In this document: piece after piece, positions 1 through 64,000 of the stretch | How the letters are laid out: every line of letters begins with the position of its first letter | How positions within the stretch are numbered: the first letter of the stretch is position 1 | NCBI GenBank assembly: GCA_964567265.1 | Contig: CAZMLK010000001.1 | Span: forward strand, 523,723 to 587,722 | DNA from: an uncultured Candidatus Saccharibacteria bacterium | GTDB lineage: Bacteria; Patescibacteriota; Minisyncoccia; Phycocordibacterales; UBA12088 | DNA: 64,000 nt | Reading direction: 5' to 3' | Position numbers and translations under genes: made by a program | The notes under the pieces: model-generated | Database searches by the model: none | Seen by the model: only the letters and a program-made list of their open reading frames with translations | Told to the model about the DNA's origin: nothing

Positions 1-231
1 CCACGCGAATGGATGCGCCACATTCTCTGGCGACATGAGATTGTAGTAGACCGTGGCGTGGTCGGTGAGTCCATATTCTCGAGCCAGCGCGCGATGCACG
101 TCGCCCGGCCACGCAGCGTCCTTCGCGAGACCGAAGCTGATTTCGCGTGCGGGCAGTGGCGTAGCGCTCGTCATCCCGCCGGTTACCGCAAGAAGCAGCG
201 GCAGGATATGCAGCCAATTCGCATCGTCCAT
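1..231 (-). CDS. N-terminal fragment of a secreted or membrane protein; the CDS continues beyond the window start
   Basis: Minus-strand ATG at 231 is preceded by a GGAGGA RBS with 4 nt spacing and a TTGACA-N16-TATTGT promoter-like element. The N-terminus MDDANWLHILPLLLAVTGG is signal-peptide-like. No stop is reached before position 1. The overlapping plus ORF 13..315 has no such signals. Confidence 0.35.
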   Translation of the reverse strand, partial: MDDANWLHILPLLLAVTGGMTSATPLPAREISFGLAKDAAWPGDVHRALAREYGLTDHATVYYNLMSPENVAHPFAW

Positions 232-309
232 TTCATCCTCCGTAAGGTAGTTGTCCGTTCATCGGTGCACGGAAGCGCGCTGCAGAATGCAGCTTGCGGG
301 ATACCTATT

Positions 310-346
310 CTCTAAGTGGACAATACGTCTTTTTTTCTGAGTGTCA
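310..346 (-). promoter_or_regulatory. Sigma-70-like promoter (TTGACA -35, 16 nt spacer, TATTGT -10) reading leftwards into the partial gene at 231
   Basis: Minus-strand sequence TTGACActcagaaaaaaagacgTATTGT lies 60-80 nt upstream of the RBS and ATG at 231. Confidence 0.35.
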
Positions 347-369
347 ATATGTCTCCTGCGCGCGATCAC

Positions 370-3300
370 TTATTGTGCGGTAGTGGATGCAGTATCGTCT
401 TGGCCTGGGACAGGCGGAGATACCACAGGAGCAATTTCCTGCGGAGGCGTCGATGACGCTTCGACTGTTTCTTCCTGGGTGGTCGTCGCATCCTCGTCGG
501 GCGGTATGTCTGCAGGTATCGCAGGCGCATTCGGCTCCACGGGTGCGTGGTGGATGCCTGCATTCTCCATGAGCGTCCGGAGCTCTTCCCCAGTCACGCA
601 GACGCCGTCGATGCAGACACGCTTCCCTGCCGTAACCTCATCGGCTTCAATTTTCTTTGACTGCAGGTTATCGACGACGATGGTCTTCGCGAAGATCGTA
701 TCAAAAGTCGCCTGGAGCGCGCTTCCGGCCGCGCGAGCGCCGGATCCGAGGAGCGATGCGATCTGCTCCTGTTGATGCTTGAATGCGCCGACAAGTACCG
801 CTGCGATATCCTCATAGCGGACGCCACGCGGTGCCCCGTCCTCCTCGCGGAAGACCAATCGCCCGTCGACGACGGCCACTTCCTCGGCAATGAGACCGAC
901 ACGCTCCTCGTCCGTGCCGTTGTACTTGAAGCTGACTGGATGAAGCCGCGTCGCGAGGTCAGCCGCTTCCGCAGGCGTGAGCTCCGCGATGTCGTGCTTG
1001 AAACGTGCGGATGAGACGGTGCAGGTCTGCGCGCCCGTGTTCACGGTCACCTCCTTGTCTGACGAAAGACAGAGTGCGCTCCCGCTCGAGACCTCGGCGG
1101 TCAGACCGTCGAAACCGACCGTGCCGGTGACTGAGAGGAAACGCCAAGGACTGGTCGAGGCGATGCCGAATTTCCCGCCCGAGGTGAGTGCAGCCTTCGA
1201 GGTCTGATTCGTGATGAATCGGAGATCATGATTGGTCATCGTCCCAAGGAACGCCTGCGTGTCCTCGACGCGCATATCCATCGCTGCGCCATTGGTGGTA
1301 TCAGTGAAGCGGAAACCGGGGCTCGTCGCATCAGCTACATTCAATTTACGGTTCATCGTCGTCGTACCGATGCCGACGTTGCCGGATGAGTCGACGGTGA
1401 GGATATCACCGACCGCTGCAGCATACGTCGATTTGATGCGGAAATAATCCGCGCTCTGGCTCGTGGCGCCGGCGATCGTGAGCACGGATGCAGCCGCGTC
1501 GGTTCCGACGACATGGAGCCGTGACGTCGGAGTCGTCGTGCCGACGCCCACATTCCCCGCCGCGTAGACGAGATTCGATGAGGTTGCGATCCACTTATCA
1601 TTGTGGAGCGATTCGGAGACGACATTGTATCCGACTTTCTTGAGGGTATCCTCGCCGATGATGAAATGGTCATTGCCGCCGCCATCGGAATATGCTTGAT
1701 CAACGCCCCAGAGGACGCCGTCGACGCTGACGTAGCTCGCCTTCTCGACGCGGATGCCGACTGACGGCGCAGGCGTGCCCGTTCCATCGTCATCAACGCC
1801 CGGGATCTCGGTCATATTCTTGATGACGACCGGCGCGACGTGCGCGCTCGCCGAGCCGATGATGGCAACGCCAGCATACGGCGTCTCGCTTCCCCCGCCA
1901 TCGTTCGCGCCGTCGCGCCGGATGAGGAGCCCGGTGAAGCTGATCGTCGTTGTGCCGGTCGCGGAAATGCGGATGCCATGCCGATCGTTTCGGTCGGTCG
2001 AGAAATCAGTGAACTGGAATCCGCCATTCGAGGACGCGCCGTCGATATAGAGTCCCTCAAGCGTATTGAAGACGGCGCGCGAACTCACGACCTTCGTCTC
2101 TCCCATCGAAGTGAAATAGAAGCCGCGCTGCGCCCCGCCGACCACAAGCACGTCTTCGAGATAGGAGTCCGTAAGCGCGGTCGCGCGAACGCCGTGGAGT
2201 GCCGGGCTATAGATGGAAAGTTGCTGGACCGTGAAGCCGCGTGGATTGCCTGATCCACTGCCTTGCGCGGTCCGGAATCCGTTTCCGGATGTCTGTGAGA
2301 TATCAACGCCTTCCACCTTCCAGTCGCGCACCAAGCCCTCGAAGTAGAGGCCGTCGATCGCGGTGCCGAACGAATTGCCATCGATCGAAATATTACGGAT
2401 GCGCCCGCCGTTATTGTCCGCCGCCTGCCCCGAGATGCTCTTGTCGCGCACATGGACGATGGCAGTGCCCGAGAAGCTGGTCGTCGGCTTGATCGAGCTC
2501 CGCGGCGTCGAGGCATAGTACCAGCGCGGCGCATAGGTTCCTTGGAGCGTGACCGGCTTATCAAGAGTGATCGGCTGACTGATGCGGAATACTCCCATCG
2601 GGAACAGCACGGTGCCGCCGATCGGGCACGCGTTGATTGCCGCCATGATGGCAGCGTAGTTGTCCCTGGAGTCATCGCCGACCGCGCCATACGCTTCGAC
2701 GTTACAGACCGCACCACCGATGTCATAGAATTTTCCGGTCGTCGATGCGAGCGAGGTTCGCGCGAGCACGCTCAGTGAATGCTGGATGGTCGTCGTGCCC
2801 GCTGCTCCGCCAAAAAAAGCCGCGCCTGAGACTGAGAGCACTGACGCCGGGGAGCTCGTCCCGATACCCACGTTCCCGCTCGATCGGTACACATTCGCGC
2901 CGCTTGCGGTCCACGAACTTGAAGTCGCGGTGCCGAGCTCGGACCCGTTCCAGTACAGCGTGCCGCCCGAATTATAGAGACGATTCGTCGTATCCGATGG
3001 AGAAATGGATGAGAGCGCGAGCGCACCCTGCATGGAGGTATCGCCGGTGAAGGTCGCCTTATCGATCGTGCTTTCTGACGCGATCGTCGTCGAGACCGCG
3101 CGGACGGTCCCGGCACGGATGACCGTGAGCGCGTTCGTCGCATAAGCCTTCGCGTCAGCAATCTTTGCATCGATCGCGGATTCGGAGAGGCCTTGGAGAA
3201 TGTTGGTGACATTGGTCACGTAAGTCGGCGCAGCCTGAGAAGGCGCGGGGCGCGGCGAAGAAACGACCGGAGCATTTACCGGCTTAGGAATGGCTGGTGA

Positions 3301-3609
3301 ATGAACAGGCGCGGTTTCGGGTATTGCGACAGGTGCAGTGGTGTCAGGAATGACGGGGGGCGGGAGCGTCGCAACGGGGTCCGTCTGGACCTCCTTAGGT
3401 GGAAGAGCGGGAGTCGTATCGACGACAACAGGTTCTTCCTTGCAGAATCCAAGCGGTTTCAGAATGAAGCCGAACGTCGAGCAGAAAAAACCAGGAGTGC
3501 CGCCTTCCGCAGCGGCGATCTGGGGTACCAAGAATACCGTTACGGCAAGAACGGTTGCCGTTAAACGCAAAAGCCGAGGACTGCAGGGTCCTGTACGCAT
3601 TCCTCCCAT
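370..3609 (-). CDS. Secreted tailspike-like protein (1079 aa): Sec signal peptide, Pro/Thr-rich linker, pectate-lyase-superfamily beta-helix, three GNVGIGTTxP fibre-like repeats and a C-terminal peptidase S74 intramolecular chaperone autoprocessing domain
   Basis: The N-terminus MRTGPCSPRLLRLTATVLAVTVFLVPQIAAAEG is a signal peptide. YGAVGDDSRDNYAAIMAAINAC matches the YGAxGDGxTDDTxAIQxA motif that opens pectate-lyase-fold / tailspike beta-helices, and ISIDGN / GLYIDG are beta-helix rung motifs. The C-terminal SSARFKHDIAELTPAEAADLATRLHPVSFKYNGTDEERVGLIAEEVAVV matches the endosialidase-type S74 chaperone, including the SxxxxK Ser-Lys dyad spacing (cf SDARLK). Confidence 0.8.
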   Translation of the reverse strand: MGGMRTGPCSPRLLRLTATVLAVTVFLVPQIAAAEGGTPGFFCSTFGFILKPLGFCKEEPVVVDTTPALPPKEVQTDPVATLPPPVIPDTTAPVAIPETAPVHSPAIPKPVNAPVVSSPRPAPSQAAPTYVTNVTNILQGLSESAIDAKIADAKAYATNALTVIRAGTVRAVSTTIASESTIDKATFTGDTSMQGALALSSISPSDTTNRLYNSGGTLYWNGSELGTATSSSWTASGANVYRSSGNVGIGTSSPASVLSVSGAAFFGGAAGTTTIQHSLSVLARTSLASTTGKFYDIGGAVCNVEAYGAVGDDSRDNYAAIMAAINACPIGGTVLFPMGVFRISQPITLDKPVTLQGTYAPRWYYASTPRSSIKPTTSFSGTAIVHVRDKSISGQAADNNGGRIRNISIDGNSFGTAIDGLYFEGLVRDWKVEGVDISQTSGNGFRTAQGSGSGNPRGFTVQQLSIYSPALHGVRATALTDSYLEDVLVVGGAQRGFYFTSMGETKVVSSRAVFNTLEGLYIDGASSNGGFQFTDFSTDRNDRHGIRISATGTTTISFTGLLIRRDGANDGGGSETPYAGVAIIGSASAHVAPVVIKNMTEIPGVDDDGTGTPAPSVGIRVEKASYVSVDGVLWGVDQAYSDGGGNDHFIIGEDTLKKVGYNVVSESLHNDKWIATSSNLVYAAGNVGVGTTTPTSRLHVVGTDAAASVLTIAGATSQSADYFRIKSTYAAAVGDILTVDSSGNVGIGTTTMNRKLNVADATSPGFRFTDTTNGAAMDMRVEDTQAFLGTMTNHDLRFITNQTSKAALTSGGKFGIASTSPWRFLSVTGTVGFDGLTAEVSSGSALCLSSDKEVTVNTGAQTCTVSSARFKHDIAELTPAEAADLATRLHPVSFKYNGTDEERVGLIAEEVAVVDGRLVFREEDGAPRGVRYEDIAAVLVGAFKHQQEQIASLLGSGARAAGSALQATFDTIFAKTIVVDNLQSKKIEADEVTAGKRVCIDGVCVTGEELRTLMENAGIHHAPVEPNAPAIPADIPPDEDATTTQEETVEASSTPPQEIAPVVSPPVPGQDDTASTTAQ

Positions 3610-3646
3610 GATACCAATGCACTCGAGGAGCGTCTACGCAGGAAAA

Positions 3647-3662
3647 TGCCCTCAAGAGGGAG
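3647..3662 (-). terminator. Weak hairpin (CCCTC-TTGA-GAGGG) followed by a T-rich run, downstream of the GH130 operon
   Basis: Short inverted repeat read directly from the sequence. It is the only candidate terminator between operon end 3691 and the next gene start 3609. Confidence 0.25.
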
Positions 3663-3672
3663 AGCAATATAA

Positions 3673-4665
3673 ATGAAAAAAGTCAAAATCCTAGGAAAGC
3701 TCCTTCACGAGGTCGGCAAGCTTGATGGTCGCGACGCCGACGACGGAATCCGCGCCGCCATAATAGACATACACCATATTGTCGCGGATGACCGCGCCAC
3801 AGGGGAAGACGACGTGCGGTATCTGCCCTTCATGCTCATACTGTTCCGTTGGCTCGAAGAGCGGCGACACGGTGCGGGAAAGCACCGTGGTCGGATCCTT
3901 GAGGTCGAGAAGGACCGCGCCGACGCGATACGTCTTGTTCTTCGACACGCCGTGATAAAGGAGTATCCATCCGTGCTTGGTCTTCAAGGGCGGCGCAGCG
4001 ATGCCGACCTTCTGGCTGTCCCACATGCCGGGCCGGGGTCCGATAAGCTGGATGCAGCGCGACGCCTTGTCGATATCGAAGTTCAGCGAATTCAGGAAGT
4101 CAGCGCAGATATGCGTGCCGAGGCGATGGAGGATCATGTACTTCCCTTTCACTTTCTCCGGGAGGATGCAGGTATCCTTGTCATCGATGCCGGTCGGCGT
4201 GATCACGACCGGGCGGGACCAGTTCCACTCATGGCTCACGAAATCCTGGACAGAAATGGAGGTCGCGGCGACGACAGGCGCATGCACGCCATCGTACGCC
4301 GTGTAGCACATATAGAGCGTGTCGCCGAGACGCGTGATGCGCGGATCCTCGCATCCGGAATTCCCGTTCGGGTCACCTTTCTTCATCTCGAAATCCTCCC
4401 GCGGAACGTAGATCGGCTCATCAAGGCGCGTCGTTATCGAGAGCCCGTTCTTCGAGGTCGCGAGGCCGAGCGTCGAGGTGTTGTCCTCGGACATGGCGCG
4501 GTAGACGATGTAGACCGTGCCATCGATCTCGATCGCCGCCGGATTGAACACGGCTCGCGATTCCCAGCCATGCTGCGGGATCGGCTTCAGGGTCGGATTC
4601 TTCGGATAGCGCTTCATGTACTTGAAGCGGGTCTTGGTATTCAGATTCGCGATCAGGCTTGGTAG
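3673..4665 (+). other. Long antisense ORF opposite the GH130 gene; judged non-coding
   Basis: High-GC antisense frame fully embedded in a confidently assigned CDS. Its translation is Arg/Asp/Gly-rich and low-complexity. Confidence 0.1.
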
Positions 4666-5595
4666 CTCGACCGTCGCGCGCGCGGAGGTCGTATCCGCAG
4701 CGCCATAGTAGATATCGAGATTCTTCCCGCGCACGAGCGCGCCCGACGGGAAGATCACGTTCGGGATCTGGCCGTAGTATTCATATACTTCTTCAGGAAC
4801 CAGCAGCGGTCCCGGCGTCCGGCCGAGGATCTTCCGGGGATTCTTGAGATCAAGAAGGAGCGCCTCGACGCCCCAGACCTTGTCATTCGAGAAATAATTC
4901 TGTGCATGCGAGTAGATGAGGAGCCAGCCATCCTTGGTCTTTATGGGCGGCGCGGCCACCTCGGCCTGCTCATTATCAGAACGGCGCGGATCGATGATGT
5001 GCTTCTCTTTGTTCTTCTCCCAATTCTCCCAGAATGCAGGTGACCACAAGTCCTCGATGTTCTTGCACTCGGCGAACGCCATCTTCACGGGCGGGCGGTC
5101 GGTGTCGAGCGAGAAGATCACGACGAACTTGCCGTTGACCTTCTCGGGGAAAAGCGCCATCGCTTTCGCGTTGAACGGCGTGATGAGGTGCTTCTCTTGC
5201 ACCCTCTTCAAGTCCTTCGAGATCGCGAGCGCGACCTTGATATTGTCCGGGCCGAACGGGAAGCCGCCGAGCGCGGTATAGAAAATATAATACTTGCCGC
5301 CGATCTTGGTGACACGCGGATCCTCGCAGCCGTACCGCTCCCATGCATGCTCAGGAATGATGAACTGCTCACGGTTGTCGAACTTGACCCCATCCTTCGA
5401 GGTCGCGTGCCCGATCGTGGAGAGCGCGAGATGCACGCCTTCATACTGGTCGGCGCGCGACATCGCGCGGTAGAGCACATGCAAGGTCTTCCCTTCCATG
5501 ATCGGACTCCAATTGAAAGTCGCCAGCGCCTCCCACGGATGCTCGGCAAGCGGGCGGAGGAGCGGATTGTGCGGATCTCGTTTGATGATAAACAT
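3691..5595 (-). CDS. Glycoside hydrolase family 130 protein with two complete GH130 (DUF377, 5-bladed beta-propeller) domains fused in tandem; probable beta-mannoside phosphorylase or mannosidase
   Basis: 634 aa. Both halves carry GH130 hallmarks (NPxxxxxxxWExxAxFNxAA, GxxxLLYRAxS, GCEDPRIT, YYGAAD, IYPCG-like). The second copy starts near residue 320 (KNPTLKPIPQHGWESRAVFNPAAI). Confidence 0.85.
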   Translation of the reverse strand: MFIIKRDPHNPLLRPLAEHPWEALATFNWSPIMEGKTLHVLYRAMSRADQYEGVHLALSTIGHATSKDGVKFDNREQFIIPEHAWERYGCEDPRVTKIGGKYYIFYTALGGFPFGPDNIKVALAISKDLKRVQEKHLITPFNAKAMALFPEKVNGKFVVIFSLDTDRPPVKMAFAECKNIEDLWSPAFWENWEKNKEKHIIDPRRSDNEQAEVAAPPIKTKDGWLLIYSHAQNYFSNDKVWGVEALLLDLKNPRKILGRTPGPLLVPEEVYEYYGQIPNVIFPSGALVRGKNLDIYYGAADTTSARATVELPSLIANLNTKTRFKYMKRYPKNPTLKPIPQHGWESRAVFNPAAIEIDGTVYIVYRAMSEDNTSTLGLATSKNGLSITTRLDEPIYVPREDFEMKKGDPNGNSGCEDPRITRLGDTLYMCYTAYDGVHAPVVAATSISVQDFVSHEWNWSRPVVITPTGIDDKDTCILPEKVKGKYMILHRLGTHICADFLNSLNFDIDKASRCIQLIGPRPGMWDSQKVGIAAPPLKTKHGWILLYHGVSKNKTYRVGAVLLDLKDPTTVLSRTVSPLFEPTEQYEHEGQIPHVVFPCGAVIRDNMVYVYYGGADSVVGVATIKLADLVKELS

Positions 5596-5614
5596 ATGCG
5601 TGTCGCGTTGTTAC

Positions 5615-7429
5615 TTATTTTACAACTACTTTTTCCGGCTGGAGCGATACGAGGCTGTCCTTCTTGATGTTGTCCACGAACGCATCGAGCGGCGTATGCG
5701 CGACGCAGGTCACCATGTCTGCTCCGCCATAATAGATGTACAGCTCTCCCTTGATGACCGCAGCCCCGCATGGATAAATCACTCCCCATTTGTGGCCATG
5801 GTTCTCGTACTCGGCATCCGGGACCGCGATCGGCAGGCGCGCGCGATAGAGCACCTTGGTCGGATCCTCAAGGTCAAGGATCATGGCACCCATCTTGTAG
5901 CGTCCAGGATCACGATCGTCGACGCCTTGGTAGATCACGAGCCAGCCCGCTTCCGTTTTTATCGGCGGAGGTCCGACGCCCAGCTTGCGGCTGTCCCAGA
6001 ACGACGGGCGCGGCTTGATCTTGTGTTCGCCGGTCAGCCACCGCTTCCCTTTGAATTCAAGATCTGGCACGAAGTCGATGAGCATGTTCGGGAAGATGCG
6101 ATGGAAGAGCACGTACTGCCCGTTGATCTTCTCGGGAAACAGAGCGGCATTCTTGTTGACCTGGTGCGGCCGCGAAATCAGCAAGGGTTGCTTCCACTTC
6201 CAGTTTCCTGCCTTGAAATTATTGAAATCGATCGACGTGATGGCGACGCGCGGCGCCTCCCAGCCGTTGTACGCGACGTAGGTCATGTACACCTTGCCGT
6301 CGATGAGCGTGATCCGCGGATCCTCGCAGCCGCCCCAGCCGCCGCCCGAGGTGTATTCTTGCGTGTGCTGCCACGGGAGGGTTTCCGTACCCTCAGAAGG
6401 CGTCCTGGCTGCATATATAGGATAGGTAAGGCGGTCCGTAAACGAGAGGCCGTCAACCGACGTCGCGTAGCCAACCGTCGACATCCCGTCGTGCCCGATG
6501 GCGCGATAGAGGAGATGCACCTGCTCGCCATCGAAAAGCGCCGCAGGATTGAAGGTCGCGACTGATTCCCAGTGGCTGTCCGCATCCGGACTGAGGACCG
6601 GATTGAGATGGTGCGGCTTCTTGAGGTACGCATCGCCGACCGCGAGCGGATGCTTGAATGGCTCCGGGATCGCGACGGTGTGTATCTCTTTGGCTGCATC
6701 AATCCAGTAGAGTCGGATATCTTCGCCGATGAGGACCGCGCCGAGTGCCTCCGCGATCGTGTCCTTCATGTGTTCCTCGAAAAGGAACGACTCGCCGCTC
6801 CAGATGAGACGCTTCGGATCATCGGAAGCGAAGAGGAATCCTTCGATACGGAGAAGTGTCCCTCCCGCATCGGCCTTCGAGCGGTCCATGAGCACGAGGA
6901 TGCCGGCCGGCGTCGCGAGCGCTCCCCAAATCTTCCCGCCGACGATGCTTGTCCGCGTCTTCTTCCATTTCTTGAAATCCTTGGTTTCCGCGATGGTGAG
7001 GGTATCATCGCCGATGTAGAGCGCGTGGTGATCATGGGCGAAGATGCCCGGCGCCAGCACTGCGGAAGACACGTTTTCCGCGATCTTCCCTTTCACGCAC
7101 CACGAAGACAGGTCTTTCGAGATGGACCCGACAAGCTCGGACTTCTTCCCTTTCGTACGGACGTATGATGCGAAGGCGCCTTCCGGGACCGGAGTCACAT
7201 GCATGTGCGAGAGCGCGCTCACATCCTCAAGCGAACCGCGATCCGTGAGGAGCCGCAGCTTCTTCCGTGGCCGATCGAAGCGCACGCCTTCGCCACTCTT
7301 CTGGAGGAAGACGGCGACATCACCCTTCTTGTCAGTCTCGCGATATACGAGGAGGGCGCTTCGCCCATGTTGGCCGACGCCAAGGGGCACGTTCCCGATC
7401 GCCAGTTGTTTCCCCTTCTTCACAGGCAT
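5615..7429 (-). CDS. GH130-family protein (604 aa) with a degenerate N-terminal GH130-like half and an intact C-terminal GH130 catalytic domain
   Basis: The C-terminal 330 aa carry HLNPVLSPDADSHWESVATFNPAAL, LLYRAIGHDG, GCEDPRITLIDGKVYMTYVAYNG, IYYGGADM. The N-terminal 270 aa retain only faint GH130 patterns (ALLVYRETDKKGDVAVFLQKSGEGVRFD). A 20 bp gap separates it from the upstream gene. Confidence 0.8.
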   Translation of the reverse strand: MPVKKGKQLAIGNVPLGVGQHGRSALLVYRETDKKGDVAVFLQKSGEGVRFDRPRKKLRLLTDRGSLEDVSALSHMHVTPVPEGAFASYVRTKGKKSELVGSISKDLSSWCVKGKIAENVSSAVLAPGIFAHDHHALYIGDDTLTIAETKDFKKWKKTRTSIVGGKIWGALATPAGILVLMDRSKADAGGTLLRIEGFLFASDDPKRLIWSGESFLFEEHMKDTIAEALGAVLIGEDIRLYWIDAAKEIHTVAIPEPFKHPLAVGDAYLKKPHHLNPVLSPDADSHWESVATFNPAALFDGEQVHLLYRAIGHDGMSTVGYATSVDGLSFTDRLTYPIYAARTPSEGTETLPWQHTQEYTSGGGWGGCEDPRITLIDGKVYMTYVAYNGWEAPRVAITSIDFNNFKAGNWKWKQPLLISRPHQVNKNAALFPEKINGQYVLFHRIFPNMLIDFVPDLEFKGKRWLTGEHKIKPRPSFWDSRKLGVGPPPIKTEAGWLVIYQGVDDRDPGRYKMGAMILDLEDPTKVLYRARLPIAVPDAEYENHGHKWGVIYPCGAAVIKGELYIYYGGADMVTCVAHTPLDAFVDNIKKDSLVSLQPEKVVVK

Positions 7430-7450
7430 AGAAATAGGCGGTCGTTGCCG

Positions 7451-7792
7451 CTAAATGCGTCCGTACTTGTCTGCTAACCTGACGATATCCTTCTCATCAA
7501 AAGAGCCGAACGCGATCTCGAGAAACATTGCTCCTCCTTTCCCTGCCTTGATGCGGTGCTTCTTCTTTTTAGGTATCAGGAATTCATCTCCTGGCTTTGC
7601 GACGGTAACGACGTCGCCAATCGTGACAGTCGGCTTCCCCGAAAGGATCCGCCAGAACTCGCTCCGGCCGTTATGATATTGTAGGCTGAGCTCGCCGCCC
7701 GACTCGATGGTAATCACTTTTACGGTCGATTCCTGATTCGCCGTAAACTGTCGAAAATTCCCCCACGGGCGCTTCACTTCCTTGATTCGCAT
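7451..7792 (-). CDS. Small cupin, phosphomannose isomerase (type II PMI C-terminal cupin) family
   Basis: 113 aa. KRPWGNFRQF...SLQYHNGRSEFWRILSG resembles the cupin_2 / ManC C-terminal domain (KRPWG, HxH..E pattern). Confidence 0.65.
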   Translation of the reverse strand: MRIKEVKRPWGNFRQFTANQESTVKVITIESGGELSLQYHNGRSEFWRILSGKPTVTIGDVVTVAKPGDEFLIPKKKKHRIKAGKGGAMFLEIAFGSFDEKDIVRLADKYGRI

Positions 7793-7823
7793 ATGCTGTC
7801 AGTATAACCCCTCCGCTCGTAAA

Positions 7824-8585
7824 TTAGACAATGGCTTCTGTGAGTACCTTTTCAGTGAAGGTGCCTGTTTCCTCCGGCCCCGTGACCGGAACGGTCTCGA
7901 TGCCGGTTTCTTTCGCCGGCGCATCATTCCCGCCTTCAAAAAGCGCGTCACCGACAAACACGGCATCCGCGACCGGGATCTTGAGATACTCGAGAATCTT
8001 CCGGATGCCGTAGGCCTTATCGACACCCTTCCGCGTCACATCGATCGTGGTCGAGCCGGAAACGCGCACCTCGAAATCGGGAAGCTTCGGGACGAGGACC
8101 GCCTGGAGAGCTGCCCGTTTGGTCCGCTCTGGATCCCATGCATGCTTCTCTGAAAGCGGCGCCTGCTGGCCGAGGCCTGAGAAGGATACCTGCGAGCCGC
8201 GGTCCTCGATCTGCTCGCCGTACAATTTCGCCGGCTGCTCGAAGTTGATCTCGCCGAACGATTCATGGAATGCATCGATGATCCGCCGGCGCTCATCGGG
8301 AGTGAGGAGCTCCTCATATTCAGCGCGGAATGAATTGTGCTCCTCATCGTATATATAGAGCGCCGCGCCGCTTGTCGGCAGGAGGTAGAGGTTGTGGAGT
8401 ATCTGCCCTTGCTCCCCGAGCTTGCTTACGCACTGCTTCTCGAGCTGGTCGAAGGTCCCGCCCGTTATGATGGCAACCTTCGTCGCCGCAAGGAGATTGA
8501 GGAGGAGGTTTATAACTTTCGGTTCGAGGGGAGATTTCGAAGGTGCGAGCGTGCCGTCGAGATCGAAGATGTAGAGTTTCTTCAT
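7824..8585 (-). CDS. HAD-IIB hydrolase of the eukaryotic-type phosphomannomutase (PMM) family
   Basis: 253 aa. LYIFDLDGTLAPSKS (DxDGT catalytic motif), AIITGGTFDQLEKQ and FVGDALFEGGNDAPAKE parallel the PMM motifs (FDVDGTL, VVGGSDF.K, GDKTxxGGNDxEI). Confidence 0.8.
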   Translation of the reverse strand: MKKLYIFDLDGTLAPSKSPLEPKVINLLLNLLAATKVAIITGGTFDQLEKQCVSKLGEQGQILHNLYLLPTSGAALYIYDEEHNSFRAEYEELLTPDERRRIIDAFHESFGEINFEQPAKLYGEQIEDRGSQVSFSGLGQQAPLSEKHAWDPERTKRAALQAVLVPKLPDFEVRVSGSTTIDVTRKGVDKAYGIRKILEYLKIPVADAVFVGDALFEGGNDAPAKETGIETVPVTGPEETGTFTEKVLTEAIV

Positions 8586-8812
8586 ACAGAAGAGTATACC
8601 CCGGGAACGGACCCATGCTCCACCCTACAATCCTACAGCTCGGAACCACCCTTCCCGAACCTGTGCTGGTTGTGCAAAAATGCATTGACAGAAAACCTAT
8701 TCTGTACTACAAATAAGGGGTCAAAACGATAGGTCTGCGTAGGGAAAATTGGTTGAGTTTTCTTCAGCAGGACGCGATGTTTTGAAGATTTACTCAGCGT
8801 TATTTTGCCACT

Positions 8813-9016
8813 ATGGACAAAGGAACAATTGCTCGCCTCATGGGCGACAAGGGTTACGGCTTCATCAAGCGCGATGATGGCCAGAAGGACCTCTTCTTCC
8901 ATGCAAAGGAATTGAACGGTGTTGTGTTCGAGGAATTGCACGAGGGAGATGCCGTTACTTTCGAGATCGGAAGCAACGAGAAGGGTCAGCACGCAACGAA
9001 CGTTGCGCGCGCATAA
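8813..9016 (+). CDS. csp: Cold-shock protein (CspA family, S1-like OB fold)
   Basis: 67 aa. GTIARLMGDKGYGFIKRDDGQKDLFFHAKEL carries the RNP1-like KGYGFI motif. A ~100 nt 5' UTR is typical of csp genes. Confidence 0.9.
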   Translation: MDKGTIARLMGDKGYGFIKRDDGQKDLFFHAKELNGVVFEELHEGDAVTFEIGSNEKGQHATNVARA

Positions 9017-9044
9017 GGTCTAGGCTCCGGCCTTCCCTACACAG

Positions 9045-9078
9045 AAAACAGCTCCGAAAGGAGCTGTTTTCTTTTGTG
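9045..9078. terminator. Bidirectional intrinsic terminator (AAAACAGCTCC-GAAA-GGAGCTGTTTT)
   Basis: Perfect 10 bp stem with a GAAA loop, A-tract before and T-tract after. It sits between convergent csp (+) and the 9096..9716 gene (-). Confidence 0.7.
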
Positions 9079-9095
9079 CATACGCTCATCAAAAC

Positions 9096-9716
9096 CTACT
9101 GGAGCGCCGGATCCTCATCAGAGGCGATGCCGATCTCAGCAGACTTCACCATCTCGTCGAAATCCTTGATGATCTGGTCATCAGGCGTGAGCCACGTCAC
9201 GCTCCAGAGGAACAGGTGCGGCCCATTTACGAACGCGATGCTCCTGCCTTCATAGAGTCCGTTCCACCGGTACGAGAAGGCGTCTCTCGTCCCAACCTTC
9301 GTCTTCGCGAGCACGCCGTCGCCCAACTTGTAGTTGGTCTCGCTCGTATTCTTGATGAATGATTCGACCGACTGCTGTTCCATATTCTGGAAGACATCAA
9401 GCGTGATCGCGGTCGGTCCCTCGCGACCCGGCGATTTTCCTTCGCGCACCAAACGGTTCTCTTCCGTATCTTCAGTGAGCATTACCAGGTAGTGCGTCCG
9501 CTCGGCGTTGCCGATTTCCCGCTCTTCGAGGAAGTAATGGGTTGGGTAGTGGAAACGGATACCGAAGATATCCGAAGAGTACACCCTGGTATTCGTGGTT
9601 GAGGGAGTCGTCGTGGCGGTATCTTCGATCCGAACGGTGGTCTCCTGCCGGTAATACCAGATCGCCCCGACAAGGATCGCAACGAGGATCGCGATTATGA
9701 GCATCATCTTTTGCAT
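9096..9716 (-). CDS. Hypothetical membrane-anchored protein (N-terminal TM helix, extracytoplasmic domain)
   Basis: The ORF track extends to 9818. The likely start is MQKMMLIIAILVAILVGAIWYY at 9716, because the upstream extension is Arg-rich and low-complexity. No recognisable family. Confidence 0.5.
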   Translation of the reverse strand: MQKMMLIIAILVAILVGAIWYYRQETTVRIEDTATTTPSTTNTRVYSSDIFGIRFHYPTHYFLEEREIGNAERTHYLVMLTEDTEENRLVREGKSPGREGPTAITLDVFQNMEQQSVESFIKNTSETNYKLGDGVLAKTKVGTRDAFSYRWNGLYEGRSIAFVNGPHLFLWSVTWLTPDDQIIKDFDEMVKSAEIGIASDEDPALQ

Positions 9717-9859
9717 ACGAGCAGTATACCAAGAATTACTGCGCGAAACATGTCTGTCATGGGGCTTCCTCCCTATACACACTGAAGCCGCAGGTGCCCG
9801 CAAGCGTCCACGCTCCATGATATAGTTACGGCAAGCGTTAGGGGCATAATCTGATTCCT

Positions 9860-10054
9860 ATGTTCGATAACAACTTGTATAATTTAATGAATCAGCTGGT
9901 CGAGGAGCATAAGAGCTTGTGGCGCATCCGTGATGAATATCTTGAAGATGCCGAAGGAGATGTCGAGGCGCTCGATTTCTGGAATCGCATGATCGAAGAC
10001 AAGGGTGCGGAAATCGTCGCGCTCACCGAACTTGTGCAGGCCCGGCTGTCGTAA
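9860..10054 (+). CDS. Small acidic hypothetical protein (64 aa)
   Basis: ORF only; helical and acidic sequence. Confidence 0.3.
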   Translation: MFDNNLYNLMNQLVEEHKSLWRIRDEYLEDAEGDVEALDFWNRMIEDKGAEIVALTELVQARLS

Positions 10055-10088
10055 CCCGCGTATTATCCGTCATTTGTAGCACACCACC

Positions 10089-10640
10089 ATGGAAAAGAAA
10101 CACCTGCTTGCAATCGTCGTGATCGCGATCATCGCGGTCGGCGCGCTGTTCTGGAAAGACGCGTCGCTTCCAATCGGAAAGGCGCCCATCACCTCCTACG
10201 ATGAATGCGTCGCGGCCGGAAACATGGTCCAGGAAAGCTACCCGGCAGTCTGCGTGACCACGGACGGACAGCGCTTCATCCAGGAAGTCGCTGATCTTCC
10301 GGATGTCACCACTCCGGAAGAAGATATCATCGTCGTTGAGAAGCCGACCCCGGACGCAACGGTCACGAGCCCGCTCACTGTCACCGGCAAGGCGCGCGGC
10401 AACTGGTATTTCGAAGCCTCATTCCCCGTAAAGCTCCTCGATGCAAATGATGACGTGATTGCCTCCGGAGTCGCGCAAGCAAAGGGTGATTGGATGACGG
10501 AAGACTACGTCCCCTTCAGCGTGACGCTCACCTTCAAGAAGCAACCGAAGGGATCCTCTGGGACGCTTGTCCTCATGAAGGACAATCCGTCCGGGTTGCC
10601 CGAGAATGAGGATGCGCGGACGCTATCCGTCACCTTCTAG
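10089..10640 (+). CDS. Membrane-anchored Gmad2 immunoglobulin-like domain protein
   Basis: An N-terminal TM helix is followed by GKARGNWYFEASFPVKLLDANDDVIASGVAQAKGDWMTEDYVPFSVTLTF, typical of the Gmad2 / GerMN-associated Ig-like domain. Confidence 0.65.
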   Translation: MEKKHLLAIVVIAIIAVGALFWKDASLPIGKAPITSYDECVAAGNMVQESYPAVCVTTDGQRFIQEVADLPDVTTPEEDIIVVEKPTPDATVTSPLTVTGKARGNWYFEASFPVKLLDANDDVIASGVAQAKGDWMTEDYVPFSVTLTFKKQPKGSSGTLVLMKDNPSGLPENEDARTLSVTF

Positions 10641-10671
10641 CGGGCGCTTATTCACCACCTTCCTGACTTCA

Positions 10672-11154
10672 ATGCATTTCCTTCAAAATAAATGGACGCT
10701 GGCGCTTTCAAGCGTGGGAATGGTCGGCCTTGCGCTTGTGTTCGTCCTTCTCAGCGATCACTCGGCTGCACCGGCTCCAATAGAGGTCGTACCGACGATC
10801 CAGAAGCATCCCGTTTCAGATCTTGAAGGACCGACCGGCGGAACCTACATGGAAGGCGGCGTCCCGGAATACAATCCATTCAACGGGAACGCGTACATCT
10901 CGACCGAAGCGGGCGGCGGTCCGAAATCACCCTACATCGTCAACAAGCCCGCCCCCGATTCGCATGTATACGTCTTTCCTGAACCATACAAGAGCAAGCG
11001 CGTGAGCCCGGACGGCGGGACGCTGTACACCGGGACGAACAGTTCTGCGGGTACTACTGGAGGAACGACCAATACGTCGAACAATACCAGTGGCGAACAG
11101 GTGCTCCCCGATCTCCCGCCGCCCCCACCACCTCCCCCGATGCCGTCGCAGTAG
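10672..11154 (+). CDS. Hypothetical secreted protein with a C-terminal poly-proline tail
   Basis: Start chosen at MHFLQNKWTLALSSVGMVGLALVFVLL (signal or anchor). Ends in PPPPPPPPMPSQ. Confidence 0.45.
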   Translation: MHFLQNKWTLALSSVGMVGLALVFVLLSDHSAAPAPIEVVPTIQKHPVSDLEGPTGGTYMEGGVPEYNPFNGNAYISTEAGGGPKSPYIVNKPAPDSHVYVFPEPYKSKRVSPDGGTLYTGTNSSAGTTGGTTNTSNNTSGEQVLPDLPPPPPPPPMPSQ

Positions 11155-11160
11155 CGCTGG

Positions 11161-11215
11161 GGGCATACACAAACCCCCGCGTGGCCTTTGGCCACGCGGG
11201 GGTTTGTGTATGCCC
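11161..11215. repeat. 55 bp perfect palindrome (26 bp stem, TTTG loop) between convergent genes, with no flanking U-tract
   Basis: GGGCATACACAAACCCCCGCGTGGCC tttg GCCACGCGGGGGTTTGTGTATGCC read directly. The stem is too long and the U-tract is absent, so it is not a typical intrinsic terminator. Confidence 0.6.
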
Positions 11216-11234
11216 ATTTCACCCGTAGACCTTA

Positions 11235-11996
11235 CTAGAACTTCAGCGAATGCTCACCGATCCGTGTACGCCGGATCCGGAACGCAAGAGCGGGAACGCC
11301 AAGCGTCGCGCCCACTTTCTCGGCGAGGCTCCGCATGTACGTTCCGCTCGAACAGCGGACGCGCACGCCGACGATCGGGAACGTGAGGTCGTAGAGCGTG
11401 CGCGTATGTTCCTGCCAGAGCGTGAGGATGCGTTCTTGCCTGAAGTCACCCGCGACTTTTCCGATGCCTTCCGTCACATCCGCGAGCAGCGCCTCGGAGG
11501 TGATCTCGCGCATGCCGACGATCCCCGCTTCCATCACTTCAAATGCGTGTTCCGGAATCTCGATGTCCTCAAGCTTGCCCGCCTTCGCCCATTCAAAGAG
11601 CGGCACTCCGGCGACCGGCTTCGAGGAGTACGCGGGATACGGATCTGTGTGCGTACCGACGAGCGCTGCGACCGCTTCTGGAAGTCGCGCGAGTACGGAA
11701 CGCGGCACGCCCTTTCGCGTGGGAGCATCCACCAGCTCTCCAAGCACGTCACCAGTATCGCTCCGGAACCCGAACAGGATCTCGATATCATATTCCTTAT
11801 CAAGTGCCGTATACTCGGCCTTCTCATGCACGGTGTCACCGGCAAGCAGGAGCACCAGTCCCTCCGCCATCGGATCAAGCCGCCCGGCGTAGGTCAGGGA
11901 TTCGTCCTTGAGGCCCGGGTGGGCCTTCTTGAAGCGGCTCAAAAGGACTGAGAGCGTTTCCCCCCGATCCTTCGAGACCGCATAGACTGCTTTCAT
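11235..11996 (-). CDS. truB: tRNA pseudouridine(55) synthase TruB
   Basis: From MKAVYAV. AGRLDPMAEGLVLLLAGD (catalytic-Asp motif GxLDPxAxG) and CSSGTYMRSLAEKVGATLGVPALAFRIRRTRIG align with E. coli TruB (CSKGTYIRTIIDDLG...LRR). The upstream 77 aa of the ORF are Arg/Trp-rich and probably not translated. Confidence 0.85.
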   Translation of the reverse strand: MKAVYAVSKDRGETLSVLLSRFKKAHPGLKDESLTYAGRLDPMAEGLVLLLAGDTVHEKAEYTALDKEYDIEILFGFRSDTGDVLGELVDAPTRKGVPRSVLARLPEAVAALVGTHTDPYPAYSSKPVAGVPLFEWAKAGKLEDIEIPEHAFEVMEAGIVGMREITSEALLADVTEGIGKVAGDFRQERILTLWQEHTRTLYDLTFPIVGVRVRCSSGTYMRSLAEKVGATLGVPALAFRIRRTRIGEHSLKF

Positions 11997-12178
11997 AGAG
12001 TGCGTTGCTTTGCTACAATCGGAGCTAGATTTCAAGTCATTTCGGGCGCCCCAAGGGCCCCTGCTCTGCTCGCTTGAATCTATCGTAGCACCAATGGTTC
12101 CATTCGTCCGCTGCACCGCTTTGGATGCACGGCTCGCACTCCTTTCCTGGTGCCATTCCCATAATCCTCTCAATATCC

Positions 12179-13459
12179 ATGGCCGAAAAAGCAAAAAAGG
12201 CATCCAAAAAAATAGGTACCGACGCATACAAGGGCGTCCGTGATTTCTATCCTGAAGAGATGTTCATACAGGAGTACATCTTCTCGACCATGAGCGAGGT
12301 CGCGGAACGCTTCGGCTACGACGAATACGGGGCCTCCATCCTCGAGCCGACCGAGCTCTATGCGTCGAAGACGAGTGACGAGATCGTGAATGATCAGACG
12401 TACACGTTCATCGACCGCGGCGAGCGTTCCGTCACGCTCCGTCCTGAGATGACGCCGACGGTCGCGCGCATGGTGGCTGCGCGGAAGCGCGAGCTTGCGT
12501 TCCCGCTCCGCTGGTATTCAATCCCGAACATGTTCCGCTACGAGCGCCCGCAGCGCGGGCGCCTGCGCGAATTTTGGCAGCTCAACTGCGACCTCTTCGG
12601 GATTGCCGGCATCGAGGCCGACGTCGAGATCATTTCCCTCGCGTATCACATCATGCGCGCCTTCGGCGCCCTCAACGAGGACTTCGAGATCCGCGTCAAT
12701 GACCGCCGGAGCATCCTCTCCTTGCTCGAGGATGATCTCGAGCTTTCGGGAGACCAGATCAAGCCGTTCCTCTCACTCCTAGACCGCCGCGAGAAGCTGC
12801 CCGAAGCCGAGTTCGAGATCGCTGCCATCGATTTGATCGGAGCGGACATGTTCGAGAAATTCGTCGAGGCAAGCGCGCATCCGGAGCCATCTCCTGCGCT
12901 CGCCGAGTTGATCGCCTCGCTCACGAGCCTCGGCGTCTCGAACGTAATCTATGACCCGGAACTCATCCGCGGATTCGACTACTACACCGGCATCATCTTC
13001 GAAGTGTTCGACACTGCACCCGAGAACAACCGCTCGCTCTTCGGCGGCGGCCGCTACGACAATCTGCTCGACGTATTTGGCGCGGAAAAGGTCCCGGCGG
13101 TCGGCTTCGGCATGGGCGACGTGCCAATCCACAACTTCCTCGAGACGCGGAAGCTCCTTCCAACCTATACGAGCGTGGTTGATCTCGCGCTCCTTGTCCT
13201 CGATGCCGACTCGATGCGCTACGCGCAGGAACTCGCACAAAGCCTCCGCGAGCAAGGCCTCCATGTTTCCATTGACTTCACGCTCCGGAAGGCGGGCGAT
13301 CAGATCAAGGCGGCATCGAAGTCAGCTGTGCCATACATCGCGCTTATCGGCGCGACCGAGCGCGGCACACGGACGCTCCGCATCAAGGAGCTCGAGAACG
13401 GCACCGAGACCGAGGTCCCGGAAGGCGCGATCGCCGATTTCATCCTCGCCGTAGACTAA
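12179..13459 (+). CDS. hisS: Histidine--tRNA ligase
   Basis: FRYERPQRGRLREFWQLNCDLFG (class II motif 2 of HisRS), GGGRYDNL, and an anticodon-binding C-terminus. Start at MAEKAKK. Confidence 0.95.
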   Translation: MAEKAKKASKKIGTDAYKGVRDFYPEEMFIQEYIFSTMSEVAERFGYDEYGASILEPTELYASKTSDEIVNDQTYTFIDRGERSVTLRPEMTPTVARMVAARKRELAFPLRWYSIPNMFRYERPQRGRLREFWQLNCDLFGIAGIEADVEIISLAYHIMRAFGALNEDFEIRVNDRRSILSLLEDDLELSGDQIKPFLSLLDRREKLPEAEFEIAAIDLIGADMFEKFVEASAHPEPSPALAELIASLTSLGVSNVIYDPELIRGFDYYTGIIFEVFDTAPENNRSLFGGGRYDNLLDVFGAEKVPAVGFGMGDVPIHNFLETRKLLPTYTSVVDLALLVLDADSMRYAQELAQSLREQGLHVSIDFTLRKAGDQIKAASKSAVPYIALIGATERGTRTLRIKELENGTETEVPEGAIADFILAVD

Positions 13460-13483
13460 TCAGCATCTCTAAAATCCCTTTCC

Positions 13484-14059
13484 ATGCGGAAGCTCGTCTT
13501 TGATATTGAAACGAAAAATCTCTTCGAGGAGGTCGGCAAAGCCGATCCTGCGCTTCTCGATATCTCCATCGTCTGCGTCTGGGACTCGGAGACGGACCAG
13601 TACACCAGCTACTTGGAGGAAGAACTGCCGAAGCTGTGGCCGCTCATCGAGAAGACCGAGATGCTGATCGGCTACAACTCCGACCACTTCGACATCCCGC
13701 TCCTCGATAAGTACTATCCCGGCGATTTGAAGAAGATTAAGAGCCTCGATCTTCTCAAGGAAATCCGTGCGTCGATCGGACGCCGCGTGAAGCTCGACTC
13801 AGTCGCCGAAGCCACGCTCGGCGTCGGAAAGAACGGCCACGGCCTCGAGGCCGTCCGTCTGTGGCGCGAAGGCAATATCACCAAACTCCGCGAGTACTGT
13901 CTCAACGACGTGAAGATCACCAAGGACGTGTACGAGTACGCGGTCAAGAACAACAAGCTGTTCTACCGTGATGTCGGCGCACCGCGCGAAATCAAGCTCG
14001 ATACCTCCACTTGGGAGAATGACGAAGGCCACTCAATGACCTTCACACTCCCCTTTTAG
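13484..14059 (+). CDS. RNase H-like 3'-5' exonuclease (PolB-exonuclease-like / YprB family)
   Basis: FDIETKNL, LIGYNSDHFDIPLL and YCLNDV form the DEDD-type acidic motifs. A TAAAAT box lies 8 nt upstream of the ATG. Confidence 0.65.
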   Translation: MRKLVFDIETKNLFEEVGKADPALLDISIVCVWDSETDQYTSYLEEELPKLWPLIEKTEMLIGYNSDHFDIPLLDKYYPGDLKKIKSLDLLKEIRASIGRRVKLDSVAEATLGVGKNGHGLEAVRLWREGNITKLREYCLNDVKITKDVYEYAVKNNKLFYRDVGAPREIKLDTSTWENDEGHSMTFTLPF

Positions 14060-14061
14060 CA

Positions 14062-14610
14062 TTGACAACGTATCAATTAAATTATATAAAATTTCTAGCG
14101 AACTCTGACTTGGGGAGCATAGAGATGACTACGGATAGGCCATACGTACCCCGGATTCAGTATGTCGTCTGGTGGCTTACGAGCGCAGGCAAAATACTTG
14201 AGGTAAACCCGGACGATGTTCTCCATGAACACACCCATATAAATTATTCTGGAGGTTCCAGCGGGTGGGAGAGCTCAATCGACGTGGTTTATTTCGAACC
14301 CTGCACCATTGAGGAGCGAATGTTACAGGGTGAGATTCACGAGATACTCCTCACTGCTCTTCACAACGCGCTCAGTGCCATCGAGCGACCAACACGGAAG
14401 CAGGTGTGGTCTATCGATAGGCAGTTGGATTTATCGGAGGCGTGGCGTATCAGCGAGATGATCAAATGCCTGGATCCCATCCACGCAGTGCGGGTCCAGA
14501 TACTACTCAATAGGCTTTGTGTGCGCTATCTAGGGAAAGGTCTGCATTCAACGGTCCGTGAAAACTTCTCACGATTCATGTTCATTGCACATGAGGAGGA
14601 TTCCGAGTAG
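14062..14610 (+). CDS. Hypothetical protein encoded in a locally lower-GC segment
   Basis: 182 aa ORF with no recognisable motif. GC is visibly lower than the flanks. The start may instead be at MTTDRPY (14125). Confidence 0.4.
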   Translation: MTTYQLNYIKFLANSDLGSIEMTTDRPYVPRIQYVVWWLTSAGKILEVNPDDVLHEHTHINYSGGSSGWESSIDVVYFEPCTIEERMLQGEIHEILLTALHNALSAIERPTRKQVWSIDRQLDLSEAWRISEMIKCLDPIHAVRVQILLNRLCVRYLGKGLHSTVRENFSRFMFIAHEEDSE

Positions 14611-14622
14611 CCGAACACGTCA

Positions 14623-14659
14623 GGTGGCCGCCAGCAAAGCTGGCGGCCACCTTTACTTT
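14623..14659 (+). terminator. Intrinsic terminator (GGTGGCCGCCAGC-AAA-GCTGGCGGCCACC, then TTTACTTTA)
   Basis: 13 bp perfect stem followed by a T-rich tract, immediately downstream of the 14062..14610 gene. Confidence 0.7.
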
Positions 14660-15467
14660 ATATATACAAAAATCCGAGGATGGAGAGCGCGAGGAGGGTG
14701 CGATAGAGGATGAAGATGCCGAGCGAATTGTTTTTGAGGAATCGAATGAGGAAGTGGATGCAGCCGAGGCCGACAGTGAAGGCGACGAGGGAGCCGAGGA
14801 GGAGCGGGAAACCGATCTGCGAGAGCTCGCCGTGCATGCCGAGCTCCAGGAGCTTCTTGAGGCCGGAGCCAAGGATGATCGGGAAGGAAAGGAGAAAGCC
14901 GAAGCGGGCGGCCTCCGAACGCGAAAGGCCGAGCATGAGGCCGCCCGCTATGGTCGCACCCGAGCGGGACACGCCAGGTACGAGCGCAAGGCATTGATAC
15001 AAGCCGATGCCGATGCCGCGCCACACCGAAAGGGTTTTTTTCTCAGTGATCCACTTCCCCGTCCACTCCGCAAGGAGGAGGAGCGCGGAACCGGCGAGCA
15101 GCATCCACGCGACCAGCTCCGCGCTCCGGAAAATGGTTTCCATGCGTGACTCGAGGAGAAGGCCTGCGATCACCGCAGGGATGGTGCCAAAAATGATCGC
15201 GAGGATCATGACCTTCTGGCCCGATTCCACCCCGCGACCGCGGATCCACGAGAGCGTGTCCTCGGCAAGGCGCCAGAAATCATTGCGGAAATACACGAGG
15301 ACCGCGAGCGCGGTCGCGAGCTGGAGGACGGCATCGACCGCAAGCCCGTCTGGTGTCACGACGCCGAAGAGATCACGGGCGATGATGAGGTGGCCCGAAG
15401 AGGAGACCGGCAGGAACTCGGTGAGACCCTGCACGATGCCAAGAAAAAGGAATGGGTAGAGGTACAT
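14658..15467 (-). CDS. uppP: Undecaprenyl-diphosphate phosphatase
   Basis: MYLYPFLFLGIVQGLTEFLPVSSSGHLII and GVSRSGATIAGGLMLGLSR are the two conserved BacA/UppP motifs. Eight predicted TM helices. Confidence 0.95.
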   Translation of the reverse strand: MYLYPFLFLGIVQGLTEFLPVSSSGHLIIARDLFGVVTPDGLAVDAVLQLATALAVLVYFRNDFWRLAEDTLSWIRGRGVESGQKVMILAIIFGTIPAVIAGLLLESRMETIFRSAELVAWMLLAGSALLLLAEWTGKWITEKKTLSVWRGIGIGLYQCLALVPGVSRSGATIAGGLMLGLSRSEAARFGFLLSFPIILGSGLKKLLELGMHGELSQIGFPLLLGSLVAFTVGLGCIHFLIRFLKNNSLGIFILYRTLLALSILGFLYI

Positions 15468-15544
15468 ACGTGTGCTTGGCGGACAAAATCGAGTATATGG
15501 TAGAATATGCTCACTGTCTATTCATCTACTCGCACTAAACTACC

Positions 15545-16279
15545 ATGGATCAAGAACCAACGATGCCGCCGCAGATGCAGAAGAACGCGCTTATCCCGAT
15601 CGCTATCGTCATTGCAGGCGTCCTCATCGCGGGCGCGGTGCTCTACGTGAACCGCGGCGCACTCGGGGGCGGAACACCAGACACGACCGCCGAGACCGCT
15701 GCTGCCAAGGACATCAACATTCGCCCGATCGGCAAGGATGACCACATCGTCGGTAATCCGGCAGCACCGATCGTCATCGTCGAATATTCGGATCTTGAAT
15801 GCCCGTTCTGCAAGGATTTCCACCAGACGATGCGGAAGATCATGGACGAATACGGGACGAAAGGTCAGATCGCATGGGTATTCCGCAATTTCCCGATCGC
15901 AAGCAATCATCCGAAAGCGCAGCACGAGCACGAGGCGGCTGAATGCGCGGCGGAACTCGGAGGGAATGATACCTATTGGAAATACATCAATCGCATATTC
16001 GAGATAACCCCATCGAATAACGGCCTTGATCCGGCCGAGCTCTCCAATGTCGCTGCCCAGGTCGGCATCGACAAGAAATCCTTCGACGCCTGCCTCTCGA
16101 GCGGACGCACCAAGGACCTCGTTGACCGCGACTACAATGATGCCGTGAATGCGGGTGCGAAAGGAACGCCATATTCCGTAGTGATCGCCAACAACCAGAA
16201 AGCAGTCATCAACGGCGCGTACCCGTATCCGGCAGTGAAGTCGATCGTCGATTCGATTCTCCAGAAAGTATCGAACTAG
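15545..16279 (+). CDS. Membrane-anchored DsbA-family thiol-disulfide oxidoreductase
   Basis: N-terminal TM segment, CPFC active site (EYSDLECPFCKDFH) and a DsbA-like helical insertion. Confidence 0.85.
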   Translation: MDQEPTMPPQMQKNALIPIAIVIAGVLIAGAVLYVNRGALGGGTPDTTAETAAAKDINIRPIGKDDHIVGNPAAPIVIVEYSDLECPFCKDFHQTMRKIMDEYGTKGQIAWVFRNFPIASNHPKAQHEHEAAECAAELGGNDTYWKYINRIFEITPSNNGLDPAELSNVAAQVGIDKKSFDACLSSGRTKDLVDRDYNDAVNAGAKGTPYSVVIANNQKAVINGAYPYPAVKSIVDSILQKVSN

Positions 16280-16295
16280 GTCAAACGGAAGTGCC

Positions 16296-16337
16296 GAAAC
16301 CCCGCCGAGGCTTCGCTTCGGCGGGGTTTCGTTTGAC
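16296..16337 (+). terminator. Intrinsic terminator (GAAACCCCGCCGAGG-cttcg-CTTCGGCGGGGTTTC, then GTTTG)
   Basis: 15 bp stem (one G-U pair), 17 nt downstream of the dsbA-like stop. Confidence 0.65.
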
Positions 16338-16452
16338 TCCCCCCATCCCTCCTGTTAGGGTATGCGAGGCCGCACAGCCGCATCCTGTGCCTCCGCAGAG
16401 GTTGCGGTCCCGGCTCGAGGGCAAGGAGCATCGTGGAGTGCGGCTAGATTTT

Positions 16453-16490
16453 GGGCGCTTTTGGGGAAACCCGAGAGCGCCTACTTTTTT
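16453..16490 (+). terminator. Intrinsic terminator with a nested hairpin (GGCGCT...GGGGAAACCC...AGCGCC, then TACTTTTTT)
   Basis: Stem GGCGCT/AGCGCC encloses a GGG-GAAA-CCC hairpin, followed by T6. Confidence 0.5.
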
Positions 16491-16496
16491 ATCCCA

Positions 16497-16526
16497 ATTG
16501 ACCATTCACCCGCTTTATTGATATAT
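16497..16526 (+). promoter_or_regulatory. Candidate sigma-70 promoter (TTGACC, 18 nt spacer, TATATT) with no downstream CDS
   Basis: TTGACCattcacccgctttattgaTATATT read from the sequence. The only thing downstream on this strand is ~100 nt ending in a strong terminator. Confidence 0.3.
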
Positions 16527-16532
16527 TTTTTT

Positions 16533-16637
16533 CTGTTTGAGGGCTTGGGCGTGTCCGTTTCCCCTTATATTCACAGGGTGACAGACCGCCACAATTCATG
16601 GACGTGACGCACTCCGGTGCGGCACGTCCTTTTTTTA
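16533..16637 (+). ncRNA. Candidate small RNA (~105 nt), delimited by the promoter-like element at 16497-16526 and the intrinsic terminator at 16600-16637
   Basis: There is no ORF with a start and RBS on the plus strand. The terminator is oriented for plus-strand transcription only: the minus strand reads A-tract-hairpin and cannot terminate. It overlaps the last codons of the convergent helicase gene. Confidence 0.3.
16600..16637 (+). terminator. Strong intrinsic terminator (GGACGTGaCGCAC-tccg-GTGCGgCACGTCC, then TTTTTTT)
   Basis: 12 bp GC-rich interrupted stem plus T7, read directly from the sequence. Confidence 0.75.
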
Positions 16638-19600
16638 TGTTTCGCCTCCGCTCCGTTTCAAGCCCAGCACCAAGTCCTTGTATGGATTATCCTCGGTCGG
16701 CTCGAGATCGAAGAAGGAAAGATCAAGTATCTCTTTCGAGACCTTCGTTACCAGCGCTTTCATCTCCTCGACTTCAGCATCACTGACCGCATAGGCCTCG
16801 CGATGATAGTTTCCTTTCTCATCCGGCTCCACGAAATCAAGTGCTCCCTCGGCCATCTTCTCCCCATGGAGCTCAAGAAGCAGCTTGTAGAAAATGAGCT
16901 GCCGATGGTAGTTCCCTTCCGATGACTTCGTCTTCCCTTCGATATGTGCGCGTGTCTTCGGCTTGCCGGTCTTGTAATCGGTGACCGAGACTGTTCCATC
17001 CGAGAGACGCTCCAAGCGGTCTATTTTCCCCCGGAGCGGCAAGGGCTCGCCGGAAAGGAACGGGAGCGGCAGCGCGGCAGAAATCGCATACTCGCTCAGA
17101 ATAGCCTCCGGATTCTTCGACTTCCAACCGTCCACATGGGCGCGGTAGTAGCCCGTGAGCGCCTTCACGCCCCGCACGTCCGCATCCACGAGCGCCGAGG
17201 CCGGCAGGTCGAGCTTCTCGAGCTCTTCCTTGAAGAGGTGGATGAATTCGGCTTCCGTCGGCATCTTTGCATTCGAATACGCGCGGAACAGCCGGTCGAG
17301 CGCTCCGTGGACCGCGGTCCCGAAGAGCTGATGGATTTCAGGATGCGCCGGAATGCGGATGAGGTTGGTATAGAAATACAGCCACGGATCACGGAGATAA
17401 TTATCGAGCGCAGTAACGGAAAGTCCCTGCTCCAGGAACAGCTGGTTCAAGTATGTCTTTTCGGTGCTGCGGAAATCGCCGCGAGCCTCTTCGGCTGGCT
17501 TCGGCGTGAGCAGGAGGAAATCGCCTGTGCCCCCTTCGATGTCCTTCCGCTTCAGGACTCCTTCGCCGATCGTCTCGATGAAACTGCTTCCGAGCACTGG
17601 CTTTCCGGTATCCGAGAGTTCCGAGTATGAGATCGTAAGCGCGCTCCGCGCGCGCGAAAGCGCGACATAGAAGAGGCGCTGCTCGTCTGATTCCTTCCCG
17701 CCCTCAGAAAGGCTCGCGCTCGCCGCCCGCCAGATGCCTGGAAAGTCGTCATGGCTCCGCGAGCCTTCCCAGACATTCTCAGTCGCGCCGACCACATACA
17801 CGCGGTTGAATTCGAGTCCTTTCGATCGGTGCGCGGTCATGAGGCGCACCCGTCCCGGCTCGACGGTGCCTGAGGATGTACCGAGCCCGAGGCCGTATTC
17901 TTCTATGAGGTGTATGCGTTCCATGAGGCCCGCATATGAGGCCTTGAGCGCGCCGAGGCCCTCTGCCGCCGTCCAGAGCGCCCGGTACTCCTCAAGCTTC
18001 TCGGAATGATCGGATGCGTCTTGAAGCACGGCCAGGAATCCCGAGGAATGCGCGATATGCTCCAGCGCCTCGAGGAGGCCCATCGTCCGCTCGCATTTCT
18101 TCCACTTGCTGAAGAGTCCCGCGATCTCAACGAACCGTGGCACCACCTCGATGCCCGCATCCGCAAGCTTCTTTTTCGATGCGGCGAGATCATACAGCGA
18201 CATCTTTTCCCGCCGACCCACATTCAGGAATTTGTAGAGATCGAGCGGGGCGAGCGCGAAAAAGGACGCATGGAGCGCTTCCGCAAAGGCGCCTTGGTCG
18301 CCATAGACGGCGAGCGCGCGAATGACGGAGATGAAATCGCGGATCAAGGGATCAGCGAGCGCATCGCTCTTCGATTCGATGCGGGAAGGAATGCCGTATT
18401 TCTCAAGGGCGCGCGCGATATCCCCGCCATCTCGGTTGCGGCGATAGAGGACCGCGATCTCATCAAGCAGTTCCCCGCGTTCCCGATCTTCGGCAATCGC
18501 CCTGCCGAGCGCGGAGAGCTCGCTCATGCGGTCGGGCGCGACCATAAGCATAGGCGCAGCTACGTCTGCGGATTTGCGTGCTGCATGAAGGGCGCCCGCA
18601 CCTTCGCCGGCATCATCTCCGCCGCCAAGGGGCGCGATCGTGTCGAGGATCGGCTGCGTTGATCGGTAGTTTTCCCGGAGCGTGATGACCGCCGCGTCCG
18701 GATACTGCTTGGTGAATGAAAGGAAGTTCTCGACCGACGCGCCCTGGAAGCGGTAGATCGCCTGGTCGGGATCGCCGACGACGAAGATGTTCGGACGATC
18801 GTGATACGACGCAAGGAGTTCCAAGAGGCGGTTCTGTGCACGGTTCGCGTCCTGATGCTCATCCGCAAGGAGGTATTGGTATTCTTCCTGGAGCTCGAGG
18901 AGGAAATCCGATTTCGTCTCAAGCGCGCGGACCGTCTCAACGATCATGTCATCAAAATCGTAGACGCGCTGCTCCTTCCGCAAGGTCTCGTAGCGCTCAT
19001 ACACGCGCGCGAGCTCGACATGCTTCTCGAGCTTCTTCTTCCGGTCGGCGAACGCACCCTTCATCTGGCCCTCATACTTCCCTTTCTGATGGAATGCCTC
19101 GGGATCCTTCTCGAGGATAGCAAGTTCCATGAGCGCCCACTTCGAAAGGGCTTCCGGCGAGACGTATTCGCGCTTGGCATCCGAGATTCCTTTCGAGATC
19201 GAGCGGAGGTGGTGCAGCGGATTGCCGAGCGGGCGGAGCATCGTCACGTACGCGCTCTCGAGCGCTTCTCGGACGAGCAAGATCTTCCCGACATCATCAA
19301 GCGCGCGCGAGCCGATGATGTCCGGGAATTCTTCCGGATACTGCTCGATGAGGTGATTGCAGAACCCATGGAAGGTGTGGATCGAGACGCGGTAGGGCGC
19401 GGTTCCGCCCATGATGCGGAGGAGACGCGAGCGCATCGAGGCGACGCCGGACTCGGTAAAGGTGAGCGCGAGGATGGAATCGGGAGTCGTATCGGTCTGC
19501 TTCAAGATGTTCGCGATGCGGAGGGTCAGCATCTGGGTCTTTCCGGTGCCCGGACCCGCGACCACCATGACCGGCCCGTCGATGGTATCGACCGCCCGCT

Positions 19601-19745
19601 TCTGCTCCGTATTCAGCTTTTTGTAGGCCTCCTCGAATGCGTCCATGGCTTCCAGTATACCTTTCTCCGACAGAGTAGACATATCTATATATAAATTGTA
19701 TGGTTTGTGGGAAACAGTACTGAGGAGAACCTTGATGCGCACCAT
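16635..19745 (-). CDS. UvrD/PcrA-family SF1 helicase fused to a C-terminal PD-(D/E)XK (RecB/AddA-type) nuclease domain
   Basis: AGPGTGKTQ Walker A, DEHQD (DExx) box and UvrD motifs through ~residue 700. The C-terminus has GKIDRLERLSDGTVSVTDYKTGKPK...YHRQLIFYKLL, a RecB-family nuclease motif III (DYKTG) and QxxxY. The start may be MSTLSEKG at 19682. Confidence 0.9.
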   Translation of the reverse strand: MVRIKVLLSTVSHKPYNLYIDMSTLSEKGILEAMDAFEEAYKKLNTEQKRAVDTIDGPVMVVAGPGTGKTQMLTLRIANILKQTDTTPDSILALTFTESGVASMRSRLLRIMGGTAPYRVSIHTFHGFCNHLIEQYPEEFPDIIGSRALDDVGKILLVREALESAYVTMLRPLGNPLHHLRSISKGISDAKREYVSPEALSKWALMELAILEKDPEAFHQKGKYEGQMKGAFADRKKKLEKHVELARVYERYETLRKEQRVYDFDDMIVETVRALETKSDFLLELQEEYQYLLADEHQDANRAQNRLLELLASYHDRPNIFVVGDPDQAIYRFQGASVENFLSFTKQYPDAAVITLRENYRSTQPILDTIAPLGGGDDAGEGAGALHAARKSADVAAPMLMVAPDRMSELSALGRAIAEDRERGELLDEIAVLYRRNRDGGDIARALEKYGIPSRIESKSDALADPLIRDFISVIRALAVYGDQGAFAEALHASFFALAPLDLYKFLNVGRREKMSLYDLAASKKKLADAGIEVVPRFVEIAGLFSKWKKCERTMGLLEALEHIAHSSGFLAVLQDASDHSEKLEEYRALWTAAEGLGALKASYAGLMERIHLIEEYGLGLGTSSGTVEPGRVRLMTAHRSKGLEFNRVYVVGATENVWEGSRSHDDFPGIWRAASASLSEGGKESDEQRLFYVALSRARSALTISYSELSDTGKPVLGSSFIETIGEGVLKRKDIEGGTGDFLLLTPKPAEEARGDFRSTEKTYLNQLFLEQGLSVTALDNYLRDPWLYFYTNLIRIPAHPEIHQLFGTAVHGALDRLFRAYSNAKMPTEAEFIHLFKEELEKLDLPASALVDADVRGVKALTGYYRAHVDGWKSKNPEAILSEYAISAALPLPFLSGEPLPLRGKIDRLERLSDGTVSVTDYKTGKPKTRAHIEGKTKSSEGNYHRQLIFYKLLLELHGEKMAEGALDFVEPDEKGNYHREAYAVSDAEVEEMKALVTKVSKEILDLSFFDLEPTEDNPYKDLVLGLKRSGGET

Positions 19746-20126
19746 TGCGTGCCCACTGACCCTGGATCCCGTTCGTAGAGAGCCCTATCTACACGATCGT
19801 GGATTGCGCTGCGAGGATGTACCGACAGGCGAAGTACTTCCGGAGCATCTTCGCGAAGCGTACGTGTCGCTTGATATTCTTGGATTCTATGAGGCTCAAG
19901 GAATCCCTGTAGTCGATGAGTATTGCGGGAGTCCTATAGAATTTTCAGCGAGATCATGCGGATTCTGAATATCACGTGGGATGAGCTCGAGTACTACGGC
20001 GCTGCACTCGCGGTTCGGCAAGAGTGGGAATTAGTGCTTGTCATGCCTGTACACCAGCTTCAGGTGCTGTATGCGGTTCAAATATTCCCGCACTCATCGT
20101 CATCTGTATCGGTGACTCGGCACTAA
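19735..20126 (+). CDS. Two short overlapping hypothetical ORFs (19735..19968 and 19923..20126) in a lower-GC spacer; coding status uncertain
   Basis: ORF track only. A terminator at 20155-20185 follows on the same strand, so something is transcribed here. Confidence 0.2.
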
Positions 20127-20154
20127 CGCTCTTCGAAGGACTTGGAAACTGACG

Positions 20155-20185
20155 AAGCGGCCCCCATGAAGGGCCGCTTTTTTTG
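20155..20185 (+). terminator. Intrinsic terminator (AAGCGGCCC-ccatgaa-GGGCCGCTT, then TTTTTTT)
   Basis: 9 bp stem plus T7. Confidence 0.7.
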
Positions 20186-20306
20186 TTACAACCAATACTT
20201 CTATATGTAGCAACCGGGGGTTGCATGCACATAGGGGCGGCGTTAGAGTAAGGCACGCAGTCCCTGCGTTTTTTATTTTACGGTCCTTACCACATAATCC
20301 AACCCC

Positions 20307-22391
20307 ATGTTTCCTCTCGGCTCATTGTTTGCGGCGTTCGCATTTCTGGTCATCGCGAGCTTGATTGCATTTGTATCGAAACGGGTCGGGCTTCCCTACA
20401 CGGCGCTTCTTGCGTTTGTGGGAGCGCTCTTGGCTCCTGTCACCATCTTCGTCCCTGCGCTCGACTTTATGCGGGATCTCGCGCTCACCCCAGAGCTCCT
20501 TTTCTACGTCTTCCTCCCCACTCTTATTTTTGAATCCGCCTACAATATCAATATCCGCCGCTTCCTCGACGATATCTGGTCCATATCTCTTCTCTCGGTC
20601 ATATCGCTCCTCATATCCTCCTTCCTGATCGCCGGAGGCATGTTCTTCCTCCTCGGCTGGATCGGCTTTCCGATTCCGTTCATGGTCGCGCTCATCTTCG
20701 GCTCGCTTATTTCGGCAACCGACCCGGTCGCAGTACTCGCGCTCTTCAAAGAATACGGCGCGCCCCGTCGTTTGTCTCTGATATTCGAGGGCGAGTCGCT
20801 CTTCAACGACGGGACCGCAGTTGCCTTCTTCCTTATCGTCCTTGGAATCGCGCTCAATGGATACCATGGATTTACAACCCTTGGTGAAGGTCTCCTCGGA
20901 TTCCTCGTCATGGTCGGCGGCGGAATCGTGATCGGGCTCCTTTTTGGCGGTGCCTTCGCACACGCGGTCGGATGGGCAAAATCAAATGAATCCGTATCGA
21001 TTACGCTCACGCTGGTCCTAGCGCACCTTACCTTCATCCTGACCGATGTCCTTTCGCAAACGCTCGCGTTTGGCGGACACTCGATCCATCTCTCTGCCAT
21101 CATCGCGACCACCGTTGCCTCGATGGTCATGGGCAACTACGGGCGGTACAAGATTTCCCCGCGCGCCGAGGAGTTCATTGAGAAATTCTGGGGCCAGCTG
21201 GCGTTCATCGCGAATTCTCTTGTGTTTGTGCTCATCGGATTCCTGTTCGTCCAAGTCCCCGCGACGACCCCCTCGTTCATCGTTCCTATTCTGTTATCCA
21301 TAGTCATCGTCGCCGCAAGCCGCGCACTCTCGATCTATCCGGTCATTTCTGGCCTCAATCTCTTCGCAAGCGTTGAAAAGCAGATTCCGCTTTCCTGGCA
21401 GCACCTTCTTTCGTGGGGCTCTCTCCGCGGTGCACTCGCCGTCACCATGGTCCTTCTTATCCCTGATACGCTCACATTTCCAGGGTGGTCATATGCCTTC
21501 ACTGCAAAGGAATTTATCCTCGCGGTTACGGTTGGCTGTGTCTTCACCACACTGTTCCTGAAGGCTCCGACCATCGGCCCACTCATGCGCCGCATGAAGA
21601 TCGATGCACTGACCCCGCTCGAGGCGCTTGAATACGAGGAAGCGCGAGCGCTTGTCGAGAGTGCGGTACTCACGCGCCTCGATGATTTCTCCGCTAAAGG
21701 ATACATTGACGCCAATATCTACGAAAAGCTGCGGAAGGAGCACGAGGTCCGGTATAACGACGCATGCCGGGGATGCGCAGACGAAACTGGTGAGCTCGCG
21801 CTCCGGGCGCTCCGCATCCATGCGATTGGTATCGAGCGCCACTACCTGAAGGATCTCTACGTGTACGGCGAAGTAAGTGAAAATGTGGTTCGTCGAATCA
21901 TGTCCAAACTGGAGCTCCAACTCGAGCGCGTGGAACATGGGATTCTTTCCGGGCCTGATTTCCATGTGTCGGCAGAACACGACATCTTCGAGCGGTTATT
22001 TGGAGGAATTCGTGAAATACTCCGACCGCAAACGCTCGCTGCCAAAGCAGCTGAGGATTATGGATACTACCGGGCACAATCAATCATTGCGCGTAAAGTC
22101 GTCAAGGAACTGACCCAAACGAACCCGGACGGCAAGAGTCCAATCTTCTCCGCACGTGCACTCGAGCGCATTATCGAAATCTATCAGATCTTCCGCGACG
22201 GCTCAGAAAAGAAATTACAGTCGATCGCAGCAGCCCATCCAGAAATAGCGTCGGAAACCAATACCCTTCTGGCACGCCGCGGCCTGTTCAAAGTCGAGGA
22301 GGCCGTACTTGGAGATCTCTTCCGGAAGGAGCTGATTACACCAAAAATCTACATCAGCCTGCGAGATCAGTTTGAGGAGGAGGTGAAATAA
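20307..22391 (+). CDS. Monovalent cation:proton antiporter (CPA1/NhaP type) with a C-terminal cytoplasmic regulatory domain
   Basis: About 12 TM helices including the CPA1 motifs (FESAYNINIRRF-like, TDPVAVLALFKE). The ~270 aa soluble C-terminal extension is as in NhaP2-type exchangers. Confidence 0.9.
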   Translation: MFPLGSLFAAFAFLVIASLIAFVSKRVGLPYTALLAFVGALLAPVTIFVPALDFMRDLALTPELLFYVFLPTLIFESAYNINIRRFLDDIWSISLLSVISLLISSFLIAGGMFFLLGWIGFPIPFMVALIFGSLISATDPVAVLALFKEYGAPRRLSLIFEGESLFNDGTAVAFFLIVLGIALNGYHGFTTLGEGLLGFLVMVGGGIVIGLLFGGAFAHAVGWAKSNESVSITLTLVLAHLTFILTDVLSQTLAFGGHSIHLSAIIATTVASMVMGNYGRYKISPRAEEFIEKFWGQLAFIANSLVFVLIGFLFVQVPATTPSFIVPILLSIVIVAASRALSIYPVISGLNLFASVEKQIPLSWQHLLSWGSLRGALAVTMVLLIPDTLTFPGWSYAFTAKEFILAVTVGCVFTTLFLKAPTIGPLMRRMKIDALTPLEALEYEEARALVESAVLTRLDDFSAKGYIDANIYEKLRKEHEVRYNDACRGCADETGELALRALRIHAIGIERHYLKDLYVYGEVSENVVRRIMSKLELQLERVEHGILSGPDFHVSAEHDIFERLFGGIREILRPQTLAAKAAEDYGYYRAQSIIARKVVKELTQTNPDGKSPIFSARALERIIEIYQIFRDGSEKKLQSIAAAHPEIASETNTLLARRGLFKVEEAVLGDLFRKELITPKIYISLRDQFEEEVK

Positions 22392-22407
22392 CATACAGTC
22401 AGTAGTC

Positions 22408-22442
22408 AAAAAGCCCGGCCCCTAAAAGGGGCCGGGCTTTTT
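22408..22442. terminator. Bidirectional intrinsic terminator (AAAAAGCCCGGCCCC-taaaa-GGGGCCGGGCTTTTT)
   Basis: 10 bp GC stem flanked by A5 and T5, between convergent genes. Confidence 0.8.
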
Positions 22443-22452
22443 GAAATCCCTA

Positions 22453-23466
22453 CTATGCTCGCACCTCCCGCACATTCACCACGCGCGCCTCGTCTCCGTT
22501 CGGAACCGCGATCCGGTCATGGTCGAACGAGTCGACGTATCCGATCGTGAATGCGTAATGCTTGCCCCCGATCTCAAGGGTTCCCTCTTTCCGCTCCTCG
22601 TCTCCTTTCGCGAACTGATTGAAGGCGCGCACGCCCATCCGGATCCGATTTTCCATGGTCGCGTCAGCTCCGGAAAGGATAGCGGGGTCGATCCTGAACT
22701 CACCTCCTCGTCCGGTCAAGCGGAAGAGATCATTTCTCGCCGCAAGTTTTTCTACGGGAGTGTTTGCGCTTTTGAGAAGGATTTCTGAGATTTCATTGAA
22801 TGCCGCATCGGGTTTGCTGAAGAGGAACTGGATCGCCTTGGCGTATGCATCTGCGCGATTTGCACCAGCTTCCACGATTTGATAGAGCTGGCTTTCGCGA
22901 CGCTCATCAGCGCTCGGCATGCCGGTCGAGACCACTACAGACTCGGGGCGAACAATGGATACGGGCGGAGCCGACTGCGGAACCGGAGCGGCAGGAACTT
23001 CTTTGGGAGCGACTTCGATACGAACCATCGGGCCTCCGGGAAATGCACGTCCAACAATGTACTGCTTTTCAAGCACGGGAGGAGCGGTCGCGACGGGTGC
23101 GGCCTCAACGGCTGGAACGGGAGGAATTACCGCAACGGCTTCGGGAGATGGAACAGGGGCTCTAGGAGTCGCGACCTCTAGAGGTGCGGCAGCTGCGTAC
23201 ACGGGGTTTGGATTTCCCCACTGCTTCCATCCTTCGTGGATGAGCCCTGCGTCCGTCTGAGGCACTTCGCCGACCGCCTGAGCTGGTGTTGGCTCCGATT
23301 CCCACGCTTTCGCGCCCGCACTAATCGCACTGCCTTCAGTCGCAAAATCGCCCGCCTCGTTCAGGAACTTGGGTCCTGGCGCCGCAGCTGGAGCTGAGAC
23401 AACCTCGAGCCTGATTCTGTCATTATCATTTGCAGGCTCGATTCCCGGTGCACGTTCAGCGCTCAT
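22453..23466 (-). CDS. Hypothetical protein with a long Pro/Ala/Val-rich low-complexity N-terminal half and a globular C-terminal domain
   Basis: 337 aa. No signal peptide and no recognisable family. Confidence 0.45.
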   Translation of the reverse strand: MSAERAPGIEPANDNDRIRLEVVSAPAAAPGPKFLNEAGDFATEGSAISAGAKAWESEPTPAQAVGEVPQTDAGLIHEGWKQWGNPNPVYAAAAPLEVATPRAPVPSPEAVAVIPPVPAVEAAPVATAPPVLEKQYIVGRAFPGGPMVRIEVAPKEVPAAPVPQSAPPVSIVRPESVVVSTGMPSADERRESQLYQIVEAGANRADAYAKAIQFLFSKPDAAFNEISEILLKSANTPVEKLAARNDLFRLTGRGGEFRIDPAILSGADATMENRIRMGVRAFNQFAKGDEERKEGTLEIGGKHYAFTIGYVDSFDHDRIAVPNGDEARVVNVREVRA

Positions 23467-23544
23467 AGGTCAGTTCTTCGAATTATATAAACTATTGTCG
23501 ATATTCTAGCATCGAAATGGCGACGGAAGAACCAGGATGCTAGC

Positions 23545-24918
23545 ATGGTCTGCATGGCCACCGGCCCCGACACCAACCTCCGCAACCGGATTATCGGCCC
23601 CACACTCCTTGTCGCGTTTGCGTGGCTCCTCTACGCGCTTGGCGTCGCCTGGCGATTTTGGTACATACTTTTCGACCATCGTGCTACGAATTTTATCTTC
23701 AGCGATATGCAGAATTATGCAGTCGTGGGAATGAAGATGTTCAACGGCACACCTCTTTCTATCTCAGATACGATCTGGTCGCCCGGCGCATCGCTGTTAT
23801 TCGGGTACTTCGGGACGCTGTCTCCCGCATTTTCAGCGACGATGGCAGTGCAGTTCTTCATCTCCGCGGCAGTCCCGGTCCTCCTCTTCCTTCTCACCCG
23901 CAAGATCTACGGACGCCCGGAAGCGTATCTTGCCCTCGTCTTCGCAACCGCCTACTTCCCATTCGTCGAATTCTCTGCGTACTTCCTTTCCGAGATCCCA
24001 TTCCTTGCCGTCATACTCCTCGCACTTCTCGCGCTCGTCAACGGGCTCGAGACCCCGCTCCACTGGAAGATGCCATTCTTCGGGTTCGCAGCAGGTCTCC
24101 TCCTTGGCATCGCGGTGGCATTCCGGAGCATCGCCCTTGTCCCGGGCGCGTTCGCGCTCATCGCGCTCCTCATGTTCTTCCCTGGCGCGTATGGATGGAC
24201 GCGTATCCGGAGACTGCTCCTCTTCGGCACGGGAGGATTCGGGCTCGCGATGCTTCCGCTCATGTTCTGGTGTTCTAGCATTGCAGGATTCTTCTGCATC
24301 GGCTCTACGAACGCGGCGCTCACCACGCTCCAGGGTCATTGGTATCCGGGAATCTCCAATTTCTATTTCCATGACCTCAAACGCGGCCATGAGCTTGGAT
24401 TCGGGCCGCCAACGCTCCACGAACGCGGGATCGAAGGCAACCTGAACTTGTATTTCGGCCCGTATGACCAGCCGCGCGTACTCCTGCTCATCCATGATTT
24501 CATCATCGAGCACCCGCGGCTGGCATTCAGCCAGTCGGTCCGGAACGTCAAGGATCTCTACTGGGGCACGGTTCCGTGGCCGTCGTGCTGCAATGCCGCA
24601 CGGAGGATGATGGCCTTCTCGCAGTGGGCATGGCTTCTCCTCCTGGTCATCCCGACGCTCGCGGTCATCGGACGGGTTCCGAAAGGTGACCAGCGCGAGA
24701 ATCGATATCTCCTGCTCCTCATTGCGCCGATCATCGGCATCACGATCGCGGCATTCCTGACGCTCGGCGATCCGCGGTACCGCATCCCCTTCGACTTCAT
24801 CTTCATGATCATCGCGGCGCATGGCTATGTTCTCGCGTTCGAGCACCTCAGGCACTCTTTCCAAACGCAAAAGAGCCGGCGCGTACGCGCCGGCTCTTCA
24901 GGAGTCATTCCAAATTAA
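23545..24918 (+). CDS. GT-C fold polytopic membrane glycosyltransferase (ArnT / PMT / YkcB-like, probably polyprenyl-phosphate-sugar dependent)
   Basis: 457 aa with about 11 TM helices. The N-terminal loop between TM1 and TM2 and the overall topology resemble GT-C enzymes. No exact motif could be confirmed by eye. Confidence 0.6.
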   Translation: MVCMATGPDTNLRNRIIGPTLLVAFAWLLYALGVAWRFWYILFDHRATNFIFSDMQNYAVVGMKMFNGTPLSISDTIWSPGASLLFGYFGTLSPAFSATMAVQFFISAAVPVLLFLLTRKIYGRPEAYLALVFATAYFPFVEFSAYFLSEIPFLAVILLALLALVNGLETPLHWKMPFFGFAAGLLLGIAVAFRSIALVPGAFALIALLMFFPGAYGWTRIRRLLLFGTGGFGLAMLPLMFWCSSIAGFFCIGSTNAALTTLQGHWYPGISNFYFHDLKRGHELGFGPPTLHERGIEGNLNLYFGPYDQPRVLLLIHDFIIEHPRLAFSQSVRNVKDLYWGTVPWPSCCNAARRMMAFSQWAWLLLLVIPTLAVIGRVPKGDQRENRYLLLLIAPIIGITIAAFLTLGDPRYRIPFDFIFMIIAAHGYVLAFEHLRHSFQTQKSRRVRAGSSGVIPN

Positions 24919-25334
24919 ACTGCAAGCTTTTCGATCTCCGAGGCGACCCACTTCCCCTCAGCATCGGGAGCGACCCACAGGCCGAGGACGGTGGTCCCTT
25001 CGGGCAATTCCCACTTGGAGACCATGGCGACGTCATCCTTGATCTCCTTCGCATGCTCCTCCGGCGAAACAGGGTTGCCTGCGCAATCCTCATGCCCGGC
25101 GACCGCGACGATCCGCGAGCCATGATGTCCGACTGAAATGGAAACGACGCGGCGCTTGAACTCATCGAGTGTCGAGGAGTCGCAGGAGCCGCAGACCAAG
25201 TCCATGCCAGGCGCCGTGATCATGTCCGGATAATCGACGCTGTATTCATTCTTCAAAAAAGAAGCGATGGCGACCACTGACCGCCCATCCATGCATCCGA
25301 GCACCGTTGCAAACCTTCCCTGTGATTCAGACAT
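24915..25334 (-). CDS. Small beta-carbonic-anhydrase-like protein (CxDxR and HxxC motifs)
   Basis: 139 aa. VLGCMDGR (CxDxR) and VAGHEDCAG (HxxCxG) mirror the two zinc-ligand motifs of beta-CAs, but the protein is shorter than canonical enzymes. Confidence 0.4.
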   Translation of the reverse strand: MSESQGRFATVLGCMDGRSVVAIASFLKNEYSVDYPDMITAPGMDLVCGSCDSSTLDEFKRRVVSISVGHHGSRIVAVAGHEDCAGNPVSPEEHAKEIKDDVAMVSKWELPEGTTVLGLWVAPDAEGKWVASEIEKLAV

Positions 25335-25343
25335 ACCTACGGA

Positions 25344-26636
<1,293 letters not shown>

Positions 26637-26752
26637 AGGGTGCTGATATAAAAAACTATAAGAGAAACGTGTGGGATATGGGACCTGGTATGCCCTGCCA
26701 CATGTACGAAAACCCTCCTTGACAAGGGTTTCATAACTTATGAAAGACAATA

Positions 26753-28483
26753 CTACACTTTTGAGCCCTTCGCAAGACGTTTGGAGAGCTCCTGCTGCTC
26801 GCGAAGCAAGGTTTCCACCTCGCTATGCTTCCCGAGCATCTCGGCGTCCCGCACCTGCTGTTCGATGCGACGAAGCTGGTCGCGGACAATTTCACCGGAG
26901 AGCCGGTCCAGCGCATGCTCGATAAGATCCTCAGGGTGGGAATCCGCGAGTACCTGCTCGGCTTCAAAGAGCGATTCCTGATCCTCGGCACGGAGCGCGA
27001 TCAGGTTGGCAACCGCTTCATCGCCGACGATGTCGCCGAAGCGAGTCGTCACGAGCTCCCGGTCGAATGCCGGCGTCGTCTTCGGTGCTTCGAGATACAG
27101 CATCGCGGCAATGAGCCGCTCCAACTTCTCGCGCTGGCTCTGGGCAGGACGAAGCGGGACGGACGCCGATTCTTCCTTCGGCATTTCCGGAAGCGCAGTC
27201 GCGGAAATCTTGGAGAGCTCATCCCATACGGCCTCCTCGCGGATGCCGAGGAAACCGGCGACCTTCGAGACGAAATGCGCCTGGTCGATCGCGCTCTGGA
27301 TGTTCTTGATGAACGGAAGGACCGCCTCGCGGACACGGAGCTCGCGCGTCCGAGCATCCAGCCCCTGTTCAGCGAGAAGCGCCAACTGGAAATCAACCAC
27401 ATGCTTCGACTCGCGGACTGCTTGCTTCCAGAGGTTCGGATCTTCCTTTACGGCATCCGCGGGATCTTTCCCCGAGGGCACGCGTGCGATCTTCACATCC
27501 ATGCCGCGGCGGAGCGCGAGCGCAGTCCCGCGCATCGCGGAGGCGACACCAGCGCTGTCCGCATCGAATGCCATCACGATATTGTTCGAGATCCGGGAAA
27601 GGAGCGTGAGGTGGTCGTCCGTGAGACCAGTGCCGCTTGCGGCAACCGTGTTCGGGAATCCGCCCTGATGCGACATCACGAGATCCATCTGGCCTTCAAC
27701 AAGAATCGAGAAGTTGTATTTCCGGATCGCGCTCTTCGCCCTCGTGTAGCCGTAGAGGATCTTCCCTTTTTCAAAGAGCTCCGTCTCAGGGCTGTTGAGA
27801 TACTTCGGCGCCTTGCCGCTTCCGTCGTCTGGAAACAGACGACCAGAGAATGCGACGACACGCTCGCTGGTATCTGTAATCGGGAAGAGAATACGGCCGC
27901 GGAAGCGATCGTATGGCTCCTTCCCTTTTCCTTCAGCATCCGGCTTCTTCGTGAGGCCGCCGCGCAGCATCTCGTCGTCGGTGAAGCCAAGTTTCTGGAG
28001 GTGGGTGCGCATCGGACGCCAGTCGCTCGGCGCATAGCCAACCCGCCACTCATGGATGGTCTTCGTGAGTAACCCGCGGCCGTTCAGATATTTCTCCGCC
28101 TCCGGATATTTTACAAACTCCTCCTCAAAATATTTCGCGGCAGCTTCCATGACCTCATGCAGGCGATCAGCGCGCTTCCGCGCTTCGGGATTCTCCTGCG
28201 TCAATTTCACACCCGCCTTGTCGGCAAGGATCTTGAGCGCGCCGCGGAAATCCACGCCCTCCATTTCCTGGATGAAGCTGAACGCGTCGCCGCCTTTCTG
28301 GGTCGAGAAGCAGTAGTACGAATTCCGCTCCGGAGAGACCATGAAGGACGGCGTCCGCTCCTTCTTGAAGGGCGAGAGGCCCTTGTAGTTCTTGCCGGCC
28401 TTGGTCAGCTTCACATACTGCGAAACCACCTCAACGATATTGAGCCGGTCCTTGATCTCTTGCACCTGGGAGTTTCCTGCCAT
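26753..28483 (-). CDS. dnaG: DNA primase
   Basis: CHC2 zinc finger ([15 protein letters not shown]) and TOPRIM ([15 protein letters not shown]). Classical dnaG-rpoD adjacency. Confidence 0.95.
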
Positions 28484-28526
28484 CTGGCAATTATATCACC
28501 TCTACTCCATTGGGTTGTTTGGCCTA

Positions 28527-28556
28527 TTGACATTAATTTATATATATGTTTATATA
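28527..28556 (+). promoter_or_regulatory. Sigma-70-like promoter (TTGACA, 17 nt, TTATAT/TATATA) for the small gene at 28587
   Basis: Consensus -35 hexamer in an AT-rich patch. AGGAGA RBS sits 5 nt before the ATG. Confidence 0.45.
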
Positions 28557-28586
28557 TGATTCGTAACTTCTAGACAGGAGAGCGAG

Positions 28587-28829
28587 ATGGCGAAGTATCT
28601 GGACCCCGCTAAGGTAAGGAAGTATGGTCGCTGCATCACCGGGGATCATGAGCTTCGTAAGGGGGGTGAGGAGATTGCGGTAACCCTCTACAATAACGGC
28701 GTCTTCGATGTCGTTCCGTACGATGACCCCGATTACGTGGAGAATCAGTACAGGGCTGGCATGTTCATTACCAAGCAACTCTATGCATTCCCTCTCAGCC
28801 AAGTTGCTTCATCCTTGCAGGTCGGCTAG
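28587..28829 (+). CDS. Small hypothetical protein (80 aa) with its own promoter, RBS and terminator
   Basis: ORF plus flanking signals. No recognisable family. Confidence 0.5.
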   Translation: MAKYLDPAKVRKYGRCITGDHELRKGGEEIAVTLYNNGVFDVVPYDDPDYVENQYRAGMFITKQLYAFPLSQVASSLQVG

Positions 28830-28849
28830 GCACAAGCCTTTGCCCTGCC

Positions 28850-28884
28850 AATGCCCCGACTTCGGTCGGGGCATTCTTCTTTTT
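28850..28884 (+). terminator. Intrinsic terminator, family A copy 1 (AATGCCCCGAC-ttcg-GTCGGGGCATT, then CTTCTTTTTCTG)
   Basis: 11 bp stem with a UUCG tetraloop. Near-identical to 29266-29302. Confidence 0.8.
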
Positions 28885-28899
28885 CTGATTTAGAAGATA

Positions 28900-28928
28900 T
28901 TGACAATATATAATTTTTAAGGTATTTT
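28900..28928 (+). promoter_or_regulatory. Sigma-70-like promoter (TTGACA, 17 nt, TATTTT) for the small gene at 28965
   Basis: Consensus -35. GGAGG RBS sits 6 nt before the ATG. Confidence 0.4.
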
Positions 28929-28964
28929 TTCAAAAGTCAATTTTGGCTCACACGGAGGTTACCG

Positions 28965-29237
28965 ATGATGACACGCGCTGAGGAAGCGGTCGAGCGCTTC
29001 AAACGAGAATACGATGGCCTTACACCGAGTGAGAAGTATGCTGTGGAAGGATTCCTGACTCCTGCACACAATCTTGGCGTTTCTATTGCACGTGAAATGG
29101 GAGCACTCGCGGATCACAACCGTGATCACACATACTGCAGCTGGAATCCGGGCATCCAGTTCCTCCCCTCGCACTTTCTTTTCGAGGACGGGTCCCGTGC
29201 TGTTTCGAACGACCAAGGGCTTATGCTCGACACCTGA
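28965..29237 (+). CDS. Small hypothetical protein (90 aa)
   Basis: ORF plus RBS plus terminator. No recognisable family. Confidence 0.5.
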   Translation: MMTRAEEAVERFKREYDGLTPSEKYAVEGFLTPAHNLGVSIAREMGALADHNRDHTYCSWNPGIQFLPSHFLFEDGSRAVSNDQGLMLDT

Positions 29238-29265
29238 TCTTCTCTCGATGTCACCCACATTCATA

Positions 29266-29302
29266 ACGCCCCGACTTCGGTCGGGGCGTTCTTCTTTTTC
29301 GG
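29266..29302 (+). terminator. Intrinsic terminator, family A copy 2 (AACGCCCCGAC-ttcg-GTCGGGGCGTT, then CTTCTTTTTCGG)
   Basis: Differs from copy 1 by one compensatory base-pair change (A-T to G-C in the stem). Confidence 0.8.
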
Positions 29303-29354
29303 AAACGTGCTTCCCTGCTATGCTTTCAGAGGAACGAAATTGAGAGAGGGTGTG

Positions 29355-29570
29355 ATGTGTCACGATGCGAGCAGGGACAAGCGACTACAAGAGCTGACCG
29401 CCGAACGGGATGCGGCTCGGGACCCAGAAGCTCTGCTTAGAGCTGAGCTCCGAGCGGAAAGGCGGCGAGGCCTTGGACCCGTTGGCACCTTGATCGAGGA
29501 TGAAATCACAGCTCAAGAGAGACCCCTCCGTGCGCTTGCCGAGCGCGGCGCAATTGGGATGCTGTCATGA
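29355..29570 (+). CDS. Small hypothetical protein (71 aa, Arg/Glu-rich helical)
   Basis: Start chosen at MCHDASRD, preceded by GAGGG. The track ORF begins at 29307. The stop TGA is the first triplet of a family B repeat. Confidence 0.4.
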   Translation: MCHDASRDKRLQELTAERDAARDPEALLRAELRAERRRGLGPVGTLIEDEITAQERPLRALAERGAIGMLS

Positions 29571-29612
29571 CGCGATCCCGTGCTGGCCAACTCGTTGGCC
29601 AGCACGGGATTT
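29568..29612 (+). terminator. Intrinsic terminator, family B copy 1 (TGACGCG-ATCCCGTGCTGGCCAAC-tcg-TTGGCCAGCACGGGAT, then TTTC)
   Basis: 16 bp stem. The repeat begins exactly at the stop codon. Confidence 0.7.
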
Positions 29613-29619
29613 TCAATAC

Positions 29620-29648
29620 TTGGCAATCTCCGTATTCATGTCTATAGT
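29620..29648 (+). promoter_or_regulatory. Sigma-70-like promoter (TTGGCA, 17 nt, TATAGT) for the gene at 29681
   Basis: Read directly from the sequence. GGAG RBS precedes the ATG. Confidence 0.45.
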
Positions 29649-29680
29649 GGTTCCCAAACACGTATCAGTGGAGAACATCC

Positions 29681-30229
29681 ATGCGCTGGTTCTTTGCCAT
29701 CACGCTTCTTGCCGGATTCATTTCTATCGCCACCCCATTCAATGCGCAGGCAGACAAGGCCCCTGTCCATCTTTGGGTACTCAATTCTGCAGATGATCTG
29801 AACGATGCCAATGATCCTACGCTAGCTGCCGGGCCCAAAGCAGCAATTAAAAAAGGGGTGCCGGGAATTGCGATCGACACGACCTTCTACGCAAGTGCCA
29901 CTCCCGAGATCCAAGAGGCAATACGGAAGCAGATTCATAATTTCGGGAGGATAGATCGCATGGTGCTCATGCTCTATTCGCCAACGTATCCTCCTGGAAT
30001 AGCAGGCCAGCTTAACCTTCTCGGAACAGACTACGCGGATAAGAACGCTCCGCGCTGCACCACTTGGCTGGTCGCACGTGTCGTCGATCAGCAAAACGGA
30101 GACCAGATGCTCTGCAATAGCTCGCTCTCGAAGCCGCCTTCCTCAGATTTGATGAACACAATCCTGGTGATCGAGGCAGCGAAGATGCATGCCCTCATCT
30201 TCCCACCTGCAGTGGAAAGGGAAACCTGA
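29681..30229 (+). CDS. Hypothetical secreted protein (182 aa, cleavable signal peptide)
   Basis: MRWFFAITLLAGFISIATPFNAQA is a signal peptide. No recognisable family. Confidence 0.55.
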   Translation: MRWFFAITLLAGFISIATPFNAQADKAPVHLWVLNSADDLNDANDPTLAAGPKAAIKKGVPGIAIDTTFYASATPEIQEAIRKQIHNFGRIDRMVLMLYSPTYPPGIAGQLNLLGTDYADKNAPRCTTWLVARVVDQQNGDQMLCNSSLSKPPSSDLMNTILVIEAAKMHALIFPPAVERET

Positions 30230-30276
30230 CGCGATCCCGCGCTGGCCAACAAGTTGGCCAGCGCGGGATTTCCTTT
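30227..30276 (+). terminator. Intrinsic terminator, family B copy 2 (TGACGCG-ATCCCGCGCTGGCCAAC-aag-TTGGCCAGCGCGGGAT, then TTCCTTTTTG)
   Basis: Same element as 29568-29612 with a compensatory T-A to C-G change. It also begins at the stop TGA. Confidence 0.75.
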
Positions 30277-30294
30277 TTGAATTCCAACTAAGAC

Positions 30295-30325
30295 AAAACG
30301 CCGCCCGGAGGGCGGCGTTTTGTTT
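30295..30325. terminator. Bidirectional intrinsic terminator (AAAACGCCGCCC-gga-GGGCGGCGTTTT), shared by rpoC (-) and the 29681 gene (+)
   Basis: Perfect 12 bp stem flanked by A4 and T4, 15 nt past the rpoC stop. Confidence 0.85.
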
Positions 30326-30339
30326 CAGCTTTTGCAGTA

Positions 30340-33300
30340 CTAGTCGACTTCTGCAACGACTCCTCCTGCTTCTGCCGGGCTATACACTGGGACTTCGTTC
30401 GCTTCTTCGTTGAGACGAATTTCTTCCTGGAGCGCAGAAACATGTGCATGCTTCTGGCTTCCCTTGTAGCCGGTTCCTGCAGGGATGAGGCGGCCGATGA
30501 TGACGTTCTCCTTGAGGCCGCGGAGCGTGTCCGTGCTTCCCTTCACTGCCGCACCGATCAAGACCTTCGTGGTGTTCTGGAACGATGATGCTGAGAGGAA
30601 CGACTTCCTGGTGAGCGCGACTTCCGCGATGCCGAGGATGAGCGTGTCAGCGACTGCTGGCTCGCCGCCTTCCTCCTTGGTGCGCGCATTGATCTCATCA
30701 AGCTCCCAATCCTCGACGATGTCGCCCATGTTGAGGCGCGTATCGCCCGAGAGCTTCACCTTCCGGCGAGAGAACATCTGCTTCACGATGACTTCGATGT
30801 GCTTCCGAGAAATGGTAACGCCCTGGAGCTCGTAGATGCGGCTTGCTTCCTGGATGATGTATTCCTGCGCGCGCTCTTTGCCGGAGTATTTGAAGACTTC
30901 CTCGATGTCTGCGGAGCCGTCGGTAAGGAGTTCGCCCTTCTCGACCGACTGCCCGACTTTGACGAGGATCATGCGGCGGAAGTGGACTCCGTATTCGAGC
31001 GCCTTGCCCTTCTTCGTAGAACCTTCTTCCGGCATGACGACGATGATCTTCTCCTTTCCTTCTTCCTTGATCTCGGTCACGACGCCCGCAGTATGGGAGA
31101 CGATCGCCGGATTCTTCGGCATGCGGGACTCGAAGATTTCTTCGACGCGTGGGAGACCGGTCGTGATGTCGCCGCCAATCGCCGCGACGCCTCCTGAGTG
31201 GAAGGTACGCATGGTGAGCTGGGTTCCCGGCTCGCCGATCGCCTGCGCGGCGACGGTACCGACTGCTTCGCCGATATCAACGACCTTGGTGGTCGTGAGA
31301 TCAGTGCCATAGCAGTGCTGGCAGACGCCGTAGCCTGTCTTGCAGGTCATTGGAGAGCGGACGAGGACCGAGACCGTGCTCGACTCCTCGATCTTCTTCG
31401 CATCGGCGCCGGTGACGAGGTGGTTCCGCTCGAAGAGCGTGTTTCCTTCCGCATCAACAGCCGGCTTCGCGAGATAACGTCCTTCGATGGTCTTCGCGAG
31501 CGGGATATCGATACCGGATGCGCTCACGCGGCCGATGACGACACCTTCCTTCGAATTACAATCCTCATCGGTGACGATCGCGTTCTGCGCGACATCGAAG
31601 AGTCGGCGGGTGAGGTAGCCAGCCTTCGCGGTGTTGAGCGCGGTGTCGGAGAGACCTTTACGCGCGCCGTGCGTCGTGACGAAATATTCGATCGGCGAAA
31701 GTCCCTCCTTCATGCAGGCGATGATCGGGAATTCGATCGTCTCGCCCTGTGTGTTCTGGATGAGGCCCTTCATGCCGGCCATCTGCGTGATCTGGCCCAT
31801 GGAACCGCGGGCTCCGGAGACGACGAGGTCATGGACGGATCCGTTCGGATCGAGTGTCTCAGGAATGAGCTTCTCGACATCGCTCTTGGCCTTGTGCCAG
31901 ATCTCGATGATCATGCGGCGGCGTTCTTCGCCGGAGAGGAGTCCTTCGTTGAACTGGTTGATGATGGTGATCTGCTTCGCCTTCGCTTCGCGCACGATCT
32001 CCTTCTTCTTTTCTGGAATGTGGAGGTCGCCGATCGCCCAGGTCACGCCGGACTTCGTCGCATACTTGAATCCGAACGCCTTGATCTTGTCCAAGGTCGC
32101 CGGCACGGCGCCGAGGCCGTACTTGTGGATCATCTGGTTGGTGAGGTTGAGGAGCGACTGCTTCTTCAGCTCTTCGTTGAGGTATGGGAAATCAGACGGA
32201 AGGACGCTGTTGAAGAGCAGGCGGCCGACGGTGGTCTCGAAGACCTTGCCCTCGAATCCTGCATACTTCGCCGAGTCGCTCGGCAAGACCTTGATCTTGG
32301 AGCGGAGGTCGATGTCTGCGAAGTCGTATGCGGTAATCGCATCGTTCGGCGAGGCGAATGCCTTGCCTTCGCCCTTGCCGCCCGGAACGACTTTCGTCAT
32401 CCAGTAGCAGCCGAGCGCGATGTCGAGCATCTTCGTCGCGACCACTGGATCGCCGTTTCCTGGCTTCAGGATGTTCTTCGAGGACGACATGATCTCGCGC
32501 GCCTCCATCTGCGCCTCTTCTGAAAGCGGCACGTGGACAGCCATCTGGTCGCCGTCGAAGTCAGCGTTGAACGCTGGGCACACGAGCGGATGCACCTGGA
32601 TCGCGTTGCCTTCGATGAGGACCGGGCGGAATGCCTGGATACCCTGGCGGTGAAGCGTCGGGGCGCGGTTGAGGAGCACGTGCTTGTCGCGGATCACCTC
32701 TTCGAGGATCGCCCACACTTCAGGCGTGCCTTCTTCGATGAGGCGGCCGGCGCCGCGGATGTTGTATGCGAATTCGCGCTCAAGCAATTTCGCGATCACG
32801 AACGGACGGAAGAGTTCGAGCGCCATGTGCTTCGGCAGACCGCACTGGTCGAGCTTCAAATCCGGACCGACGACGATCACCGAGCGTCCTGAGTAGTCGA
32901 CGCGCTTTCCGAGAAGGTTCTGTCGGAAGTAACCCTGCTTGCCCTTGAGGTAGTCAGAAAGCGACTTCAAAGGACGGCGCTGCGCCTGGCTCATCGCTGA
33001 TGCCGCCGCATTGCCGTGACGGATCGAGTTGTCGAGGAGTGCGTCAACGGCTTCCTGGAGGATGCGCTTCTCGTTGCGGAGAATGACCTCCGGCGCATGG
33101 ATATCAAGAAGTTTCTTGAGGCGGTTATTGCGGTTGATGACACGGCGGTAGAGGTCGTTCACGTCGGATGTCGCATGGCGACCGCCTTCAAGCGCGACCA
33201 TCGGACGGAGTCCTGGCGGAATGACCGGAAGCGCAGTGACGAACATCCATTCCGGACGCACGCCTGCGGCAACCATGTTCTTCACCAAGGAGAGTCGCTT

Positions 33301-34062
33301 CGCGATCTTCGGGCGATCGCCCGCACCCGACTTGTCATAGTCGGCTTCGAGCTGCTCGCGAAGCTTCGGAAGGTCTGCCTTCTTGAAGATCTCGAACACG
33401 GCTTCGGCACCAATGCCCGCTTCGAAGAGCGCGCCGTACTTCATCGAGTAGCGGTGGTACGACATCTCGTCGAGCACCTGGCCTGCCTGGATGCGTTCGA
33501 TCTCTTCCTTTGCTGCTGTGAGGAGTTCCTTGAGCTTCTTCTTAGTCTTCTCATCCTGCGCGTCCTTCGACTTGGTCTTGTATTCAGTATCGATATCGCG
33601 AAGGAGGCGCGCACGCTCTTCCTCGTTCACATTGAGGACGATGTAGCCTGCGAAGTAGACGACCTTCTCGATGTCAGTCGCGGAGAGTCCGAGGAGGATG
33701 GCCATGCGTGACGGGACGCCACGGAGGAACCAGATGTGCGCGACCGGAGTCGCGAGCTCGATGTGGCCCATGCGCTCGCGGCGGACGATCGAACGCGTGA
33801 TCTCGACGCCGCAGCGGTCGCAGACGATCCCTTTGTAGCGGATGCCCTTGTACTTGCCGCAGAAGCATTCGAAGTCGCGCTCCGGGCCGAAGATCTTCTC
33901 ATCGAAGAGGCCACTCTTTTCTGAACGCTGGGTACGATAGTTGATGGTTTCCGGCTTGGTCACCTCGCCATGGGACCAGTCGCGGATCCGATCTGGGGAT
34001 GCGAGCCTGATCGAGATCAGGTCGAAATCCGGCGCATCGTTGATTTTTTTCTTGGGTATCAT
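30340..34062 (-). CDS. rpoC: DNA-directed RNA polymerase subunit beta'
   Basis: 1240 aa with the NADFDGDQM catalytic loop, zinc-binding Cys clusters, trigger loop and bridge helix. Confidence 0.98.
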
Positions 34063-34073
34063 GATGGTGCCTA

Positions 34074-37000
34074 TTACGAGTGACTCATAATGCCGGTCTC
34101 ACCGAATGCCTTGTCTTTCTTCAGCTCGACATCGAGCGCGAGACCGCGGAGATGCGAGAGGAGGACGTTGAAGGATGCCGGCGTGCCGAGATTGCGGATA
34201 TGATCGCCGCGGACGATGGCATCGAATGCCGCCGAGCGGCCGACGATGTCGTCTGACTTGATCGTGAGCATTTCGCGGAGCGTGTATGCCGCGCCGTAGC
34301 CGAGGAGTGCCCAGACTTCCATTTCTCCGAAGCGCTGGCCGCCGTTCTGCGCCTTGCCACCGAGTGGCTGCTGCGTGATGAGCGAGTACGGACCGATCGA
34401 GCGCATGTGGATCTTGTCTTCCACCATGTGATGGAGTTTCAAGATGTACATGTAGCCGACGGAAATGTCCTGGTCGAATGCTTCGCCAGTGCGTCCGTCA
34501 TAGAGCTTCATCTTGCCGTTCTCCTGGAAGCCGCCCTTCTTAAGCTCTTCGCGGATTTCAGCTTCGGTTGCGCCTGCGAATGGCGGCACGATCGCCTGGT
34601 AGCCGAGCTCGTTGGCTGCGAGACCGAGGTGGAGTTCGAGGATCTGTCCGAGGTTCATGCGGGATGGAACGCCAAGTGGGGTCAAGATGACGTCGACTGG
34701 GCGGCCGTCTTCCATGTACGGCATGTCTTCCTCAGGAAGGATGCGCGAGATGACGCCCTTGTTGCCGTGGCGTCCGGCGAGCTTGTCGCCTACGGAGACG
34801 TTACGGAACTGCGCGACGGTGACGTGGATCTTCTTGATGACGCCGGAGTCGAGATTGTCTCCGCGCTCGCGCGAGAATATCTTCACGCCGATGACGCGAC
34901 CCTGCTTGCCGCCTTCGAGGCGGAGGCTGGTATCTTTCACGTCCTTTGCCTTCTCGCCGAAGATCGAACGGAGGAGGCGCTCTTCAGGCGTGAGCTGCGT
35001 CTCGCCCTTTGGAGTCACCTTTCCGACGAGGATGTCGCCTGAGCGCACTTCTGCGCCGATACGGACGACTCCTTCCTCATCGAGGTTCTTCAGCTTCGAC
35101 TCGCCGACATTCGGGATGTCGTGCGTCGTTACCTCGGGACCGAGCTTGGTGTCACGAACAACACATTCGAAATCTTCGATGTGGATTGATGAGAATTTGC
35201 TCTGCTTCACCAGACGCTGGGAAATGATGATGGCGTCCTCGAAGTTGGAACCGCTCCACGACATGAAGGCGACGAGCGCGTTCTGTCCGAGCGCGAGCTG
35301 GCCCTTGTCGCTCGACGAGGTATCCGCGAGGAGCGTGCCCTTCTTCACCTTGTCGCCGACCGAGACGACCGGGCGGTGATGGAAGCAGGACATGTCGTTG
35401 GTGCGGCTGAACGAGATGAGGCGGTGCGTGTGCTCCTTGCCCTTCGTATTCTTGATGGTGATGTTGCGCGCGTCGACTGCGGTCACTTCGCCTTCTTCGT
35501 CAGCGAAGATGAGGCGTCCAGTGTCCTTCGCGGCCTTTTCTTCCATGCCGGTCGCGACGAATGGCGCTTCCGGGACGGCGACAGGAGTCGCCTGCTTCAT
35601 CATGTTCGAACCCATCAGCGAGCGGTTCGCGTCATCGTTCTCGAGGAACGGAATGAGCGAGGTCGCGATCGAGAACGGCTGGTTAGTCGCGACGTCCATA
35701 TAATGGACATCGTTCCGCTCGACGAGTCCTGGCTCGCCCTTGATGCGGACTTCGATCTGATCCTCGATAATGCGACCCTTCTCGTCGACTGGCGTCGCGG
35801 CATGCGCAATGTTGCAGTCTTCTTCCTCGAATGCATTGAGGAGTGCGACTTCGCCGGTAACGACTCCATTCTTCACCTTCACGTACGGCGTCTTGATGAT
35901 GCCGAAATCGTCGATCATCGCGTAGTTCGCGAGGTGGAGGATGAGGCCGATGTTCGGTCCTTCAGGAGTGTGGATCGGGCAGAGGCGGCCGTAGTGGGAC
36001 GGGTGCACGTCGCGCACTTCGAAGCCGGCACGCTCACGGGTGAGTCCGCCGGGACCGAGCGCTGAGAGCGTACGAAGGTGTTCAAGCTCAGTCAGCGTAT
36101 TCTGCTGCTGCATGAACTGGGAAAGCTGGTTGGTGGTGAAGAATTCCTTGATAGCGGCCTGGAGCGGGCGCGGATTCATGAATGAGATCGGCGTCGTCGT
36201 CTCCGGTTCCACCGTCGACATACGGTCCTGGATGTTGCGCTTCATGCGCGAAAGGCCGACGCGCACCTTCTGCTGGAGCATCTCGCCCACGTAGCGGACG
36301 CGGCGGAAGCCGAGGTGGTCGATGTCATCCGGTTCTGCAAGCAGGTCCTGATCCTGATCGGCGACATGTGCGATGATGGTCGCGATGTCATCAAGAGAAA
36401 GGGTGCGGCGCGCGAGATCCTTCTCGGTCATGCCTTTCTTGAAGCGCTGGTTGAAGCGGTGGCGTCCGACCGGGGAGAGGTCATAGCGCTCCTCGCTGAA
36501 GATCGATTCCACGTATTCGCGCGCATGGTCCGGAGTCGCCGGATCGCCGTCGCGCATCTTTTTGTGGACTTCGACGTATGCTTCCTCGATGGTCTTCACC
36601 GAGTCCTTCTCGAGCATCAACGAGACGATCGCGTGTGCGATCTCCTTGTTTTCGAAGAGCTTCTTGATGTCGGCGTCCGTCTTCGCGCCGAGCACGCGGA
36701 GAAGCGTCGTCACCGGGAACTTGCGCTTCCGGTCGATCTTCACATAGAGGATTCCATCCGGTTCGGACTCGATTTCGATCCAGGCGCCGCGGGCCGGGAT
36801 GATCTTCGCGCCGAAGTAGCGCTTGCCTTTGAACTCATTCGTGATGAAGAACACGCCGAACGAGCGCGCGAGCTGCGGCACGATGACGCGCTCGACGCCG
36901 TTGATGACGAAGGTGCCGTGACCGGTCATGACCGGGAGATCGGCAAGGAAGATCTCCTGCTCCTTCTCGGAACCGACCGTCTTGTTCTTCAAGCGAACCG

Positions 37001-37268
37001 TCGCGCGGAGCGGCGCTTCATAGGAGAGCATGTTCTCCTTCGCGTAGAACTCGTCGTACTGCGGCTGGCCGACTTCGTACTTCACGAATTCGAGGTCGAA
37101 CTTCTTGGTGCCGTAGTCGCGGATCGGCGAGAACTCCTTGAAGAGCTCGCGAAGGCCCTGATCGAGGAGCCAGTTGAAGGAAACCACCTGCTGCTCGACG
37201 AAGTTCGGCAATTCTGCATGCGGCTTGCGGAACTTGCTGAAGTACTTTTTCTCTCGGGTAGTTTTCAT
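34074..37268 (-). CDS. rpoB: DNA-directed RNA polymerase subunit beta
   Basis: 1064 aa with rifampicin-cluster and fork motifs (LSALGPGGL, GEMEVWAL). 11 bp upstream of rpoC. Confidence 0.98.
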   Translation of the reverse strand: MKTTREKKYFSKFRKPHAELPNFVEQQVVSFNWLLDQGLRELFKEFSPIRDYGTKKFDLEFVKYEVGQPQYDEFYAKENMLSYEAPLRATVRLKNKTVGSEKEQEIFLADLPVMTGHGTFVINGVERVIVPQLARSFGVFFITNEFKGKRYFGAKIIPARGAWIEIESEPDGILYVKIDRKRKFPVTTLLRVLGAKTDADIKKLFENKEIAHAIVSLMLEKDSVKTIEEAYVEVHKKMRDGDPATPDHAREYVESIFSEERYDLSPVGRHRFNQRFKKGMTEKDLARRTLSLDDIATIIAHVADQDQDLLAEPDDIDHLGFRRVRYVGEMLQQKVRVGLSRMKRNIQDRMSTVEPETTTPISFMNPRPLQAAIKEFFTTNQLSQFMQQQNTLTELEHLRTLSALGPGGLTRERAGFEVRDVHPSHYGRLCPIHTPEGPNIGLILHLANYAMIDDFGIIKTPYVKVKNGVVTGEVALLNAFEEEDCNIAHAATPVDEKGRIIEDQIEVRIKGEPGLVERNDVHYMDVATNQPFSIATSLIPFLENDDANRSLMGSNMMKQATPVAVPEAPFVATGMEEKAAKDTGRLIFADEEGEVTAVDARNITIKNTKGKEHTHRLISFSRTNDMSCFHHRPVVSVGDKVKKGTLLADTSSSDKGQLALGQNALVAFMSWSGSNFEDAIIISQRLVKQSKFSSIHIEDFECVVRDTKLGPEVTTHDIPNVGESKLKNLDEEGVVRIGAEVRSGDILVGKVTPKGETQLTPEERLLRSIFGEKAKDVKDTSLRLEGGKQGRVIGVKIFSRERGDNLDSGVIKKIHVTVAQFRNVSVGDKLAGRHGNKGVISRILPEEDMPYMEDGRPVDVILTPLGVPSRMNLGQILELHLGLAANELGYQAIVPPFAGATEAEIREELKKGGFQENGKMKLYDGRTGEAFDQDISVGYMYILKLHHMVEDKIHMRSIGPYSLITQQPLGGKAQNGGQRFGEMEVWALLGYGAAYTLREMLTIKSDDIVGRSAAFDAIVRGDHIRNLGTPASFNVLLSHLRGLALDVELKKDKAFGETGIMSHS

Positions 37269-37790
37269 GCGGGGATTTTTAAGGGTAACGCGCTACTAAT
37301 GTGGATCGTATGAATAATGGATGCGTCGCTTCTTCCAACCGGTTCGTATTCCTTGATTCACTACCGAGTTTGCCGAAACGCAAAATTCGCTTTCTAAATG
37401 AAAGCGCATAAAGAGGCAGGGCTACTCTGCTCCGTGTGAAAACAAAATATGTGAACTAATCTCCACTAGTAAGGGTGCAACCTTCATGCCTTCCGTCGTT
37501 CTCGAAACAAGAGTGGTATTCCCTGCTTCAATAAGACTGCGGATAAGCGATAACCCTTCTTCGAACTCGTGGCTGGCGTAACGCAATCGTTCGGAGTTGT
37601 CAAGAAAATGTATCAAATTCATGTTGAAGTGTCAACGCCTACGTCAACCCTTCTCAAATTAGACCTGGGGATAAGACAGAACGCCAGAAAACCCATACGC
37701 CGTATAGCGACCGCAGACAAATTCGGCAAATCCTTAGATTCTAGAAACAGTGGTCAACCCAGGATATCCACAGTTTTTACATGGGAAAAC

Positions 37791-37821
37791 AAAAGGCCGC
37801 CGCGAGCAAGCTCGCGGCGGC
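37791..37821 (-). terminator. Intrinsic terminator, family C copy 1 (GCCGCCGCGAGC-tt-GCTCGCGGCGGC, then CTTTTGTTTT on the minus strand)
   Basis: Perfect 12 bp stem directly after the stop of the 37830..38168 gene. Identical 30-mer to 38281-38312. Confidence 0.75.
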
Positions 37822-37829
37822 ACATCTCG

Positions 37830-38168
37830 TCAGGTCAATCGCGGCCAAGTCTCCGTCTGAAGTGAGTGGTGAGCTTCAACGAGCTCAGCGAACCCCGCAT
37901 AGAGTTCATCCGCAAGAGCTTCTATCTCCGACTCTCTTGGTGGGCGAACGATACCGATGCTGGCACTTCGGTCTCCGAGGATATCGCACCTGAGGTAAAG
38001 CGCATGGCATGCAGCCCTCGAATCAAAGGTGCACTTGAACTTGACGGCCCCATGCCATTCTTTCGGCAACTTGCGGAAAAATACCCCCAGAATCTTCAGC
38101 ATGTACTCGGTGGTTGCTGGTGTAACGTCGCCCCCACGATCGAGCGTATAGGACAAGGTCAACTTCAT
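37830..38168 (-). CDS. Hypothetical protein (112 aa)
   Basis: ORF followed by a terminator. No recognisable family. Confidence 0.4.
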   Translation of the reverse strand: MKLTLSYTLDRGGDVTPATTEYMLKILGVFFRKLPKEWHGAVKFKCTFDSRAACHALYLRCDILGDRSASIGIVRPPRESEIEALADELYAGFAELVEAHHSLQTETWPRLT

Positions 38169-38280
38169 TACTGAGTCCTCCTAACAAAAAAGTTCTCTAA
38201 ATTTGTATCACGGATAAAGACCGCTGTCAAGTGTTTCGCCCTGCCCCTTGGCAAGCTAAGAGGTCGCATTATCGCGCCTA

Positions 38281-38312
38281 AAAAAGGCCGCCGCGAGCAA
38301 GCTCGCGGCGGC
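38281..38312 (-). terminator. Intrinsic terminator, family C copy 2 (identical core AAAAGGCCGCCGCGAGCAAGCTCGCGGCGGC)
   Basis: Directly after the stop of the 38319..39395 gene. T6 follows on the minus strand. Confidence 0.75.
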
Positions 38313-38318
38313 TATCCT

Positions 38319-39395
38319 CTATGAGAGGGGCTTCTCGGTCTGGATCGAGAGAACGAAGCCAAATGAGTTCACCACCGCCGGATAGCGTGCCCCTATACGG
38401 AGCTTCCTCCACGCATTTGGTGGCATGCTTCGCGAGACATCTTCCCCGTCGGCACCTCGGAATACCGCCGTGTACGTCTCGACGCGATGATCATCGCTAA
38501 TGCGAAGCGTCGGCGTCGGAACGAACACCGGCCATTTTGGATTGAAATCTTGTGCCTTTGCGGTAAGTGAACGATCCAATACCCACCGCATGACGTAATA
38601 CTCGGCGAAGCGATCAAATACCGGAACAGATTTATACTTGATCACTTTCTTCGGACCATAGACAGGTTCCGTGCAGAGCGTGACTTTCTTGAACCCGTTC
38701 TGGAGATTCCGTTCGCCGCAGTTACTTCCCGGAACATCGCGATGGCCGACGATCACCGATATTGTCTCAGTACCGTCTTCTACCTGCCGGAAACTGCGCC
38801 GCTTGTCGTACTGACGCGTGATCGTGGCGTCGCTGGGAAGCTGGTCAACCCATTCTTCCTTGTCGACCTTCTGGTACCGTTCAACATTGAGCGAGCGGTA
38901 CCATTCGACGCTCGCGAGCATCAGCGTCGTATCGGTCGTCTTCCAAAAGAAGAAGTAACCCAGGGTGAGTGCCGCCGCCACGGAAAGTGAGATAATTGCA
39001 GGAATCACCCATGTATTTCGGCTCGGGGTCTTCTCTGCTACATGGTCTGGGGCCCTCCTCCCATCAACTTCCCAGACTTTTACAAGCGTCGGCTTGTGCT
39101 TCGGGTCACCGAGTTTCTCGATCCCTTCCACATATCCGCAGCCAGGGCAGTGTTCTTCCTCTCCTTCTTTCTTGAGGTTCCGATTCGCGGTGCCGCATCT
39201 TTGACAAATCCAGAGTGCGCCTTCATCCGCTTGCGCGATGAGTGTGTCGTCGGTGACCACAACATCACCTTCGGATGCATCAGTGAAGACGACATGCTCG
39301 TCACGCGGACGCCCGCAGACACATTGCGAGACCCGCCCTTTATTTACGGTTCCGCATCCGCACGTCCACTCCATTTCAACGAGGACTTCTGTCAT
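38319..39395 (-). CDS. Membrane protein with an N-terminal cytoplasmic double zinc ribbon, one TM helix and a ~210 aa extracytoplasmic domain
   Basis: CGCGTVNKGRVSQCVCG and CQRCGTANRNLKKEGEEEHCPGCG are two C4 ribbons. A TM helix (WVIPAIISLSVAAALTLGYFFFW) is followed by a Trp/Tyr-rich domain. Confidence 0.6.
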   Translation of the reverse strand: MTEVLVEMEWTCGCGTVNKGRVSQCVCGRPRDEHVVFTDASEGDVVVTDDTLIAQADEGALWICQRCGTANRNLKKEGEEEHCPGCGYVEGIEKLGDPKHKPTLVKVWEVDGRRAPDHVAEKTPSRNTWVIPAIISLSVAAALTLGYFFFWKTTDTTLMLASVEWYRSLNVERYQKVDKEEWVDQLPSDATITRQYDKRRSFRQVEDGTETISVIVGHRDVPGSNCGERNLQNGFKKVTLCTEPVYGPKKVIKYKSVPVFDRFAEYYVMRWVLDRSLTAKAQDFNPKWPVFVPTPTLRISDDHRVETYTAVFRGADGEDVSRSMPPNAWRKLRIGARYPAVVNSFGFVLSIQTEKPLS

Positions 39396-39533
39396 GCAAC
39401 GCTCCCTATATGCAGGAGTTGTATCTCAAAATATAGAGCATTAATTATTCACATTTGTCAATGTTTCGCCGCGCTTGCCGTCGAACTCAAGAAACGAGGC
39501 CACCGCTTTTGAGGCGATGGCCGGTTGCATCAA

Positions 39534-39965
39534 TTATGCAGATTGGCGGATATGCTCATCCGCGAACAGTGGCGCTGGGAGCAGGCAGGTTGCCGCAGAT
39601 GCGCCGAAGGCTAGGCGGAAATCTTCCGGTGAAGCAACAAATCTCGCTTCTGCGCGCATCTGATTGAGATCGAAACTTGCGAACGGAACATGGAATGTGT
39701 CTTCGACACGAGTCAGGTTCCCCTCTTCGATCAGCCTGCGCAAATCGGGGTGCGTGCCTGTGAAGTATCCGCCGATCCTCTGATTCCTGATGATTTCGTT
39801 GGCGGAACAGAAAGTGAATACCGAGAACGCAGGAGTCCTGACCCTGAGGGTGCGCCAGGTCGCTTCGTTACTGAGACACCCCTTGTGTTCTCGCAGCTTC
39901 TGGCGATGGATTTCCGTCATCACTGCTGTGACATCACCGTTGGTGCACACATGGAGATTGGGCAC
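39534..39965 (-). CDS. Hypothetical protein (143 aa)
   Basis: ORF only. Competing antisense ORFs exist. Confidence 0.25.
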   Translation of the reverse strand: MPNLHVCTNGDVTAVMTEIHRQKLREHKGCLSNEATWRTLRVRTPAFSVFTFCSANEIIRNQRIGGYFTGTHPDLRRLIEEGNLTRVEDTFHVPFASFDLNQMRAEARFVASPEDFRLAFGASAATCLLPAPLFADEHIRQSA

Positions 39966-40022
39966 GTGTTTCGCCTCACTGGGGTTTCTTGCGGATTGCT
40001 CCGCTCCGGCACTGTATTAACA

Positions 40023-40673
40023 CTATTTTGACTTCGTGTCAATCTTCCACGCCTCGATCTTTTTGTGGTCACCGGAGAGAAGCACCTTTGGGACTTTGTA
40101 CTTCTTCCCTTTCCAAACAAGAACTTCAGGGCGCGTATAGACTGCATGCGAGGAGATGCGGTTCTCCTCGAGCGAATCGAACGAGCCGAGCACACCTTCG
40201 ATCTGGCGCGAGATGGAATCGACGAAGATCATCGCGGGGAGTTCCCCACCAGTGAGCACATAAGGCCCAACCGAATATTCCTTTGCACGGAGAATCTTCT
40301 GGACACGGGCATCAATGCCTTCGTATCGGCCGCAGATCATGACGATGTGCTTGTACTTCTTTGCAAATGATTTGGCATCCGTGGTCTCGAACTGCTTGCC
40401 GCCGGGTGAAAAGAAAATGACCGCCACTTCCCTGCGAGACTTCTTGCCAACCGCTTTGTCGACGGCCTTCAAGACGGATTCCGGCTCGATGACCATCCCC
40501 GGACCGCCCGCGTACGGACGGCGGTCGATCCGCTTCCATTTGTCCTTGGTGAAATCACGCGGGTTGTACAAAGACACGCGGATCTTCTTATCCTCAATGG
40601 CGCGCTTGATGATGGACTCTCCCAAGTACGAAGTGAACGCATCCGGGAAGAGTGTGACGATATGAAAATGCAT
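40023..40673 (-). CDS. trmD: tRNA (guanine37-N1)-methyltransferase
   Basis: MHFHIVTLFPDAF..., GRYEGIDARV and VLTGGELPAMIFVDSI are the SPOUT/TrmD signature motifs. Confidence 0.95.
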   Translation of the reverse strand: MHFHIVTLFPDAFTSYLGESIIKRAIEDKKIRVSLYNPRDFTKDKWKRIDRRPYAGGPGMVIEPESVLKAVDKAVGKKSRREVAVIFFSPGGKQFETTDAKSFAKKYKHIVMICGRYEGIDARVQKILRAKEYSVGPYVLTGGELPAMIFVDSISRQIEGVLGSFDSLEENRISSHAVYTRPEVLVWKGKKYKVPKVLLSGDHKKIEAWKIDTKSK

Positions 40674-40796
40674 GAGGCTACCCTACGATAGAATCGCGAA
40701 AGACACAAGTATGTTAGTGAGTCAAGAGCGGTGGCAGAGACTAAAACCGCAAAGGCGCGGGCGTTCGCCCGCGCCTTTGTGTGTTGTTGTAAAAGC

Positions 40797-41120
40797 TTAG
40801 AATTTCAGAGCTTCCATCGCTTCGTCCACGGTCTTCGTTGCAGAGGTAGAAATCGGAGCCGACTTGAGGCCGCCGACCGGCTCGTTCACCTTGAGGTTCA
40901 CGCGCGCGTTGTTCTTCATGCCGACGACGCGCAAGAGGGTTCGAATCGCCTTCGCGGTATTCCCGGAACGGCCAATCACCTTGCCCATGTCTTCGGAACT
41001 CACATCGAGCGTGAGGAGGACTCCCATTTCATCGACGGTGCGCACGATCTTCACATCATTCGGATGATCGACGAGCGACTTCACCACGTACTCTAGAAAC
41101 TCCTGATCCCGTTCTGTCAT
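40797..41120 (-). CDS. KH-domain RNA-binding protein (KhpA/YlqC family)
   Basis: DMGKVIGRSGNTAKAIRTLL contains the GxxG KH loop. The gene lies between rpsP and trmD, where KH or RimM genes normally sit. An alternative in-frame start at 41183 has a strong GGAGGGAGG RBS. Confidence 0.8.
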   Translation of the reverse strand: MTERDQEFLEYVVKSLVDHPNDVKIVRTVDEMGVLLTLDVSSEDMGKVIGRSGNTAKAIRTLLRVVGMKNNARVNLKVNEPVGGLKSAPISTSATKTVDEAMEALKF

Positions 41121-41289
41121 TGTCGTATTCGAATCTGTTAAAAGGTATTGAAATACTGTAGTTCCTTCGCCGGCGTGATACATGCCTCCCTCCACCGAAT
41201 CATCTATCACAAATCAGAAAGAATACAGCGGCGAGGCAACGCGCCTCTTCAGAAATTGTACTCTACACCGACCATTGCGCGCAATTCAG

Positions 41290-41315
41290 AGACACGGGGA
41301 GAAGTGTCTTTTTTT
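41290..41315 (+). terminator. Orphan plus-strand hairpin plus T8 (GACAC-ggggagaa-GTGTC-TTTTTTTT), on the strand opposite the rpsP operon
   Basis: Read directly from the sequence. No plus-strand gene lies upstream. Confidence 0.3.
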
Positions 41316-41318
41316 TGG

Positions 41319-41708
41319 TTACGCTGCCGCAACTTCCTCCACCACTTCTTCTGCAGCGGGCGCTTCAGAAACTTCTGGGGCTGCTTCTGCCTTCGGTGCA
41401 GCTGCAGGGGCAGCCGCGACAGGCACTTCCTTGACCGGTACGGTCTTCTTCGGAAGGACATTGATCTTCTTGCCCTTGATGATTTCCTTGGAGACGAGGA
41501 AATTGTGGACCGTGTCGGATACCTGGGCGCCATTCGAGATCCAAAGCTTGATGCGCTCTGCATTGAGCTCGATGGTACCCGCCTTCGGGTTGTACGAACC
41601 GACCATCTCGAGATAGTTCGCCTTCGGGCCACGCTTGGAGTCGGTCACGACAACGCGAAAAGCCGGGTCATTCCGGCGTCCGACTCGCTGTAAACGAATG
41701 ATAATCAT
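41319..41708 (-). CDS. rpsP: 30S ribosomal protein S16 with an Ala/Pro/Glu-rich C-terminal extension
   Basis: MIIIRLQRVGRRNDPAFRVVVTDSKRGPKANYLEMVGSYNP is canonical S16. Confidence 0.95.
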   Translation of the reverse strand: MIIIRLQRVGRRNDPAFRVVVTDSKRGPKANYLEMVGSYNPKAGTIELNAERIKLWISNGAQVSDTVHNFLVSKEIIKGKKINVLPKKTVPVKEVPVAAAPAAAPKAEAAPEVSEAPAAEEVVEEVAAA

Positions 41709-41711
41709 GTG

Positions 41712-41746
41712 AGCGGTACTCTACCAAATAAAGGCAAAAGGGTCAA
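41712..41746 (-). promoter_or_regulatory. rpsP promoter: TTGACC, 17 nt, TAGAGT, then 9 nt to the ATG (leaderless or near-leaderless)
   Basis: Minus strand reads TTGACCcttttgcctttatttggTAGAGTaccgctcacATG. Confidence 0.55.
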
Positions 41747-41795
41747 CAAAAGGGTGAATTAGGGCCGATTTTGAGGGAAATGCAGGAAAATTAAA

Positions 41796-41834
41796 GGGGC
41801 GGGCCGTTGTGGCGACGGCCCGCCCTTGTTTTTG
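41796..41834. terminator. Strong GC hairpin (GGGCGGGCCGT-tgtggcg-ACGGCCCGCCC) with T-rich flanks on both strands
   Basis: 11 bp GC stem. Followed by TTGTTTTTG on plus. The minus strand has CTTTAATTTTCC after the stem. Confidence 0.5.
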
Positions 41835-42151
41835 TAGCCCTGTTCTGAAGACCAGCTGTCAGTTCTGGCCAACTACTAGGACTACCTTCGTTCCCCGTAT
41901 TTGTACCATAGGGCCCATGAGGATGCAATGAATTATCCACAGGTCCCGCAGGCTGATTTTGGACATAAAAACAAGCCTGCTTCCGAATGGAAACAGGCGG
42001 TCTGTATGGGGCGTGGCCTCCCAAAGTGGGAGGAAAAAGCGGGCAATTGCCGCAACAAAATGAAAGAACTGAAAGGACAGCCTTCAGTATGCTCCTCTCG
42101 AAAAGAGCGCGCAAGGCGGATATCCACTCTCTCTGCTATACTGCCCTCACC

Positions 42152-44125
42152 ATGAGGAACCACAAAAAGGGCCACGAAGGCCACAAGGGTACGGCGAAGG
42201 AGCAGGTAGGAGTCATCAGCATTACCTCAAAAGGAACCGGCTTTGTATCGATTCCCGGACACACGGAGGACATTGAGATCCAGCCGGAGCGTACGTTGAC
42301 CGCGCTTCATCGAGACACAGTCGAGATCACCATCCTTGATGAGAAGCGCGGCCGGCGCGTCCAGGGCAAGGTTGATCGTATCGTGCGGCGCGCGAAGGAC
42401 ACTTTCGTGGGTTCGCTCCACCAGGAAGGCGAGAGTCTCATTCTCGTGTCTGACGAGCGGAAGATGCGCACCCACATCAGGGTCCGCGCACCGTTTCCGG
42501 AGGATGCAAAAACCGGCATGAAGGCTGTCGTCAAAATGTATGAATGGGAAAACGCTGCGGAGCTCCCCGAAGGAAAGATCCTCGAGGTCATCGGCAAGGC
42601 GGGAGCGCACGAAACCGAGATGCGCGCGATCGTGATCGCGCAAGGCTTCGCGACCAACTTCCCTCCTGGCGTCGAGGACGAGGCGGAGAAGATCCGCGTT
42701 TCCAAGAATGAATTCCAGGCTGCCGAGATGCCAAAGCGCCGCGATATGCGCGGCTCAACCACCTTCACTATCGACCCTGCGGACGCGAAGGACTTCGACG
42801 ACGCGATCTCGGTGAAGGAGCTCGAGGACGGTGCCGTCGAGATCGGCGTCCATATCGCCGACGTGTCAGCGTACGTCACGCCAGGTGATGCCATCGATGT
42901 CGAAGCCGAGCATCGCGGCACCTCGATCTATCTCGTCGACCGCACCATCCCGATGCTTCCCGAAGTGCTCTCGAACGATGTCTGTTCGCTCAATCCGCAC
43001 GAGGACAAGCTCACGTTCTCCGCCGTCTTCGTCTTCAACAAGCACAAGGAGATCGAGAGCGAGTGGTTCGGCGAGACCGTCATCAACTCCGACCACCGCT
43101 TCGCCTACGAGGATGCTCAGAAGATTTTGGATGCAAAGGAAGGGACCCTGTACCGGGAGCTCGAGCTCGCGAACGGCATCTCAGAGAAGCTGCGCGCAGA
43201 GCGCTTCAAGGAGGGCTCGATCGCGTTCGAGACCGACGAGGTCAAGTTCCGGCTCGATGAGCACGGCAAGCCGCTCAGCGTGTACTTCAAGGAACGCCAG
43301 GCAACGAACCTCCTCATCGAGGACCTCATGCTCCTCGCCAATAAAAAGGTCGCGACCTTCGCGACTAATTTTTACAACAAGCTGAAGAGCGAGCAGCCAG
43401 TCTTCGTGTACCGCATCCACGACCAGCCGCGCGCGGAGCGCATCCAGGAGCTCGCGAACTTCCTGAAGGCGATCGGCTACGAGCTCGACAAGAACCACGA
43501 CGGCGTCATCGAGGCGACCGACATCAACGCGCTCTTTAAGGAAATCCAGGGCAAGCCGGAGCAGGGACTCATCGAGACTGCGGCCGTGCGCTCGATGGCG
43601 AAAGCGATCTACTCGACCAAGAACATCGGCCACTTCGGGCTCGCATTCAAATTTTATACGCACTTCACTTCCCCGATCCGACGCTACCCCGACCTCATGG
43701 TGCACCGCATCCTGAAGCAAATCCTTTCAGGCAATCATCCCTCAGGCAAGGACCTCGGCAAGTACGACGTCCTCTGCGCACATGCATCCGAGCGCGAAGT
43801 TGCGGCAGTCGAGGCCGAACGCGATTCGGTCAAATACAAGCAGGTTGAATTCCTCCGCGGCCGCGTCGGCGAATCATTCGACGGCATCATTACCGGCGTT
43901 GCCGAGTGGGGCCTGTATGTCGGCGAGATCACCACGAAGGCAGAAGGACTCCTCCGCATCCGCGACATCGGCGACGACTACTACACCCATGACGAGAAGA
44001 AATACTGCCTCCGTGGCGAGCGCACCGGGAAGACCTATTCCCTCGGCGACAAGATCCGTGTGACCCTCGCGGCAGCCGACCTTGAGGAAAAGACGCTGAC
44101 CTGGAAGCCTGAAGTTGTCAAATAG
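42152..44125 (+). CDS. rnr: Ribonuclease R (RNB-family 3'-5' exoribonuclease with N-terminal OB and C-terminal S1 domains)
   Basis: RNB catalytic motifs (FTIDPADAKDFDDA, GTSIYLVDRTIPMLP) and a C-terminal S1 (GESFDGIITGVAEWGLYV). Start at MRNHKK. A TATACT box lies 9 nt upstream. Confidence 0.95.
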   Translation: MRNHKKGHEGHKGTAKEQVGVISITSKGTGFVSIPGHTEDIEIQPERTLTALHRDTVEITILDEKRGRRVQGKVDRIVRRAKDTFVGSLHQEGESLILVSDERKMRTHIRVRAPFPEDAKTGMKAVVKMYEWENAAELPEGKILEVIGKAGAHETEMRAIVIAQGFATNFPPGVEDEAEKIRVSKNEFQAAEMPKRRDMRGSTTFTIDPADAKDFDDAISVKELEDGAVEIGVHIADVSAYVTPGDAIDVEAEHRGTSIYLVDRTIPMLPEVLSNDVCSLNPHEDKLTFSAVFVFNKHKEIESEWFGETVINSDHRFAYEDAQKILDAKEGTLYRELELANGISEKLRAERFKEGSIAFETDEVKFRLDEHGKPLSVYFKERQATNLLIEDLMLLANKKVATFATNFYNKLKSEQPVFVYRIHDQPRAERIQELANFLKAIGYELDKNHDGVIEATDINALFKEIQGKPEQGLIETAAVRSMAKAIYSTKNIGHFGLAFKFYTHFTSPIRRYPDLMVHRILKQILSGNHPSGKDLGKYDVLCAHASEREVAAVEAERDSVKYKQVEFLRGRVGESFDGIITGVAEWGLYVGEITTKAEGLLRIRDIGDDYYTHDEKKYCLRGERTGKTYSLGDKIRVTLAAADLEEKTLTWKPEVVK

Positions 44126-44201
44126 CTCCAAATCTGGCTAGATAAAGCCAGACTTTGTTTGTATCTTTGAAATCTCCATCCCCACATGGAAAGGACGCGT
44201 C

Positions 44202-45926
44202 ATGTCTCGTTTGAACGATGATGTTGGACTCTTGCCGATCGATCCGATCGCGCGTTTTCGCGACGCGGCCGGGCGTGTCGGTTTTGAGCTCAGCGATATC
44301 GAAATCGCAAGCCTGGGAATCCAAAAATCTACCGGCGTTCTTGCGTCGGCGGATGATTTCCTTGAAGGCAAAGTAACCCCCTCTGAACGCGCGACGGTTA
44401 ACAGAAATCTCCTCGAGGCCGCGCGCATGCTCGATGCCGGCAATGACGGCATCGGCTGGCTAGCCGGCTCTGAGCGGAAAGGGCCGAAGGGCTCGAATGT
44501 GTATCCACCGAAAGGAAAGGAAGTTCACCTGAGCGGCGGCGCAGATAGTCAGCCGCCCCCGGCCTCGAAACCTCCGACAGATACCACCGCACTTGCGGCG
44601 GCGCTCGAAAAGGCCCGGCAGGCGCAGGTTCCTCCAGAACCTGCGCCTGCTCCCCCGACAATCGTGGCGGCTCCCGCAACTGCCGTGAAGGACGACGAGC
44701 CAGGATCCTTGGAGGCAGCAGTTCTCCGATTCACGATGCCTGGCTCGAAAATCGTCGAGATTTCAGCAAATCCAGACGATTGGCCTCGAACCCTTCATGC
44801 GACTGGGCATGTCCCGCATTCCGCAGTCATGCTCAATCCAAACCAACCGCGACAATTCGTCGATGACGAATTCGTCGGGGATCTCGCGGCCAGCCTGACT
44901 GAGGGCAGCACATGTCCTCCAATCGTCGTCTGCGTGCGTTCAACTGAAGAACGCGAGGAATCTAATCCAGATGTCCTGTATCGCACCATCGCCGGCGAGC
45001 ACCGGTGGATCGCGCACGAGCTGGCTCAGATCCCGTTGATCGAGATCACGGTTCGCGAGCCGGCGAGCCCGCAGGAAGAATTCCTTGCGGCGCTCATCGA
45101 CAACAACACCTCTCCGCTCACGGATGTTGACCGCGCGCTTGCGGTCGCGAAGGTTGCTGCAGATTTCAATCTCAATTCTGTCGCAGCGATCGCCAAAAAG
45201 GTCGGGTACGACCAGCCGCTCACGGCAGCGCTCATGCATATCGCCTCCCTTCCAGACGAAGTGCATGCGTTCATGCATCCCGGACGGAAGACGGCGGAAC
45301 GGCTCAAGCGCCAGCCGGCAGTCGCGCTCGCGAAATTCACGCTCATCCCCAGCATCAAAGTACAGCTGGCAAAAAGAATGCTCGCCGAAGTCGGCATGAA
45401 GAATGCGGGAACGCAGGTGCGCTGGCTCCACCGCGAGGCGGAGCAATACGGTACCGGAGGCGATGGTGCGTCACGCCGCCGTTCCCCGAAGGAAGCATTG
45501 GCGCTCATCAACAGCCTGCTGTCCGCGATCAACAATCGACGCGGGGTCCTCGGCGAATTCAAGATGTCCATACCGGACTGGCTCGAAGTGATTCAACAGT
45601 CCTACGGTGTCGACCATGTGCTCGCGGAACTTCGTGAAGCATCTGAGCGGCTCCAGCGGTTTGCCACAATCATCGAGACCTCGACGAATGGCGCCGAGGC
45701 TTCAAGGCGGGAAACGCTTGCCCGTGTCCTCCCCGACACCATTCAAGTCGATTACTTGGACGATGCCGGCAAGGTACGGAGGGGAGAATTCGTCGATCAT
45801 CGCACCTATCTGCGACTCCATGACCAAAAGAAGCTGACCTGGAGAAAATTCGGCTGGAAGCGGCCTTCCGATCAGCCTCCGATTGGATCCGTGCGAGACA
45901 TGCTTTCCGCGAACAAGCTCCAGTAA
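44202..45926 (+). CDS. Standalone ParB/sulfiredoxin-fold (ParB N-terminal nuclease-like domain) protein, 574 aa, with no adjacent parA
   Basis: VLYRTIAGEHRWIAHELAQIPLIEITV matches ParB box II (YxLIAGERRxRAAxxAGxxxIP) with His replacing the first Arg. A GGAAAGGA RBS precedes the ATG. The N-terminal 100 aa and C-terminal 240 aa helical regions are unassigned. Confidence 0.55.
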   Translation: MSRLNDDVGLLPIDPIARFRDAAGRVGFELSDIEIASLGIQKSTGVLASADDFLEGKVTPSERATVNRNLLEAARMLDAGNDGIGWLAGSERKGPKGSNVYPPKGKEVHLSGGADSQPPPASKPPTDTTALAAALEKARQAQVPPEPAPAPPTIVAAPATAVKDDEPGSLEAAVLRFTMPGSKIVEISANPDDWPRTLHATGHVPHSAVMLNPNQPRQFVDDEFVGDLAASLTEGSTCPPIVVCVRSTEEREESNPDVLYRTIAGEHRWIAHELAQIPLIEITVREPASPQEEFLAALIDNNTSPLTDVDRALAVAKVAADFNLNSVAAIAKKVGYDQPLTAALMHIASLPDEVHAFMHPGRKTAERLKRQPAVALAKFTLIPSIKVQLAKRMLAEVGMKNAGTQVRWLHREAEQYGTGGDGASRRRSPKEALALINSLLSAINNRRGVLGEFKMSIPDWLEVIQQSYGVDHVLAELREASERLQRFATIIETSTNGAEASRRETLARVLPDTIQVDYLDDAGKVRRGEFVDHRTYLRLHDQKKLTWRKFGWKRPSDQPPIGSVRDMLSANKLQ

Positions 45927-45981
45927 TAGTTGCGCCACTTCGACCGCAGATTCCCAATCAGGGAATCTGCGGTCTTTTTCA

Positions 45982-47106
45982 TCAGTGATGATGCCCTCCC
46001 TCTGCCTTCGCGTCAGCACGGAGCCAGATCGCGAACAGGGTCGAGAGCGGGACCGCGAGCGTGAGCGCGGCAGTTCCGACAACGGTACGTATAATCTCCG
46101 TCGCGAAGATCTCCTGGTTGATGAGGATGCCGATCGGCGTGTCGAGGCGTGAGATGAGGAGGAGCAAAGGAAGCGATGCACCGGCATATGCGAGCGCGAG
46201 CGTATTCACGAGCGCGCCCACATGCTCCTTTCCTACGGCCATGGCACGCCGATACAGTTCTTTTTTTGAAAGCCCAGGATTCGCATGCCTCAGTTCCGCC
46301 ACCGTCGCTGCCTGCGTGATCGCGATATCGTCAAGGATGCCGAGGACGCCGATGATGATGGCTGCAAGGAGGAGGCCCTGCATGTCCAAAGCACCGCTTG
46401 TCGAGATATTCAGATAGACTGATTCTTCTGCGGAAAATCCAGACAGCCGGGCAGCCCAAACGGCAATCGACGCGAAGATCCCCGTGAGCATGATGGTGAG
46501 AGCGGTACCAAGGAACGCTGCGTGCGTCACTCGATTCCAGCTATGTGTGAAGTACATGACGCCACCAAGTATGAGCGCTGCGACTATGACGGCTGTCCAG
46601 ACCGGCGGGTATCCTTTGAGGAGGAGCGGCAGCAAGACCAAAATGATTCCTGCGAGGCTTGCTCCGAGTGCGAGGAGTGAACGGATGCCGACCCATCCCG
46701 CGAGAAGGATAACGATCGCTGCTCCGATCACCGAAATGACAAGAAGCGACTTCCGGCGGTCGACATCCTGGAGAAAGTATGCGGAGGTCCCTTCGGGATA
46801 CGATTGTTTTACCAGAAGGAACCGATCTCCAGCGCGCACCGCGACGTAGTCATTTCGCACCTCGACTATCTGCCCTTTTTCCGGTCCTTCCAGAATTTCT
46901 GCGCGGAGTATCTGCTCCTGGCGGATGGTGTCCGTACCAGGAATGGTTGAGGGGGATTGAGAGACGATGGCCAGCACTTCTGCTGTCGAGACGGTCGAGA
47001 CCATTTCCGGATCCTCCGGTGCCGCGAAAAGTGGCATGCCCGGAAGCATGAGCCCGCACATGAACAATATGATGCCGGGTATATGGTACCAGCGCGCAGT
47101 CTTCAT
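45982..47106 (-). CDS. YibE/F-family integral membrane protein
   Basis: A periplasmic N-domain is followed by about 8 TM helices. The overall pattern resembles pfam YibE_F. The chosen start MKTARWYH avoids overlap with the upstream gene. Confidence 0.6.
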   Translation of the reverse strand: MKTARWYHIPGIILFMCGLMLPGMPLFAAPEDPEMVSTVSTAEVLAIVSQSPSTIPGTDTIRQEQILRAEILEGPEKGQIVEVRNDYVAVRAGDRFLLVKQSYPEGTSAYFLQDVDRRKSLLVISVIGAAIVILLAGWVGIRSLLALGASLAGIILVLLPLLLKGYPPVWTAVIVAALILGGVMYFTHSWNRVTHAAFLGTALTIMLTGIFASIAVWAARLSGFSAEESVYLNISTSGALDMQGLLLAAIIIGVLGILDDIAITQAATVAELRHANPGLSKKELYRRAMAVGKEHVGALVNTLALAYAGASLPLLLLISRLDTPIGILINQEIFATEIIRTVVGTAALTLAVPLSTLFAIWLRADAKAEGGHHH

Positions 47107-47140
47107 TGTGTACATTTGTGGCACGTTCGGCAGAATATTC

Positions 47141-47875
47141 CTAGACACCCGCAAGTGTGATCGCGAGATACAGGGTGAGCACTCCGAGCACCGTCATGAG
47201 CGTGGTCCAGACGGTCGGATGCGCATGGTGGCTTTCAGGGAGAAGGTCGCTCGCGCCGATATACAGGAAGAAGCCGGCAAAGAGCGCCAGGAGCACGCCG
47301 AGCGAGCTCTCAGGAAGCGTGAAGAAGAGCGTTGAGATGATGCCGAGGATTGGGGTCGTCGCATCAAGAAGGAGCCAACGGAACGCCGTCCGTTTCCTGC
47401 CGCCGTTCTTGAGGATGAGATTGACTGTGTTGATGCCGTCGGAAAAATCATGGACGAGGACGGCGACCGCGACGATCGCGCCGACGGCCGCTGAGACCTG
47501 GAACGCGAGGCCGATGGCAACGCCGTCGAGGAAGCTATGGATCGAGAGGCTGCCGGCGCCCAAGGTGCCGCGACGCTCATGGCCGTGCGCATGCTCTCCA
47601 ATGTGATCTTCGTCGCGATGGCTATGAAGCACGATGAAGCGATCGAGGATCATGTAGAGCACGAAGCCGAGCGCCGCGAATGCGGTGAGGGTGCTCGCGG
47701 AATGTGTCGCGCCTCCAAGCTCTATCGCTTCAGGCAACAGGTCGAAGAATGCGACCCCGATAACGGCGCCCGCGCTGAACCCGATGATGAGGTGGAGGCG
47801 GTCGCGGAACCGGAGCGCGAAAAGGCCGCCCGAGAGGGTGGCTCCGAAGGTCGCGATACTGAGCAGGAAAAGCAT
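47141..47875 (-). CDS. ZIP-family divalent metal (zinc) transporter, ZupT-like
   Basis: 8 TM helices. The His-rich loop HSHRDEDHIGEHAHGHE and the HDFSDG/HNxxEG-like metal-binding motifs in TM4-5. Confidence 0.9.
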   Translation of the reverse strand: MLFLLSIATFGATLSGGLFALRFRDRLHLIIGFSAGAVIGVAFFDLLPEAIELGGATHSASTLTAFAALGFVLYMILDRFIVLHSHRDEDHIGEHAHGHERRGTLGAGSLSIHSFLDGVAIGLAFQVSAAVGAIVAVAVLVHDFSDGINTVNLILKNGGRKRTAFRWLLLDATTPILGIISTLFFTLPESSLGVLLALFAGFFLYIGASDLLPESHHAHPTVWTTLMTVLGVLTLYLAITLAGV

Positions 47876-47986
47876 GCGAGCAATGGTAGCGCGAAGCAGG
47901 GCGAAATGCTACTCCCCAGGTGCCGTTCGACCGTCCTGTGTAAAAAAGAAAAGCTGAGCGCTTTGCCGGTGCTATACTGCGTGCAT

Positions 47987-48724
47987 ATGCATAGATCGCG
48001 CGGATTCGGACTGCCCCTCCTCATCGGCATCATCGCAATCATCACCATCGTGGTCGGCGGGAGTTATTACTATGCGGAGATGCGCTGGCCGAGCCGCGCA
48101 CCAGAACCGATCGGCTGCACACTCGAGGCAAAGATATGTCCTGATGGCTCGTCAGTAGGACGCACGGGACCGAATTGCACCTTTGCAGACTGCCCTCCGT
48201 TAGCCCTGGAAACTGGCAAGGTCACTGCCAGCAGCACGACCACCATCGCACCCGGACCGCTCTCTGCGGAAGAGCAGGCGGCATTGTTCAAGAAGGCCGC
48301 AACTCCTATAGCTGAGCCGAAGAAAGAAGCGCCAGCATTAAAAAAGGGGGGCTATACCGGGACCTTGCTTGCAGGGTCGACAAACACATCGCCACTGCTC
48401 GCATTCACCCTCTCGGATTATCGGAAAGCCCAGCAATCGGGACTTTTGATCGTTCTCTTTTTCTATAGCGACTGGTCGCCGATATCACGTGCCGAATTCG
48501 CTGAGATGCAGTCGGCATTCAACGGTCTCTCAGGCGGTGCGATCGGCTTCCGGGTGAACTATGTCGACAGCTCGATGGATGCCGATGAGAAAGAGCTGGC
48601 ATACTCATTCGAAGTCGCGCATGAGGCGGCGAAGGTTCTTCTCAAAGGCGATGCAGTGCTCCTGAAGACGACCAAGCAATGGATGGCGAAGGATTTCGTC
48701 ACTGAGATAAAGGCGAGGCGGTAA
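47987..48724 (+). CDS. Membrane-anchored thioredoxin-fold-like hypothetical protein lacking the CxxC dyad
   Basis: Start MHRSRGF sits 10 nt after a TATACT box (leaderless). It has a TM helix and a Cys-rich segment (CTLEAKICPDG..CTFADC). LLIVLFFYSDWSPISRAE resembles the thioredoxin FxAxWCGPC region with WSPIS substituted. The ORF-track 5' extension to 47537 is antisense to the ZIP gene and was discarded. Confidence 0.45.
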   Translation: MHRSRGFGLPLLIGIIAIITIVVGGSYYYAEMRWPSRAPEPIGCTLEAKICPDGSSVGRTGPNCTFADCPPLALETGKVTASSTTTIAPGPLSAEEQAALFKKAATPIAEPKKEAPALKKGGYTGTLLAGSTNTSPLLAFTLSDYRKAQQSGLLIVLFFYSDWSPISRAEFAEMQSAFNGLSGGAIGFRVNYVDSSMDADEKELAYSFEVAHEAAKVLLKGDAVLLKTTKQWMAKDFVTEIKARR

Positions 48725-48734
48725 GGCTGCCAGC

Positions 48735-48772
48735 AAAAACCCCGCACGGCACTCGTGCCGCGCGGGGTTTTT
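48735..48772. terminator. Bidirectional intrinsic terminator (AAAAACCCCGCACGGCAC-tc-GTGCCGCGCGGGGTTTTT)
   Basis: About 13 bp stem with one mismatch, flanked by A5 and T5, between convergent genes. Confidence 0.75.
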
Positions 48773-48798
48773 CATTTACCTGGGGTCAGTCGCAAACC

Positions 48799-49506
48799 CT
48801 ACTGCACCTCGACCGCCGTAATGACGACCGGCGTGGTCGGGACATCACGAGGACTGCGTGCAGACTTCGAGATCTGATCGACGACCTCCATGCCGCTAAT
48901 CACCTTGCCGAAGACCGGATGTGCGCTGTTGTTCGGATCAGGAACATCGAAGTCGAGCGCCTTGTTGTCGACGACGTTGATGAAGAATTGGCTGCCGCCG
49001 GTGCCTGGTCCTGCGTTCGCCATGGCGATCGTGCCGCGGACGTTCGACAGGCCGGCCACGAACTCATCCTTGATCGCATAGCCCGGGCCTCCGGTTCCCC
49101 ACTGCGCCATTTTCGAATCGTCCTTCGTAAGCGGGTCGCCGCCCTGGATCATGAAGTTCGGGATGACGCGGTGGAACTTCGTATTCGTGTAATAGCCCTC
49201 CTTCGCGAGCTTCACGAAGTTTCCTGCCGTGATCGGCATCTTGTCGGTAAAGAGCTCGAGGACGATGTCGCCCTGGCTGGTCTTCAGTGTGACGTGCGGA
49301 TTTCCCATGGTGTTTGTAGATTGCTGATTCGTCTGGTTGGTAGTAGTGGCGGGTGCGGTCGCATCAGGCGTTCCGGTCGTCGTCTGAGACGTCCCGTACG
49401 TGTCGGTGGACTGCATCGCGGGTGCTGGCGTCCTTCCGAACCACCAGAATCCGGCTCCGACGATGATAATGCCGGCGATCACGCCGAGGTACATGGTTTT
49501 TTGCAT
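48799..49506 (-). CDS. Membrane-anchored cyclophilin-type peptidyl-prolyl cis-trans isomerase
   Basis: HRVIPNFMIQGGDP, GTIAMANAGPGTGGSQFFIN and the remaining cyclophilin core. The N-terminal TM helix starts at MQKTMYLGVIAGIIIVGAGF. The ORF-track extension to 49650 is unlikely. Confidence 0.9.
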   Translation of the reverse strand: MQKTMYLGVIAGIIIVGAGFWWFGRTPAPAMQSTDTYGTSQTTTGTPDATAPATTTNQTNQQSTNTMGNPHVTLKTSQGDIVLELFTDKMPITAGNFVKLAKEGYYTNTKFHRVIPNFMIQGGDPLTKDDSKMAQWGTGGPGYAIKDEFVAGLSNVRGTIAMANAGPGTGGSQFFINVVDNKALDFDVPDPNNSAHPVFGKVISGMEVVDQISKSARSPRDVPTTPVVITAVEVQ

Positions 49507-49609
49507 ACTTGCTGAGTATACCGGATTCGTATGGAAAAGAAAAAGCCGCGTCCCGTGAGGGGCGCGGCAAGTGGGTGCGAGGGTCGTATGTTGACCCTTC
49601 GCGAATAAT

Positions 49610-49825
49610 CTAGTCCTCGCAACGGCCGGTGATGATGACCGTATTGTCACCGGCGTCCTTGTGGTTCGTATTCAGCTTGCCCTTCGGGCAGCTGAGGACG
49701 GCCGTAATCTCCTGCTTGTCCGCATCGAGCGCGGACGTCAGCACGGGAGCGCTTTCCCGTCCTCCGGAACATGCCGCTGTGGTGAGCGTGACTGCTAAAA
49801 GCAGGAGCGTGGTCAGTAGTCTCAT
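49610..49825 (-). CDS. Small putative secreted or lipoprotein (71 aa) with 4 Cys
   Basis: MRLLTTLLLLAVTLTTAAC looks like a signal peptide with a lipobox-like TAAC. Confidence 0.3.
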   Translation of the reverse strand: MRLLTTLLLLAVTLTTAACSGGRESAPVLTSALDADKQEITAVLSCPKGKLNTNHKDAGDNTVIITGRCED

Positions 49826-50113
49826 GGTCGGACTCCAGTGTCAGTGTCGCGTCATGCGCGCAACGTGTGGGGCTACCTCAGCTGCAAGAAGCACGGCCTC
49901 TGCAGCGGTGATCTTGAGGAACGGAACCGGTGACGGTGATTGCTCATGCATCGTCGTGAAAAATAAGCCAAGGACGATGATGCTTGCGATACCGATCGCA
50001 TTGTAGGTTTGAGAACCAGACGCCAACACGCTCTCCTGTTGCTTGCAAGGTGCTTGAGGTACCAAGCAACCTTACCACGTAGTAATATACTTGTCAAGTG
50101 TGTAGCCGCGTCA

Positions 50114-52408
50114 TTACTTGGCGACTGCGACCGCTTCCTCGAACTTGACCGACAGGAGCTTGGAGATGCCGTCAGAGCCCATGGTGACGCCGTAGAGGAT
50201 GCCTGCACGGCTCATGGTCTCGCGATTGTGGGTGATCAGAATGAGTTGGGATTTCTTCGAGAGGCTCTCGATCATGTCGCCGTAGCGGCGGCTGTTGGCT
50301 TCATCGAGCGCGGCGTCGGTCTCGTCGAGTATCAAAAACGGTGGCGGATTCACCTGTGACATGGCGAAGATGAGCGCAATCGAGGTGAGCGCCCGCTCCC
50401 CTCCTGAGAGCATCGCGAGTCCCCGGACGCGCTTGTTGGGGAGATTCACCGACACATCCACGCCCTCTTCCGTATCACCTTCTTCCATCTCGGATTCATC
50501 GCCCGCCCCATCGAGATCGAGCGCGGCACCTTTCTTCCGCTTCTCCCCCTCAACCAGGGTGAGCCCGCCTGAGCCGCCGCCGAACATAATCATGAAAAAA
50601 TTGTTGAATTCGCGCGAGATAAGGTCGATGCCCTCGTGGAACTTCGCATCAAGCTTCGTCTCGAGTTCGACGATCAGCTCCTTGAGCGATGCAGCCGACT
50701 TCTCGAGGTCGGCAAGCTCGCGTGTGAGGAATTCATCGCGCTCCTTCACCTCCTTGTACTCGCGCATGATGTCCTCGGCCGACGCGCCACCGAGCTCTTC
50801 GAGCCGGATCTTCAGCTTCTCGAGCGTGCGGCGGCGCCCCTCCTGCACGTCGCGCTTCTCGGAGACGATGCTCTCCGTACTCGCCTCGTCGCCATTGTCG
50901 CCAAGAATGCGGATCTCCTTATACCCCCCGACATATTCGCCGATGAGTGCTGCCGCCTCCGAGAGCTCGCGCTCGAATTCGCCGCGATGTCGCACTACTT
51001 GTTCTTCCTGCATGCGAAGCGTCTGGAGTACTGTACGCACTTCGGCTTCCGAAGTCATGATCTCGAAGACGGCGCGTTCGGCCTCGCGGCTCTTGTCCTT
51101 CTTGCCTTCGATCTCCTGGCGGAGAGCACGGTACTGCGATTCAAGCTCGCGTTCCGCGGATTCCGCTTCCTTGATGCTCGAGGCGATGCGAGCGTGCTTG
51201 TCACGGAGTTCCTCGACGAGGCCCTCATTCTCCACGCGAACACGCTCCGTCTTCGCCGTCGCGATATGCGCGATGAAATCACGGAGCCGGGTGAGCGCAT
51301 TCTTGAGGGTCGTGCGGATGTGGGATGGATCGACTGATTCTTCCGCGCTCCGGAGCTCGCCTTCGATCTCATCGGCAAGCGAGCGGACATCGCGGAGCGC
51401 GACGACCTCGTCACCGCCTGTCTCGATCGCCTTCTCTTCGCGCTCCTTGCGGCGCTCTTCGGCGACGATCTCGCCTTCGAGGCGGCCAAGGTCACGTGAG
51501 AGCGTATCCTTCACGCTCCGCGCTTCACGGAGACTGGTCTCGATACGAAGCACGTCGTCGCTCTTCGCGTCATGGCCGTCTGACTCCGAAAGCGCCTGTC
51601 GCGCCTCTCGGAGCCGCTCCTCGAGCTCGCGCATCTCGCGCTCCGGCTTCTCCTTCTCGCGCGCCAATGATTCGCTCGCGTAGGCGAGATACAGCTCCTC
51701 TCGCTTCAGGTACTCCTGATATGACTGCGCGAGCTCTTCGCGGAGCAAGACCGCCTTCTGGAGCTTTTCAACTTGGCGCTCGAGGAAGCGGAGATGCGGC
51801 GCGTTCTCCTTGCGGAGCGCTTCCACCTGCTTCCGGTTCTCTTCGGTCTTCTCGAGCTTCTTCCGGCTCTCGTCTTTCTTGTATTGGAACACGCGAAGCC
51901 CGAGCGCGTCCTCGATCATCGCACGGCGCTCCTTCGGATTCGCGGTGAGCACGCGATCCGCTTCGCCCTGAGAGATGATGTGGTGACCGGATGAGCCGAC
52001 GTTGGCGCCGGCGAGGAGCTCGATGACATCGCGGAGACGCACCTTGGTGCCGCTGATCAGATATTCGTTCTCGCCGTCGCGATGCACGACACGCTCGATC
52101 GAGACTTCGTCATAATCAACCGGGAGCAGGCGCTTGCCGTTGATGCTCGGGTTGTCGAAGACGACCTTCACGCCCGCGCGGTTCATGCGCGCGACTGATG
52201 CCGATCCGTTGAAGATGAGATCCTCGCCGCGCTTCCCGCGCATCGACTTGATGGACTGCTCTCCGAGCACGAAGCGGAATGCTTCCGCGACGTTCGATTT
52301 CCCGGAACCATTCGGTCCCACAATAGAAGTAATCGCCGAGCTGAATTCCAGGTCGGTTTTCTTGGCGAACGACTTAAACCCCGAGACTTCGAGGCTCTTC
52401 AAATGCAT
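50114..52408 (-). CDS. smc: SMC-like ABC-type ATPase (764 aa) with an SMC head and long coiled coil but no recognisable hinge domain
   Basis: N-terminal Walker A (GPNGSGKSN). C-terminal signature LSGGERALTSIALIFA, Walker B ILDETDAALD and D-loop. Continuous heptad-rich region from residues ~170-600. No GxxGxxxDLI hinge. Start chosen at MHLKSLEV (52408), preceded by TACACT 7 nt upstream. Conserved rnc-smc neighbourhood. Confidence 0.85.
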   Translation of the reverse strand: MHLKSLEVSGFKSFAKKTDLEFSSAITSIVGPNGSGKSNVAEAFRFVLGEQSIKSMRGKRGEDLIFNGSASVARMNRAGVKVVFDNPSINGKRLLPVDYDEVSIERVVHRDGENEYLISGTKVRLRDVIELLAGANVGSSGHHIISQGEADRVLTANPKERRAMIEDALGLRVFQYKKDESRKKLEKTEENRKQVEALRKENAPHLRFLERQVEKLQKAVLLREELAQSYQEYLKREELYLAYASESLAREKEKPEREMRELEERLREARQALSESDGHDAKSDDVLRIETSLREARSVKDTLSRDLGRLEGEIVAEERRKEREEKAIETGGDEVVALRDVRSLADEIEGELRSAEESVDPSHIRTTLKNALTRLRDFIAHIATAKTERVRVENEGLVEELRDKHARIASSIKEAESAERELESQYRALRQEIEGKKDKSREAERAVFEIMTSEAEVRTVLQTLRMQEEQVVRHRGEFERELSEAAALIGEYVGGYKEIRILGDNGDEASTESIVSEKRDVQEGRRRTLEKLKIRLEELGGASAEDIMREYKEVKERDEFLTRELADLEKSAASLKELIVELETKLDAKFHEGIDLISREFNNFFMIMFGGGSGGLTLVEGEKRKKGAALDLDGAGDESEMEEGDTEEGVDVSVNLPNKRVRGLAMLSGGERALTSIALIFAMSQVNPPPFLILDETDAALDEANSRRYGDMIESLSKKSQLILITHNRETMSRAGILYGVTMGSDGISKLLSVKFEEAVAVAK

Positions 52409-52474
52409 AGGAAATAGTGTATCATGCCGCTCATGAAGGGCTGAAAAAGCAGGTGAAAAAGTGCAGCAAAAGAT

Positions 52475-52501
52475 AAAGGGCGCCCCGGAGGGGCGCCCTT
52501 T
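52475..52501. terminator. Bidirectional intrinsic terminator (AAAGGGCGCCCC-gga-GGGGCGCCCTTT)
   Basis: Perfect 9 bp GC stem flanked by A3 and T3. Placed to terminate the minus-strand ORF 52537..52806. Confidence 0.75.
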
Positions 52502-52536
52502 CATATGTCATTCGAACGAACTAATGAGTGTGCGCT

Positions 52537-52806
52537 TCAGTATGCCCGCGCGCGCCTAGTCGGACAGCCGCGACCCCTTCCGTGACGGCGATCTTTCCGC
52601 GGTGGCTTCTCGCCAGGCAGGAGCTGCGGCGCTTTCGGGCTGCCAGACCCGTTGGTGATCTTGCCCGGAAGGCTTCCAAGAAGGCGCTCCTCCCGACGCC
52701 TGAGCTGGCCCAGGGAAAGCGATGGAGCGAGATCGCTCGAATCCCTGCCGCTACGAGCCGGTGCTGCAACCTCGACCGCACGATCAGGATAATTCCGATG
52801 TGCCAC
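52537..52806 (-). CDS. Small highly basic hypothetical protein (89 aa), GTG start
   Basis: AAGGAG RBS 5 nt upstream of the GTG, and a terminator 35 nt downstream. The sequence is Arg/Pro/Gly-rich and disordered-looking. Confidence 0.3.
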   Translation of the reverse strand: MAHRNYPDRAVEVAAPARSGRDSSDLAPSLSLGQLRRREERLLGSLPGKITNGSGSPKAPQLLPGEKPPRKDRRHGRGRGCPTRRARAY

Positions 52807-53221
52807 GATGACTCCTTATCCCAAAGTTGATACCGCGAAATAGCATCCCATATTCGGGCACGATCGTCAAAATACTGGAATGCAAAGCGGCGGCCCGATC
52901 AGGGCCGCCGCCACGTGCACAGATTCAAATCAGCGTCAGGGACGGCCTTGCTGCGGTCGCCGCATCGTCAGCAAGTCACCGAATACAAGTACTCGTTCTT
53001 GGTGTGGCGGCTGCACCTCCATTTCGACATGGGCGTAGGTTCCTACACCAGATGCATCCACATGTCGCCAGGTCATCAACGGCACGACCCGACCGCTTGA
53101 ATCACGGACATGGCCAGTGATTTCGCCTCGCGGATAATCAAGCGTCTGGCCCTCGATCTTTTGTTTCAAGACAAAGCCTCCGGCTGCTGTTTCCCCGGGG
53201 TATCCGGGGTCCAAAATGAAT

Positions 53222-53926
53222 CTACCACGCCTTCTTTTCGAGCGCCACGCGGGCTGCCGACTGCTCGGCTTCCTGCTTCGACTTCCCTTCGCCTTCAGCG
53301 ACGAGCTCGGTACCGAGGTAGACGCCGACGGTGAATTTCTTGTCGTGGTCAGGGCCGCTCTCTGAGAGGATCTTGTAGGTCGGCGTGATCGAGACGCGCT
53401 CCTGCGCTTCTTCCTGGAGATGGCTCTTGTCATCCTGCCAGAGCTTCTTCGAGACGATCTCGTCGGTCAGCGGGAAAATATTCTGCCCGATGAACTTCTC
53501 AGCGGCATCGTATCCCTGATCGAGATAGATCGCCCCGACGACCGATTCGAAGGTGTTCGCGAGGATGTACTGGCGGGCGCGGCCGGTGTCCTTCGCTTCG
53601 CCGCGCGACAGCATGAGGAACTCGTTCATGCCGAGCTTCTGGGCGACTATCGAGATGGTGTTCGTATTCACGAGCGCCGCGCGGTAGGCAGTGAGCTCAC
53701 CCTCGTTGTCGCCAGGGAACTTGTCGAAGAGGAACCGGGTCACGACCAATTCCAAAACCGCGTCCCCGAGGAATTCAAGACGCTCATTGTGGGAAACGGT
53801 CGCTCCGCGGTGCTCGTTGAGATACGAGCGATGCGTGAATGCTTGTTCGATCAACGCCTTGTTGTTGAATGGAAATCCAATGCGGGCGGTGAAACTATCG
53901 ATATCTTTCTTGTCCATACCGGTCAT
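53222..53926 (-). CDS. rnc: Ribonuclease III
   Basis: ERLEFLGDAVLELVV (RNase III signature) and a C-terminal dsRBD (KSKQEAEQSAARVAL). Confidence 0.95.
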   Translation of the reverse strand: MTGMDKKDIDSFTARIGFPFNNKALIEQAFTHRSYLNEHRGATVSHNERLEFLGDAVLELVVTRFLFDKFPGDNEGELTAYRAALVNTNTISIVAQKLGMNEFLMLSRGEAKDTGRARQYILANTFESVVGAIYLDQGYDAAEKFIGQNIFPLTDEIVSKKLWQDDKSHLQEEAQERVSITPTYKILSESGPDHDKKFTVGVYLGTELVAEGEGKSKQEAEQSAARVALEKKAW

Positions 53927-54074
53927 AGTTTATCTGAGAGTATTTCCACAGCCCTTCTGCAGACTTCAGATGCGAGGCGCGGGAAGACAAAGTTCGAAGA
54001 CGTATTTCATATACGGCGACGGACTTTGTTGGGTCCTGCAACGATGCAGGTGGAGTTTGCAGAAGGGCTGTCAA

Positions 54075-55004
54075 TTACTGTTTCTGCAACAGCAGATTGA
54101 TGGCCTTGGTAATAATGGGGAGGATATCGCGATAGAAGTTGAGGTCGAGGATGCTTGAGAGCTTGAACCAGCGGGCGTCATCGAGACCTCCTTTTTCTTC
54201 AAGGGTGATTTCAGAGAATTCTGATTCAGCGAGGAAGTAGATGACGCGCTTACGCTTCTTGCCGTCGCCAGGCGTCGAAGCGACGTACTCGTTCTCGCCG
54301 AGCTTGTCCTTGACGGTGATGTCGAGATTGATCTCTTCCTTGATCTCGCGGACGACGCCGTCTTCTTCGGAGATGCCGTCCTCGATGCCACCCTTCGGCA
54401 GCGTCCAGTGGCCGAAGACATCGTGGACGAGCGCGACATACACATCATCGCCTTCGCGAGCGAAGACGACGGCGCCGACTTTGCGCTCGATCGGAAGCTT
54501 GTCGTACGGGATCTCCTCGCGCTTCTTGTGCTTCCCTTGCGGGTGCGGCTTCTTGGAGGTTTCTTCTTTGCCGGGCTCGCCGAGCTCCTTGTACACGGCC
54601 CCGAGGACGCCGTTCACGAAGCGGCCGCTCGACTCGCCGCCGAAATTCTTCCCGAGCTCGATTGCCTCGTTTATGGCGACCTTCGCAGGCACTTCCTTGC
54701 GATCCGCGAACAGGAGCTCGTAGAGGCCGAGGCGGAGGATGTTGCGATCAACCGGCGCGATCTTGTCGATCGGCCATTCAGGAGCAGCCTTCTCGATGAT
54801 GAGATCGAGATCCTTCTGCTTCTCCCTGACTCCCTGGAGCAGATTCTTCATGTACGAAAAATCGCCCGTACCGGGAGCGAATTCATCAATATTGCGCTGG
54901 AGCACCTCTTCGACGTCGATATTCCCCTGGCCGTCCTTTGTAGTGACGTCCCATTCAAAGAGCGTTTGGAGGACTATTGACCTCGATAGGTGCCTGTTTG
55001 CCAT
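54075..55004 (-). CDS. nusB: Fusion protein: N-terminal transcription antitermination factor NusB domain plus C-terminal Nudix hydrolase domain
   Basis: Residues 1-140 (RSIVLQTLFEWDV...DRNILRLGLYELLF...VAINEAIELGKNFGGESSGRFVNGVL) are NusB. Residues ~170-309 carry the Nudix box GGIEDGISEEDGVVREIKEEINL (Gx5Ex7REUxEExGU). Confidence 0.85.
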   Translation of the reverse strand: MANRHLSRSIVLQTLFEWDVTTKDGQGNIDVEEVLQRNIDEFAPGTGDFSYMKNLLQGVREKQKDLDLIIEKAAPEWPIDKIAPVDRNILRLGLYELLFADRKEVPAKVAINEAIELGKNFGGESSGRFVNGVLGAVYKELGEPGKEETSKKPHPQGKHKKREEIPYDKLPIERKVGAVVFAREGDDVYVALVHDVFGHWTLPKGGIEDGISEEDGVVREIKEEINLDITVKDKLGENEYVASTPGDGKKRKRVIYFLAESEFSEITLEEKGGLDDARWFKLSSILDLNFYRDILPIITKAINLLLQKQ

Positions 55005-55084
55005 TCTGGTTCGCGTATGCGATTCGCTTCCTCTTCTTCCCCTGTCAACTCACTTTTGCGACGTTCGCAGCAGTGATCACTTCT

Positions 55085-55309
55085 CTATTTCGCGGCAGTC
55101 TTCCGTGCGGTCCGGACAGTGCGCTTCGCCGTCTTCTTGGCGACATCGACAACCTGCTTCCCGCGGTACATCCCACAGGCCGTACAAACCGTGTGGCGCA
55201 CATGCTGGGCACCACAATTCGCACACTTTGAAAGGCGTGCGGACGGAAGGCGGTGGTGACTGCGTGTCGCCCCTACCTTCGCTCTTGTACGTTTCATCCT
55301 GACGGACAT
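55085..55309 (-). CDS. rpmF: 50S ribosomal protein L32 with a basic C-terminal tail
   Basis: RTRAKVGATRSHHRLP...CANCGAQHVRHTVCTACGMYRGKQV is the L32 zinc-ribbon consensus. Confidence 0.85.
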   Translation of the reverse strand: MSVRMKRTRAKVGATRSHHRLPSARLSKCANCGAQHVRHTVCTACGMYRGKQVVDVAKKTAKRTVRTARKTAAK

Positions 55310-55420
55310 GCGGGTACTCTAGCGCAGATAGCCGAAAATGACAAGAAATGTGGGGAAAACATGAACTTTGAGAGAAAAGGCGCCGGCCGTGGTTTGACAC
55401 GAGTCCGGCGTCCTGAAGAG

Positions 55421-55705
55421 TCACCTAGTTTTTGGTCGGTCTGGACAAATGGATCCGGAAGGGACATAGCGGAGGCCCGGACCTCCTGCACGTGCGGTGC
55501 AAAATATCTGCAGATCTTTGCGAGCGGTAGATCCGCCGCTTCCGCAGGTACCCTCGTACTTGGGGCAACCAGAGCAAATAGCGGGCGGTTTAGGAGGCGC
55601 AGGCGGTCTCGACATTTCGGCGCTAGTGGGCGCCCGAGCGAGGAAGTGTCCGTTACGGTGGGCCATGCAAAGTCGTCCTGTGGAAAAGTGTCCGCTATTC
55701 ATCAT
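55421..55705 (-). CDS. Hypothetical Cys-rich small protein (94 aa), translationally coupled to rnhB via an ATGA overlap
   Basis: The start ATG overlaps the rnhB stop TGA. Six Cys including a CSGC pair. No family recognised. Confidence 0.35.
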   Translation of the reverse strand: MMNSGHFSTGRLCMAHRNGHFLARAPTSAEMSRPPAPPKPPAICSGCPKYEGTCGSGGSTARKDLQIFCTARAGGPGLRYVPSGSICPDRPKTR

Positions 55706-56322
55706 GCGCCCCTCCCGAGCCTTGTCAAGAAGCTCTTTCGATGGGCAGGTGATAACCCGTTTGTAATGATTTTTTGATAGTGGCCCCTTGTTCCATACCC
55801 CTTGTGGACCTCGAACCCGTATTGCGGATGCTTTTTCGAAAGGCGGACCATGTGGCGGTCGCGGGTCACCTTGGCAGCGATCGATGCCAGTGATATGACC
55901 GGGATCTTCTCGTCGCCCTTGATAATCGTTTGCTGGTTCTTGAATGCGCTCGGCGCGCGGAGCGAGCCGTCGAGGAGGATGTGGATGTGGTCGAGGCGCT
56001 CGCCCGGGTTTTGGCCGCGTGCGGCCAAAACCCGGGCGAGCGCCTTCTGCATTGCTGTCTCAACCGCATGCACGATCCCCTTCCTATCTATATGCGCGGC
56101 TCCGACGAGCGCAGCCGCGAACACGAGGTCGGGATGCGCGCTCATTTTCCGGAGCCATGCTTCCCGTTTCGCTTCCGACAATTGCTTGGAATCGCGGATG
56201 CCTGCAAAAAAATCCGTATCGAAATCGACCGGGATCATGCATGCTCCCACCGACACCGGTCCGGCGATCGGCCCGCGGCCCGCTTCATCGATGCCGATGA
56301 TCCACTGGATCTTTGATTTCAC
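55702..56322 (-). CDS. rnhB: Ribonuclease HII
   Basis: IIGIDEAGRGPIAGPV (DEAGRG catalytic motif) and the remaining RNase HII core. Confidence 0.95.
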   Translation of the reverse strand: MKSKIQWIIGIDEAGRGPIAGPVSVGACMIPVDFDTDFFAGIRDSKQLSEAKREAWLRKMSAHPDLVFAAALVGAAHIDRKGIVHAVETAMQKALARVLAARGQNPGERLDHIHILLDGSLRAPSAFKNQQTIIKGDEKIPVISLASIAAKVTRDRHMVRLSKKHPQYGFEVHKGYGTRGHYQKIITNGLSPAHRKSFLTRLGRGA

Positions 56323-56390
56323 GAGACCATTGTCTCAGAAAGAACGTGCGGCCGCACGGCGACGTCCTGCCAGCGGTCAGTTCGCCGACG

Positions 56391-56891
56391 CTACGGGTTG
56401 TGGTAACAACCAGGTTCTTGCCAGTACGTGGTGCCGGCACTGCCCTGTGTATCTGAATATTTTCCATTACTACTCACACAAACATACGTACCCTTTCCAG
56501 GAAGCTTCGCCATCACAACGTAGACTTTCGGATATGCGGAAGCACCGAGAGAAGTTCCTGTATAGAAACGATTACCGCTCGTACCAGAAAGCGTGATTAT
56601 CTGGTTACAGATGTTCGCCGCCTCCGCAGCAAAATTTCCAGTAAATCCACAATCATTCCAGGCATTCTTTTGAAGTCCCGCGTACGTATTCGTAGTGGAG
56701 TGGTTCAGCTCAAGCAACTTCGTGAACTCACGTACTGAGCTCACGATTGCAGAATCTCTAGCCTTCATGCGCGCAGACGCAAGATTGGTCAACACTACCG
56801 ATGAGAGTATGCCGATGATCGCAATGACGACTAAAAGTTCGATAAGTGTGAATCCTTTCGAACCCTGTACGTTGGATGACATAATTTTCAA
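56391..56891 (-). CDS. Type IV pilin / pseudopilin (prepilin with class III signal)
   Basis: KGFTLIELLVVIAIIGILSS is the G/FTLIE prepilin-peptidase cleavage and N-methylation motif. Four Cys in the C-terminal globular domain. Confidence 0.85.
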   Translation of the reverse strand: MKIMSSNVQGSKGFTLIELLVVIAIIGILSSVVLTNLASARMKARDSAIVSSVREFTKLLELNHSTTNTYAGLQKNAWNDCGFTGNFAAEAANICNQIITLSGTSGNRFYTGTSLGASAYPKVYVVMAKLPGKGTYVCVSSNGKYSDTQGSAGTTYWQEPGCYHNP

Positions 56892-56903
56892 ATATAATGG
56901 TCC

Positions 56904-57227
56904 CTAATGACCGAAATTCATGGAGTCAATCAAGGAGGCAGGAATTGGAATCGGCTCCTTTTGCTTCGTACCTATCTTAATGGTCACAATGGAAAACAAA
57001 ACCATGACCACTACCAGCGCAAGGAGGATATATTGCGCGTGTCGAACCTTCGTGACCACTCCAGTAGCGATGATCATTCGAGCGAGTCTTCCCCGAGCAC
57101 GTGGCCCCTCCTTTTCGGCAAAACGTTCTTCCTGAAATTGTACGCTCTGCATTAGACCTAACCATATCCATTTTTCTACATTCGAGCCAGTGGTTCTATC
57201 CCCATTGAGAATAGGAAACAGAACCAC
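56904..57227 (-). CDS. Hypothetical small membrane protein
   Basis: ORF with one TM segment (YILLALVVVMVLFSIVTI). Start uncertain. Confidence 0.3.
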   Translation of the reverse strand: MVLFPILNGDRTTGSNVEKWIWLGLMQSVQFQEERFAEKEGPRARGRLARMIIATGVVTKVRHAQYILLALVVVMVLFSIVTIKIGTKQKEPIPIPASLIDSMNFGH

Positions 57228-57284
57228 GGGAAATAGGTCTTTGCAACGGACTCGAATATTTCCGCATGCGCTATAATCAATCGC

Positions 57285-60200
57285 ATGTCACGCTTCGTCC
57301 ATCTCCACACGCACTCCCACTACAGCCTCCTCAACGCCCTCCCGAAGATCCCCGACCTCGTGAAAGCCGCGAAGGCGGCCGGCATGCCCGCGATCGCGCT
57401 CACCGACGCCGGCAATCTCTATGGTGCCGTCGAGTTCTACAAGGAATGCAAGAAGCAGGGCATCCAGGCGATCGTCGGCATCGATGCGTATGTCGCGGTG
57501 CGCACCCGCTTCGACAAGGAGCCGGGCGTCGACAACCGTCGCGCGCGACTCGTCCTTCTTGCGGAGAATACTGCGGGCTACAAGAATCTCCTGAAGCTCA
57601 TCACTGACTCCTATATGGAGGGCTTCTACTACAAGCCGCGTGTCGACCGCGAGCTCCTCTCGAAATATTCCGAAGGCTTGATCGCGATCATTCCCTCCTT
57701 CAGCGGCGAGACGACGAACGCGCTCAAGATGGGCGACATCGTGAAGGCACGGGATATCTTGAACTGGTACTGGGACGCGTTCGGGAAAGAGAATGTGTTC
57801 CTCGAAGTGACGCACCACCCCGAGATCGAGGGTCATGAAGTGCTGCAAAAAAAGATCATCGATTTTGCACGCGAGTCCGGCGCACAAATAGTCGCCGCGC
57901 ACGATGTATACTACCTCCTTCCGGAAGACCGACGGGCTCGGGAGACCATGATCAAGATCCAGTCCGGCGGCACCGTCGAAGAAACCGGCCAGAGCGGATT
58001 CGAGGATGCGGAGGATGATTTCTCATTCATCAGTCCCGAAAAAGCTGAAGAGCTTTTTCGGGACACCCCAGACGCGCTCGACAATACCCTGAAGATCGCC
58101 GAGCGCTGCACATTCGAGTTGCCGCTCGGCAAGTGGTCGTTCCCGATCCCGCAGATCGAGAGCGGCCGGACGCCGGACGAGGAGCTTCGTCATCTCGCCT
58201 TCGAAGGCATCGCGAGGCGCGGACTTGAGAAGAGCAAGGAGCTCGAGGACCGCCTGGAGTACGAGCTCAGCGTCATCAAGACCAAGGGCTACGCGAGCTA
58301 CTTCATCGTCGTCGCCGACCTCCTCCGCTACGCGCACGACCACGACATCCTCACCAACATCCGCGGCTCGGTCGCCGGATCCCTGACGACCTATCTCACG
58401 GGGATCACGAACGTGAACCCGCTCGAGTACAAGCTTCCCTTCGAGCGCTTCCTCAATCCGGAACGTCCTTCCGCTCCCGATATCGACATGGACTTCGCCG
58501 ACGACCGCCGCGACGAGGTCATCGAGTACGCGAAGCAGAAGTACGGGAGCGCGAATGTCGCGCAGATCGGGACCTTCGGGACCATGATGGCGCGCGCCGC
58601 CGTCAGGGACGTCGCGCGCGCGCTCGGCCATCCCTATGCAGTCGGCGACCGCATCGCGAAGCTGATCCCGATCGGCTCGCAGGGATTCCCGATGACGCTC
58701 GACCATGCCATGGAGATCGAAGCCGACCTCGCCAAGCTGTACAAGACCGACAAGGACGCGAAGGAGGTCATCGATCTCTCGAAGAAGATCGAGGGCTGCG
58801 CGCGGCACATTTCCGTCCACGCGGCCGGCGTCGTCATCGCCCCTTCCCCGCTCACTGACTACAGCCCCCTCCAGATGGACCCCAAGGGCGGCAAGATCAT
58901 CACGCAGTACGACATGTACTCGATCGACGAGGACAACGCCGGCCTTCTCAAATTCGACTTCCTCGGCATCCGCAACCTCTCGATCCTCGCGGACGCCGTA
59001 AAGCGTGTGCGCACGATCCGCGGCATCGATATCGACATCGGCGCGATCCCGCTTGATGACAAGAAGACCTTCGAGATGCTCGCGCGCGGCGAGACCATGG
59101 GACTGTTCCAATTGAACGGCGGCGGCATGACGCGCGCGCTTACCGAGCTCCGGCCGACTACGATCCATGACATCAACGTCATGGTCGCCCTCTATCGCCC
59201 GGGCCCGATGGACAACATCAAGGAATATATCGCCCGGAAGCATGGTGAGAAGCCGGCGACCTACATGCATCCGAAGATGAAGGATTTCCTTGATACGACC
59301 TTCGGCGTGCTGGTGTACCAGGACGACCTCCTCATGACCGCGGTCGAGGTCGCGGGCTATACGTGGGGCGAAGTGGACAAGTTCCGCAAAGCGGTCGGAA
59401 AGAAGATCCCAGAAGAGATGGCGAAGCAGCATGTCATCTTCGTCGAGGGCTGCCAGAAGCACGGCGGCATGACCAAGGAGAAAGCTGAAGCGATCTGGAA
59501 ATTGTTCGAACCGTTCCAGGGCTACGGTTTCAACAAGGCACACGCCGCGAGCTACGGCCTCGTCGCGTACCAGACTGCGTACATGAAGGCGAACTATCCG
59601 GTCGAGTACATGGCGGCCGTGCTCACCGCCGACTCGGGCGACGTCGACAAGGTCGCGGAAATCATCGCCGGCACGAAGCGCATGGGCATCCAAGTAATGC
59701 CTCCCGACGTCAACGAGAGCTTCGGAGTCTTTTCGGTCGTTCCGAACGAGATGAAAATCCGCTTCGGACTCTACTCCATCAAGAACTTCGGCACGGGCGT
59801 CGGCGACACGATCATCGAGGAACGGAAAGCTGGCGGGCCGTACAAGTCGCTGGCTGATTTCTTGAAGCGCATCAAGGATCGGAATTTGAATAAGAAATCG
59901 CTCGAGTCGCTCATCATGTGCGGCGCTCTCGACGCATTCGGCGAACGCGGTATCATGCTCTCGAATATCGAATCCCTACTCACCTTCAACAAGGAGGCGG
60001 CCGCGAACCATAACCAGGATTCCCTGTTCGGTCTTTTCGCCGAAGGATCGATCTCGGAACTGACTCTTGCACCCGGCGAGCCGGCGACGAAATCGAATAT
60101 GCTCAAGTGGGAAAAAGAGCTTCTCGGACTGTACGTCTCTGGGCACCCGCTCGACGCCTTCGCCGAGAAGCTCGCGAACCGCGGCAAGACCATCAACCAG

Positions 60201-60467
60201 GTGAAGGAGTCGACCTACGAAGGCGTCGAGACCGTGATCGGCGGCATCATCGAGGACCTCCGCCTCGTGCTCACCAAGAAGGGCGACAAGATGGCGTTCG
60301 TGAAGATCGCCGACATGTCAGGCTCGATCGAGGTCGTCTTCTTCCCGAAGCTCTACGCGGAGAAGCAGGCGCTTATCGTCCCCGAAGCCTGCCTCGCGAT
60401 CAAGGGAAAATTCTCAATGCGGAACGGTGACGCGTCCATCGTCGCAGAAGCCGTGAAGGCGCTATAG
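57285..60467 (+). CDS. dnaE: DNA polymerase III alpha subunit (short, 1060 aa)
   Basis: PHP domain (FVHLHTHSHYSLL), palm/fingers motifs (GxFGTM, PDIDMDF), and OB fold near the C-terminus. A TATAAT box lies 7 nt upstream of the ATG. Confidence 0.97.
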   Translation: MSRFVHLHTHSHYSLLNALPKIPDLVKAAKAAGMPAIALTDAGNLYGAVEFYKECKKQGIQAIVGIDAYVAVRTRFDKEPGVDNRRARLVLLAENTAGYKNLLKLITDSYMEGFYYKPRVDRELLSKYSEGLIAIIPSFSGETTNALKMGDIVKARDILNWYWDAFGKENVFLEVTHHPEIEGHEVLQKKIIDFARESGAQIVAAHDVYYLLPEDRRARETMIKIQSGGTVEETGQSGFEDAEDDFSFISPEKAEELFRDTPDALDNTLKIAERCTFELPLGKWSFPIPQIESGRTPDEELRHLAFEGIARRGLEKSKELEDRLEYELSVIKTKGYASYFIVVADLLRYAHDHDILTNIRGSVAGSLTTYLTGITNVNPLEYKLPFERFLNPERPSAPDIDMDFADDRRDEVIEYAKQKYGSANVAQIGTFGTMMARAAVRDVARALGHPYAVGDRIAKLIPIGSQGFPMTLDHAMEIEADLAKLYKTDKDAKEVIDLSKKIEGCARHISVHAAGVVIAPSPLTDYSPLQMDPKGGKIITQYDMYSIDEDNAGLLKFDFLGIRNLSILADAVKRVRTIRGIDIDIGAIPLDDKKTFEMLARGETMGLFQLNGGGMTRALTELRPTTIHDINVMVALYRPGPMDNIKEYIARKHGEKPATYMHPKMKDFLDTTFGVLVYQDDLLMTAVEVAGYTWGEVDKFRKAVGKKIPEEMAKQHVIFVEGCQKHGGMTKEKAEAIWKLFEPFQGYGFNKAHAASYGLVAYQTAYMKANYPVEYMAAVLTADSGDVDKVAEIIAGTKRMGIQVMPPDVNESFGVFSVVPNEMKIRFGLYSIKNFGTGVGDTIIEERKAGGPYKSLADFLKRIKDRNLNKKSLESLIMCGALDAFGERGIMLSNIESLLTFNKEAAANHNQDSLFGLFAEGSISELTLAPGEPATKSNMLKWEKELLGLYVSGHPLDAFAEKLANRGKTINQVKESTYEGVETVIGGIIEDLRLVLTKKGDKMAFVKIADMSGSIEVVFFPKLYAEKQALIVPEACLAIKGKFSMRNGDASIVAEAVKAL

Positions 60468-60534
60468 AATTGACAGAATCCTCACGGTACGGTATTCCAG
60501 GCAAAGCACTGGGAACATCTATGGAGGGACACAC

Positions 60535-60942
60535 GTGACCAGGATCCAAGCAGGAATTCTTGAAGAAGTCCAAGGAACACTTCTATACATAGTACGACCG
60601 AGCGATCTACAGTGGGAGAAAGCGCGGAGAAAGGGACAACGCCGGGACGGACAGGACGCAAACGCATTCCGCTCACAGCGCATGTATTTTCGCGGACTCC
60701 TCAGCCCAATCACACTCGATGTATGGCGAGTACTCCTACCGGATCCAGCAAAAGGTTTAAAGCGGCTGGTCGATTTTGTTTGGAAGAGCGGGGATGATCC
60801 TTCACCAATTTATTTCGCACTGACCGGAAGCGGGCACATATACGGCCATCTTGAAATATTCGACCACTGGCATCCCCTACCCAAAGGCACCTCACATTAT
60901 TGGCAATACTCAGAACGTCCCCTCACCGAAGAACCCATGTAA
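60535..60942 (+). CDS. Hypothetical protein (135 aa), GTG start, in a lower-GC segment
   Basis: GGAGGG RBS 5 nt before the GTG. Followed by a strong terminator. No family recognised. Confidence 0.4.
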   Translation: MTRIQAGILEEVQGTLLYIVRPSDLQWEKARRKGQRRDGQDANAFRSQRMYFRGLLSPITLDVWRVLLPDPAKGLKRLVDFVWKSGDDPSPIYFALTGSGHIYGHLEIFDHWHPLPKGTSHYWQYSERPLTEEPM

Positions 60943-60953
60943 GCCGAGCTGCC

Positions 60954-60997
60954 GCCGCCATTCAGAACCTTTCAGGTTCTGAATGGCGGCGTTTGTA
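60954..60997 (+). terminator. Intrinsic terminator (GCCGCCATTCAGAACC-tttca-GGTTCTGAATGGCGGC, then GTTTGTATTT)
   Basis: 16 bp perfect stem followed by a T-rich tract. Confidence 0.75.
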
Positions 60998-61002
60998 TTT
61001 CC

Positions 61003-61198
61003 AAGCGCTTTTGACAAGAAAGTCCGGGCGGCATAGTCTACTCATATGGAACGGACGACCACAACAACGACCACCTAATCCCCTCGGGAGGCCTCGTTGT
61101 TGCTCAAGAAGAACACCGAACAGCCTCCGCCCTCGCGGGGGTTTTTCAATAGGACGCCTAGGAAACACCTTATAATCAGTCGTATAATAACTGGCACC
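61003..61198 (+). promoter_or_regulatory. thrS promoter/leader region: TTGACA -35, a ~190 nt structured leader containing a terminator-like hairpin plus T5, then TATAAT 10 nt before the ATG
   Basis: TTGACA at 61003. Stem CAACAACGACC...GGCCTCGTTGTTG spans 61063-61108. CCGCCCTCGCGGGGGTTTTTC sits near 61128-61150. TATAAT at 61179-61184. Confidence 0.35.
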
Positions 61199-62938
61199 AT
61201 GAACCTCGAACACAACCGTCATACGCTCGCCCACCTCCTCGCCGCGGCCGTTATGAAGCAGTACCCGCACGCGAAAGCCACGATCGGTCCTGCAGTCGCG
61301 ACCGGCTTCTACTATGACTTCGATTTTTCGGGCGGCGCGGTCCCCGGCGAGAATGAGCTGAAGAAGCTCGAGAACATCATGCGGAATCTCCTCCCGCAGT
61401 GGACCGAATTTTCACACAAGGTCGTGACGGCCGATGAGGCACGCACGCATTTCGAGGGCAACGAATACAAGACCGAGCTCATCAACGATCTCGAGAAAGC
61501 CGGTGAGACCATCACCTTCTACACCTGCGGCGGCTTCACCGATCTCTGCCGCGGCGGGCATGCAGAACATCCTTCAGAAGAAATTCCAGCGGATTCATTC
61601 ACGCTCGAGCGCATCGCCGGAGCCTACTGGCGCGGCGACGAGAAGAATCCGATGCTGACCCGCATCTACGGCCTCGCGTTCGAGGACAAGGCCACGCTTG
61701 ATGCGTACACCACGCAGATCGAGGAAGCCAAGAAGCGCGACCATCGCAAGCTCGGCAAGGAGCTCGATCTCTTCACGTTCTCAGAGCTTGTCGGTTCGGG
61801 ACTTCCCCTGTGGACGCCGCGCGGCACGCTCCTCAGAAGTCTCCTTGATCAGTACGTATGGGAACTCCGCACCAAGTACGGATACCAGCGTGTCACGATT
61901 CCCCATTTCACCAAGAAGGATCTGTACGAGAAGTCGGGCCATTGGGAGAAGTTTGCGGACGAGCTGTTCCGCATCACCACGCGCGAAGGCAAGGAATACG
62001 CTGTGAAGCCGATGAACTGCCCGCATCACACGCAGATCTTCGACCGGAAGCCGCACTCGTACAAGGAAATGCCGCAGCGTTACGCGGAAACGACGATGGT
62101 CTACCGCGACGAGCAATCGGGCGAGCTCGGCGGCCTCACGCGCGTGCTCTCGATCACGCAGGACGATTCGCATATCTTCTGCCGCCACTCGCAGGTGAAG
62201 AGCGAATTCTTCAACATCTGGGATATCGTCGATACCTTCTACGGCACGTTTGGCTTCAAGCTCCGCGTACGCCTCTCATTCCACGACCCGGCGGAACCAG
62301 AAAAATATCTGGGCACGCCTGAGACTTGGAAGAATGCCGAAGATGCGCTCCGAGAAATCGCTGAGGAGCGGAAGGCTGACTACTTCGAGGCGCTTGGAGA
62401 AGCGGCGATGTACGGCCCGAAGCTCGATTTCATGGCAACCGATTCCATGGGCCGCCAGCACCAGGTCGCGACCATCCAGCTCGACATGCTGCAGCCGGAG
62501 CGCTTCGACCTCACCTGCAACAACGAGAAGGGCGAGAAGGAGCGCGTCGTCATGATCCACTGCGCGATCATGGGCTCGATCGAGCGCTTCACCGCGGTCC
62601 TCATCGAGCACGTCGCGGGCGCATTCCCCTTCTGGCTCTCGCCCGTCCAAGTGAAGGTCCTGCCGATCACGGACAAGCAGGAGGGGTACGCGAAATCAGT
62701 GTTCGAGAAATTGAAAGCGGCAGGTCTTCGCGTCGAGCTTGATGATTCCAACGAAACGCTCGGCAAGAAGATACGAAATGCAACGCTCGAGAAAGTTCCC
62801 TACACACTGGTGATCGGTGACAAGGAAATCGAATCGGATACGGTCACCGTCGAAAGCCGCGATCATGGAAAACTGGGCGCGCTCTCCGTCGTAGACGCCC
62901 TCGCACGCTTCACGGACGAGAATGCCCGCCGCATCTAG
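61199..62938 (+). CDS. thrS: Threonine--tRNA ligase lacking the N-terminal TGS/N1 domain
   Basis: HxxxH-CxxxH zinc site (CPHHTQIF), class II motifs 2/3 (FRDEQSGELGGLTRV, GSIERFTAVLIEH) and the anticodon-binding domain. Starts at MNLEHNRHTLAHLLA in the second additional domain. Confidence 0.95.
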   Translation: MNLEHNRHTLAHLLAAAVMKQYPHAKATIGPAVATGFYYDFDFSGGAVPGENELKKLENIMRNLLPQWTEFSHKVVTADEARTHFEGNEYKTELINDLEKAGETITFYTCGGFTDLCRGGHAEHPSEEIPADSFTLERIAGAYWRGDEKNPMLTRIYGLAFEDKATLDAYTTQIEEAKKRDHRKLGKELDLFTFSELVGSGLPLWTPRGTLLRSLLDQYVWELRTKYGYQRVTIPHFTKKDLYEKSGHWEKFADELFRITTREGKEYAVKPMNCPHHTQIFDRKPHSYKEMPQRYAETTMVYRDEQSGELGGLTRVLSITQDDSHIFCRHSQVKSEFFNIWDIVDTFYGTFGFKLRVRLSFHDPAEPEKYLGTPETWKNAEDALREIAEERKADYFEALGEAAMYGPKLDFMATDSMGRQHQVATIQLDMLQPERFDLTCNNEKGEKERVVMIHCAIMGSIERFTAVLIEHVAGAFPFWLSPVQVKVLPITDKQEGYAKSVFEKLKAAGLRVELDDSNETLGKKIRNATLEKVPYTLVIGDKEIESDTVTVESRDHGKLGALSVVDALARFTDENARRI

Positions 62939-62943
62939 TGAAT

Positions 62944-63444
62944 ATGAAAAAGGTTCCAGAGAATGAAATTCACGTATTCGTCCACTTCCTCTCGAACTTG
63001 ATCCGGCTGCTTGCGGCAGCGGAGCATGATGCGAAGAAGCGGAAGTTCGATTCCGTGCAGTTTCTGACAATGCGGCTCGCGCCCGACCAATACGACCTCA
63101 CGAAACAAGTGCAGTATGCGTACTTCAGCGCGTTCGAGGCGGCTACGAATCTTACCGGCGTTCCCTATCCGAAATTCGCGTATGACGAGAAATCGATCTC
63201 CGAGCTCAAAACCAGCCTCAGGCAGGCGATCGTATTTCTGGAGTCAGTGAACGGAAAAAAGATGGCAGGCGGAACGAAGCAGGTCACCTCCTACCTCCTT
63301 CCGAAAAAACAGATGCGGCTTTCCGAGTACGTCTCCTATTTCGCGCTCCCGAATTTCTTCTTCCATTACGCGACCGCATACGACATCCTCCGTCTTGCCG
63401 GCGTCCCGCTCGGCAAGGACGACTACTTGGCGCTCAAAAAATAG
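62944..63444 (+). CDS. DUF1993-like four-helix-bundle hypothetical protein
   Basis: 167 aa helical protein. The resemblance to DUF1993 (ENEIHVFVHFLSNL, FALPNFFFHYATAYDILR) is from memory, not a search. The track ORF start 62938 (GTG) overlaps the thrS stop. Confidence 0.45.
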   Translation: MKKVPENEIHVFVHFLSNLIRLLAAAEHDAKKRKFDSVQFLTMRLAPDQYDLTKQVQYAYFSAFEAATNLTGVPYPKFAYDEKSISELKTSLRQAIVFLESVNGKKMAGGTKQVTSYLLPKKQMRLSEYVSYFALPNFFFHYATAYDILRLAGVPLGKDDYLALKK

Positions 63445-63452
63445 AAATGAAT

Positions 63453-63487
63453 AGCCGCCGGATTCCTGAAAGGAATCCGGCGGCTTC
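63453..63487. terminator. Hairpin terminator (AGCCGCCGGATTCC-tgaa-GGAATCCGGCGGCT), with a T-rich tract on the minus side
   Basis: 14 bp stem between convergent genes. Confidence 0.6.
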
Positions 63488-63499
63488 GTCATAGGCGGA

Positions 63500-63796
63500 T
63501 CAATAGCCATACTTCTCGGCGCAATTCTCGTGCCGCCGATTTCTTCTGATGCAGGCTCTATACGCCTGCCGCCTCGACCAACCACCTGACCCGCCGCCGC
63601 GATATTCACGGTACCCTCTGGAGCCGTCGCGATCCCAGGGATCGTAACTTCTTCCAAATCCGGAATTACCGTAGCTTCGCTGTGGGACGCTTCGGACCGG
63701 AGTACTGTCCCGACCTCCGGGAATCACGGGATAATAGCAGCTCGAAAGCACGCTCGTGAAGAGTCCCGCAAGAATGGTTCTTCGACTGATAGTCAT
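63500..63796 (-). CDS. Small Gly/Arg-rich putative lipoprotein
   Basis: MTISRRTILAGLFTSVLSSC is a signal peptide with an LSSC lipobox. Start chosen at 63796. Confidence 0.45.
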   Translation of the reverse strand: MTISRRTILAGLFTSVLSSCYYPVIPGGRDSTPVRSVPQRSYGNSGFGRSYDPWDRDGSRGYREYRGGGSGGWSRRQAYRACIRRNRRHENCAEKYGY

Positions 63797-63860
63797 GGAT
63801 ATTCTCCCTCGGCACATGATTACCTAGACTCAAGCAAACGCTACTGGACGCATTCTTGCA

Positions 63861-63900
63861 AGCATGAAAAAGCCGGGCATCCCTTTTGAGGAAGCCCGAC
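63861..63900 (-). terminator. Minus-strand hairpin plus T5 downstream of the partial CDS at the window edge
   Basis: Minus strand reads CGGGCTTCC...GCCCGGCTTTTTC. Confidence 0.4.
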
Positions 63901-63920
63901 TCCGTCTGTTGATTCTCACC

Positions 63921-64000
63921 TCACCAGTCGTCGTCCCAGCCGTCGTCCTGCGGAGCAAACTCGCTGCATGTATTGAAATCATTCCATTGATTCATGCAAT
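63921..64000 (-). CDS. C-terminal fragment of an unknown protein (ends ...APQDDGWDDDW); the gene starts beyond the window end
   Basis: Open minus-strand frame running from the window edge to a TGA at 63921-63923, followed by a terminator. Confidence 0.3.
   Translation of the reverse strand, partial: CMNQWNDFNTCSEFAPQDDGWDDDW

Follow-up and report, generated by a model that had tools for sequence, protein, structure and literature searches.

A conserved Patescibacteria gene cluster with two-propeller GH130 proteins and a predicted ATP-free route for beta-1,2-mannosides

The stretch of DNA analysed here (the window, 64,000 nucleotides) is part of a Patescibacteria (CPR) chromosome. All five minus-strand open reading frames listed in a preliminary description of the region were present at exactly the coordinates given there, and the Pfam families that it named were all matched in an HMM search: PF04041 (E-values of 1e-105 and 1e-49), PF01050 (7e-18), PF12708 (6e-12), PF13884 (4e-8), PF03332 and PF07883. 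The genes, their domains and the regions between and beside them are as follows.

8586..8812, no strand: divergent intergenic region of 227 bp, the upstream limit of the unit; a TATACT hexamer, read from the sequence, ends 7 nt before the HAD start codon
7824..8585, minus strand: first gene of the unit, 253 aa, a HAD-IIB sugar-phosphate mutase (PgmH / eukaryotic-PMM family), predicted to act on Man-1-P and Man-6-P
7451..7792, minus strand: stand-alone type II phosphomannose-isomerase cupin, 113 aa, predicted to interconvert Man-6-P and Fru-6-P
5615-7429, minus strand: 604-aa GH130 protein, two propellers
6626..7429, minus strand: its N-terminal domain, residues 1-268, a degenerate GH130-like propeller
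5615..6604, minus strand: its C-terminal GH130 domain, residues 276-604, phosphorylase-like (PF04041, E 1e-49)
3691-5595, minus strand: 634-aa GH130 protein, two propellers
4630..5595, minus strand: its N-terminal GH130 half, residues 1-322, with an acidic pocket
3691..4629, minus strand: its C-terminal GH130 half, residues 323-634
3610..3690, minus strand: 81-bp spacer between operon and S74 gene, with a terminator-like hairpin and T-run (3666-3647) and a promoter-like site (3636-3608), both from a pattern scan
370..3609, minus strand: secreted tailspike- or fibre-like S74 neighbour, 1079 aa, outside the conserved module

The spacers within the four-gene unit measure 31, 21 and 19 bp, against 81 bp ahead of the S74 gene, and across the upstream intergenic region lies a divergent cold-shock gene at 8813-9016(+). 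The hairpin in the 81-bp spacer folds no better than shuffled sequence (z 0.06), so read-through from the operon into the S74 gene may occur. No N-terminal signal was found in any of the four unit proteins.

The preliminary description had proposed that these four genes form an operon, and they do behave as one unit. The set of cupin, GH130, tandem GH130 and HAD genes recurs, in two orders and with varying flanks, in Nomura-, Adler- and Taylorbacteria, Minisyncoccia and others; the HAD gene shifts its place between the two cluster types, yet stays in the cluster in both. Distant relatives keep the same set at a protein identity of only 31-60%, so the clustering exceeds chance, and the spacing and synteny together suggest that the four genes are co-transcribed. 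Among the best 120 clusters retrieved for the tandem GH130 protein, 116 have a length of 615-655 aa and most are 56-62% identical to it, which places it in a conserved family of Parcubacteria-type MAGs.

Both GH130 genes encode fusions of two five-bladed propellers, not single domains, an arrangement that is new here. The NCBIfam whole-protein score of 461 bits is the sum of two GH130 domains, and no lone domain (209-257 bits) reaches the equivalog cut-off of 450 bits. Diagnostic residues were taken from Li 2020 (PMC7660257) and Cuskin 2015 (PMC4599007). The C-terminal half of the 634-aa protein carries R366, E416, D417, K473, H490, R491, K529, H548 and D616, each present in at least 116 of 117 family members, and is closest to Teth514_1788 (E 2e-59; fold TM 0.91, rmsd 1.7 Å); with all diagnostic residues in place, it has the canonical signature of a beta-1,2-mannoside phosphorylase and is a putative enzyme of that kind. 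The C-terminal domain of the 604-aa protein, whose best fold match is again Teth514_1788 (TM 0.89), has R309, E369-D370, K426, H443-R444, K482 and D571, and the phosphate-binding His is swapped for Gln (Q501); it thus appears phosphorylase-like, with the beta-1,2 signature and every phosphorylase residue but one. Since a Glu/Lys pair occupies the +1 subsite, the specificity is predicted to be for beta-1,2 linkages, and the signature residues point away from beta-1,4 linkages.

The two N-terminal propellers have departed from this pattern in different ways. Residues 1-268 of the 604-aa protein gave no Pfam or NCBIfam match; the local alignment with the C-terminal domain of the same protein reaches an hhalign probability of 99.5% (E 1e-22). 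AlphaFold gives them an all-beta structure with high confidence (pLDDT 91.9). The domain has lost every catalytic position (Glu-Asp, Lys, His-Arg, His and Asp), and only 63 clusters among 1.84 billion representatives contain it, mostly in proteins of about 600-730 aa. This propeller is a catalytically dead structural relic. In the N-terminal half of the 634-aa protein, R43, E91, D92, K144, D166, E212 and D301 vary rarely or never among 117 family members and S229 is found in 113 of them, while the phosphate-binding Arg, Lys and His positions are held by S/T, V/A and S. The invariant E212 aligns with the Glu of a 'TECG' motif that corresponds to E268 of BT3780; the first catalytic Glu of BT3780, E227, has no position-for-position match, Ser/Thr standing there with the invariant D166 four residues later. 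This half appears hydrolase-like, with mannose-binding and proton-donor residues retained and a phosphate pocket turned acidic, and most likely hydrolyses a linkage that the phosphorylase halves refuse. Because it aligns with its own C-terminal half at an hhalign E of 2e-65 and scores better on the phosphorylase model than on that of BT3780, it derives from the phosphorylase lineage. The phosphate-binding triad on which the originally proposed phosphorolysis depended is complete in the C-terminal half of the 634-aa protein, carries Gln for His in the 604-aa C-terminal domain, and is absent from the third catalytic-looking domain, the 634-aa N-terminal half.

The likeness of that half to the beta-1,2-mannosidases BT3780 and BACOVA_03624 lies in the missing phosphate-binding basic residues, the invariant Glu at E268 and the retained Glu-Asp, Lys and Arg sugar contacts; it differs from them in its phosphorylase lineage, the lack of a signal peptide, the fusion to a phosphorylase and the Ser/Thr at the E227 position. 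GH130 enzymes of Thermoanaerobacter sp. are nearest in both sequence and fold to each of the three catalytic-looking domains (E up to 2e-59; TM 0.87-0.92). Common to the two systems are the beta-1,2 signature (Arg, Glu-Asp, Lys, His-Arg, His, Asp), an adjoining GH130 gene pair and a cytoplasmic location. However, the Thermoanaerobacter proteins have one domain each and measure about 300 aa, in contrast to the two-propeller fusions, and their cluster holds an ABC transporter, a GH5, a Man-1-P guanylyltransferase and a GT4, for which a role in GDP-mannose supply was proposed (PMC4264767), whereas the cluster described here has mutase and isomerase partners and neither transporter nor guanylyltransferase.

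The 253-aa HAD protein matches PF03332 weakly (28.9 bits, cut-off 22.4), PF08282 scoring above it, and also matches the NCBIfam HAD-IIB model. Its best solved relative is the L. lactis alpha-phosphoglucomutase PgmH (4BND), aligned over residues 1-247 at E 3e-34, compared with 3e-10 to 2e-4 for eukaryotic PMMs. The two share the HAD-IIB core and cap motifs, including a Gln at the position of PMM2 R141, and across 10 CPR orthologues the DxDGT motif, the cap Arg, a Lys and the GDxxxxGGND motif are invariant. What had been described as a eukaryotic-type PMM, unusual for bacteria, is therefore close to a known bacterial type. PgmH is a housekeeping phosphoglucomutase, said in work by Neves from 2006 to prefer glucose phosphates, whereas the protein studied here belongs to a mannose-related cluster. 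We predict that it interconverts Man-1-P and Man-6-P, a specificity that we infer from gene context.

The cupin scores 65.4 bits against PF01050 (cut-off 23.6) and aligns with positions 357-467 of the GMP_PMI model TIGR01479, which belong to its C-terminal PMI portion. Its RPWG, SLQxHxxRxExW, HR and DIxRxxDxYxR motifs are invariant in 9 orthologues, and with the type II PMI motif set present it is a predicted Man-6-P/Fru-6-P isomerase. A stand-alone cupin of this kind had also been called unusual; it occurs in most of the relatives sampled, being absent from one (L001).

The HAD protein might instead be a general alpha-phosphoglucomutase, with the GH130 domains acting on another glycoside and the closed mannose pathway merely apparent. 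The nearest characterised relative of the HAD protein, the sub-cut-off scores of the lone GH130 domains and the mobile position of the HAD gene would all fit such a loose association, which we nevertheless judge very improbable: a PMI-type cupin in the cluster implies a Man-6-P intermediate, all residues of the -1 subsite and of the beta-1,2 signature are retained, the HAD gene stays with the cluster in both gene orders, and the GH130 phosphorylases tested for donors used Man-1-P only (PMC7660257).

In the pathway that we propose, the C-terminal halves of the 604- and 634-aa proteins would convert beta-1,2-manno-oligosaccharides and inorganic phosphate to alpha-mannose-1-phosphate, the PgmH-type mutase would shift the phosphate to C6, giving Man-6-P, and the type II PMI cupin would yield fructose-6-phosphate; the acidic-pocket half of the 634-aa protein would act as a hydrolase, like GH130 beta-1,2-mannosidases. 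The closed chemistry from mannoside through Man-1-P and Man-6-P to Fru-6-P put forward in the preliminary description is thus coherent, with beta-1,2 as the predicted linkage. In Bacteroides thetaiotaomicron and Ruminococcus albus, the PMM is of the alpha-D-phosphohexomutase type, the PMIs are large and neither is known to be clustered with the GH130 genes, whereas here a HAD-type mutase and a 113-aa cupin share the cluster. Those systems follow the same ATP-free logic from mannoside to Fru-6-P (PMC4264767), but on beta-1,4 linkages, with a Tyr/Arg signature. GH130, PMM and PMI in succession are the accepted route for Man-1-P in other bacteria (PMC4264767).

The secreted S74 protein had been suggested to capture or depolymerise external beta-mannan and so feed the operon. 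It consists of a signal peptide, a Pro-rich linker, GxVGxGT fibre repeats, a beta-helix (302-499) and an S74 self-cleaving chaperone from S866, with PF12708 and PF13884 domains. Its gene lies on the same strand, 81 bp downstream of the operon behind a weak hairpin, and some PF12708 beta-helices are glycan depolymerases; the adjacency is retained in three relatives (L007, L017, L018), which belong to the window's own clade and are syntenic over the whole region. Outside this clade, however, LemA and surface proteins follow the cluster wherever the downstream flank is annotated, and between two strains compared the S74 protein is 90.6% identical against 96-99% for the operon proteins. It best matches phage tail fibres (PHROG minor tail and tail fibre families, E 6e-43) and a fibre that serves Bdellovibrio in host recognition, the fibre repeat matching 8OJN. 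A GxVGVGTTxPTSxLHVxG repeat and a C-terminal S74 chaperone are common to it, the Bdellovibrio bacteriovorus chimeric fibre proteins (8OJN) and S74-chaperone phage tail fibres, from which it differs by its pectate-lyase-type beta-helix, Sec signal and location on a CPR chromosome. An uptake system is absent, and the GH26-like genes farther downstream are nearest to a lichenase, not to mannanases. A feeding role is hardly to be expected; the protein is a separately and faster evolving surface fibre that neighbours the operon in one clade.

The same enzymes could also run an internal reserve or synthesis cycle, in which Fru-6-P would pass through Man-6-P and Man-1-P to beta-1,2-mannan by reverse phosphorolysis, and back, the acidic-pocket half trimming or priming chains. 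We consider this unlikely. In its favour, the module stands on its own, with an isomerase, a mutase and several GH130 domains; it includes no transporter, signal peptide or GDP-mannose enzyme, and it is conserved in lineages of many habitats. In many relatives the single GH130 begins with an N-terminal membrane anchor followed by Lys/Arg and, because of these residues, would face the cytoplasm. Given Man-1-P, beta-1,2 GH130 phosphorylases readily build oligomannan, and a weak GDP-Man transferase activity has been found in Teth514_1788 (PMC4264767; PMC12814180). Leishmania runs a similar cycle with its mannogen MTPs (GT108), cytosolic beta-1,2-mannan enzymes of bacterial origin with a GH130-like fold and mechanism and split roles among paralogues (PMC10913872). 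Strict GT108 synthases, however, have His at the Arg position where the acidic half here has carboxylates, and GT108 is a distant structural match only (6Q50, E 6e-10, TM 0.61). Cells normally favour phosphorolysis, and a hydrolase-like domain would dissipate the energy stored in the bond. To our knowledge no mannan is known from CPR bacteria, beta-1,2-mannan is unreported in these organisms, and we know of no source of beta-1,2-mannosides for them.

Because no sugar transporter was consistently linked to the cluster among the relatives whose neighbourhoods were compared, scavenging and an internal mannan reserve both fit the gene content. On balance we consider it probable that the genes from 8585 to 3691 form a self-contained cytoplasmic, Patescibacteria-wide cluster, the S74 fibre standing apart, that feeds beta-1,2-mannosides into central metabolism without ATP; should the reserve cycle prove true, these minimal cells would possess a mannogen-like cytoplasmic buffer of carbohydrate and phosphate, or would make a beta-mannoside independently of nucleotide sugars.

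The five minus-strand open reading frames of the preliminary description were recovered with exactly the same boundaries, and every profile it had proposed for them (PF04041, PF03332, PF01050, PF07883, PF12708 and PF13884) was detected. Its observations are confirmed, while its interpretation, a locus for the capture and phosphorolysis of beta-mannosides, is supported in part only.

Features of the operon and its surroundings (window coordinates)
370-3609, minus strand: S74 neighbour, 1079 aa; signal peptide, Pro-rich linker (26% Pro), four GxVGxGT fibre repeats, beta-helix (302-499), S74 domain, acidic Pro-rich tail
3636-3608: promoter-like site at the 81-bp gap between operon and S74 gene (pattern scan)
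3666-3647: hairpin with T-run in the same gap (pattern scan)
3691-5595, minus strand: tandem GH130, 634 aa
5615-7429, minus strand: long GH130, 604 aa
7451-7792, minus strand: cupin, 113 aa
7824-8585, minus strand: HAD protein, 253 aa
227 bp: intergenic region between the HAD gene and the divergent cold-shock gene
8813-9016, plus strand: cold-shock protein gene, 67 aa (PF00313, E 8.5e-22), divergent from the operon

The spacers within the four-gene unit measure 31, 21 and 19 bp, and 81 bp separate it from the S74 gene. Since the gene beyond the 227-bp region is the divergent cold-shock gene, the unit begins at the HAD gene; a pattern scan found no sigma-70-like site upstream of it. The HAD gene and the cupin gene each carry a TATACT hexamer 7-8 nt 5' of the ATG (8586-8600 and 7793-7810, minus strand) and lack a normally spaced Shine-Dalgarno sequence, an arrangement that may reflect leaderless or internal starts. 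We do not claim a terminator in the 81-bp gap, where the fold is no better than that of shuffled sequence (z 0.06) and transcription may run on into the S74 gene. Between the cold-shock gene and a convergent 240-aa ORF, at about 9042-9072, there is a perfect hairpin that carries a T-run.

The surrounding DNA is bacterial chromosome, with rpoB, rpoC, rpoD, dnaG, dnaE, hisS, thrS, smc and similar genes; the RNA polymerase subunits are short (RpoB 1064 aa, RpoC 1240 aa), and tRNA and Rfam scans of the whole window gave no match. A 309-aa ORF (54075-55004, minus strand) combines NusB and NUDIX domains. Another, of 457 aa (23545-24918, plus strand), gave a weak match, under the cut-off (E 2.5e-4), to PMT_2, a family of polyprenyl-phosphate-mannose-dependent glycosyltransferases.

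The first protein of the operon had been described as a eukaryotic-type phosphomannomutase (PMM). Its match to the profile of that HAD-IIB family, PF03332, is weak (28.9 bits, cut-off 22.4) and the general HAD model PF08282 scores higher. The best solved relative is the alpha-phosphoglucomutase PgmH of L. lactis (4BND; E 3e-34 over residues 1-247 of 253), followed by eukaryotic PMMs at E 3e-10 to 2e-4. The DxDGT nucleophile motif and the first Arg of the cap pair (R134 and R141 in PMM2) are present, while the R141 position holds Gln, as in PgmH; the HAD motifs are invariant in CPR orthologues. The protein is predicted to be a bacterial PgmH-type alpha-phosphohexomutase, which may prefer either mannose or glucose phosphates. 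The cupin matches PF01050 at 65.4 bits (cut-off 23.6), and also PF07883, and its motifs RPWG, SLQxHxxRxExW, HR and DIxRxxDxYxR, invariant in nine orthologues, are those of a type II phosphomannose isomerase, which it is predicted to be; RPWG, QxH...E and HR make up the predicted metal and substrate site. An N-terminal signal was sought in the four operon proteins and found in none.

To read the GH130 domains, we aligned them with Teth514_1788, Teth514_1789, the hydrolase-type structure 4ONZ and BT3780 (5A7V), the residue numbering of the last being confirmed through the 5A7V alignment. In UhgbMP numbering, the proton donor is an Asp (D104) and phosphate is bound by Arg168 and His231 (Li et al. 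2020, PMC7660257, Table 2), while the +1 subsite comprises Arg59, Tyr103 (beta-1,4) or Glu (beta-1,2 and beta-1,3), Arg150 or Lys (beta-1,2), and Asp304 (PMC7660257). GH130 hydrolases carry a Glu pair in place of the phosphate residues, E227 and E268 in BT3780 (Cuskin et al. 2015, PMC4599007).

The 634-aa protein matches PF04041 in two stretches (E 1e-105) and the 604-aa protein matches it at E 1e-49; their AlphaFold models have pLDDT 94.1 and pTM 0.90, and pLDDT 91.9 and pTM 0.83, respectively. For both, the best structural match is Teth514_1788 (TM 0.89-0.92), and when the two models were compared with solved structures no chain spanned the two propellers together (best query TM 0.44-0.45). 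Both long proteins are predicted fusions of two five-bladed GH130-type beta-propellers.

The two halves of the tandem protein differ in their phosphate sites. In the C-half (323-634), the beta-1,2-phosphorylase signature of the Teth514_1788/1789 and Lin0857 type (Asp donor, Arg and His, +1 subsite) is complete, and R366, E416, D417, K473, H490-R491, K529, H548 and D616 are each kept in at least 116 of 117 relatives; this half reads as a canonical beta-1,2 phosphorylase. The N-half (1-322) retains R43, E91-D92, K144 and D301 but fails the signature, its phosphate residues being replaced (Arg by S/T, Lys by V/A and His by S229). Three carboxylates, D166, E212 and E244, are invariant there. E212 aligns exactly with the Glu of the 'TECG' motif, E268 of BT3780, while the position of BT3780 E227 holds S/T, with the invariant D166 four residues later. 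Against NF058598, the model for beta-1,2-mannosidases of the BT3780 type, the N-half scores 92 bits (cut-off 550). We read its site as a probable hydrolase-like acidic pocket. That the N-half might instead be a strict transferase of the GT108 kind was considered and is retained as an improbable variant, for GT108 transferases carry a His at the Arg position and not carboxylates; the GT108 enzyme MTP4 (6Q50) matches the window GH130 model at E 6e-10 and TM 0.61 with 16% identity, short of a family-level match.

The whole 634-aa protein reaches 461 bits against NF052550, the beta-1,2-mannobiose phosphorylase equivalog (cut-off 450), and passes this naming cut-off only because the scores of its two halves add up: taken singly, the halves (209 and 257 bits) and the C-domain of the 604-aa protein (236 bits) all fall under it. 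Some relatives of the tandem protein are longer (P0005, 1110 aa; P0010, 996 aa; P0054, 971 aa; P0106, 978 aa), a PF22847 domain is added in one of these longer relatives, and fusions of three domains may be among them.

The C-domain of the 604-aa protein (276-604) deviates from the beta-1,2 signature at one residue, having Q501 in place of the phosphate-binding His; among relatives this position is H, Q, N, K or Y. The domain appears phosphorylase-like. The family of the 604-aa protein (P0121-P0183, alignment A2) divides into two covarying subtypes, 'HR...K-x-G' and 'H-[SNDGA]...x-R-G', the second with the Arg shifted by one position, and it looks as if the phosphate-binding Arg has moved to a neighbouring strand. 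The N-domain (1-268) has no match in domain profile libraries and is recognisable as GH130 by profile-profile comparison only: a local hhalign alignment with the protein's own C-domain gave a probability of 99.5% (E 1e-22), with all catalytic positions lost. It is probably a dead GH130-like relic. An exhaustive HMMER search of 1.84 billion representatives found the N-domain in 63 clusters, most of them in proteins of about 600-730 aa, so that the empty result of a word-index search marks a limit of sensitivity and not absence. At six related loci (L009, L010, L011, L012, L013 and L016) a short orthologue of the 604-aa protein, encoded by a single GH130 gene upstream of the tandem gene, stands in for the long one. 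Where the long protein has its dead propeller, the short GH130 begins with a hydrophobic helix and then Lys/Arg, which under the positive-inside rule suggests that it is tethered to the cytoplasmic face of the membrane.

The distribution of these genes was followed in 18 related loci, mapped by tblastn and blastp. Relatives of the operon proteins with a named source are labelled almost without exception as Patescibacteria (CPR), among them Nomura-, Adler-, Taylor-, Pace- and Moraniibacteria, Parcubacteria and Minisyncoccia. The tandem GH130 forms a large and well-conserved family, in which 116 of the best 120 clusters measure 615-655 aa, mostly at 56-62% identity, and whose members are usually named 'hypothetical protein' at NCBI. 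Two gene orders occur. HAD - cupin - long GH130 - tandem GH130 is found in the window, in loci L007, L017 and L018 and in Nomurabacteria (locus L001 has this order without the cupin), and cupin - short GH130 - tandem GH130 - HAD in Adlerbacteria, Taylorbacteria, Minisyncoccia and others. The flanks vary with lineage (LemA, SecDF, RNase J, surface proteins, a histidine kinase, once an MFS transporter). That the four-gene set recurs amid differing flanks argues strongly for its being one functional unit. Consistent linkage to a transporter was sought at the related loci and not found; transporter genes occur singly, an MFS gene upstream in L012 and SBP_bac_5 3.4 kb upstream in one other locus, and L013, a relative of L012, is unannotated.

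Some variation was seen around the unit. Between the GH130 genes, L017 has a spacer of 143 bp (5858-6001), against 19 bp in the window (5596-5614), while the GH130 proteins are 97-99% identical. The undecaprenyl-diphosphatase gene bacA lies at 14658-15467 (minus strand) in the window, no more than a few kb from the module in L001, L004, L007, L009, L012 and L013, and immediately upstream of the cupin in L009; this closeness may reflect ancient synteny or else a connection with the cell envelope.

The preliminary description had also proposed the S74 neighbour as a possible extracellular feeder of the pathway. The protein matches PF12708, PF13884 (E 4e-8, residues 866-913) and PHROG 'minor tail' and 'tail fibre' families (E 6e-43). 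Its S74 domain, a match to the peptidase S74 intramolecular chaperones, starts at S866, and S866/S867 with K871, within 'SSARFK', make a predicted Ser...Lys dyad at the cleavage site. Its fibre repeat matches that of the Bdellovibrio fibre protein 8OJN, which comes from a study of chimeric fibres for prey recognition (PMC10769870). The host-contact fibre of an episymbiont would fit at least as well as a depolymerase feeding the operon. Outside the window's own clade, whose members are syntenic throughout the region (BacA, HisS, TruB, Gmad2), the S74 gene does not follow the operon, and between the window and L017 the S74 protein is just 90.6% identical while the operon proteins reach 96-99%. 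With S74 adjacency limited to one clade and transporter linkage inconsistent, the reading as a capture-and-utilisation locus is not upheld.

The left edge of the window (1-231, minus strand) has the initial 77 codons of a homologue of the GH26-like lipoprotein genes, two paralogues of which follow the S74 gene in close relatives (L017, 11341-13905; L007, 15632-20960); in L007 genes for a processive GT2 synthase and for a VTT/DedA protein come next. We did not take these genes as support for a mannan theme: they occur in the window's own clade only, and among solved relatives the C. thermocellum lichenase CtLic26A comes closest (E 4e-16), with mannanases at only E 0.03.

The best-supported reading of the operon is a cytoplasmic module that would join beta-1,2-mannosides with Fru-6-P via Man-1-P and Man-6-P, in which the N-half of the 634-aa protein, with its acidic pocket, would be a phosphate-independent helper. 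We know of no beta-1,2-mannoside source for these CPR organisms. Because of this, and of the lack of a consistently linked transporter, an internal mannogen-like cycle, with beta-1,2-mannan as a reserve, stays a serious rival. A more specific version strikes us as rather unlikely: that Parcubacteria-type CPR synthesise a beta-1,2-mannan in the cytoplasm and later mobilise it again with the self-contained isomerase-mutase-GH130 module, the polymer being the bacterial equivalent of mannogen in Leishmania, and the phosphate-independent and phosphorylase domains of the tandem enzyme together setting chain length and turnover.

The kind of system is already known, as is the ATP-saving logic of GH130 pathways (PMC4264767); what is new here is an operon, conserved in CPR, whose tandem GH130 enzymes have differentiated. 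In the literature searched on GH130 in Parcubacteria and Patescibacteria we found no account of such an operon, one paper just mentioning that a Microgenomates genome has two intracellular GH130 genes. The tandem protein would exemplify, in nature, the duplication of a phosphorylase domain after which the phosphate pocket of one copy turned acidic and hydrolase-like, a change that would be independent of the GH130 mannosidases of Bacteroides. Metabolic genes are scarce in CPR bacteria, and views on their carbon sources are mostly guesswork; with so few such genes, a module kept across many CPR lineages points strongly to an actual nutrient or reserve.

Follow-up and report, generated by a model that had tools for sequence, protein, structure and literature searches.

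Near-identical pairs of putative terminator hairpins bracket small gene units in a Patescibacteria genome

A 1.86-kb island of low GC3 in a Patescibacteria genome, flanked by dnaG and rpoC on the - strand, carries four small + strand ORFs and, among them, two pairs of near-identical hairpins (families A and B). This raises the question of what has been copied here, and of whether the hairpins are terminators duplicated in place, mobile repeats, or sites at which genes are exchanged. The analysis was based on a 64-kb stretch of DNA, termed the window below, and on comparison with close and more distant relatives.

The island and its hairpin pairs

GC3 ranges from 0.56 to 0.64 in the island ORFs vs 0.74-0.80 in housekeeping genes, and looks foreign. 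The rpoC-dnaG gap measures only 50 nt in a relative with 49% DnaG identity, which suggests that the island is derived and was acquired between rpoC and dnaG by a genus-level Patescibacteria lineage. ORF1 (80 aa, 28587-28829, +) is an orphan. A promoter-like site for this first island gene, P1 (TTGACA-17 nt-TTATAT, 28527-28555, +), is divergent from dnaG; it was read from the sequence and is absent from the consensus promoter scan list, and its -35 context CTATTGACA is kept in L144, L152, and L151. ORF2 (90 aa, 28965-29237, +) is lineage-specific, and its promoter-like site P2 (TTGACA-17 nt-TATTTT, 28900-28928, +) lies 15 nt past the tail of the first A hairpin. ORF3 (71 aa, 29355-29570, +) is of doubtful coding status and may not be a gene. 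No evident promoter was found upstream of it, it is uncalled on two of three public contigs, its codon changes relative to strain L152 comprise four non-synonymous and one synonymous, and its GC content drops from 0.75 at first codon positions (GC1) to 0.56 at third positions (GC3). ORF4 (182 aa, 29681-30229, +) has a signal-peptide-like N-terminus and a promoter-like site, P4 (TTGGCA-17 nt-TATAGT, 29620-29648, +), which, judged by eye, resembles the site upstream of the ORF4 orthologue in L149 and L150.

The small ORFs gave no matches to PHROGs or Pfam, and a homology search with ORF4 and an exhaustive search with ORF2 returned essentially their own strain variants only. An orthologue of ORF2 is the first island gene of L151 (38% identity, E 2e-9), and 186/187-aa ORFs of L149 and L150 are orthologues of ORF4 (33% identity, E 7e-27). 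At 30288-30328 the island contains a third hairpin, unrelated to A and B, with an A-run on one side and a U-run on the other and folding energies of -28.5 kcal/mol (+ strand) and -30.7 kcal/mol (- strand). Situated between ORF4 and rpoC, which converge, it probably serves as a terminator in both directions.

The first-pass annotation had described two pairs of near-identical hairpins, and all four were found in the sequence as stable folds. Hairpin A1 (28850-28888, +), the putative intrinsic terminator of ORF1, starts 20 nt past the ORF1 stop codon and reads AATGCCCCGAC-TTCG-GTCGGGGCATT with tail CTTCTTTTTC (28850-28885); its copy A2 (29265-29303, +), the putative terminator of ORF2, reads AACGCCCCGAC-TTCG-GTCGGGGCGTT with the same tail (29265-29300). 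Both have an 11-bp stem, a cUUCGg loop, and a U-rich tail CUUCUUUUUC, with folding energies of -20.8 kcal/mol (A1; z -5.2) and -22.4 kcal/mol (A2), and A1 scores 65.5 bits with covariance model R1. Over 39 nt the two copies differ at three positions: T>C and A>G at paired stem positions, which turn a U-A pair in A1 into C-G in A2, exactly the compensated change reported earlier, and one base past the tail. A 20-nt core of A occurs in >120 unrelated metagenome contigs and appears to be a generic, convergently recurring terminator; the core alone is therefore insufficient to establish common origin. A1 and A2 are regarded as true copies because the match extends through stem and tail and because their flanks agree at 16/19 positions, vs <=12/19 in controls (101 unrelated contigs with the same 20-nt core).

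The B unit comprises 45 nt starting TGACGCGATCCCG, with a stem of 16-17 bp. B1 (29568-29612, +) consists of TGA, CGCGA, the stem with loop CUCG, and then UUUUCAAUACUU; it ends the ORF3 region, whose stop codon lies inside the duplicated unit, and stands 8 nt upstream of the -35 box of P4. B2 (30227-30271, +) begins at the ORF4 stop codon and has loop CAAG and tail UUUCCUUUUUG. The folding energies are -34.3 kcal/mol (B1; z -6.9) and -34.8 kcal/mol (B2), and the scores with covariance model R2 are 68.1 and 81.4 bits, respectively. B1 has a short U-tract (UUUU, then CAAUACUU), weaker than the other tails. The B copies had been said to differ only by a compensated pair; the paired T>C and A>G changes are indeed present, but two loop bases also differ (CTCG vs CAAG), giving four differences in all. 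Likewise, both copies do start at an in-frame TGA, but the description of these as the stops of two unrelated genes holds only if ORF3 is a gene. The 45 nt in common include the non-stem TGACGCG, which argues for true copies rather than convergence.

ORF1 and ORF2 have neither protein nor DNA similarity to each other, and the same holds for ORF3 and ORF4, in agreement with the earlier view that duplication involved the hairpins rather than the genes; if a gene and its terminator were once duplicated in tandem and then diverged, neither ORF pair retains a trace of it. The sequences downstream are also unrelated between A1 and A2 and between B1 and B2, and the same is true of a third pair, C. 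C1 (38282-38312, -), a putative terminator after a 358-aa gene, reads GCCGCCGCGAG-CUUG-CUCGCGGCGGC followed by CUUUU, and C2 (37791-37821, -) is an exact 31-nt copy 491 nt downstream. Both have a gCUUGc loop and a CUUUU(U/G)UU tail, with folding energies of -27.4 and -27.0 kcal/mol, respectively. C2 lies behind a 112-aa orphan ORF (37830-38168, -) that has its own TTGACA box, is bracketed by C1 and C2, and is not on record by exact look-up. In relative L146 no ORF is present at this position in the shorter spacer (~420 nt; 358-aa gene to rpoB), and the terminator there has a sequence different from C. Pairs A, B, and C are the longest exact direct repeats of the whole window. Other very long perfect palindromes, with 25-26-bp arms, were noted at 11161-11215 and 55994-56045.

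Terminator features and covariation in relatives

The hairpins look like stop-proximal intrinsic terminators, as had been proposed. All lie 0-27 nt past stop codons on the coding strand (ORF1-4 on +, the 358-aa and 112-aa ORFs on -), a U-rich tract follows directly 3' of the stem in A, B2, and C and more weakly in B1, and promoter-like sites come after A1 and B1. A consensus terminator scan lists A1, A2, and B2. The z-scores of the A and B folds range from -4.7 to -7.4, or from -3 to -7.4 with C included, and Rfam returned sub-threshold matches only, to the terminator ends of unrelated families. Like known intrinsic terminators, the hairpins have a GC-rich stem capped by a stable tetraloop (cUUCGg in A, gCUUGc in C), a U-tract on the 3' side, a post-stop position on the coding strand, and a structure kept by compensatory change. 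The locus differs from such terminators in that two near-identical copies bracket a gene unit and in that the hairpin sequence is better conserved than the proteins ahead of it.

This last difference emerges from relatives with 64-66% DnaG identity, which have the same hairpins, A behind the ORF2 orthologue and B behind the ORF4 orthologue. The motifs are therefore not confined to this genome; the first-pass annotation would have taken the opposite outcome, absence from all relatives, to indicate a chance local duplication. In L151, the ORF2 orthologue is followed by AACGCUUCGAC-UUCG-GUCGGAGCGUU; in L149 and L150, the ORF4 orthologues are followed by a stop codon and GCGAACCCGCGCC...GGCGCGGG. 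The hairpins are largely identical across these relatives while the ORF2 and ORF4 orthologues are only 33-38% identical, and the U-tails and the position adjacent to the stop codon are also conserved.

Selection on structure had been claimed from the two copies; the one compensated pair is weak evidence of it alone, but the relatives add three pairs changed on both sides in family A and seven of 16 in family B. Across relatives, 97% of cells are paired in family A, in which pair 8:31 shows the full series A-U, G·U, and G-C. In family B 95.8% are paired, a value matched by none of 500 shuffles, and slid controls are 29-48% paired. The apical part of B has been rewritten among L146, L149, L150, and the window, so that lengths and loops differ while pairing is full. 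The double-sided pairs and the overall pairing of 96-97% support selection on the RNA stem structure. Location, copy number, sequence, structure, conservation, and covariation of the hairpins are all direct observations.

Taken together, we consider it probable that A, B, and C are intrinsic terminators of small monocistronic gene units, that each was copied once locally, and that their stems are under selection. Termination itself, as well as the direction and mechanism of duplication, is what we infer from the sequence. In each unit, a small orphan ORF would be preceded by a sigma-70-like promoter and followed by a hairpin and its U-tract. The units would occupy a fast-turnover island and be transcribed opposite to the essential rpoBC and dnaG-rpoD, so strong hairpins would halt transcription between units as well as antisense read-through into rpoC. 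Judged from the relatives, A and B would be old within the island, A as the terminator of the ORF2 family and B as that of the ORF4 family, and each hairpin would have been copied once locally as a neighboring unit was added or remodeled. B2 is best read as the ancestral copy, orthologous to the terminator behind the ORF4 orthologues in L149 and L150, and B1 would be a copy of the 3' end of the ORF4 unit, TGA stop codon included. Selection on the RNA stem would then have held all copies perfectly paired as they diverged, giving rise to the compensated pairs. Plain duplication alone leaves unaccounted for that three separate terminators each bracket one gene unit.

Recombination, template switching, and mobile repeats

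This bracketing could reflect recombination. Terminators might double as portable recombination sites, at which exchange between similar hairpins would insert, excise, or swap promoter-ORF-terminator cassettes, and such exchange would give a pattern of hairpin X, gene, hairpin X. Three independent brackets of this kind, each enclosing a promoter and an ORF, occur in 64 kb and correspond to the longest direct repeats of the window. Strains L144 and L152 have an unrelated 75-aa ORF in place of ORF1, the first island gene; homology ends past the -35 box and returns 6 nt before A1, which forms the right junction, and no residual similarity remains between ORF1 and the 75-aa ORF, whose local alignment score lies inside the shuffle range. 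Moreover, divergence between L152 (~90% ANI) and the window drops from 62/649 in dnaG (9.6%) to 13/1382 (0.9%) directly after A1 (Fisher p = 3e-20), a step that hints at a role of the hairpins as recombination junctions. What precedes hairpin A varies: ORF1, the 75-aa ORF, a member of the ORF2 family, or, in L146, a second terminator. These four are mutually unrelated, as are the three sequences that precede hairpin B. The foreign-looking GC3 of the island ORFs would also fit this reading.

Several observations count against it. The three families are mutually unrelated and have two copies each, so that there is no shared site, and the repeat is the stem-loop only, not a module of promoter plus stem-loop. 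No polymorphism between empty and occupied sites with the same hairpin was seen, the L146 terminator at the C position being different, and no duplicated hairpins were found in 47 kb of relatives with 64-66% DnaG identity. At 30-45 bp, the stretches of homology are short by the standards of RecA-type exchange. The L152 assembly may be chimeric, because its junction sits at a repeat in a short metagenome contig. On balance, recombination at the hairpins appears unlikely, although it is the least improbable of the alternatives.

Cassette exchange of this kind has been proposed for T4-type phages, in which promoter-early stem-loop (PeSL) regulatory cassettes provide a precedent (Arbiol et al. 2010, PMC2839356; Comeau et al. 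2014, PMC4122927). These are ~100-bp composite modules of promoter and stem-loop, present in ~50 copies per phage genome, for which mini-circles have been demonstrated (PMC2839356; PMC4122927). As with PeSL, the ORFans of a hyperplastic region between conserved core genes are flanked by repeated stem-loop terminators that adjoin sigma-70-like promoters, and where a gene is replaced between close relatives the junctions fall at the motif, here in L144 and L152 with the right junction at A1. The locus differs from PeSL in that a stem-loop of 31-45 nt (plus tail) alone is repeated, in two copies for each of three unrelated families, and in that the host is a cellular Patescibacteria chromosome in which neither circles nor empty sites were observed. 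A bolder proposal is that terminator hairpins also serve as the points at which gene cassettes cross over with no recombinase involved, each exchange leaving a hairpin copy on either side of the unit; this would be the cellular equivalent of PeSL shuffling in phages and is slightly less likely than recombination at the hairpins as such.

The units also recall phage morons. Morons are independent promoter-gene-terminator units inserted between conserved genes, and the units described here are likewise, as far as sequence can tell, autonomous and independently transcribed promoter-ORF-terminator units of atypical composition between conserved genes. Unlike morons, they reside in a cellular chromosome with no prophage, and neither PHROG hits nor matches to viral contigs were obtained.

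Two further readings concern the substitutions and the repeats themselves. The paired substitutions could have arisen by quasipalindrome correction at the DNA level rather than by selection at the RNA level; in this process, template switching within a hairpin at replication copies a change from one arm to the other. The perfection of the stems, the length of the B stems, which at 16-17 bp exceeds the needs of termination, and the other perfect palindromes with 25-26-bp arms in the window would be in line with this. What speaks against it is the nature of the intermediates in the relatives: five of five one-sided changes within a stem that is intact elsewhere give G·U on the + strand, equivalent to A·C on the opposite strand, and none is A·C on the + strand (binomial p = 0.03-0.06). 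Such asymmetry is expected for RNA selection and unexpected for DNA template switching. In addition, the apical rewriting of B among L146, L149, L150, and the window would need many steps, all retained, and the U-tails and stop-adjacent position are conserved too. Quasipalindrome correction is thus improbable as the source of the paired changes, and selection on the RNA stem remains the preferred reading of them.

The hairpins are short, palindromic, intergenic, and repeated, and the first-pass annotation had raised the option that they are dispersed REP- or MITE-like elements. A and B would then be mobile REP/REPIN- or MITE-like repeats that happen to be seen twice here. REP/REPIN and MITE elements are likewise short repeated intergenic palindromes that can act as terminators or mRNA stabilizers. 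The k=31 contig of L144 ends with its last 30 nt inside A1 sequence common to an A2-type copy, which is the assembly-graph signature of a repeat, but two local A copies suffice to explain this break. In the 64-kb window, which represents ~10% of the source genome (621,860-bp contig), each of the A and B core patterns occurs exactly twice, vs 0.00-0.02 expected from shuffles, so the pairs are not due to chance, and all copies lie within 1.5 kb of each other. Covariance models detected no further A or B copy in the other 62 kb of the window and none in ~95 kb of relatives outside the rpoC-dnaG island, which leaves dispersal unsupported. The B core matched 21 unrelated single sites in 185,579 GTDB species genomes, with the source genome not among the matches, and B and C gave no matches to viral contigs. 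A Pfam scan of 32 of the larger ORFs of the window revealed no transposase, integrase, RAYT, or tyrosine recombinase, and the flanks of the hairpins show no target-site duplication and no terminal inverted repeats beyond the stem itself. With two local copies per family in the window in place of dispersal, and with neither a transposase among the ORFs scanned nor target-site duplications found, the REP/MITE reading lacks its defining features and was rejected as highly improbable.

Integron-type attC sites in an integrase-less cassette array (CALIN) would also place an imperfectly conserved palindrome directly 3' of each small orphan ORF in an array-like layout. The defining features of attC are two extrahelical bases, outer R''/R' core sites (GTTRRRY), and the IntI recombinase, and integron integrases recognize the extrahelical bases in the folded bottom strand (PMC3053210). 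This reading was rejected on those features as scarcely credible: the stems are perfect, with no bulges or extrahelical bases; outer RYYYAAC/GTTRRRY core sites are absent, the GCCAAC/GTTGGC of B lying at the loop end rather than the outer end; each unit has its own promoter-like site; no tyrosine recombinase is present among the window ORFs scanned; and the U-tracts and + strand G·U wobbles point to an RNA function.

Implications for gene turnover

As terminators the elements appear ordinary, and they do not behave as a dispersed mobile repeat. Their value lies first in illustrating cleanly, with support from covariation, the intrinsic terminators of an uncultivated Patescibacteria lineage, and second in marking a gene-turnover hot spot between rpoC and dnaG. 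The 64 kb contain three cases of the hairpin-bracketed layout, and genuine recombination at terminators may underlie the drop in divergence at A1. Streamlined genomes would then have a simple route for the turnover of orphan genes, each acquired or lost as a self-contained unit of expression. A cassette system, if real, could explain how orphan genes turn over beside essential operons in ultra-small genomes without disrupting them.

The dnaG-rpoC island and its hairpins

The genes dnaG (26753-28483, minus strand; Pfam primase domains) and rpoC (30340-34062, minus strand) are separated by a spacer of 1,856 bp (28484-30339), with rpoD past dnaG on one side and rpoB past rpoC on the other; the closest homologues of DnaG are from Patescibacteria (labelled Paceibacteria or Parcubacteria in the sources). 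This island carries four small plus-strand ORFs, ORF1 (28587-28829, 80 aa), ORF2 (28965-29237, 90 aa), ORF3 (29355-29570, 71 aa) and ORF4 (29681-30229, 182 aa), for which Pfam and PHROG searches returned zero matches. GC content is 0.52 in the spacer versus 0.57-0.60 in the flanks, and GC3 is 0.56-0.64 in the island ORFs versus 0.74-0.80 in dnaG, rpoD, rpoB and rpoC. An exhaustive HMMER search with ORF2 recovered only its own cluster and one borderline match (E 1e-3; residues 23-87, 36% identity) to part of the 1,317-aa protein P0123, which could be a domain relationship or noise.

Re-reading of the sequence agreed with the first-pass annotation on four plus-strand hairpins, A1 (28850-28888), A2 (29265-29303), B1 (29568-29612) and B2 (30227-30271), except in the B loop: B1 and B2 were said to differ only by a compensated base pair, which is present, but two loop bases also differ (CTCG versus CAAG). 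Predicted fold energies are -20.8, -22.4, -34.3 and -34.8 kcal/mol for A1, A2, B1 and B2, respectively, with z-scores of -4.7 to -7.4; shuffles predict 0.00-0.02 occurrences of each core in the window, where there are exactly two. A separate hairpin unrelated to either family, which folds well on both strands, lies between the convergent ORF4 and rpoC (30288-30328). An exact match to the whole island in two public Logan contigs (SRR16481186 and SRR16481187) indicates that the repeats are not an assembly artefact of a single record. Promoter-like sites are found 15 nt past the A1 tail (28900-28928) and 8 nt past B1 (29620-29648), and a TTGACA box lies upstream of ORF1 (28527); together with the hairpins, these sites indicate that the island is a series of promoter-ORF-hairpin units, with predicted transcription away from dnaG and toward the 3' end of rpoC.

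Relatives and closely related strains

The comparison with related genomes that had been suggested revealed A and/or B hairpins in four relatives with 64-66% DnaG identity, L146 (GCA_964411375.1), L149, L150 and L151. All four keep the order rpoB-rpoC-island-dnaG-rpoD, with islands of 0.7-1.5 kb that contain different small genes. Only 50 nt separate rpoC from dnaG in a relative with 49% DnaG identity, which implies that the island is a derived hot spot for insertions in a single genus-level clade. The conserved block has another variable slot beside it, the interval from UvrD to rpoD (20307-24918), where the window encodes a 694-aa Na/H exchanger, a 337-aa protein of unknown function and a 457-aa PMT_2-like protein; in L146, L149 and L150 a small Pro_CA_2 gene occupies this interval.

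The first island ORF of L151 is a homologue of ORF2 (38% identity, E 2e-9) and is followed by AACGCTTCGAC-TTCG-GTCGGAGCGTT-ATTTATTTTC, while the sole island ORF of L149 and L150 is a homologue of ORF4 (33% identity, E 7e-27), with its stop codon followed by GCGAACCCGCGCCGA...TCGGCGCGGG and TTCACTTTTC. These pairings indicate that A is the terminator of the ORF2 family and B that of the ORF4 family, and that both are older than the duplications. In L146, the A hairpin is weakened and comes downstream of both a different gene and another terminator; its B hairpin follows an unrelated 116-aa ORF. B2 retains the ancestral arrangement, with GCGA directly after the stop codon; B1, in which TGA and CGCGA are repeated, is therefore the derived copy.

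Strains of approximately 90% identity were compared over L152 1-2421 (window 27857-30256) and L144 1-437. L144 and L145 share 96% DnaG amino acid identity and 90.4% nucleotide identity with the window over dnaG-rpoD, and the dnaG of L152 (SRR14932526) is likewise 90.4% identical (62 mismatches in 649 nt). Both L144 and L152 have an unrelated 75-aa hydrophobic ORF in place of ORF1; in L152, homology to the window stops just past the -35 box and restarts 6 nt before A1. From there to the contig end within B2, identity is 98.7% (18 mismatches in 1,413 nt); five of the mismatches are inside A1 and 13 in the 1,382 nt past it (about 99% identity), a divergence lower than that of dnaG (Fisher's exact test, p = 3e-20). 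This step, which sits exactly at A1, reflects either recent exchange of the right part of the island between lineages of ~90% ANI, with the hairpin as its junction, or a chimeric short contig joined at the repeat. By sequence reading, the last 30 nt of L144 fall within the stretch that its A1 has in common with an A2-type copy, so the contig ends exactly where a k=31 assembly is expected to break at a repeat.

Selection on RNA structure

Covariation was analyzed in alignments of six sequences for each family. Standard pairs occupy 97% of the cells in family A and 95.8% in family B, with both sides changed at three pairs in A and at 7 of 16 in B; the apical half of B is wholly re-written between lineages with its pairing kept. 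The observed covariation score was attained by 3 of 500 shuffles for A and by none of 500 for B, and sliding the partner by 1-3 columns reduced the paired cells to 29-53% and 29-48%, respectively. One-sided changes in otherwise intact stems (L144 pair 8:31; L146 and L151 pair 13:26; L146 pair 16:23; L152 B1 pair 15:46) all yield G·U on the plus strand (5/5), where the opposite strand would give A·C (binomial p = 0.03, or 0.06 if two changes are co-inherited). This bias argues for an RNA transcribed in the same direction as the small ORFs. Palindrome correction purely at the DNA level could also have made paired changes, but the plus-strand-specific G·U intermediates count against it. We infer that the hairpin structure is under selection, and at the RNA level.

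Copy number, a third pair and known systems

Unfiltered covariance searches of the window, using model R1 for family A and model R2 for family B, recovered the known copies alone, a count that rests on ~10% of the source genome; the runners-up, at ≤22 bits, are other, unrelated terminators. No A or B hairpin was found outside the island in the loci of the 64-66% relatives or in ~50% relatives, and a Pfam scan of 32 of the window's larger ORFs found no transposase or integrase. The B core has one match in each of 21 unrelated genomes among 185,579 species representatives, the source genome not among them, and neither B nor C, a third pair described below, matched viral contigs. The 20-nt A core (GCCCCGAC-UUCG-GUCGGGGC) occurs in >120 metagenome contigs with unrelated flanks and a wide GC spread; it is a generic terminator of convergent origin and uninformative on homology. 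A1 and A2 are nevertheless true copies, since the extended stem and tail match beyond controls (flank identity 16/19 versus ≤12/19 across 101 control flanks). Eight of the A-core contigs (L026, L028, L042, L046, L047, L066, L103 and L110; JGI Ga01366xx) have ~70 nt of identical flanks in common (tccctgctcagccggacgtttccgc...gctcaccttgctgcaagatccgggc); L042, a 2.8-kb contig, has the segment inverted at each end, an arrangement similar to terminal inverted repeats in a mobile element from a high-GC organism.

The weak R1 matches included a third pair, GCCGCCGCGAG-CTTG-CTCGCGGCGGC-CTTTT, on the minus strand at 38282-38312 (C1) and 37791-37821 (C2). The copies are identical across 31 nt, no exact direct repeat in the window being longer, and fold at ~-27 kcal/mol each. 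In the spacer between a 358-aa gene and the rpoB leader, they lie on both sides of a 112-aa orphan ORF (37830-38168, minus strand) that has a TTGACA box of its own; the equivalent spacer of L146 is shorter (~420 nt) and contains a single terminator of another sequence and no ORF. The three pairs thus give the layout terminator X-promoter-small ORF-terminator X three times in 64 kb, and 47 kb of the 64-66% relatives contained no duplicated terminators of this kind. Another lineage-specific small ORF (39534-39965, minus strand, ~143 aa) has a weak hairpin 3' and no bracketing duplicate terminators; it occupies a 630-nt gap (39396-40022) between trmD and the 358-aa gene, which is ~100 nt in L146.

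Other repeats in the window include three internal DNA segments repeated at a spacing of ~945-1060 nt (families D1, D3, D4, D8 and D10) in two adjacent GH130-family genes of 634 aa and 604 aa (3691-7429, minus strand), which suggests tandem paralogous domains. Perfect intergenic palindromes at 11161-11215 and 55994-56045 (arms of 26 bp and 25 bp, loops of 2-3 nt) are far longer than termination requires and unrelated to A, B and C.

The hairpins are best explained as putative intrinsic terminators for small genes organized as autonomous units. Since these units are antisense to essential operons, strong hairpins would be retained; each hairpin would have been duplicated locally while the island was remodelled, its RNA stem being maintained afterwards by selection. 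Among described systems, PeSL promoter/stem-loop cassettes in T4-type phages come closest to the bracketing pattern; there, ORFans are inserted, deleted and swapped through recombination between the motifs that flank them (PMC2839356). Both systems bracket ORFans and have junctions located at the motif; unlike PeSLs, for which mini-circles are documented, the present hairpins lie in a cellular genome and lack a composite conserved module and high copy number. The stronger reading, that flanking hairpins here likewise recombine to insert, delete or swap ORFs, seems rather improbable. The REP/MITE, attC (criteria from PMC3053210) and chance readings failed their defining tests in the DNA analyzed. 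What holds from the first-pass annotation is probable terminators with RNA structure under selection (pairing of 96-97%, both-side changes); the option of REP/MITE-like dispersal is not supported, both families being confined to island copies in the window and the relatives examined. As terminators, the hairpins are an ordinary kind of feature; their local history is mildly unusual.

What the first reader, a model, noticed from the sequence alone, without database searches (positions are those of the whole stretch)
50114..52408. Hinge-less, short SMC encoded at the canonical rnc-smc position
The protein has bona fide SMC head motifs (Walker A, LSGGE signature, Walker B) and ~430 aa of coiled coil. 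It is only ~764 aa and shows no hinge-domain signature, only a short ETGGDE apex. Canonical Smc is ~1150-1200 aa with a globular hinge essential for dimerisation and DNA entrapment. This architecture resembles RecN or Lamassu LmuB-type SMC-like proteins, yet it sits in the conserved housekeeping rnc-smc context.
Basis: partly seen in the sequence, partly recalled or inferred. Interest (0 to 1): 0.55.

Follow-up and report, generated by a model that had tools for sequence, protein, structure and literature searches.

The report
Short hinge-less Smc of Paceibacteria
This gene encodes the bacterium's chromosome-organising Smc ATPase in a naturally shortened form with no "hinge" domain; a whole class of ultra-small (Paceibacteria/CPR) bacteria shares this form, so it is a natural test of what the supposedly essential hinge is for.

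Summary
Window 50114-52408 (-) is an intact 764-aa gene. Its two ends form a complete Smc ATPase head, and residues 172-609 are all-helical. It is the Smc orthologue: NCBIfam SMC_prok_B scores 548 bits against 56 or less for Rad50, RecN and RecF, and the rnc-smc synteny is kept. No hinge is detectable by Pfam in it or in 55 aligned relatives, while the same scan finds the hinge in canonical Smc controls.

It is not a frameshift or an assembly artefact. All 501 relatives collected are 584-795 aa (Paceibacterota, Vogel-, Wolfe-, Jorgensen-, Azam- and Taylorbacteria).

Coevolution analysis and AlphaFold show one fold-back coiled coil of about 186 residues per strand. The apex lies at residues ~357-361.

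In 49 sister clusters, the segment that forms this tip in the window protein (residues ~336-390) is replaced by a single CxxCGQ motif resembling a Rad50 zinc hook. This suggests the apex is the dimerisation site, but dimerisation by the helical tip is inferred, not shown.

ScpA and ScpB were not found in the DNA available, so that question stays open.

Closest precedents are engineered Smc-zinc-hook chimeras (2017) and a 2025 report of hinge-less SMC in ocean metagenomes. I rate this a new variant of a known kind.

The parts
50114..52408 (-). smc coding sequence, 764 aa plus stop; the short, hinge-less form
   Evidence: Uninterrupted ORF. Pfam SMC_N 1.3e-65 spanning residues 2-749. TIGR02168 SMC_prok_B 547.6 bits. 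Best PDB match is the B. subtilis Smc head, 4.7e-85.
51896..52408 (-). N-terminal half of the ATPase head (residues 1-171), with Walker A at 31-38 (52295-52318) and the Q-loop at 146-148
   Evidence: Motif positions; invariant in 56 relatives. 44% identical to a canonical Smc over residues 1-215.
51338..51895 (-). N-terminal strand of the coiled-coil arm (residues 172-357), including the highly conserved neck (172-229)
   Evidence: AlphaFold helices 172-275, 281-329 and 338-356. Antiparallel coevolution ladder with the C-strand. Neck conservation is 0.69, against 0.42-0.44 in the distal arm.
51473..51490 (-). LGRLEG motif (residues 307-312); G308 is invariant in all alignments made here, and E311/G312 are invariant or nearly so in the helical-tip subfamily. 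It lies just before the variable apex module
   Evidence: The motif precedes the CxxC hook by 21-34 residues in most hook-type relatives where it was located.
51407..51424 (-). It is actually a poorly conserved one-sided break at the base of the tip module
   Evidence: AlphaFold loop 330-337. Low conservation and gaps. Coevolution rejects it as the turn.
51236..51421 (-). Apex (tip) module, residues 330-391: loop, helix 338-356, turn 357-360, helix 361-385, loop. It stands where a canonical Smc has its hinge
   Evidence: The tip helices have more hydrophobic columns (0.26 and 0.32) than the arms (0.18-0.22). Residues ~336-390 are replaced by a CxxCGQ loop in hook-type relatives.
51326..51340 (-). 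Actual turn of the fold-back coiled coil (residues 357-361)
   Evidence: Median (i+j)/2 of 38 distal ladder pairs is 358.5. Close-in pairs 357-364, 356-368 and 352-368.
50582..51328 (-). C-terminal strand of the arm (residues 361-609), including the joint insertion (residues ~486-543, window 50780-50953) and the C-side neck
   Evidence: AlphaFold helices 361-435, 439-498, 519-539 and 544-609. The ladder sum shifts from ~715 to ~760 across the joint. Foldseek best hit is the Smc head plus coiled coil plus joint, 5xei.
50117..50581 (-). C-terminal half of the ATPase head (residues 610-764): signature LSGGE 667-671 (50396-50410), Walker B/D-loop 691-702, H-loop H727. It carries a disordered charged insertion at 622-645
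   Evidence: 38% identical to a canonical Smc over residues 526-758.
52475..52501 (-). Terminator-like hairpin 67 nt upstream of the smc start codon. It contains the spurious upstream ATG
   Evidence: 12-bp stem, 9 G-C pairs, T-rich tail; sequence shown.
53222..53926 (-). rnc (RNase III), the conserved upstream neighbour
   Evidence: rnc lies directly upstream of the short smc in 17 of 22 Patescibacteria loci, and near smc in 42 of 60 canonical loci.

Best explanation
This is the cell's orthologous Smc (bacterial condensin ATPase). In the Paceibacteria lineage it has lost the globular hinge and about 40% of each arm.

Shown: each chain folds back on itself into a coiled coil of about 186 residues per strand. 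It keeps the canonical ATPase head, neck and joint, and it ends in a small two-helix tip (residues 338-385) instead of a hinge.

Inferred: two chains are joined at this tip, probably by packing two hairpins into a helical bundle. The resulting V- or rod-shaped dimer would have arms of about 28 nm, against about 47-49 nm in B. subtilis. ATP-driven head engagement and a kleisin bound at the conserved neck and cap would then act on DNA as in Smc-ScpAB. On this reading the hinge serves here only as a dimerisation device, and an unrelated module can replace it.
For: Orthology:
- TIGR02168 scores 547.6 bits, against 56 or less for Rad50, RecN and RecF.
- The top PDB hits are B. subtilis, Geobacillus and Pyrococcus Smc heads.
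- The protein is 44% and 38% identical to a canonical Smc over residues 1-215 and 526-758.
- Foldseek's best hit is the Smc head plus joint, 5xei.
- The dnaE-rnhB-nusB/nudix-rnc-smc order is conserved.

Loss of the hinge:
- No hinge by Pfam, with a positive control.
- The AlphaFold model is all-helical between the heads.

Lineage-wide:
- All 501 relatives are 584-795 aa, with identity to the window protein down to 33%.

Single fold-back arm:
- 92 of the 257 strongest coevolving pairs lie on two antiparallel ladders, where 10% would be expected (p about 1e-27).
- The apex is at residue 358.5.

Apex as the dimerisation site:
- 49 of 381 related clusters replace the segment that forms the tip (residues ~336-390) with a single C-x-x-C-G-Q motif at the turn. 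In 35 of the 49 these are the only two cysteines in the protein.
- The hook-type gene sits in the same locus, followed by RNase R-S16-KhpA-TrmD-RpoB.
- AlphaFold puts the CxxC in the apical loop 322-343.
- One member gives a weak Rad50_zn_hook hit exactly there (E 0.034).
- A single CxxC per chain can complete a four-cysteine zinc site only between two chains. This is established Rad50 knowledge, recalled from memory (Hopfner et al. 2002, Nature 418:562).
- The window protein's tip helices carry extra conserved hydrophobic positions (a, d and e/g; 0.26-0.32 of columns against 0.18-0.22 in the arms).

Plausibility:
- In B. subtilis the hinge can be replaced by the Pyrococcus Rad50 zinc hook, and certain shortened arms remain functional (PMC5344682).

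Kleisin partner:
- Neck conservation is 0.62-0.69, close to head level at 0.75. This fits a retained binding partner.
Against: - Nothing here demonstrates dimerisation of the cysteine-free tip. Its sequence is the least conserved part of the protein (0.29-0.32), and only monomers could be modelled.
- The hook argument is by analogy with relatives, not with this protein, which has no cysteine at all.
- Hook types did not form one clade in a crude NJ tree.
- ScpA and ScpB were not found in the window, in 86 loci (about 1.3 Mb) around smc genes, or in 10 kb beyond one end of the window. The rest of the 622-kb contig could not be read, so the kleisin partner and the absence of a second, canonical SMC complex are both untested.
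- The protein falls just below the TIGR02168 trusted cut-off (547.6 against 567.35).
Confidence: 0.6

Rival explanations
1. This is the orthologous hinge-less Smc, but the apex does not join two chains. Two chains meet only at the ATP-engaged heads and through a bridging kleisin. The arms are free projections that serve as levers or partner-binding rods, and the tip is just a cap.
For: The tip sequence is poorly conserved. No dimer could be modelled. SMC-like ATPases without apical dimerisation exist (RecF; general knowledge). Faint coevolving pairs between N-strand residues 302-326 and tip helix 336-358 (sums 646-667, z 2.9-4.9) could mean the tip folds back on its own arm.
Against: A single CxxC at the exact apex in 49 sister clusters is hard to explain without pairing of two chains. 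The hydrophobic pattern of the tip is conserved and denser than in the arms. In B. subtilis a distal dimerisation module was retained in all functional engineered variants (PMC5344682).
Confidence: 0.22
2. The chain does not fold back. Two chains pair antiparallel along their whole length, giving a rod with a composite head at each end. This is the old alternative model for SMC proteins.
For: Coevolution cannot tell intra-chain from inter-chain antiparallel contacts.
Against: The ladder runs continuously into the turn, with pairs only 7-16 residues apart (357-364, 356-368, 352-368), as expected for a hairpin. AlphaFold folds the chain back with a composite head (pTM 0.52). That model superposes on crystal structures of the Smc head plus joint, which are intramolecular.
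Confidence: 0.05
3. This is an accessory SMC-like protein (RecN-, Rad50/SbcC-, Lamassu LmuB- or MADS mad3-like, acting in repair or defence). It coexists with a canonical Smc encoded elsewhere in the genome.
For: Hinge-less architecture is typical of those families. PADLOC models mad3 (204 bits) and LmuB (84 bits) match the head. The whole genome could not be inspected.
Against: The Smc model scores 2.7 to 14 times higher than any of these. The gene occupies the orthologous rnc-smc slot in 17 of 22 lineage loci. No nuclease, LmuA or other mad genes are adjacent. No protein of 900 aa or more appeared among 501 relatives from the lineage.
Confidence: 0.06
4. Artefact: a frameshift, an in-frame assembly collapse or a decaying pseudogene of a full-length smc.
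For: Metagenome-derived sequence. The score is just under the curated Smc cut-off.
Against: The same length and architecture occur in hundreds of independent clusters from many samples and assemblers, down to 33% identity. The catalytic motifs are invariant. The arm shows coevolution, which means selection for pairing.
Confidence: 0.01

Closest known systems
Bacterial Smc of the Smc-ScpAB complex (B. subtilis type; NCBIfam TIGR02168)
   Same: Head, neck and joint are homologous: 44% and 38% identity, with all ATPase motifs. The coiled coil folds back. The rnc-smc gene order is shared.
   Different: There is no hinge domain. Each arm strand has about 186 residues, against about 330-340 (the 341-aa main mode in PMC5344682). 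The score is just below the family cut-off. The ScpAB partners are unverified.
Engineered B. subtilis Smc(Zh) and Mini-Smc (Burmann et al. 2017, Mol Cell 65:861, PMC5344682)
   Same: Smc with the hinge replaced by an unrelated dimerisation module, and Smc with shortened arms. The hook-type relatives are natural counterparts of Smc(Zh).
   Different: Those are laboratory constructs. Here the replacement is natural, fixed in a whole lineage, and in this genome it is a cysteine-free helical tip rather than a zinc hook.
Rad50/SbcC zinc hook
   Same: A fold-back coiled coil ending in an apical dimerisation element instead of a hinge. Relatives carry CxxCGQ at the apex, for example CPVCGQ in P0183.
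   Different: The window protein has no cysteine. Rad50 models score 56 bits or less against cut-offs of 700 or more. No Mre11/SbcD gene is adjacent.
RecN
   Same: An SMC-like ATPase without a hinge. By general knowledge it dimerises through the ends of its coiled coils.
   Different: The recN model scores 39 bits against a cut-off of 408. RecN is about 550 aa with much shorter coils, and it lacks the Smc joint and the rnc-smc context.
"Hinge-less" SMC cluster from Tara Oceans metagenomes (Environ Microbiome 2025, PMC12153180)
   Same: Environmental Smc homologues whose AlphaFold models lack the hinge and have no CXXC motif. The authors argue they are divergent SMC rather than Rad50.
   Different: That cluster was assigned to Actinomycetes and described only at the level of overall fold. 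The paper gives no arm anatomy, apex module, hook variant or link to CPR. Whether it overlaps this family is unknown; some members of this family do occur in Tara data (P0035, P0052, P0382).
MukB/MksB (JetC)
   Same: Bacterial condensin-type SMC proteins with a reduced, non-canonical hinge.
   Different: They still have a globular hinge, and their head sequences are unrelated. The Pfam MukB N-terminal model matched only 2 of 56 relatives, at E 0.016.

Membership tests
Smc (bacterial condensin ATPase, TIGR02168 / Smc-ScpAB) | Split ABC-type head with Walker A, Q-loop, signature LSGGE, Walker B, D-loop and H-loop | tested here: met
   the core residues of these motifs are invariant in 56 relatives.
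Smc (bacterial condensin ATPase, TIGR02168 / Smc-ScpAB) | Best-scoring SMC-superfamily model is Smc, not RecN, Rad50, RecF or MukB | tested here: met
   SMC_prok_B 547.6 bits; SMC_prok_A 288.6; Rad50 56; RecF 40; RecN 39.
Smc (bacterial condensin ATPase, TIGR02168 / Smc-ScpAB) | Reaches the curated equivalog cut-off of TIGR02168 | tested here: not met
   547.6 against 567.35 bits. The shortfall is consistent with the missing hinge and distal-arm columns.
Smc (bacterial condensin ATPase, TIGR02168 / Smc-ScpAB) | Long fold-back antiparallel coiled coil with a head-proximal joint | tested here: met
   AlphaFold; Foldseek hit to 5xei, head plus coiled coil plus joint; coevolution ladders with a register shift at the joint.
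Smc (bacterial condensin ATPase, TIGR02168 / Smc-ScpAB) | Globular hinge dimerisation domain (Pfam PF06470) | tested here: not met
   Absent at E<=1. Not among the families matched by 2 or more of 56 relatives. The model is all-helical. Detected in canonical controls at 1e-24 and 6e-30.
Smc (bacterial condensin ATPase, TIGR02168 / Smc-ScpAB) | Orthologous genomic position next to rnc | tested here: met
   rnc is upstream on the same strand. This holds in 17 of 22 lineage loci and 42 of 60 canonical loci.
Smc (bacterial condensin ATPase, TIGR02168 / Smc-ScpAB) | Kleisin ScpA and ScpB partners encoded in the genome | not testable with these tools
   None was found in the window or in 86 loci around smc, using ScpA and ScpB queries validated against the PDB. 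scpAB is not normally near smc, and the rest of the genome could not be read.
RecN | Match to the recN equivalog model; about 550 aa with a short coiled coil | tested here: not met
   TIGR00634 scores 39.2 bits against a cut-off of 407.85. The protein has 438 helical residues between its head halves.
Rad50/SbcC | CxxC zinc hook at the coiled-coil apex, and a match to Rad50/SbcC models | tested here: not met
   The window protein has no cysteine. Rad50 models score 56 bits or less against cut-offs of 700 or more. A hook-like CxxCGQ is present in 49 related clusters, but those are otherwise Smc.
Lamassu LmuB / other defence SMC-like ATPases (PADLOC) | Best match to the defence model, with the partner effector genes adjacent | tested here: not met
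   LmuB 84 bits and mad3 204 bits (head only), against Smc 548 bits. The neighbours are rnc, nusB-nudix, PPIase and RNase R, not LmuA or mad genes.

The most novel reading that the evidence does not exclude
An entire class of bacteria runs its housekeeping condensin without a hinge. The hinge has been replaced by small, interchangeable apical dimerisation modules: a helical hairpin in this genome and a Rad50-like zinc hook in sister lineages. The arms are roughly 60% of canonical length. If so, hinge DNA binding, the hinge gate and hinge-to-head folding are all dispensable for a natural Smc motor, and nature had already made the Smc-zinc-hook chimera that was later built in the laboratory.
Probability: 0.45. 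Interest if true: 0.8.

Novelty: new variant of a known kind. Interest (0 to 1): 0.62.

Why it matters
Current models of SMC action give the hinge several roles: dimerisation, DNA binding, DNA entry, and contact with the heads through a folded elbow. A housekeeping Smc that has lost the hinge across a whole class of bacteria, and that shows two or more alternative apex modules at the same position, is a natural deletion-and-replacement series. It suggests that distal dimerisation is the only hinge function selection has kept here.

It also supplies compact (~700-760 aa) natural SMC motors for structural and single-molecule work. It gives an independent check on the arm-length rules derived from engineered B. 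subtilis Smc.

Practically, these proteins fall just under the curated Smc threshold and are often named only "AAA family ATPase" in databases. Smc could therefore be wrongly scored as absent in CPR genomes.

Tried and rejected
**ScpA/ScpB**
- Pfam scans of 20 mid-size window ORFs found none.
- A regex for the ScpA N-terminal GPLDLL-type motif found none in six-frame translations of the window and 82 loci.
- phmmer with B. subtilis and S. pneumoniae ScpA, B. subtilis ScpB and consensus sequences found none in any ORF of 86 loci and the window. These sequences were written from memory; the B. subtilis ScpA and ScpB were then validated against PDB ScpA and ScpB at 2e-63 and 3e-61.
- One 10-kb extension beyond the window start found none. 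The look-up at the other end found no record.
- Supplementary tables of a Parcubacteria genomics paper did not mention scpA or scpB, and no paper linked ScpA or Smc biology to Patescibacteria.
- Conclusion: this is uninformative rather than negative.

**Small ORFs between rnc and smc as hidden partners**
- The two ORFs seen in a relative (177 and 81 aa) have no counterpart in the window.
- The spacer is not conserved even in a relative whose Smc is 71% identical.

**RNA genes and other checks**
- RNA genes: Rfam and tRNA scans of the whole window were empty.
- Defence-system reading (LmuB, mad3): rejected on scores and neighbours.
- ETGGDE as apex: rejected by coevolution.

**Left open**
- Whether the hook variant is monophyletic. 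A crude NJ tree on head and neck columns split it into two or more groups, which is too weak to interpret.
- Whether the 2025 Tara "hinge-less SMC" cluster is this family. The paper's text and supplements give no sequences.
Full report
**What is there**

The minus-strand ORF 50114-52408 encodes 764 aa without interruption, and its codon-position GC is typical of the real genes in this window (GC3 0.76). A longer reading from an ATG at 52504 is spurious. That ATG lies inside a strong terminator-like hairpin (52501..52475, 12-bp stem, T-rich tail), and every relative starts at M-x-LK. RNase III (rnc, 53222-53926) lies upstream on the same strand. Further upstream are a nusB-Nudix fusion, rnhB and dnaE.

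**It is Smc**

- Pfam SMC_N matches at 1.3e-65, with the two halves of the domain at the two ends of the protein (residues 2-749).
- NCBIfam ranks SMC_prok_B first at 547.6 bits. Rad50, RecF and RecN reach only 39-56 bits.
- The best solved structures are B. subtilis, Geobacillus and Pyrococcus Smc heads, up to 4.7e-85.
The head, neck and joint are therefore retained. About 310 residues here stand where the canonical protein has about 556.
- Walker A, Q-loop, signature, Walker B, D-loop and H-loop are invariant in 56 relatives.
- The gene order dnaE-rnhB-(rpmF)-nusB/nudix-rnc-smc recurs in relatives. rnc is directly upstream of the short smc in 17 of 22 lineage loci, and near smc in 42 of 60 canonical loci from other phyla. 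This is the orthologous slot.

**No hinge**

SMC_hinge (PF06470) is absent at E<=1 in this protein. It is not among the families matched by two or more of 56 relatives. The same scan finds it at 1e-24 and 6e-30 in two canonical Smc proteins from the same genome scan, so the test is sensitive enough. The AlphaFold model (56-sequence alignment, pLDDT 78.7) is helical from 172 to 609 with only short breaks and no alpha/beta domain. Its best structural match is an Smc head with coiled coil and joint, 5xei, at E 4e-22.

**Not an artefact**

- The 120 best clusters at 90% identity are all 741-793 aa, with 100% coverage and 53-71% identity to the window protein. None has a hinge annotation.
- The 150 best representatives at 50% identity are 598-782 aa, down to 41% identity.
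- A scan of species-representative genomes found the short form in 20 Patescibacteria MAGs, down to 33% identity. The next-best hits were canonical long Smc of Chloroflexota and Firmicutes.
- A search seeded from the most distant short form returned 120 more clusters of 584-773 aa.
- Named sources include Wolfebacteria, Jorgensenbacteria, Parcubacteria, Minisyncoccia and Paceibacterota.
- Of 501 proteins collected, none is 900 aa or longer.

**Arm anatomy**

I ran a mean-field direct-coupling analysis on 327 cysteine-free relatives. The strongest pairs form two antiparallel ladders:
- i+j of about 753-765 between 174-240 and 519-589, which is the neck up to the joint;
- i+j of about 710-725 between 230-357 and 361-485, which is distal to the joint.

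Of the 257 pairs with z>3.6, 92 lie on these ladders, where 10% would be expected (p about 1e-27). At z>5.5 the fraction is 71%. The distal ladder runs uninterrupted into the turn, with pairs 352-368, 356-368 and 357-364. This gives an apex at residue 358.5 (IQR 356-362).

The ladder expected if ETGGDE were the apex has 2 strong pairs, against 20 for the real one. ETGGDE (329-334) is therefore one of two matched, poorly conserved breaks (330-337 and 386-391). These breaks set off a terminal two-helix tip (338-356 and 361-385).

Each arm has about 186 residues on the N-strand. At about 0.148 nm per residue (the standard coiled-coil rise) that is roughly 28 nm, against 47-49 nm for B. subtilis Smc (PMC5344682).

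**A variable apex module**

Among the relatives, 49 of 381 clusters carry a single C-x-x-C-G-Q motif (consensus KxCPYCGQ; CPVCGQ in P0183), in most cases 21-34 residues after the LGRLEG motif. In 35 of the 49 these are the only two cysteines in the protein. In the alignment this short loop replaces window residues ~336-390, and these proteins are correspondingly shorter (median 710 against 752 aa).

AlphaFold places the motif in the apical loop 322-343 between the two arm strands. One member gives a sub-threshold Rad50_zn_hook hit exactly there (E 0.034). The hook-type gene has the same downstream neighbours as the window's smc: RNase R, S16, KhpA, TrmD, RpoB and RpoC. It is therefore the same gene with a different apex. 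Sources name these organisms Vogelbacteria and Paceibacterota.

A third group (Wolfe- and Jorgensenbacteria) mostly lacks both the LGRLEG motif and the hook.

**How it most likely works**

Shown:
- it is the orthologue of Smc;
- it has a complete ATPase head;
- the neck and joint are conserved (neck conservation 0.62-0.69 against 0.75 for the head);
- the arm folds back;
- there is no hinge;
- the apex is modular.

Inferred:
- The apex joins two chains. One CxxC per chain can build a zinc site only between two chains, as in Rad50 (recalled from Hopfner et al. 2002). The helical tip sits at the same place.
- The tip has a denser conserved hydrophobic pattern (0.26-0.32 of columns) than the plain arms (0.18-0.22). 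It has hydrophobic a, d and e/g positions (336, 338, 341, 344, 348, 352; 361, 364, 367, 368, 371, 375, 378, 379). This is what a four-helix bundle of two hairpins would need.
- Experiments in B. subtilis make this plausible. [quoted passage not shown]
- The rest of the cycle (ATP-driven head engagement, a kleisin bridging neck and cap) is assumed by homology.

**What remains open**

ScpA and ScpB were not found in any DNA I could read, but that DNA is almost all next to smc, where scpAB is not expected. The rest of the 622-kb contig was out of reach. For the same reason a second SMC complex in the genome cannot be excluded. Dimerisation of the cysteine-free tip is untested, and the tip sequence is the least conserved part of the protein.

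**Comparison and novelty**

The open-access library holds no paper linking Smc, hinge or zinc hook to CPR/Patescibacteria. One 2025 study reports a "hinge-less" SMC cluster in Tara Oceans data. It assigns the cluster to Actinomycetes and describes only the overall fold (PMC12153180). Some members of the present family also occur in Tara data, so overlap is possible but could not be checked.

The window's protein is a typical member of a very large, unremarked family, often labelled only "AAA family ATPase". I rate it a new variant of a known kind. It is of real interest to SMC specialists, mainly because of the lineage-wide hinge loss and the natural hook/hairpin exchange. It is not a new kind of system.

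Noticed in passing
relatives P0139, P0178, P0180, P0183, P0215, P0221, P0272-P0338 (49 clusters); locus L085 987-3095: A subfamily of the same short Smc carries a single CxxCGQ motif (consensus KxCPYCGQ) at the arm apex. In 35 of the 49 these are the only two cysteines in the protein. The motif replaces window residues ~336-390, the segment that forms the helical tip. It looks like a natural Smc with a Rad50-type zinc hook, and I found no description of it in the literature.
   Followed up: yes
relatives P0383-P0501; loci L012-L017: A third, more distant group of short Smc (median 725 aa; Wolfebacteria, Jorgensenbacteria, Parcubacteria LiPW_41) mostly lacks both the LGRLEG motif and the hook. 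Its apex was not analysed.
   Followed up: partly
window 52409-53221 (-), hairpin 52475-52501: An 813-bp spacer separates rnc from smc and ends in a strong terminator-like hairpin 67 nt before the smc start. The spacer is not conserved in a relative whose Smc is 71% identical (L084). It holds no Rfam family. It contains a possible ORF of about 95 aa right after rnc (within 52936-53220).
   Followed up: partly
window 44202-45926 (+): A 574-aa protein has a ParB/Spo0J-type core at residues 205-366 (TIGR00180 58.4 bits against a cut-off of 58.45; Pfam ParB_N 3.7e-09). It is flanked by extensions of about 200 aa on each side. It lies about 4 kb downstream of smc and is not found near smc in any relative. 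It could be the Smc-loading ParB or something else.
   Followed up: partly
window 50474-50545 (-), Smc residues 622-645: The C-terminal head half has a charged, disordered insertion (KRKKGAALDLDGAGDESEMEEGDTEEG, pLDDT<50). B. subtilis Smc has no counterpart. It is present with variable length across the family.
   Followed up: no
Smc residues 176-218 against 444-490 (window ~50939-51883): A faint extra coevolution ladder (i+j about 655-666, about 10 pairs, z 2.9-5.8) links the N-side neck to the C-strand beyond the joint, offset by about 55 residues from the main register. It could be noise, an alternative register, or contacts between two staggered arms.
   Followed up: no
window 54075-55004 (-): NusB is fused to a C-terminal Nudix hydrolase domain (309 aa). 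The fusion is conserved in the same position in most related loci.
   Followed up: partly
window 38319-39395 (-): A 358-aa protein with a Cys-rich N-terminus (CGCG...CVCG) and no Pfam or NCBIfam match. It sits between trmD and rpoB. An unannotated gene occupies the same slot in relatives (346 aa in L001, 230 aa in L085).
   Followed up: no
window 370-7429 (-) and locus L083 11987-20817: A carbohydrate-active gene cluster that is unusual for a small CPR genome. It contains two GH130 phosphorylase-like genes, a 1079-aa pectate-lyase-fold/Peptidase_S74 protein, two GH26-like genes and a glycosyltransferase.
   Followed up: no
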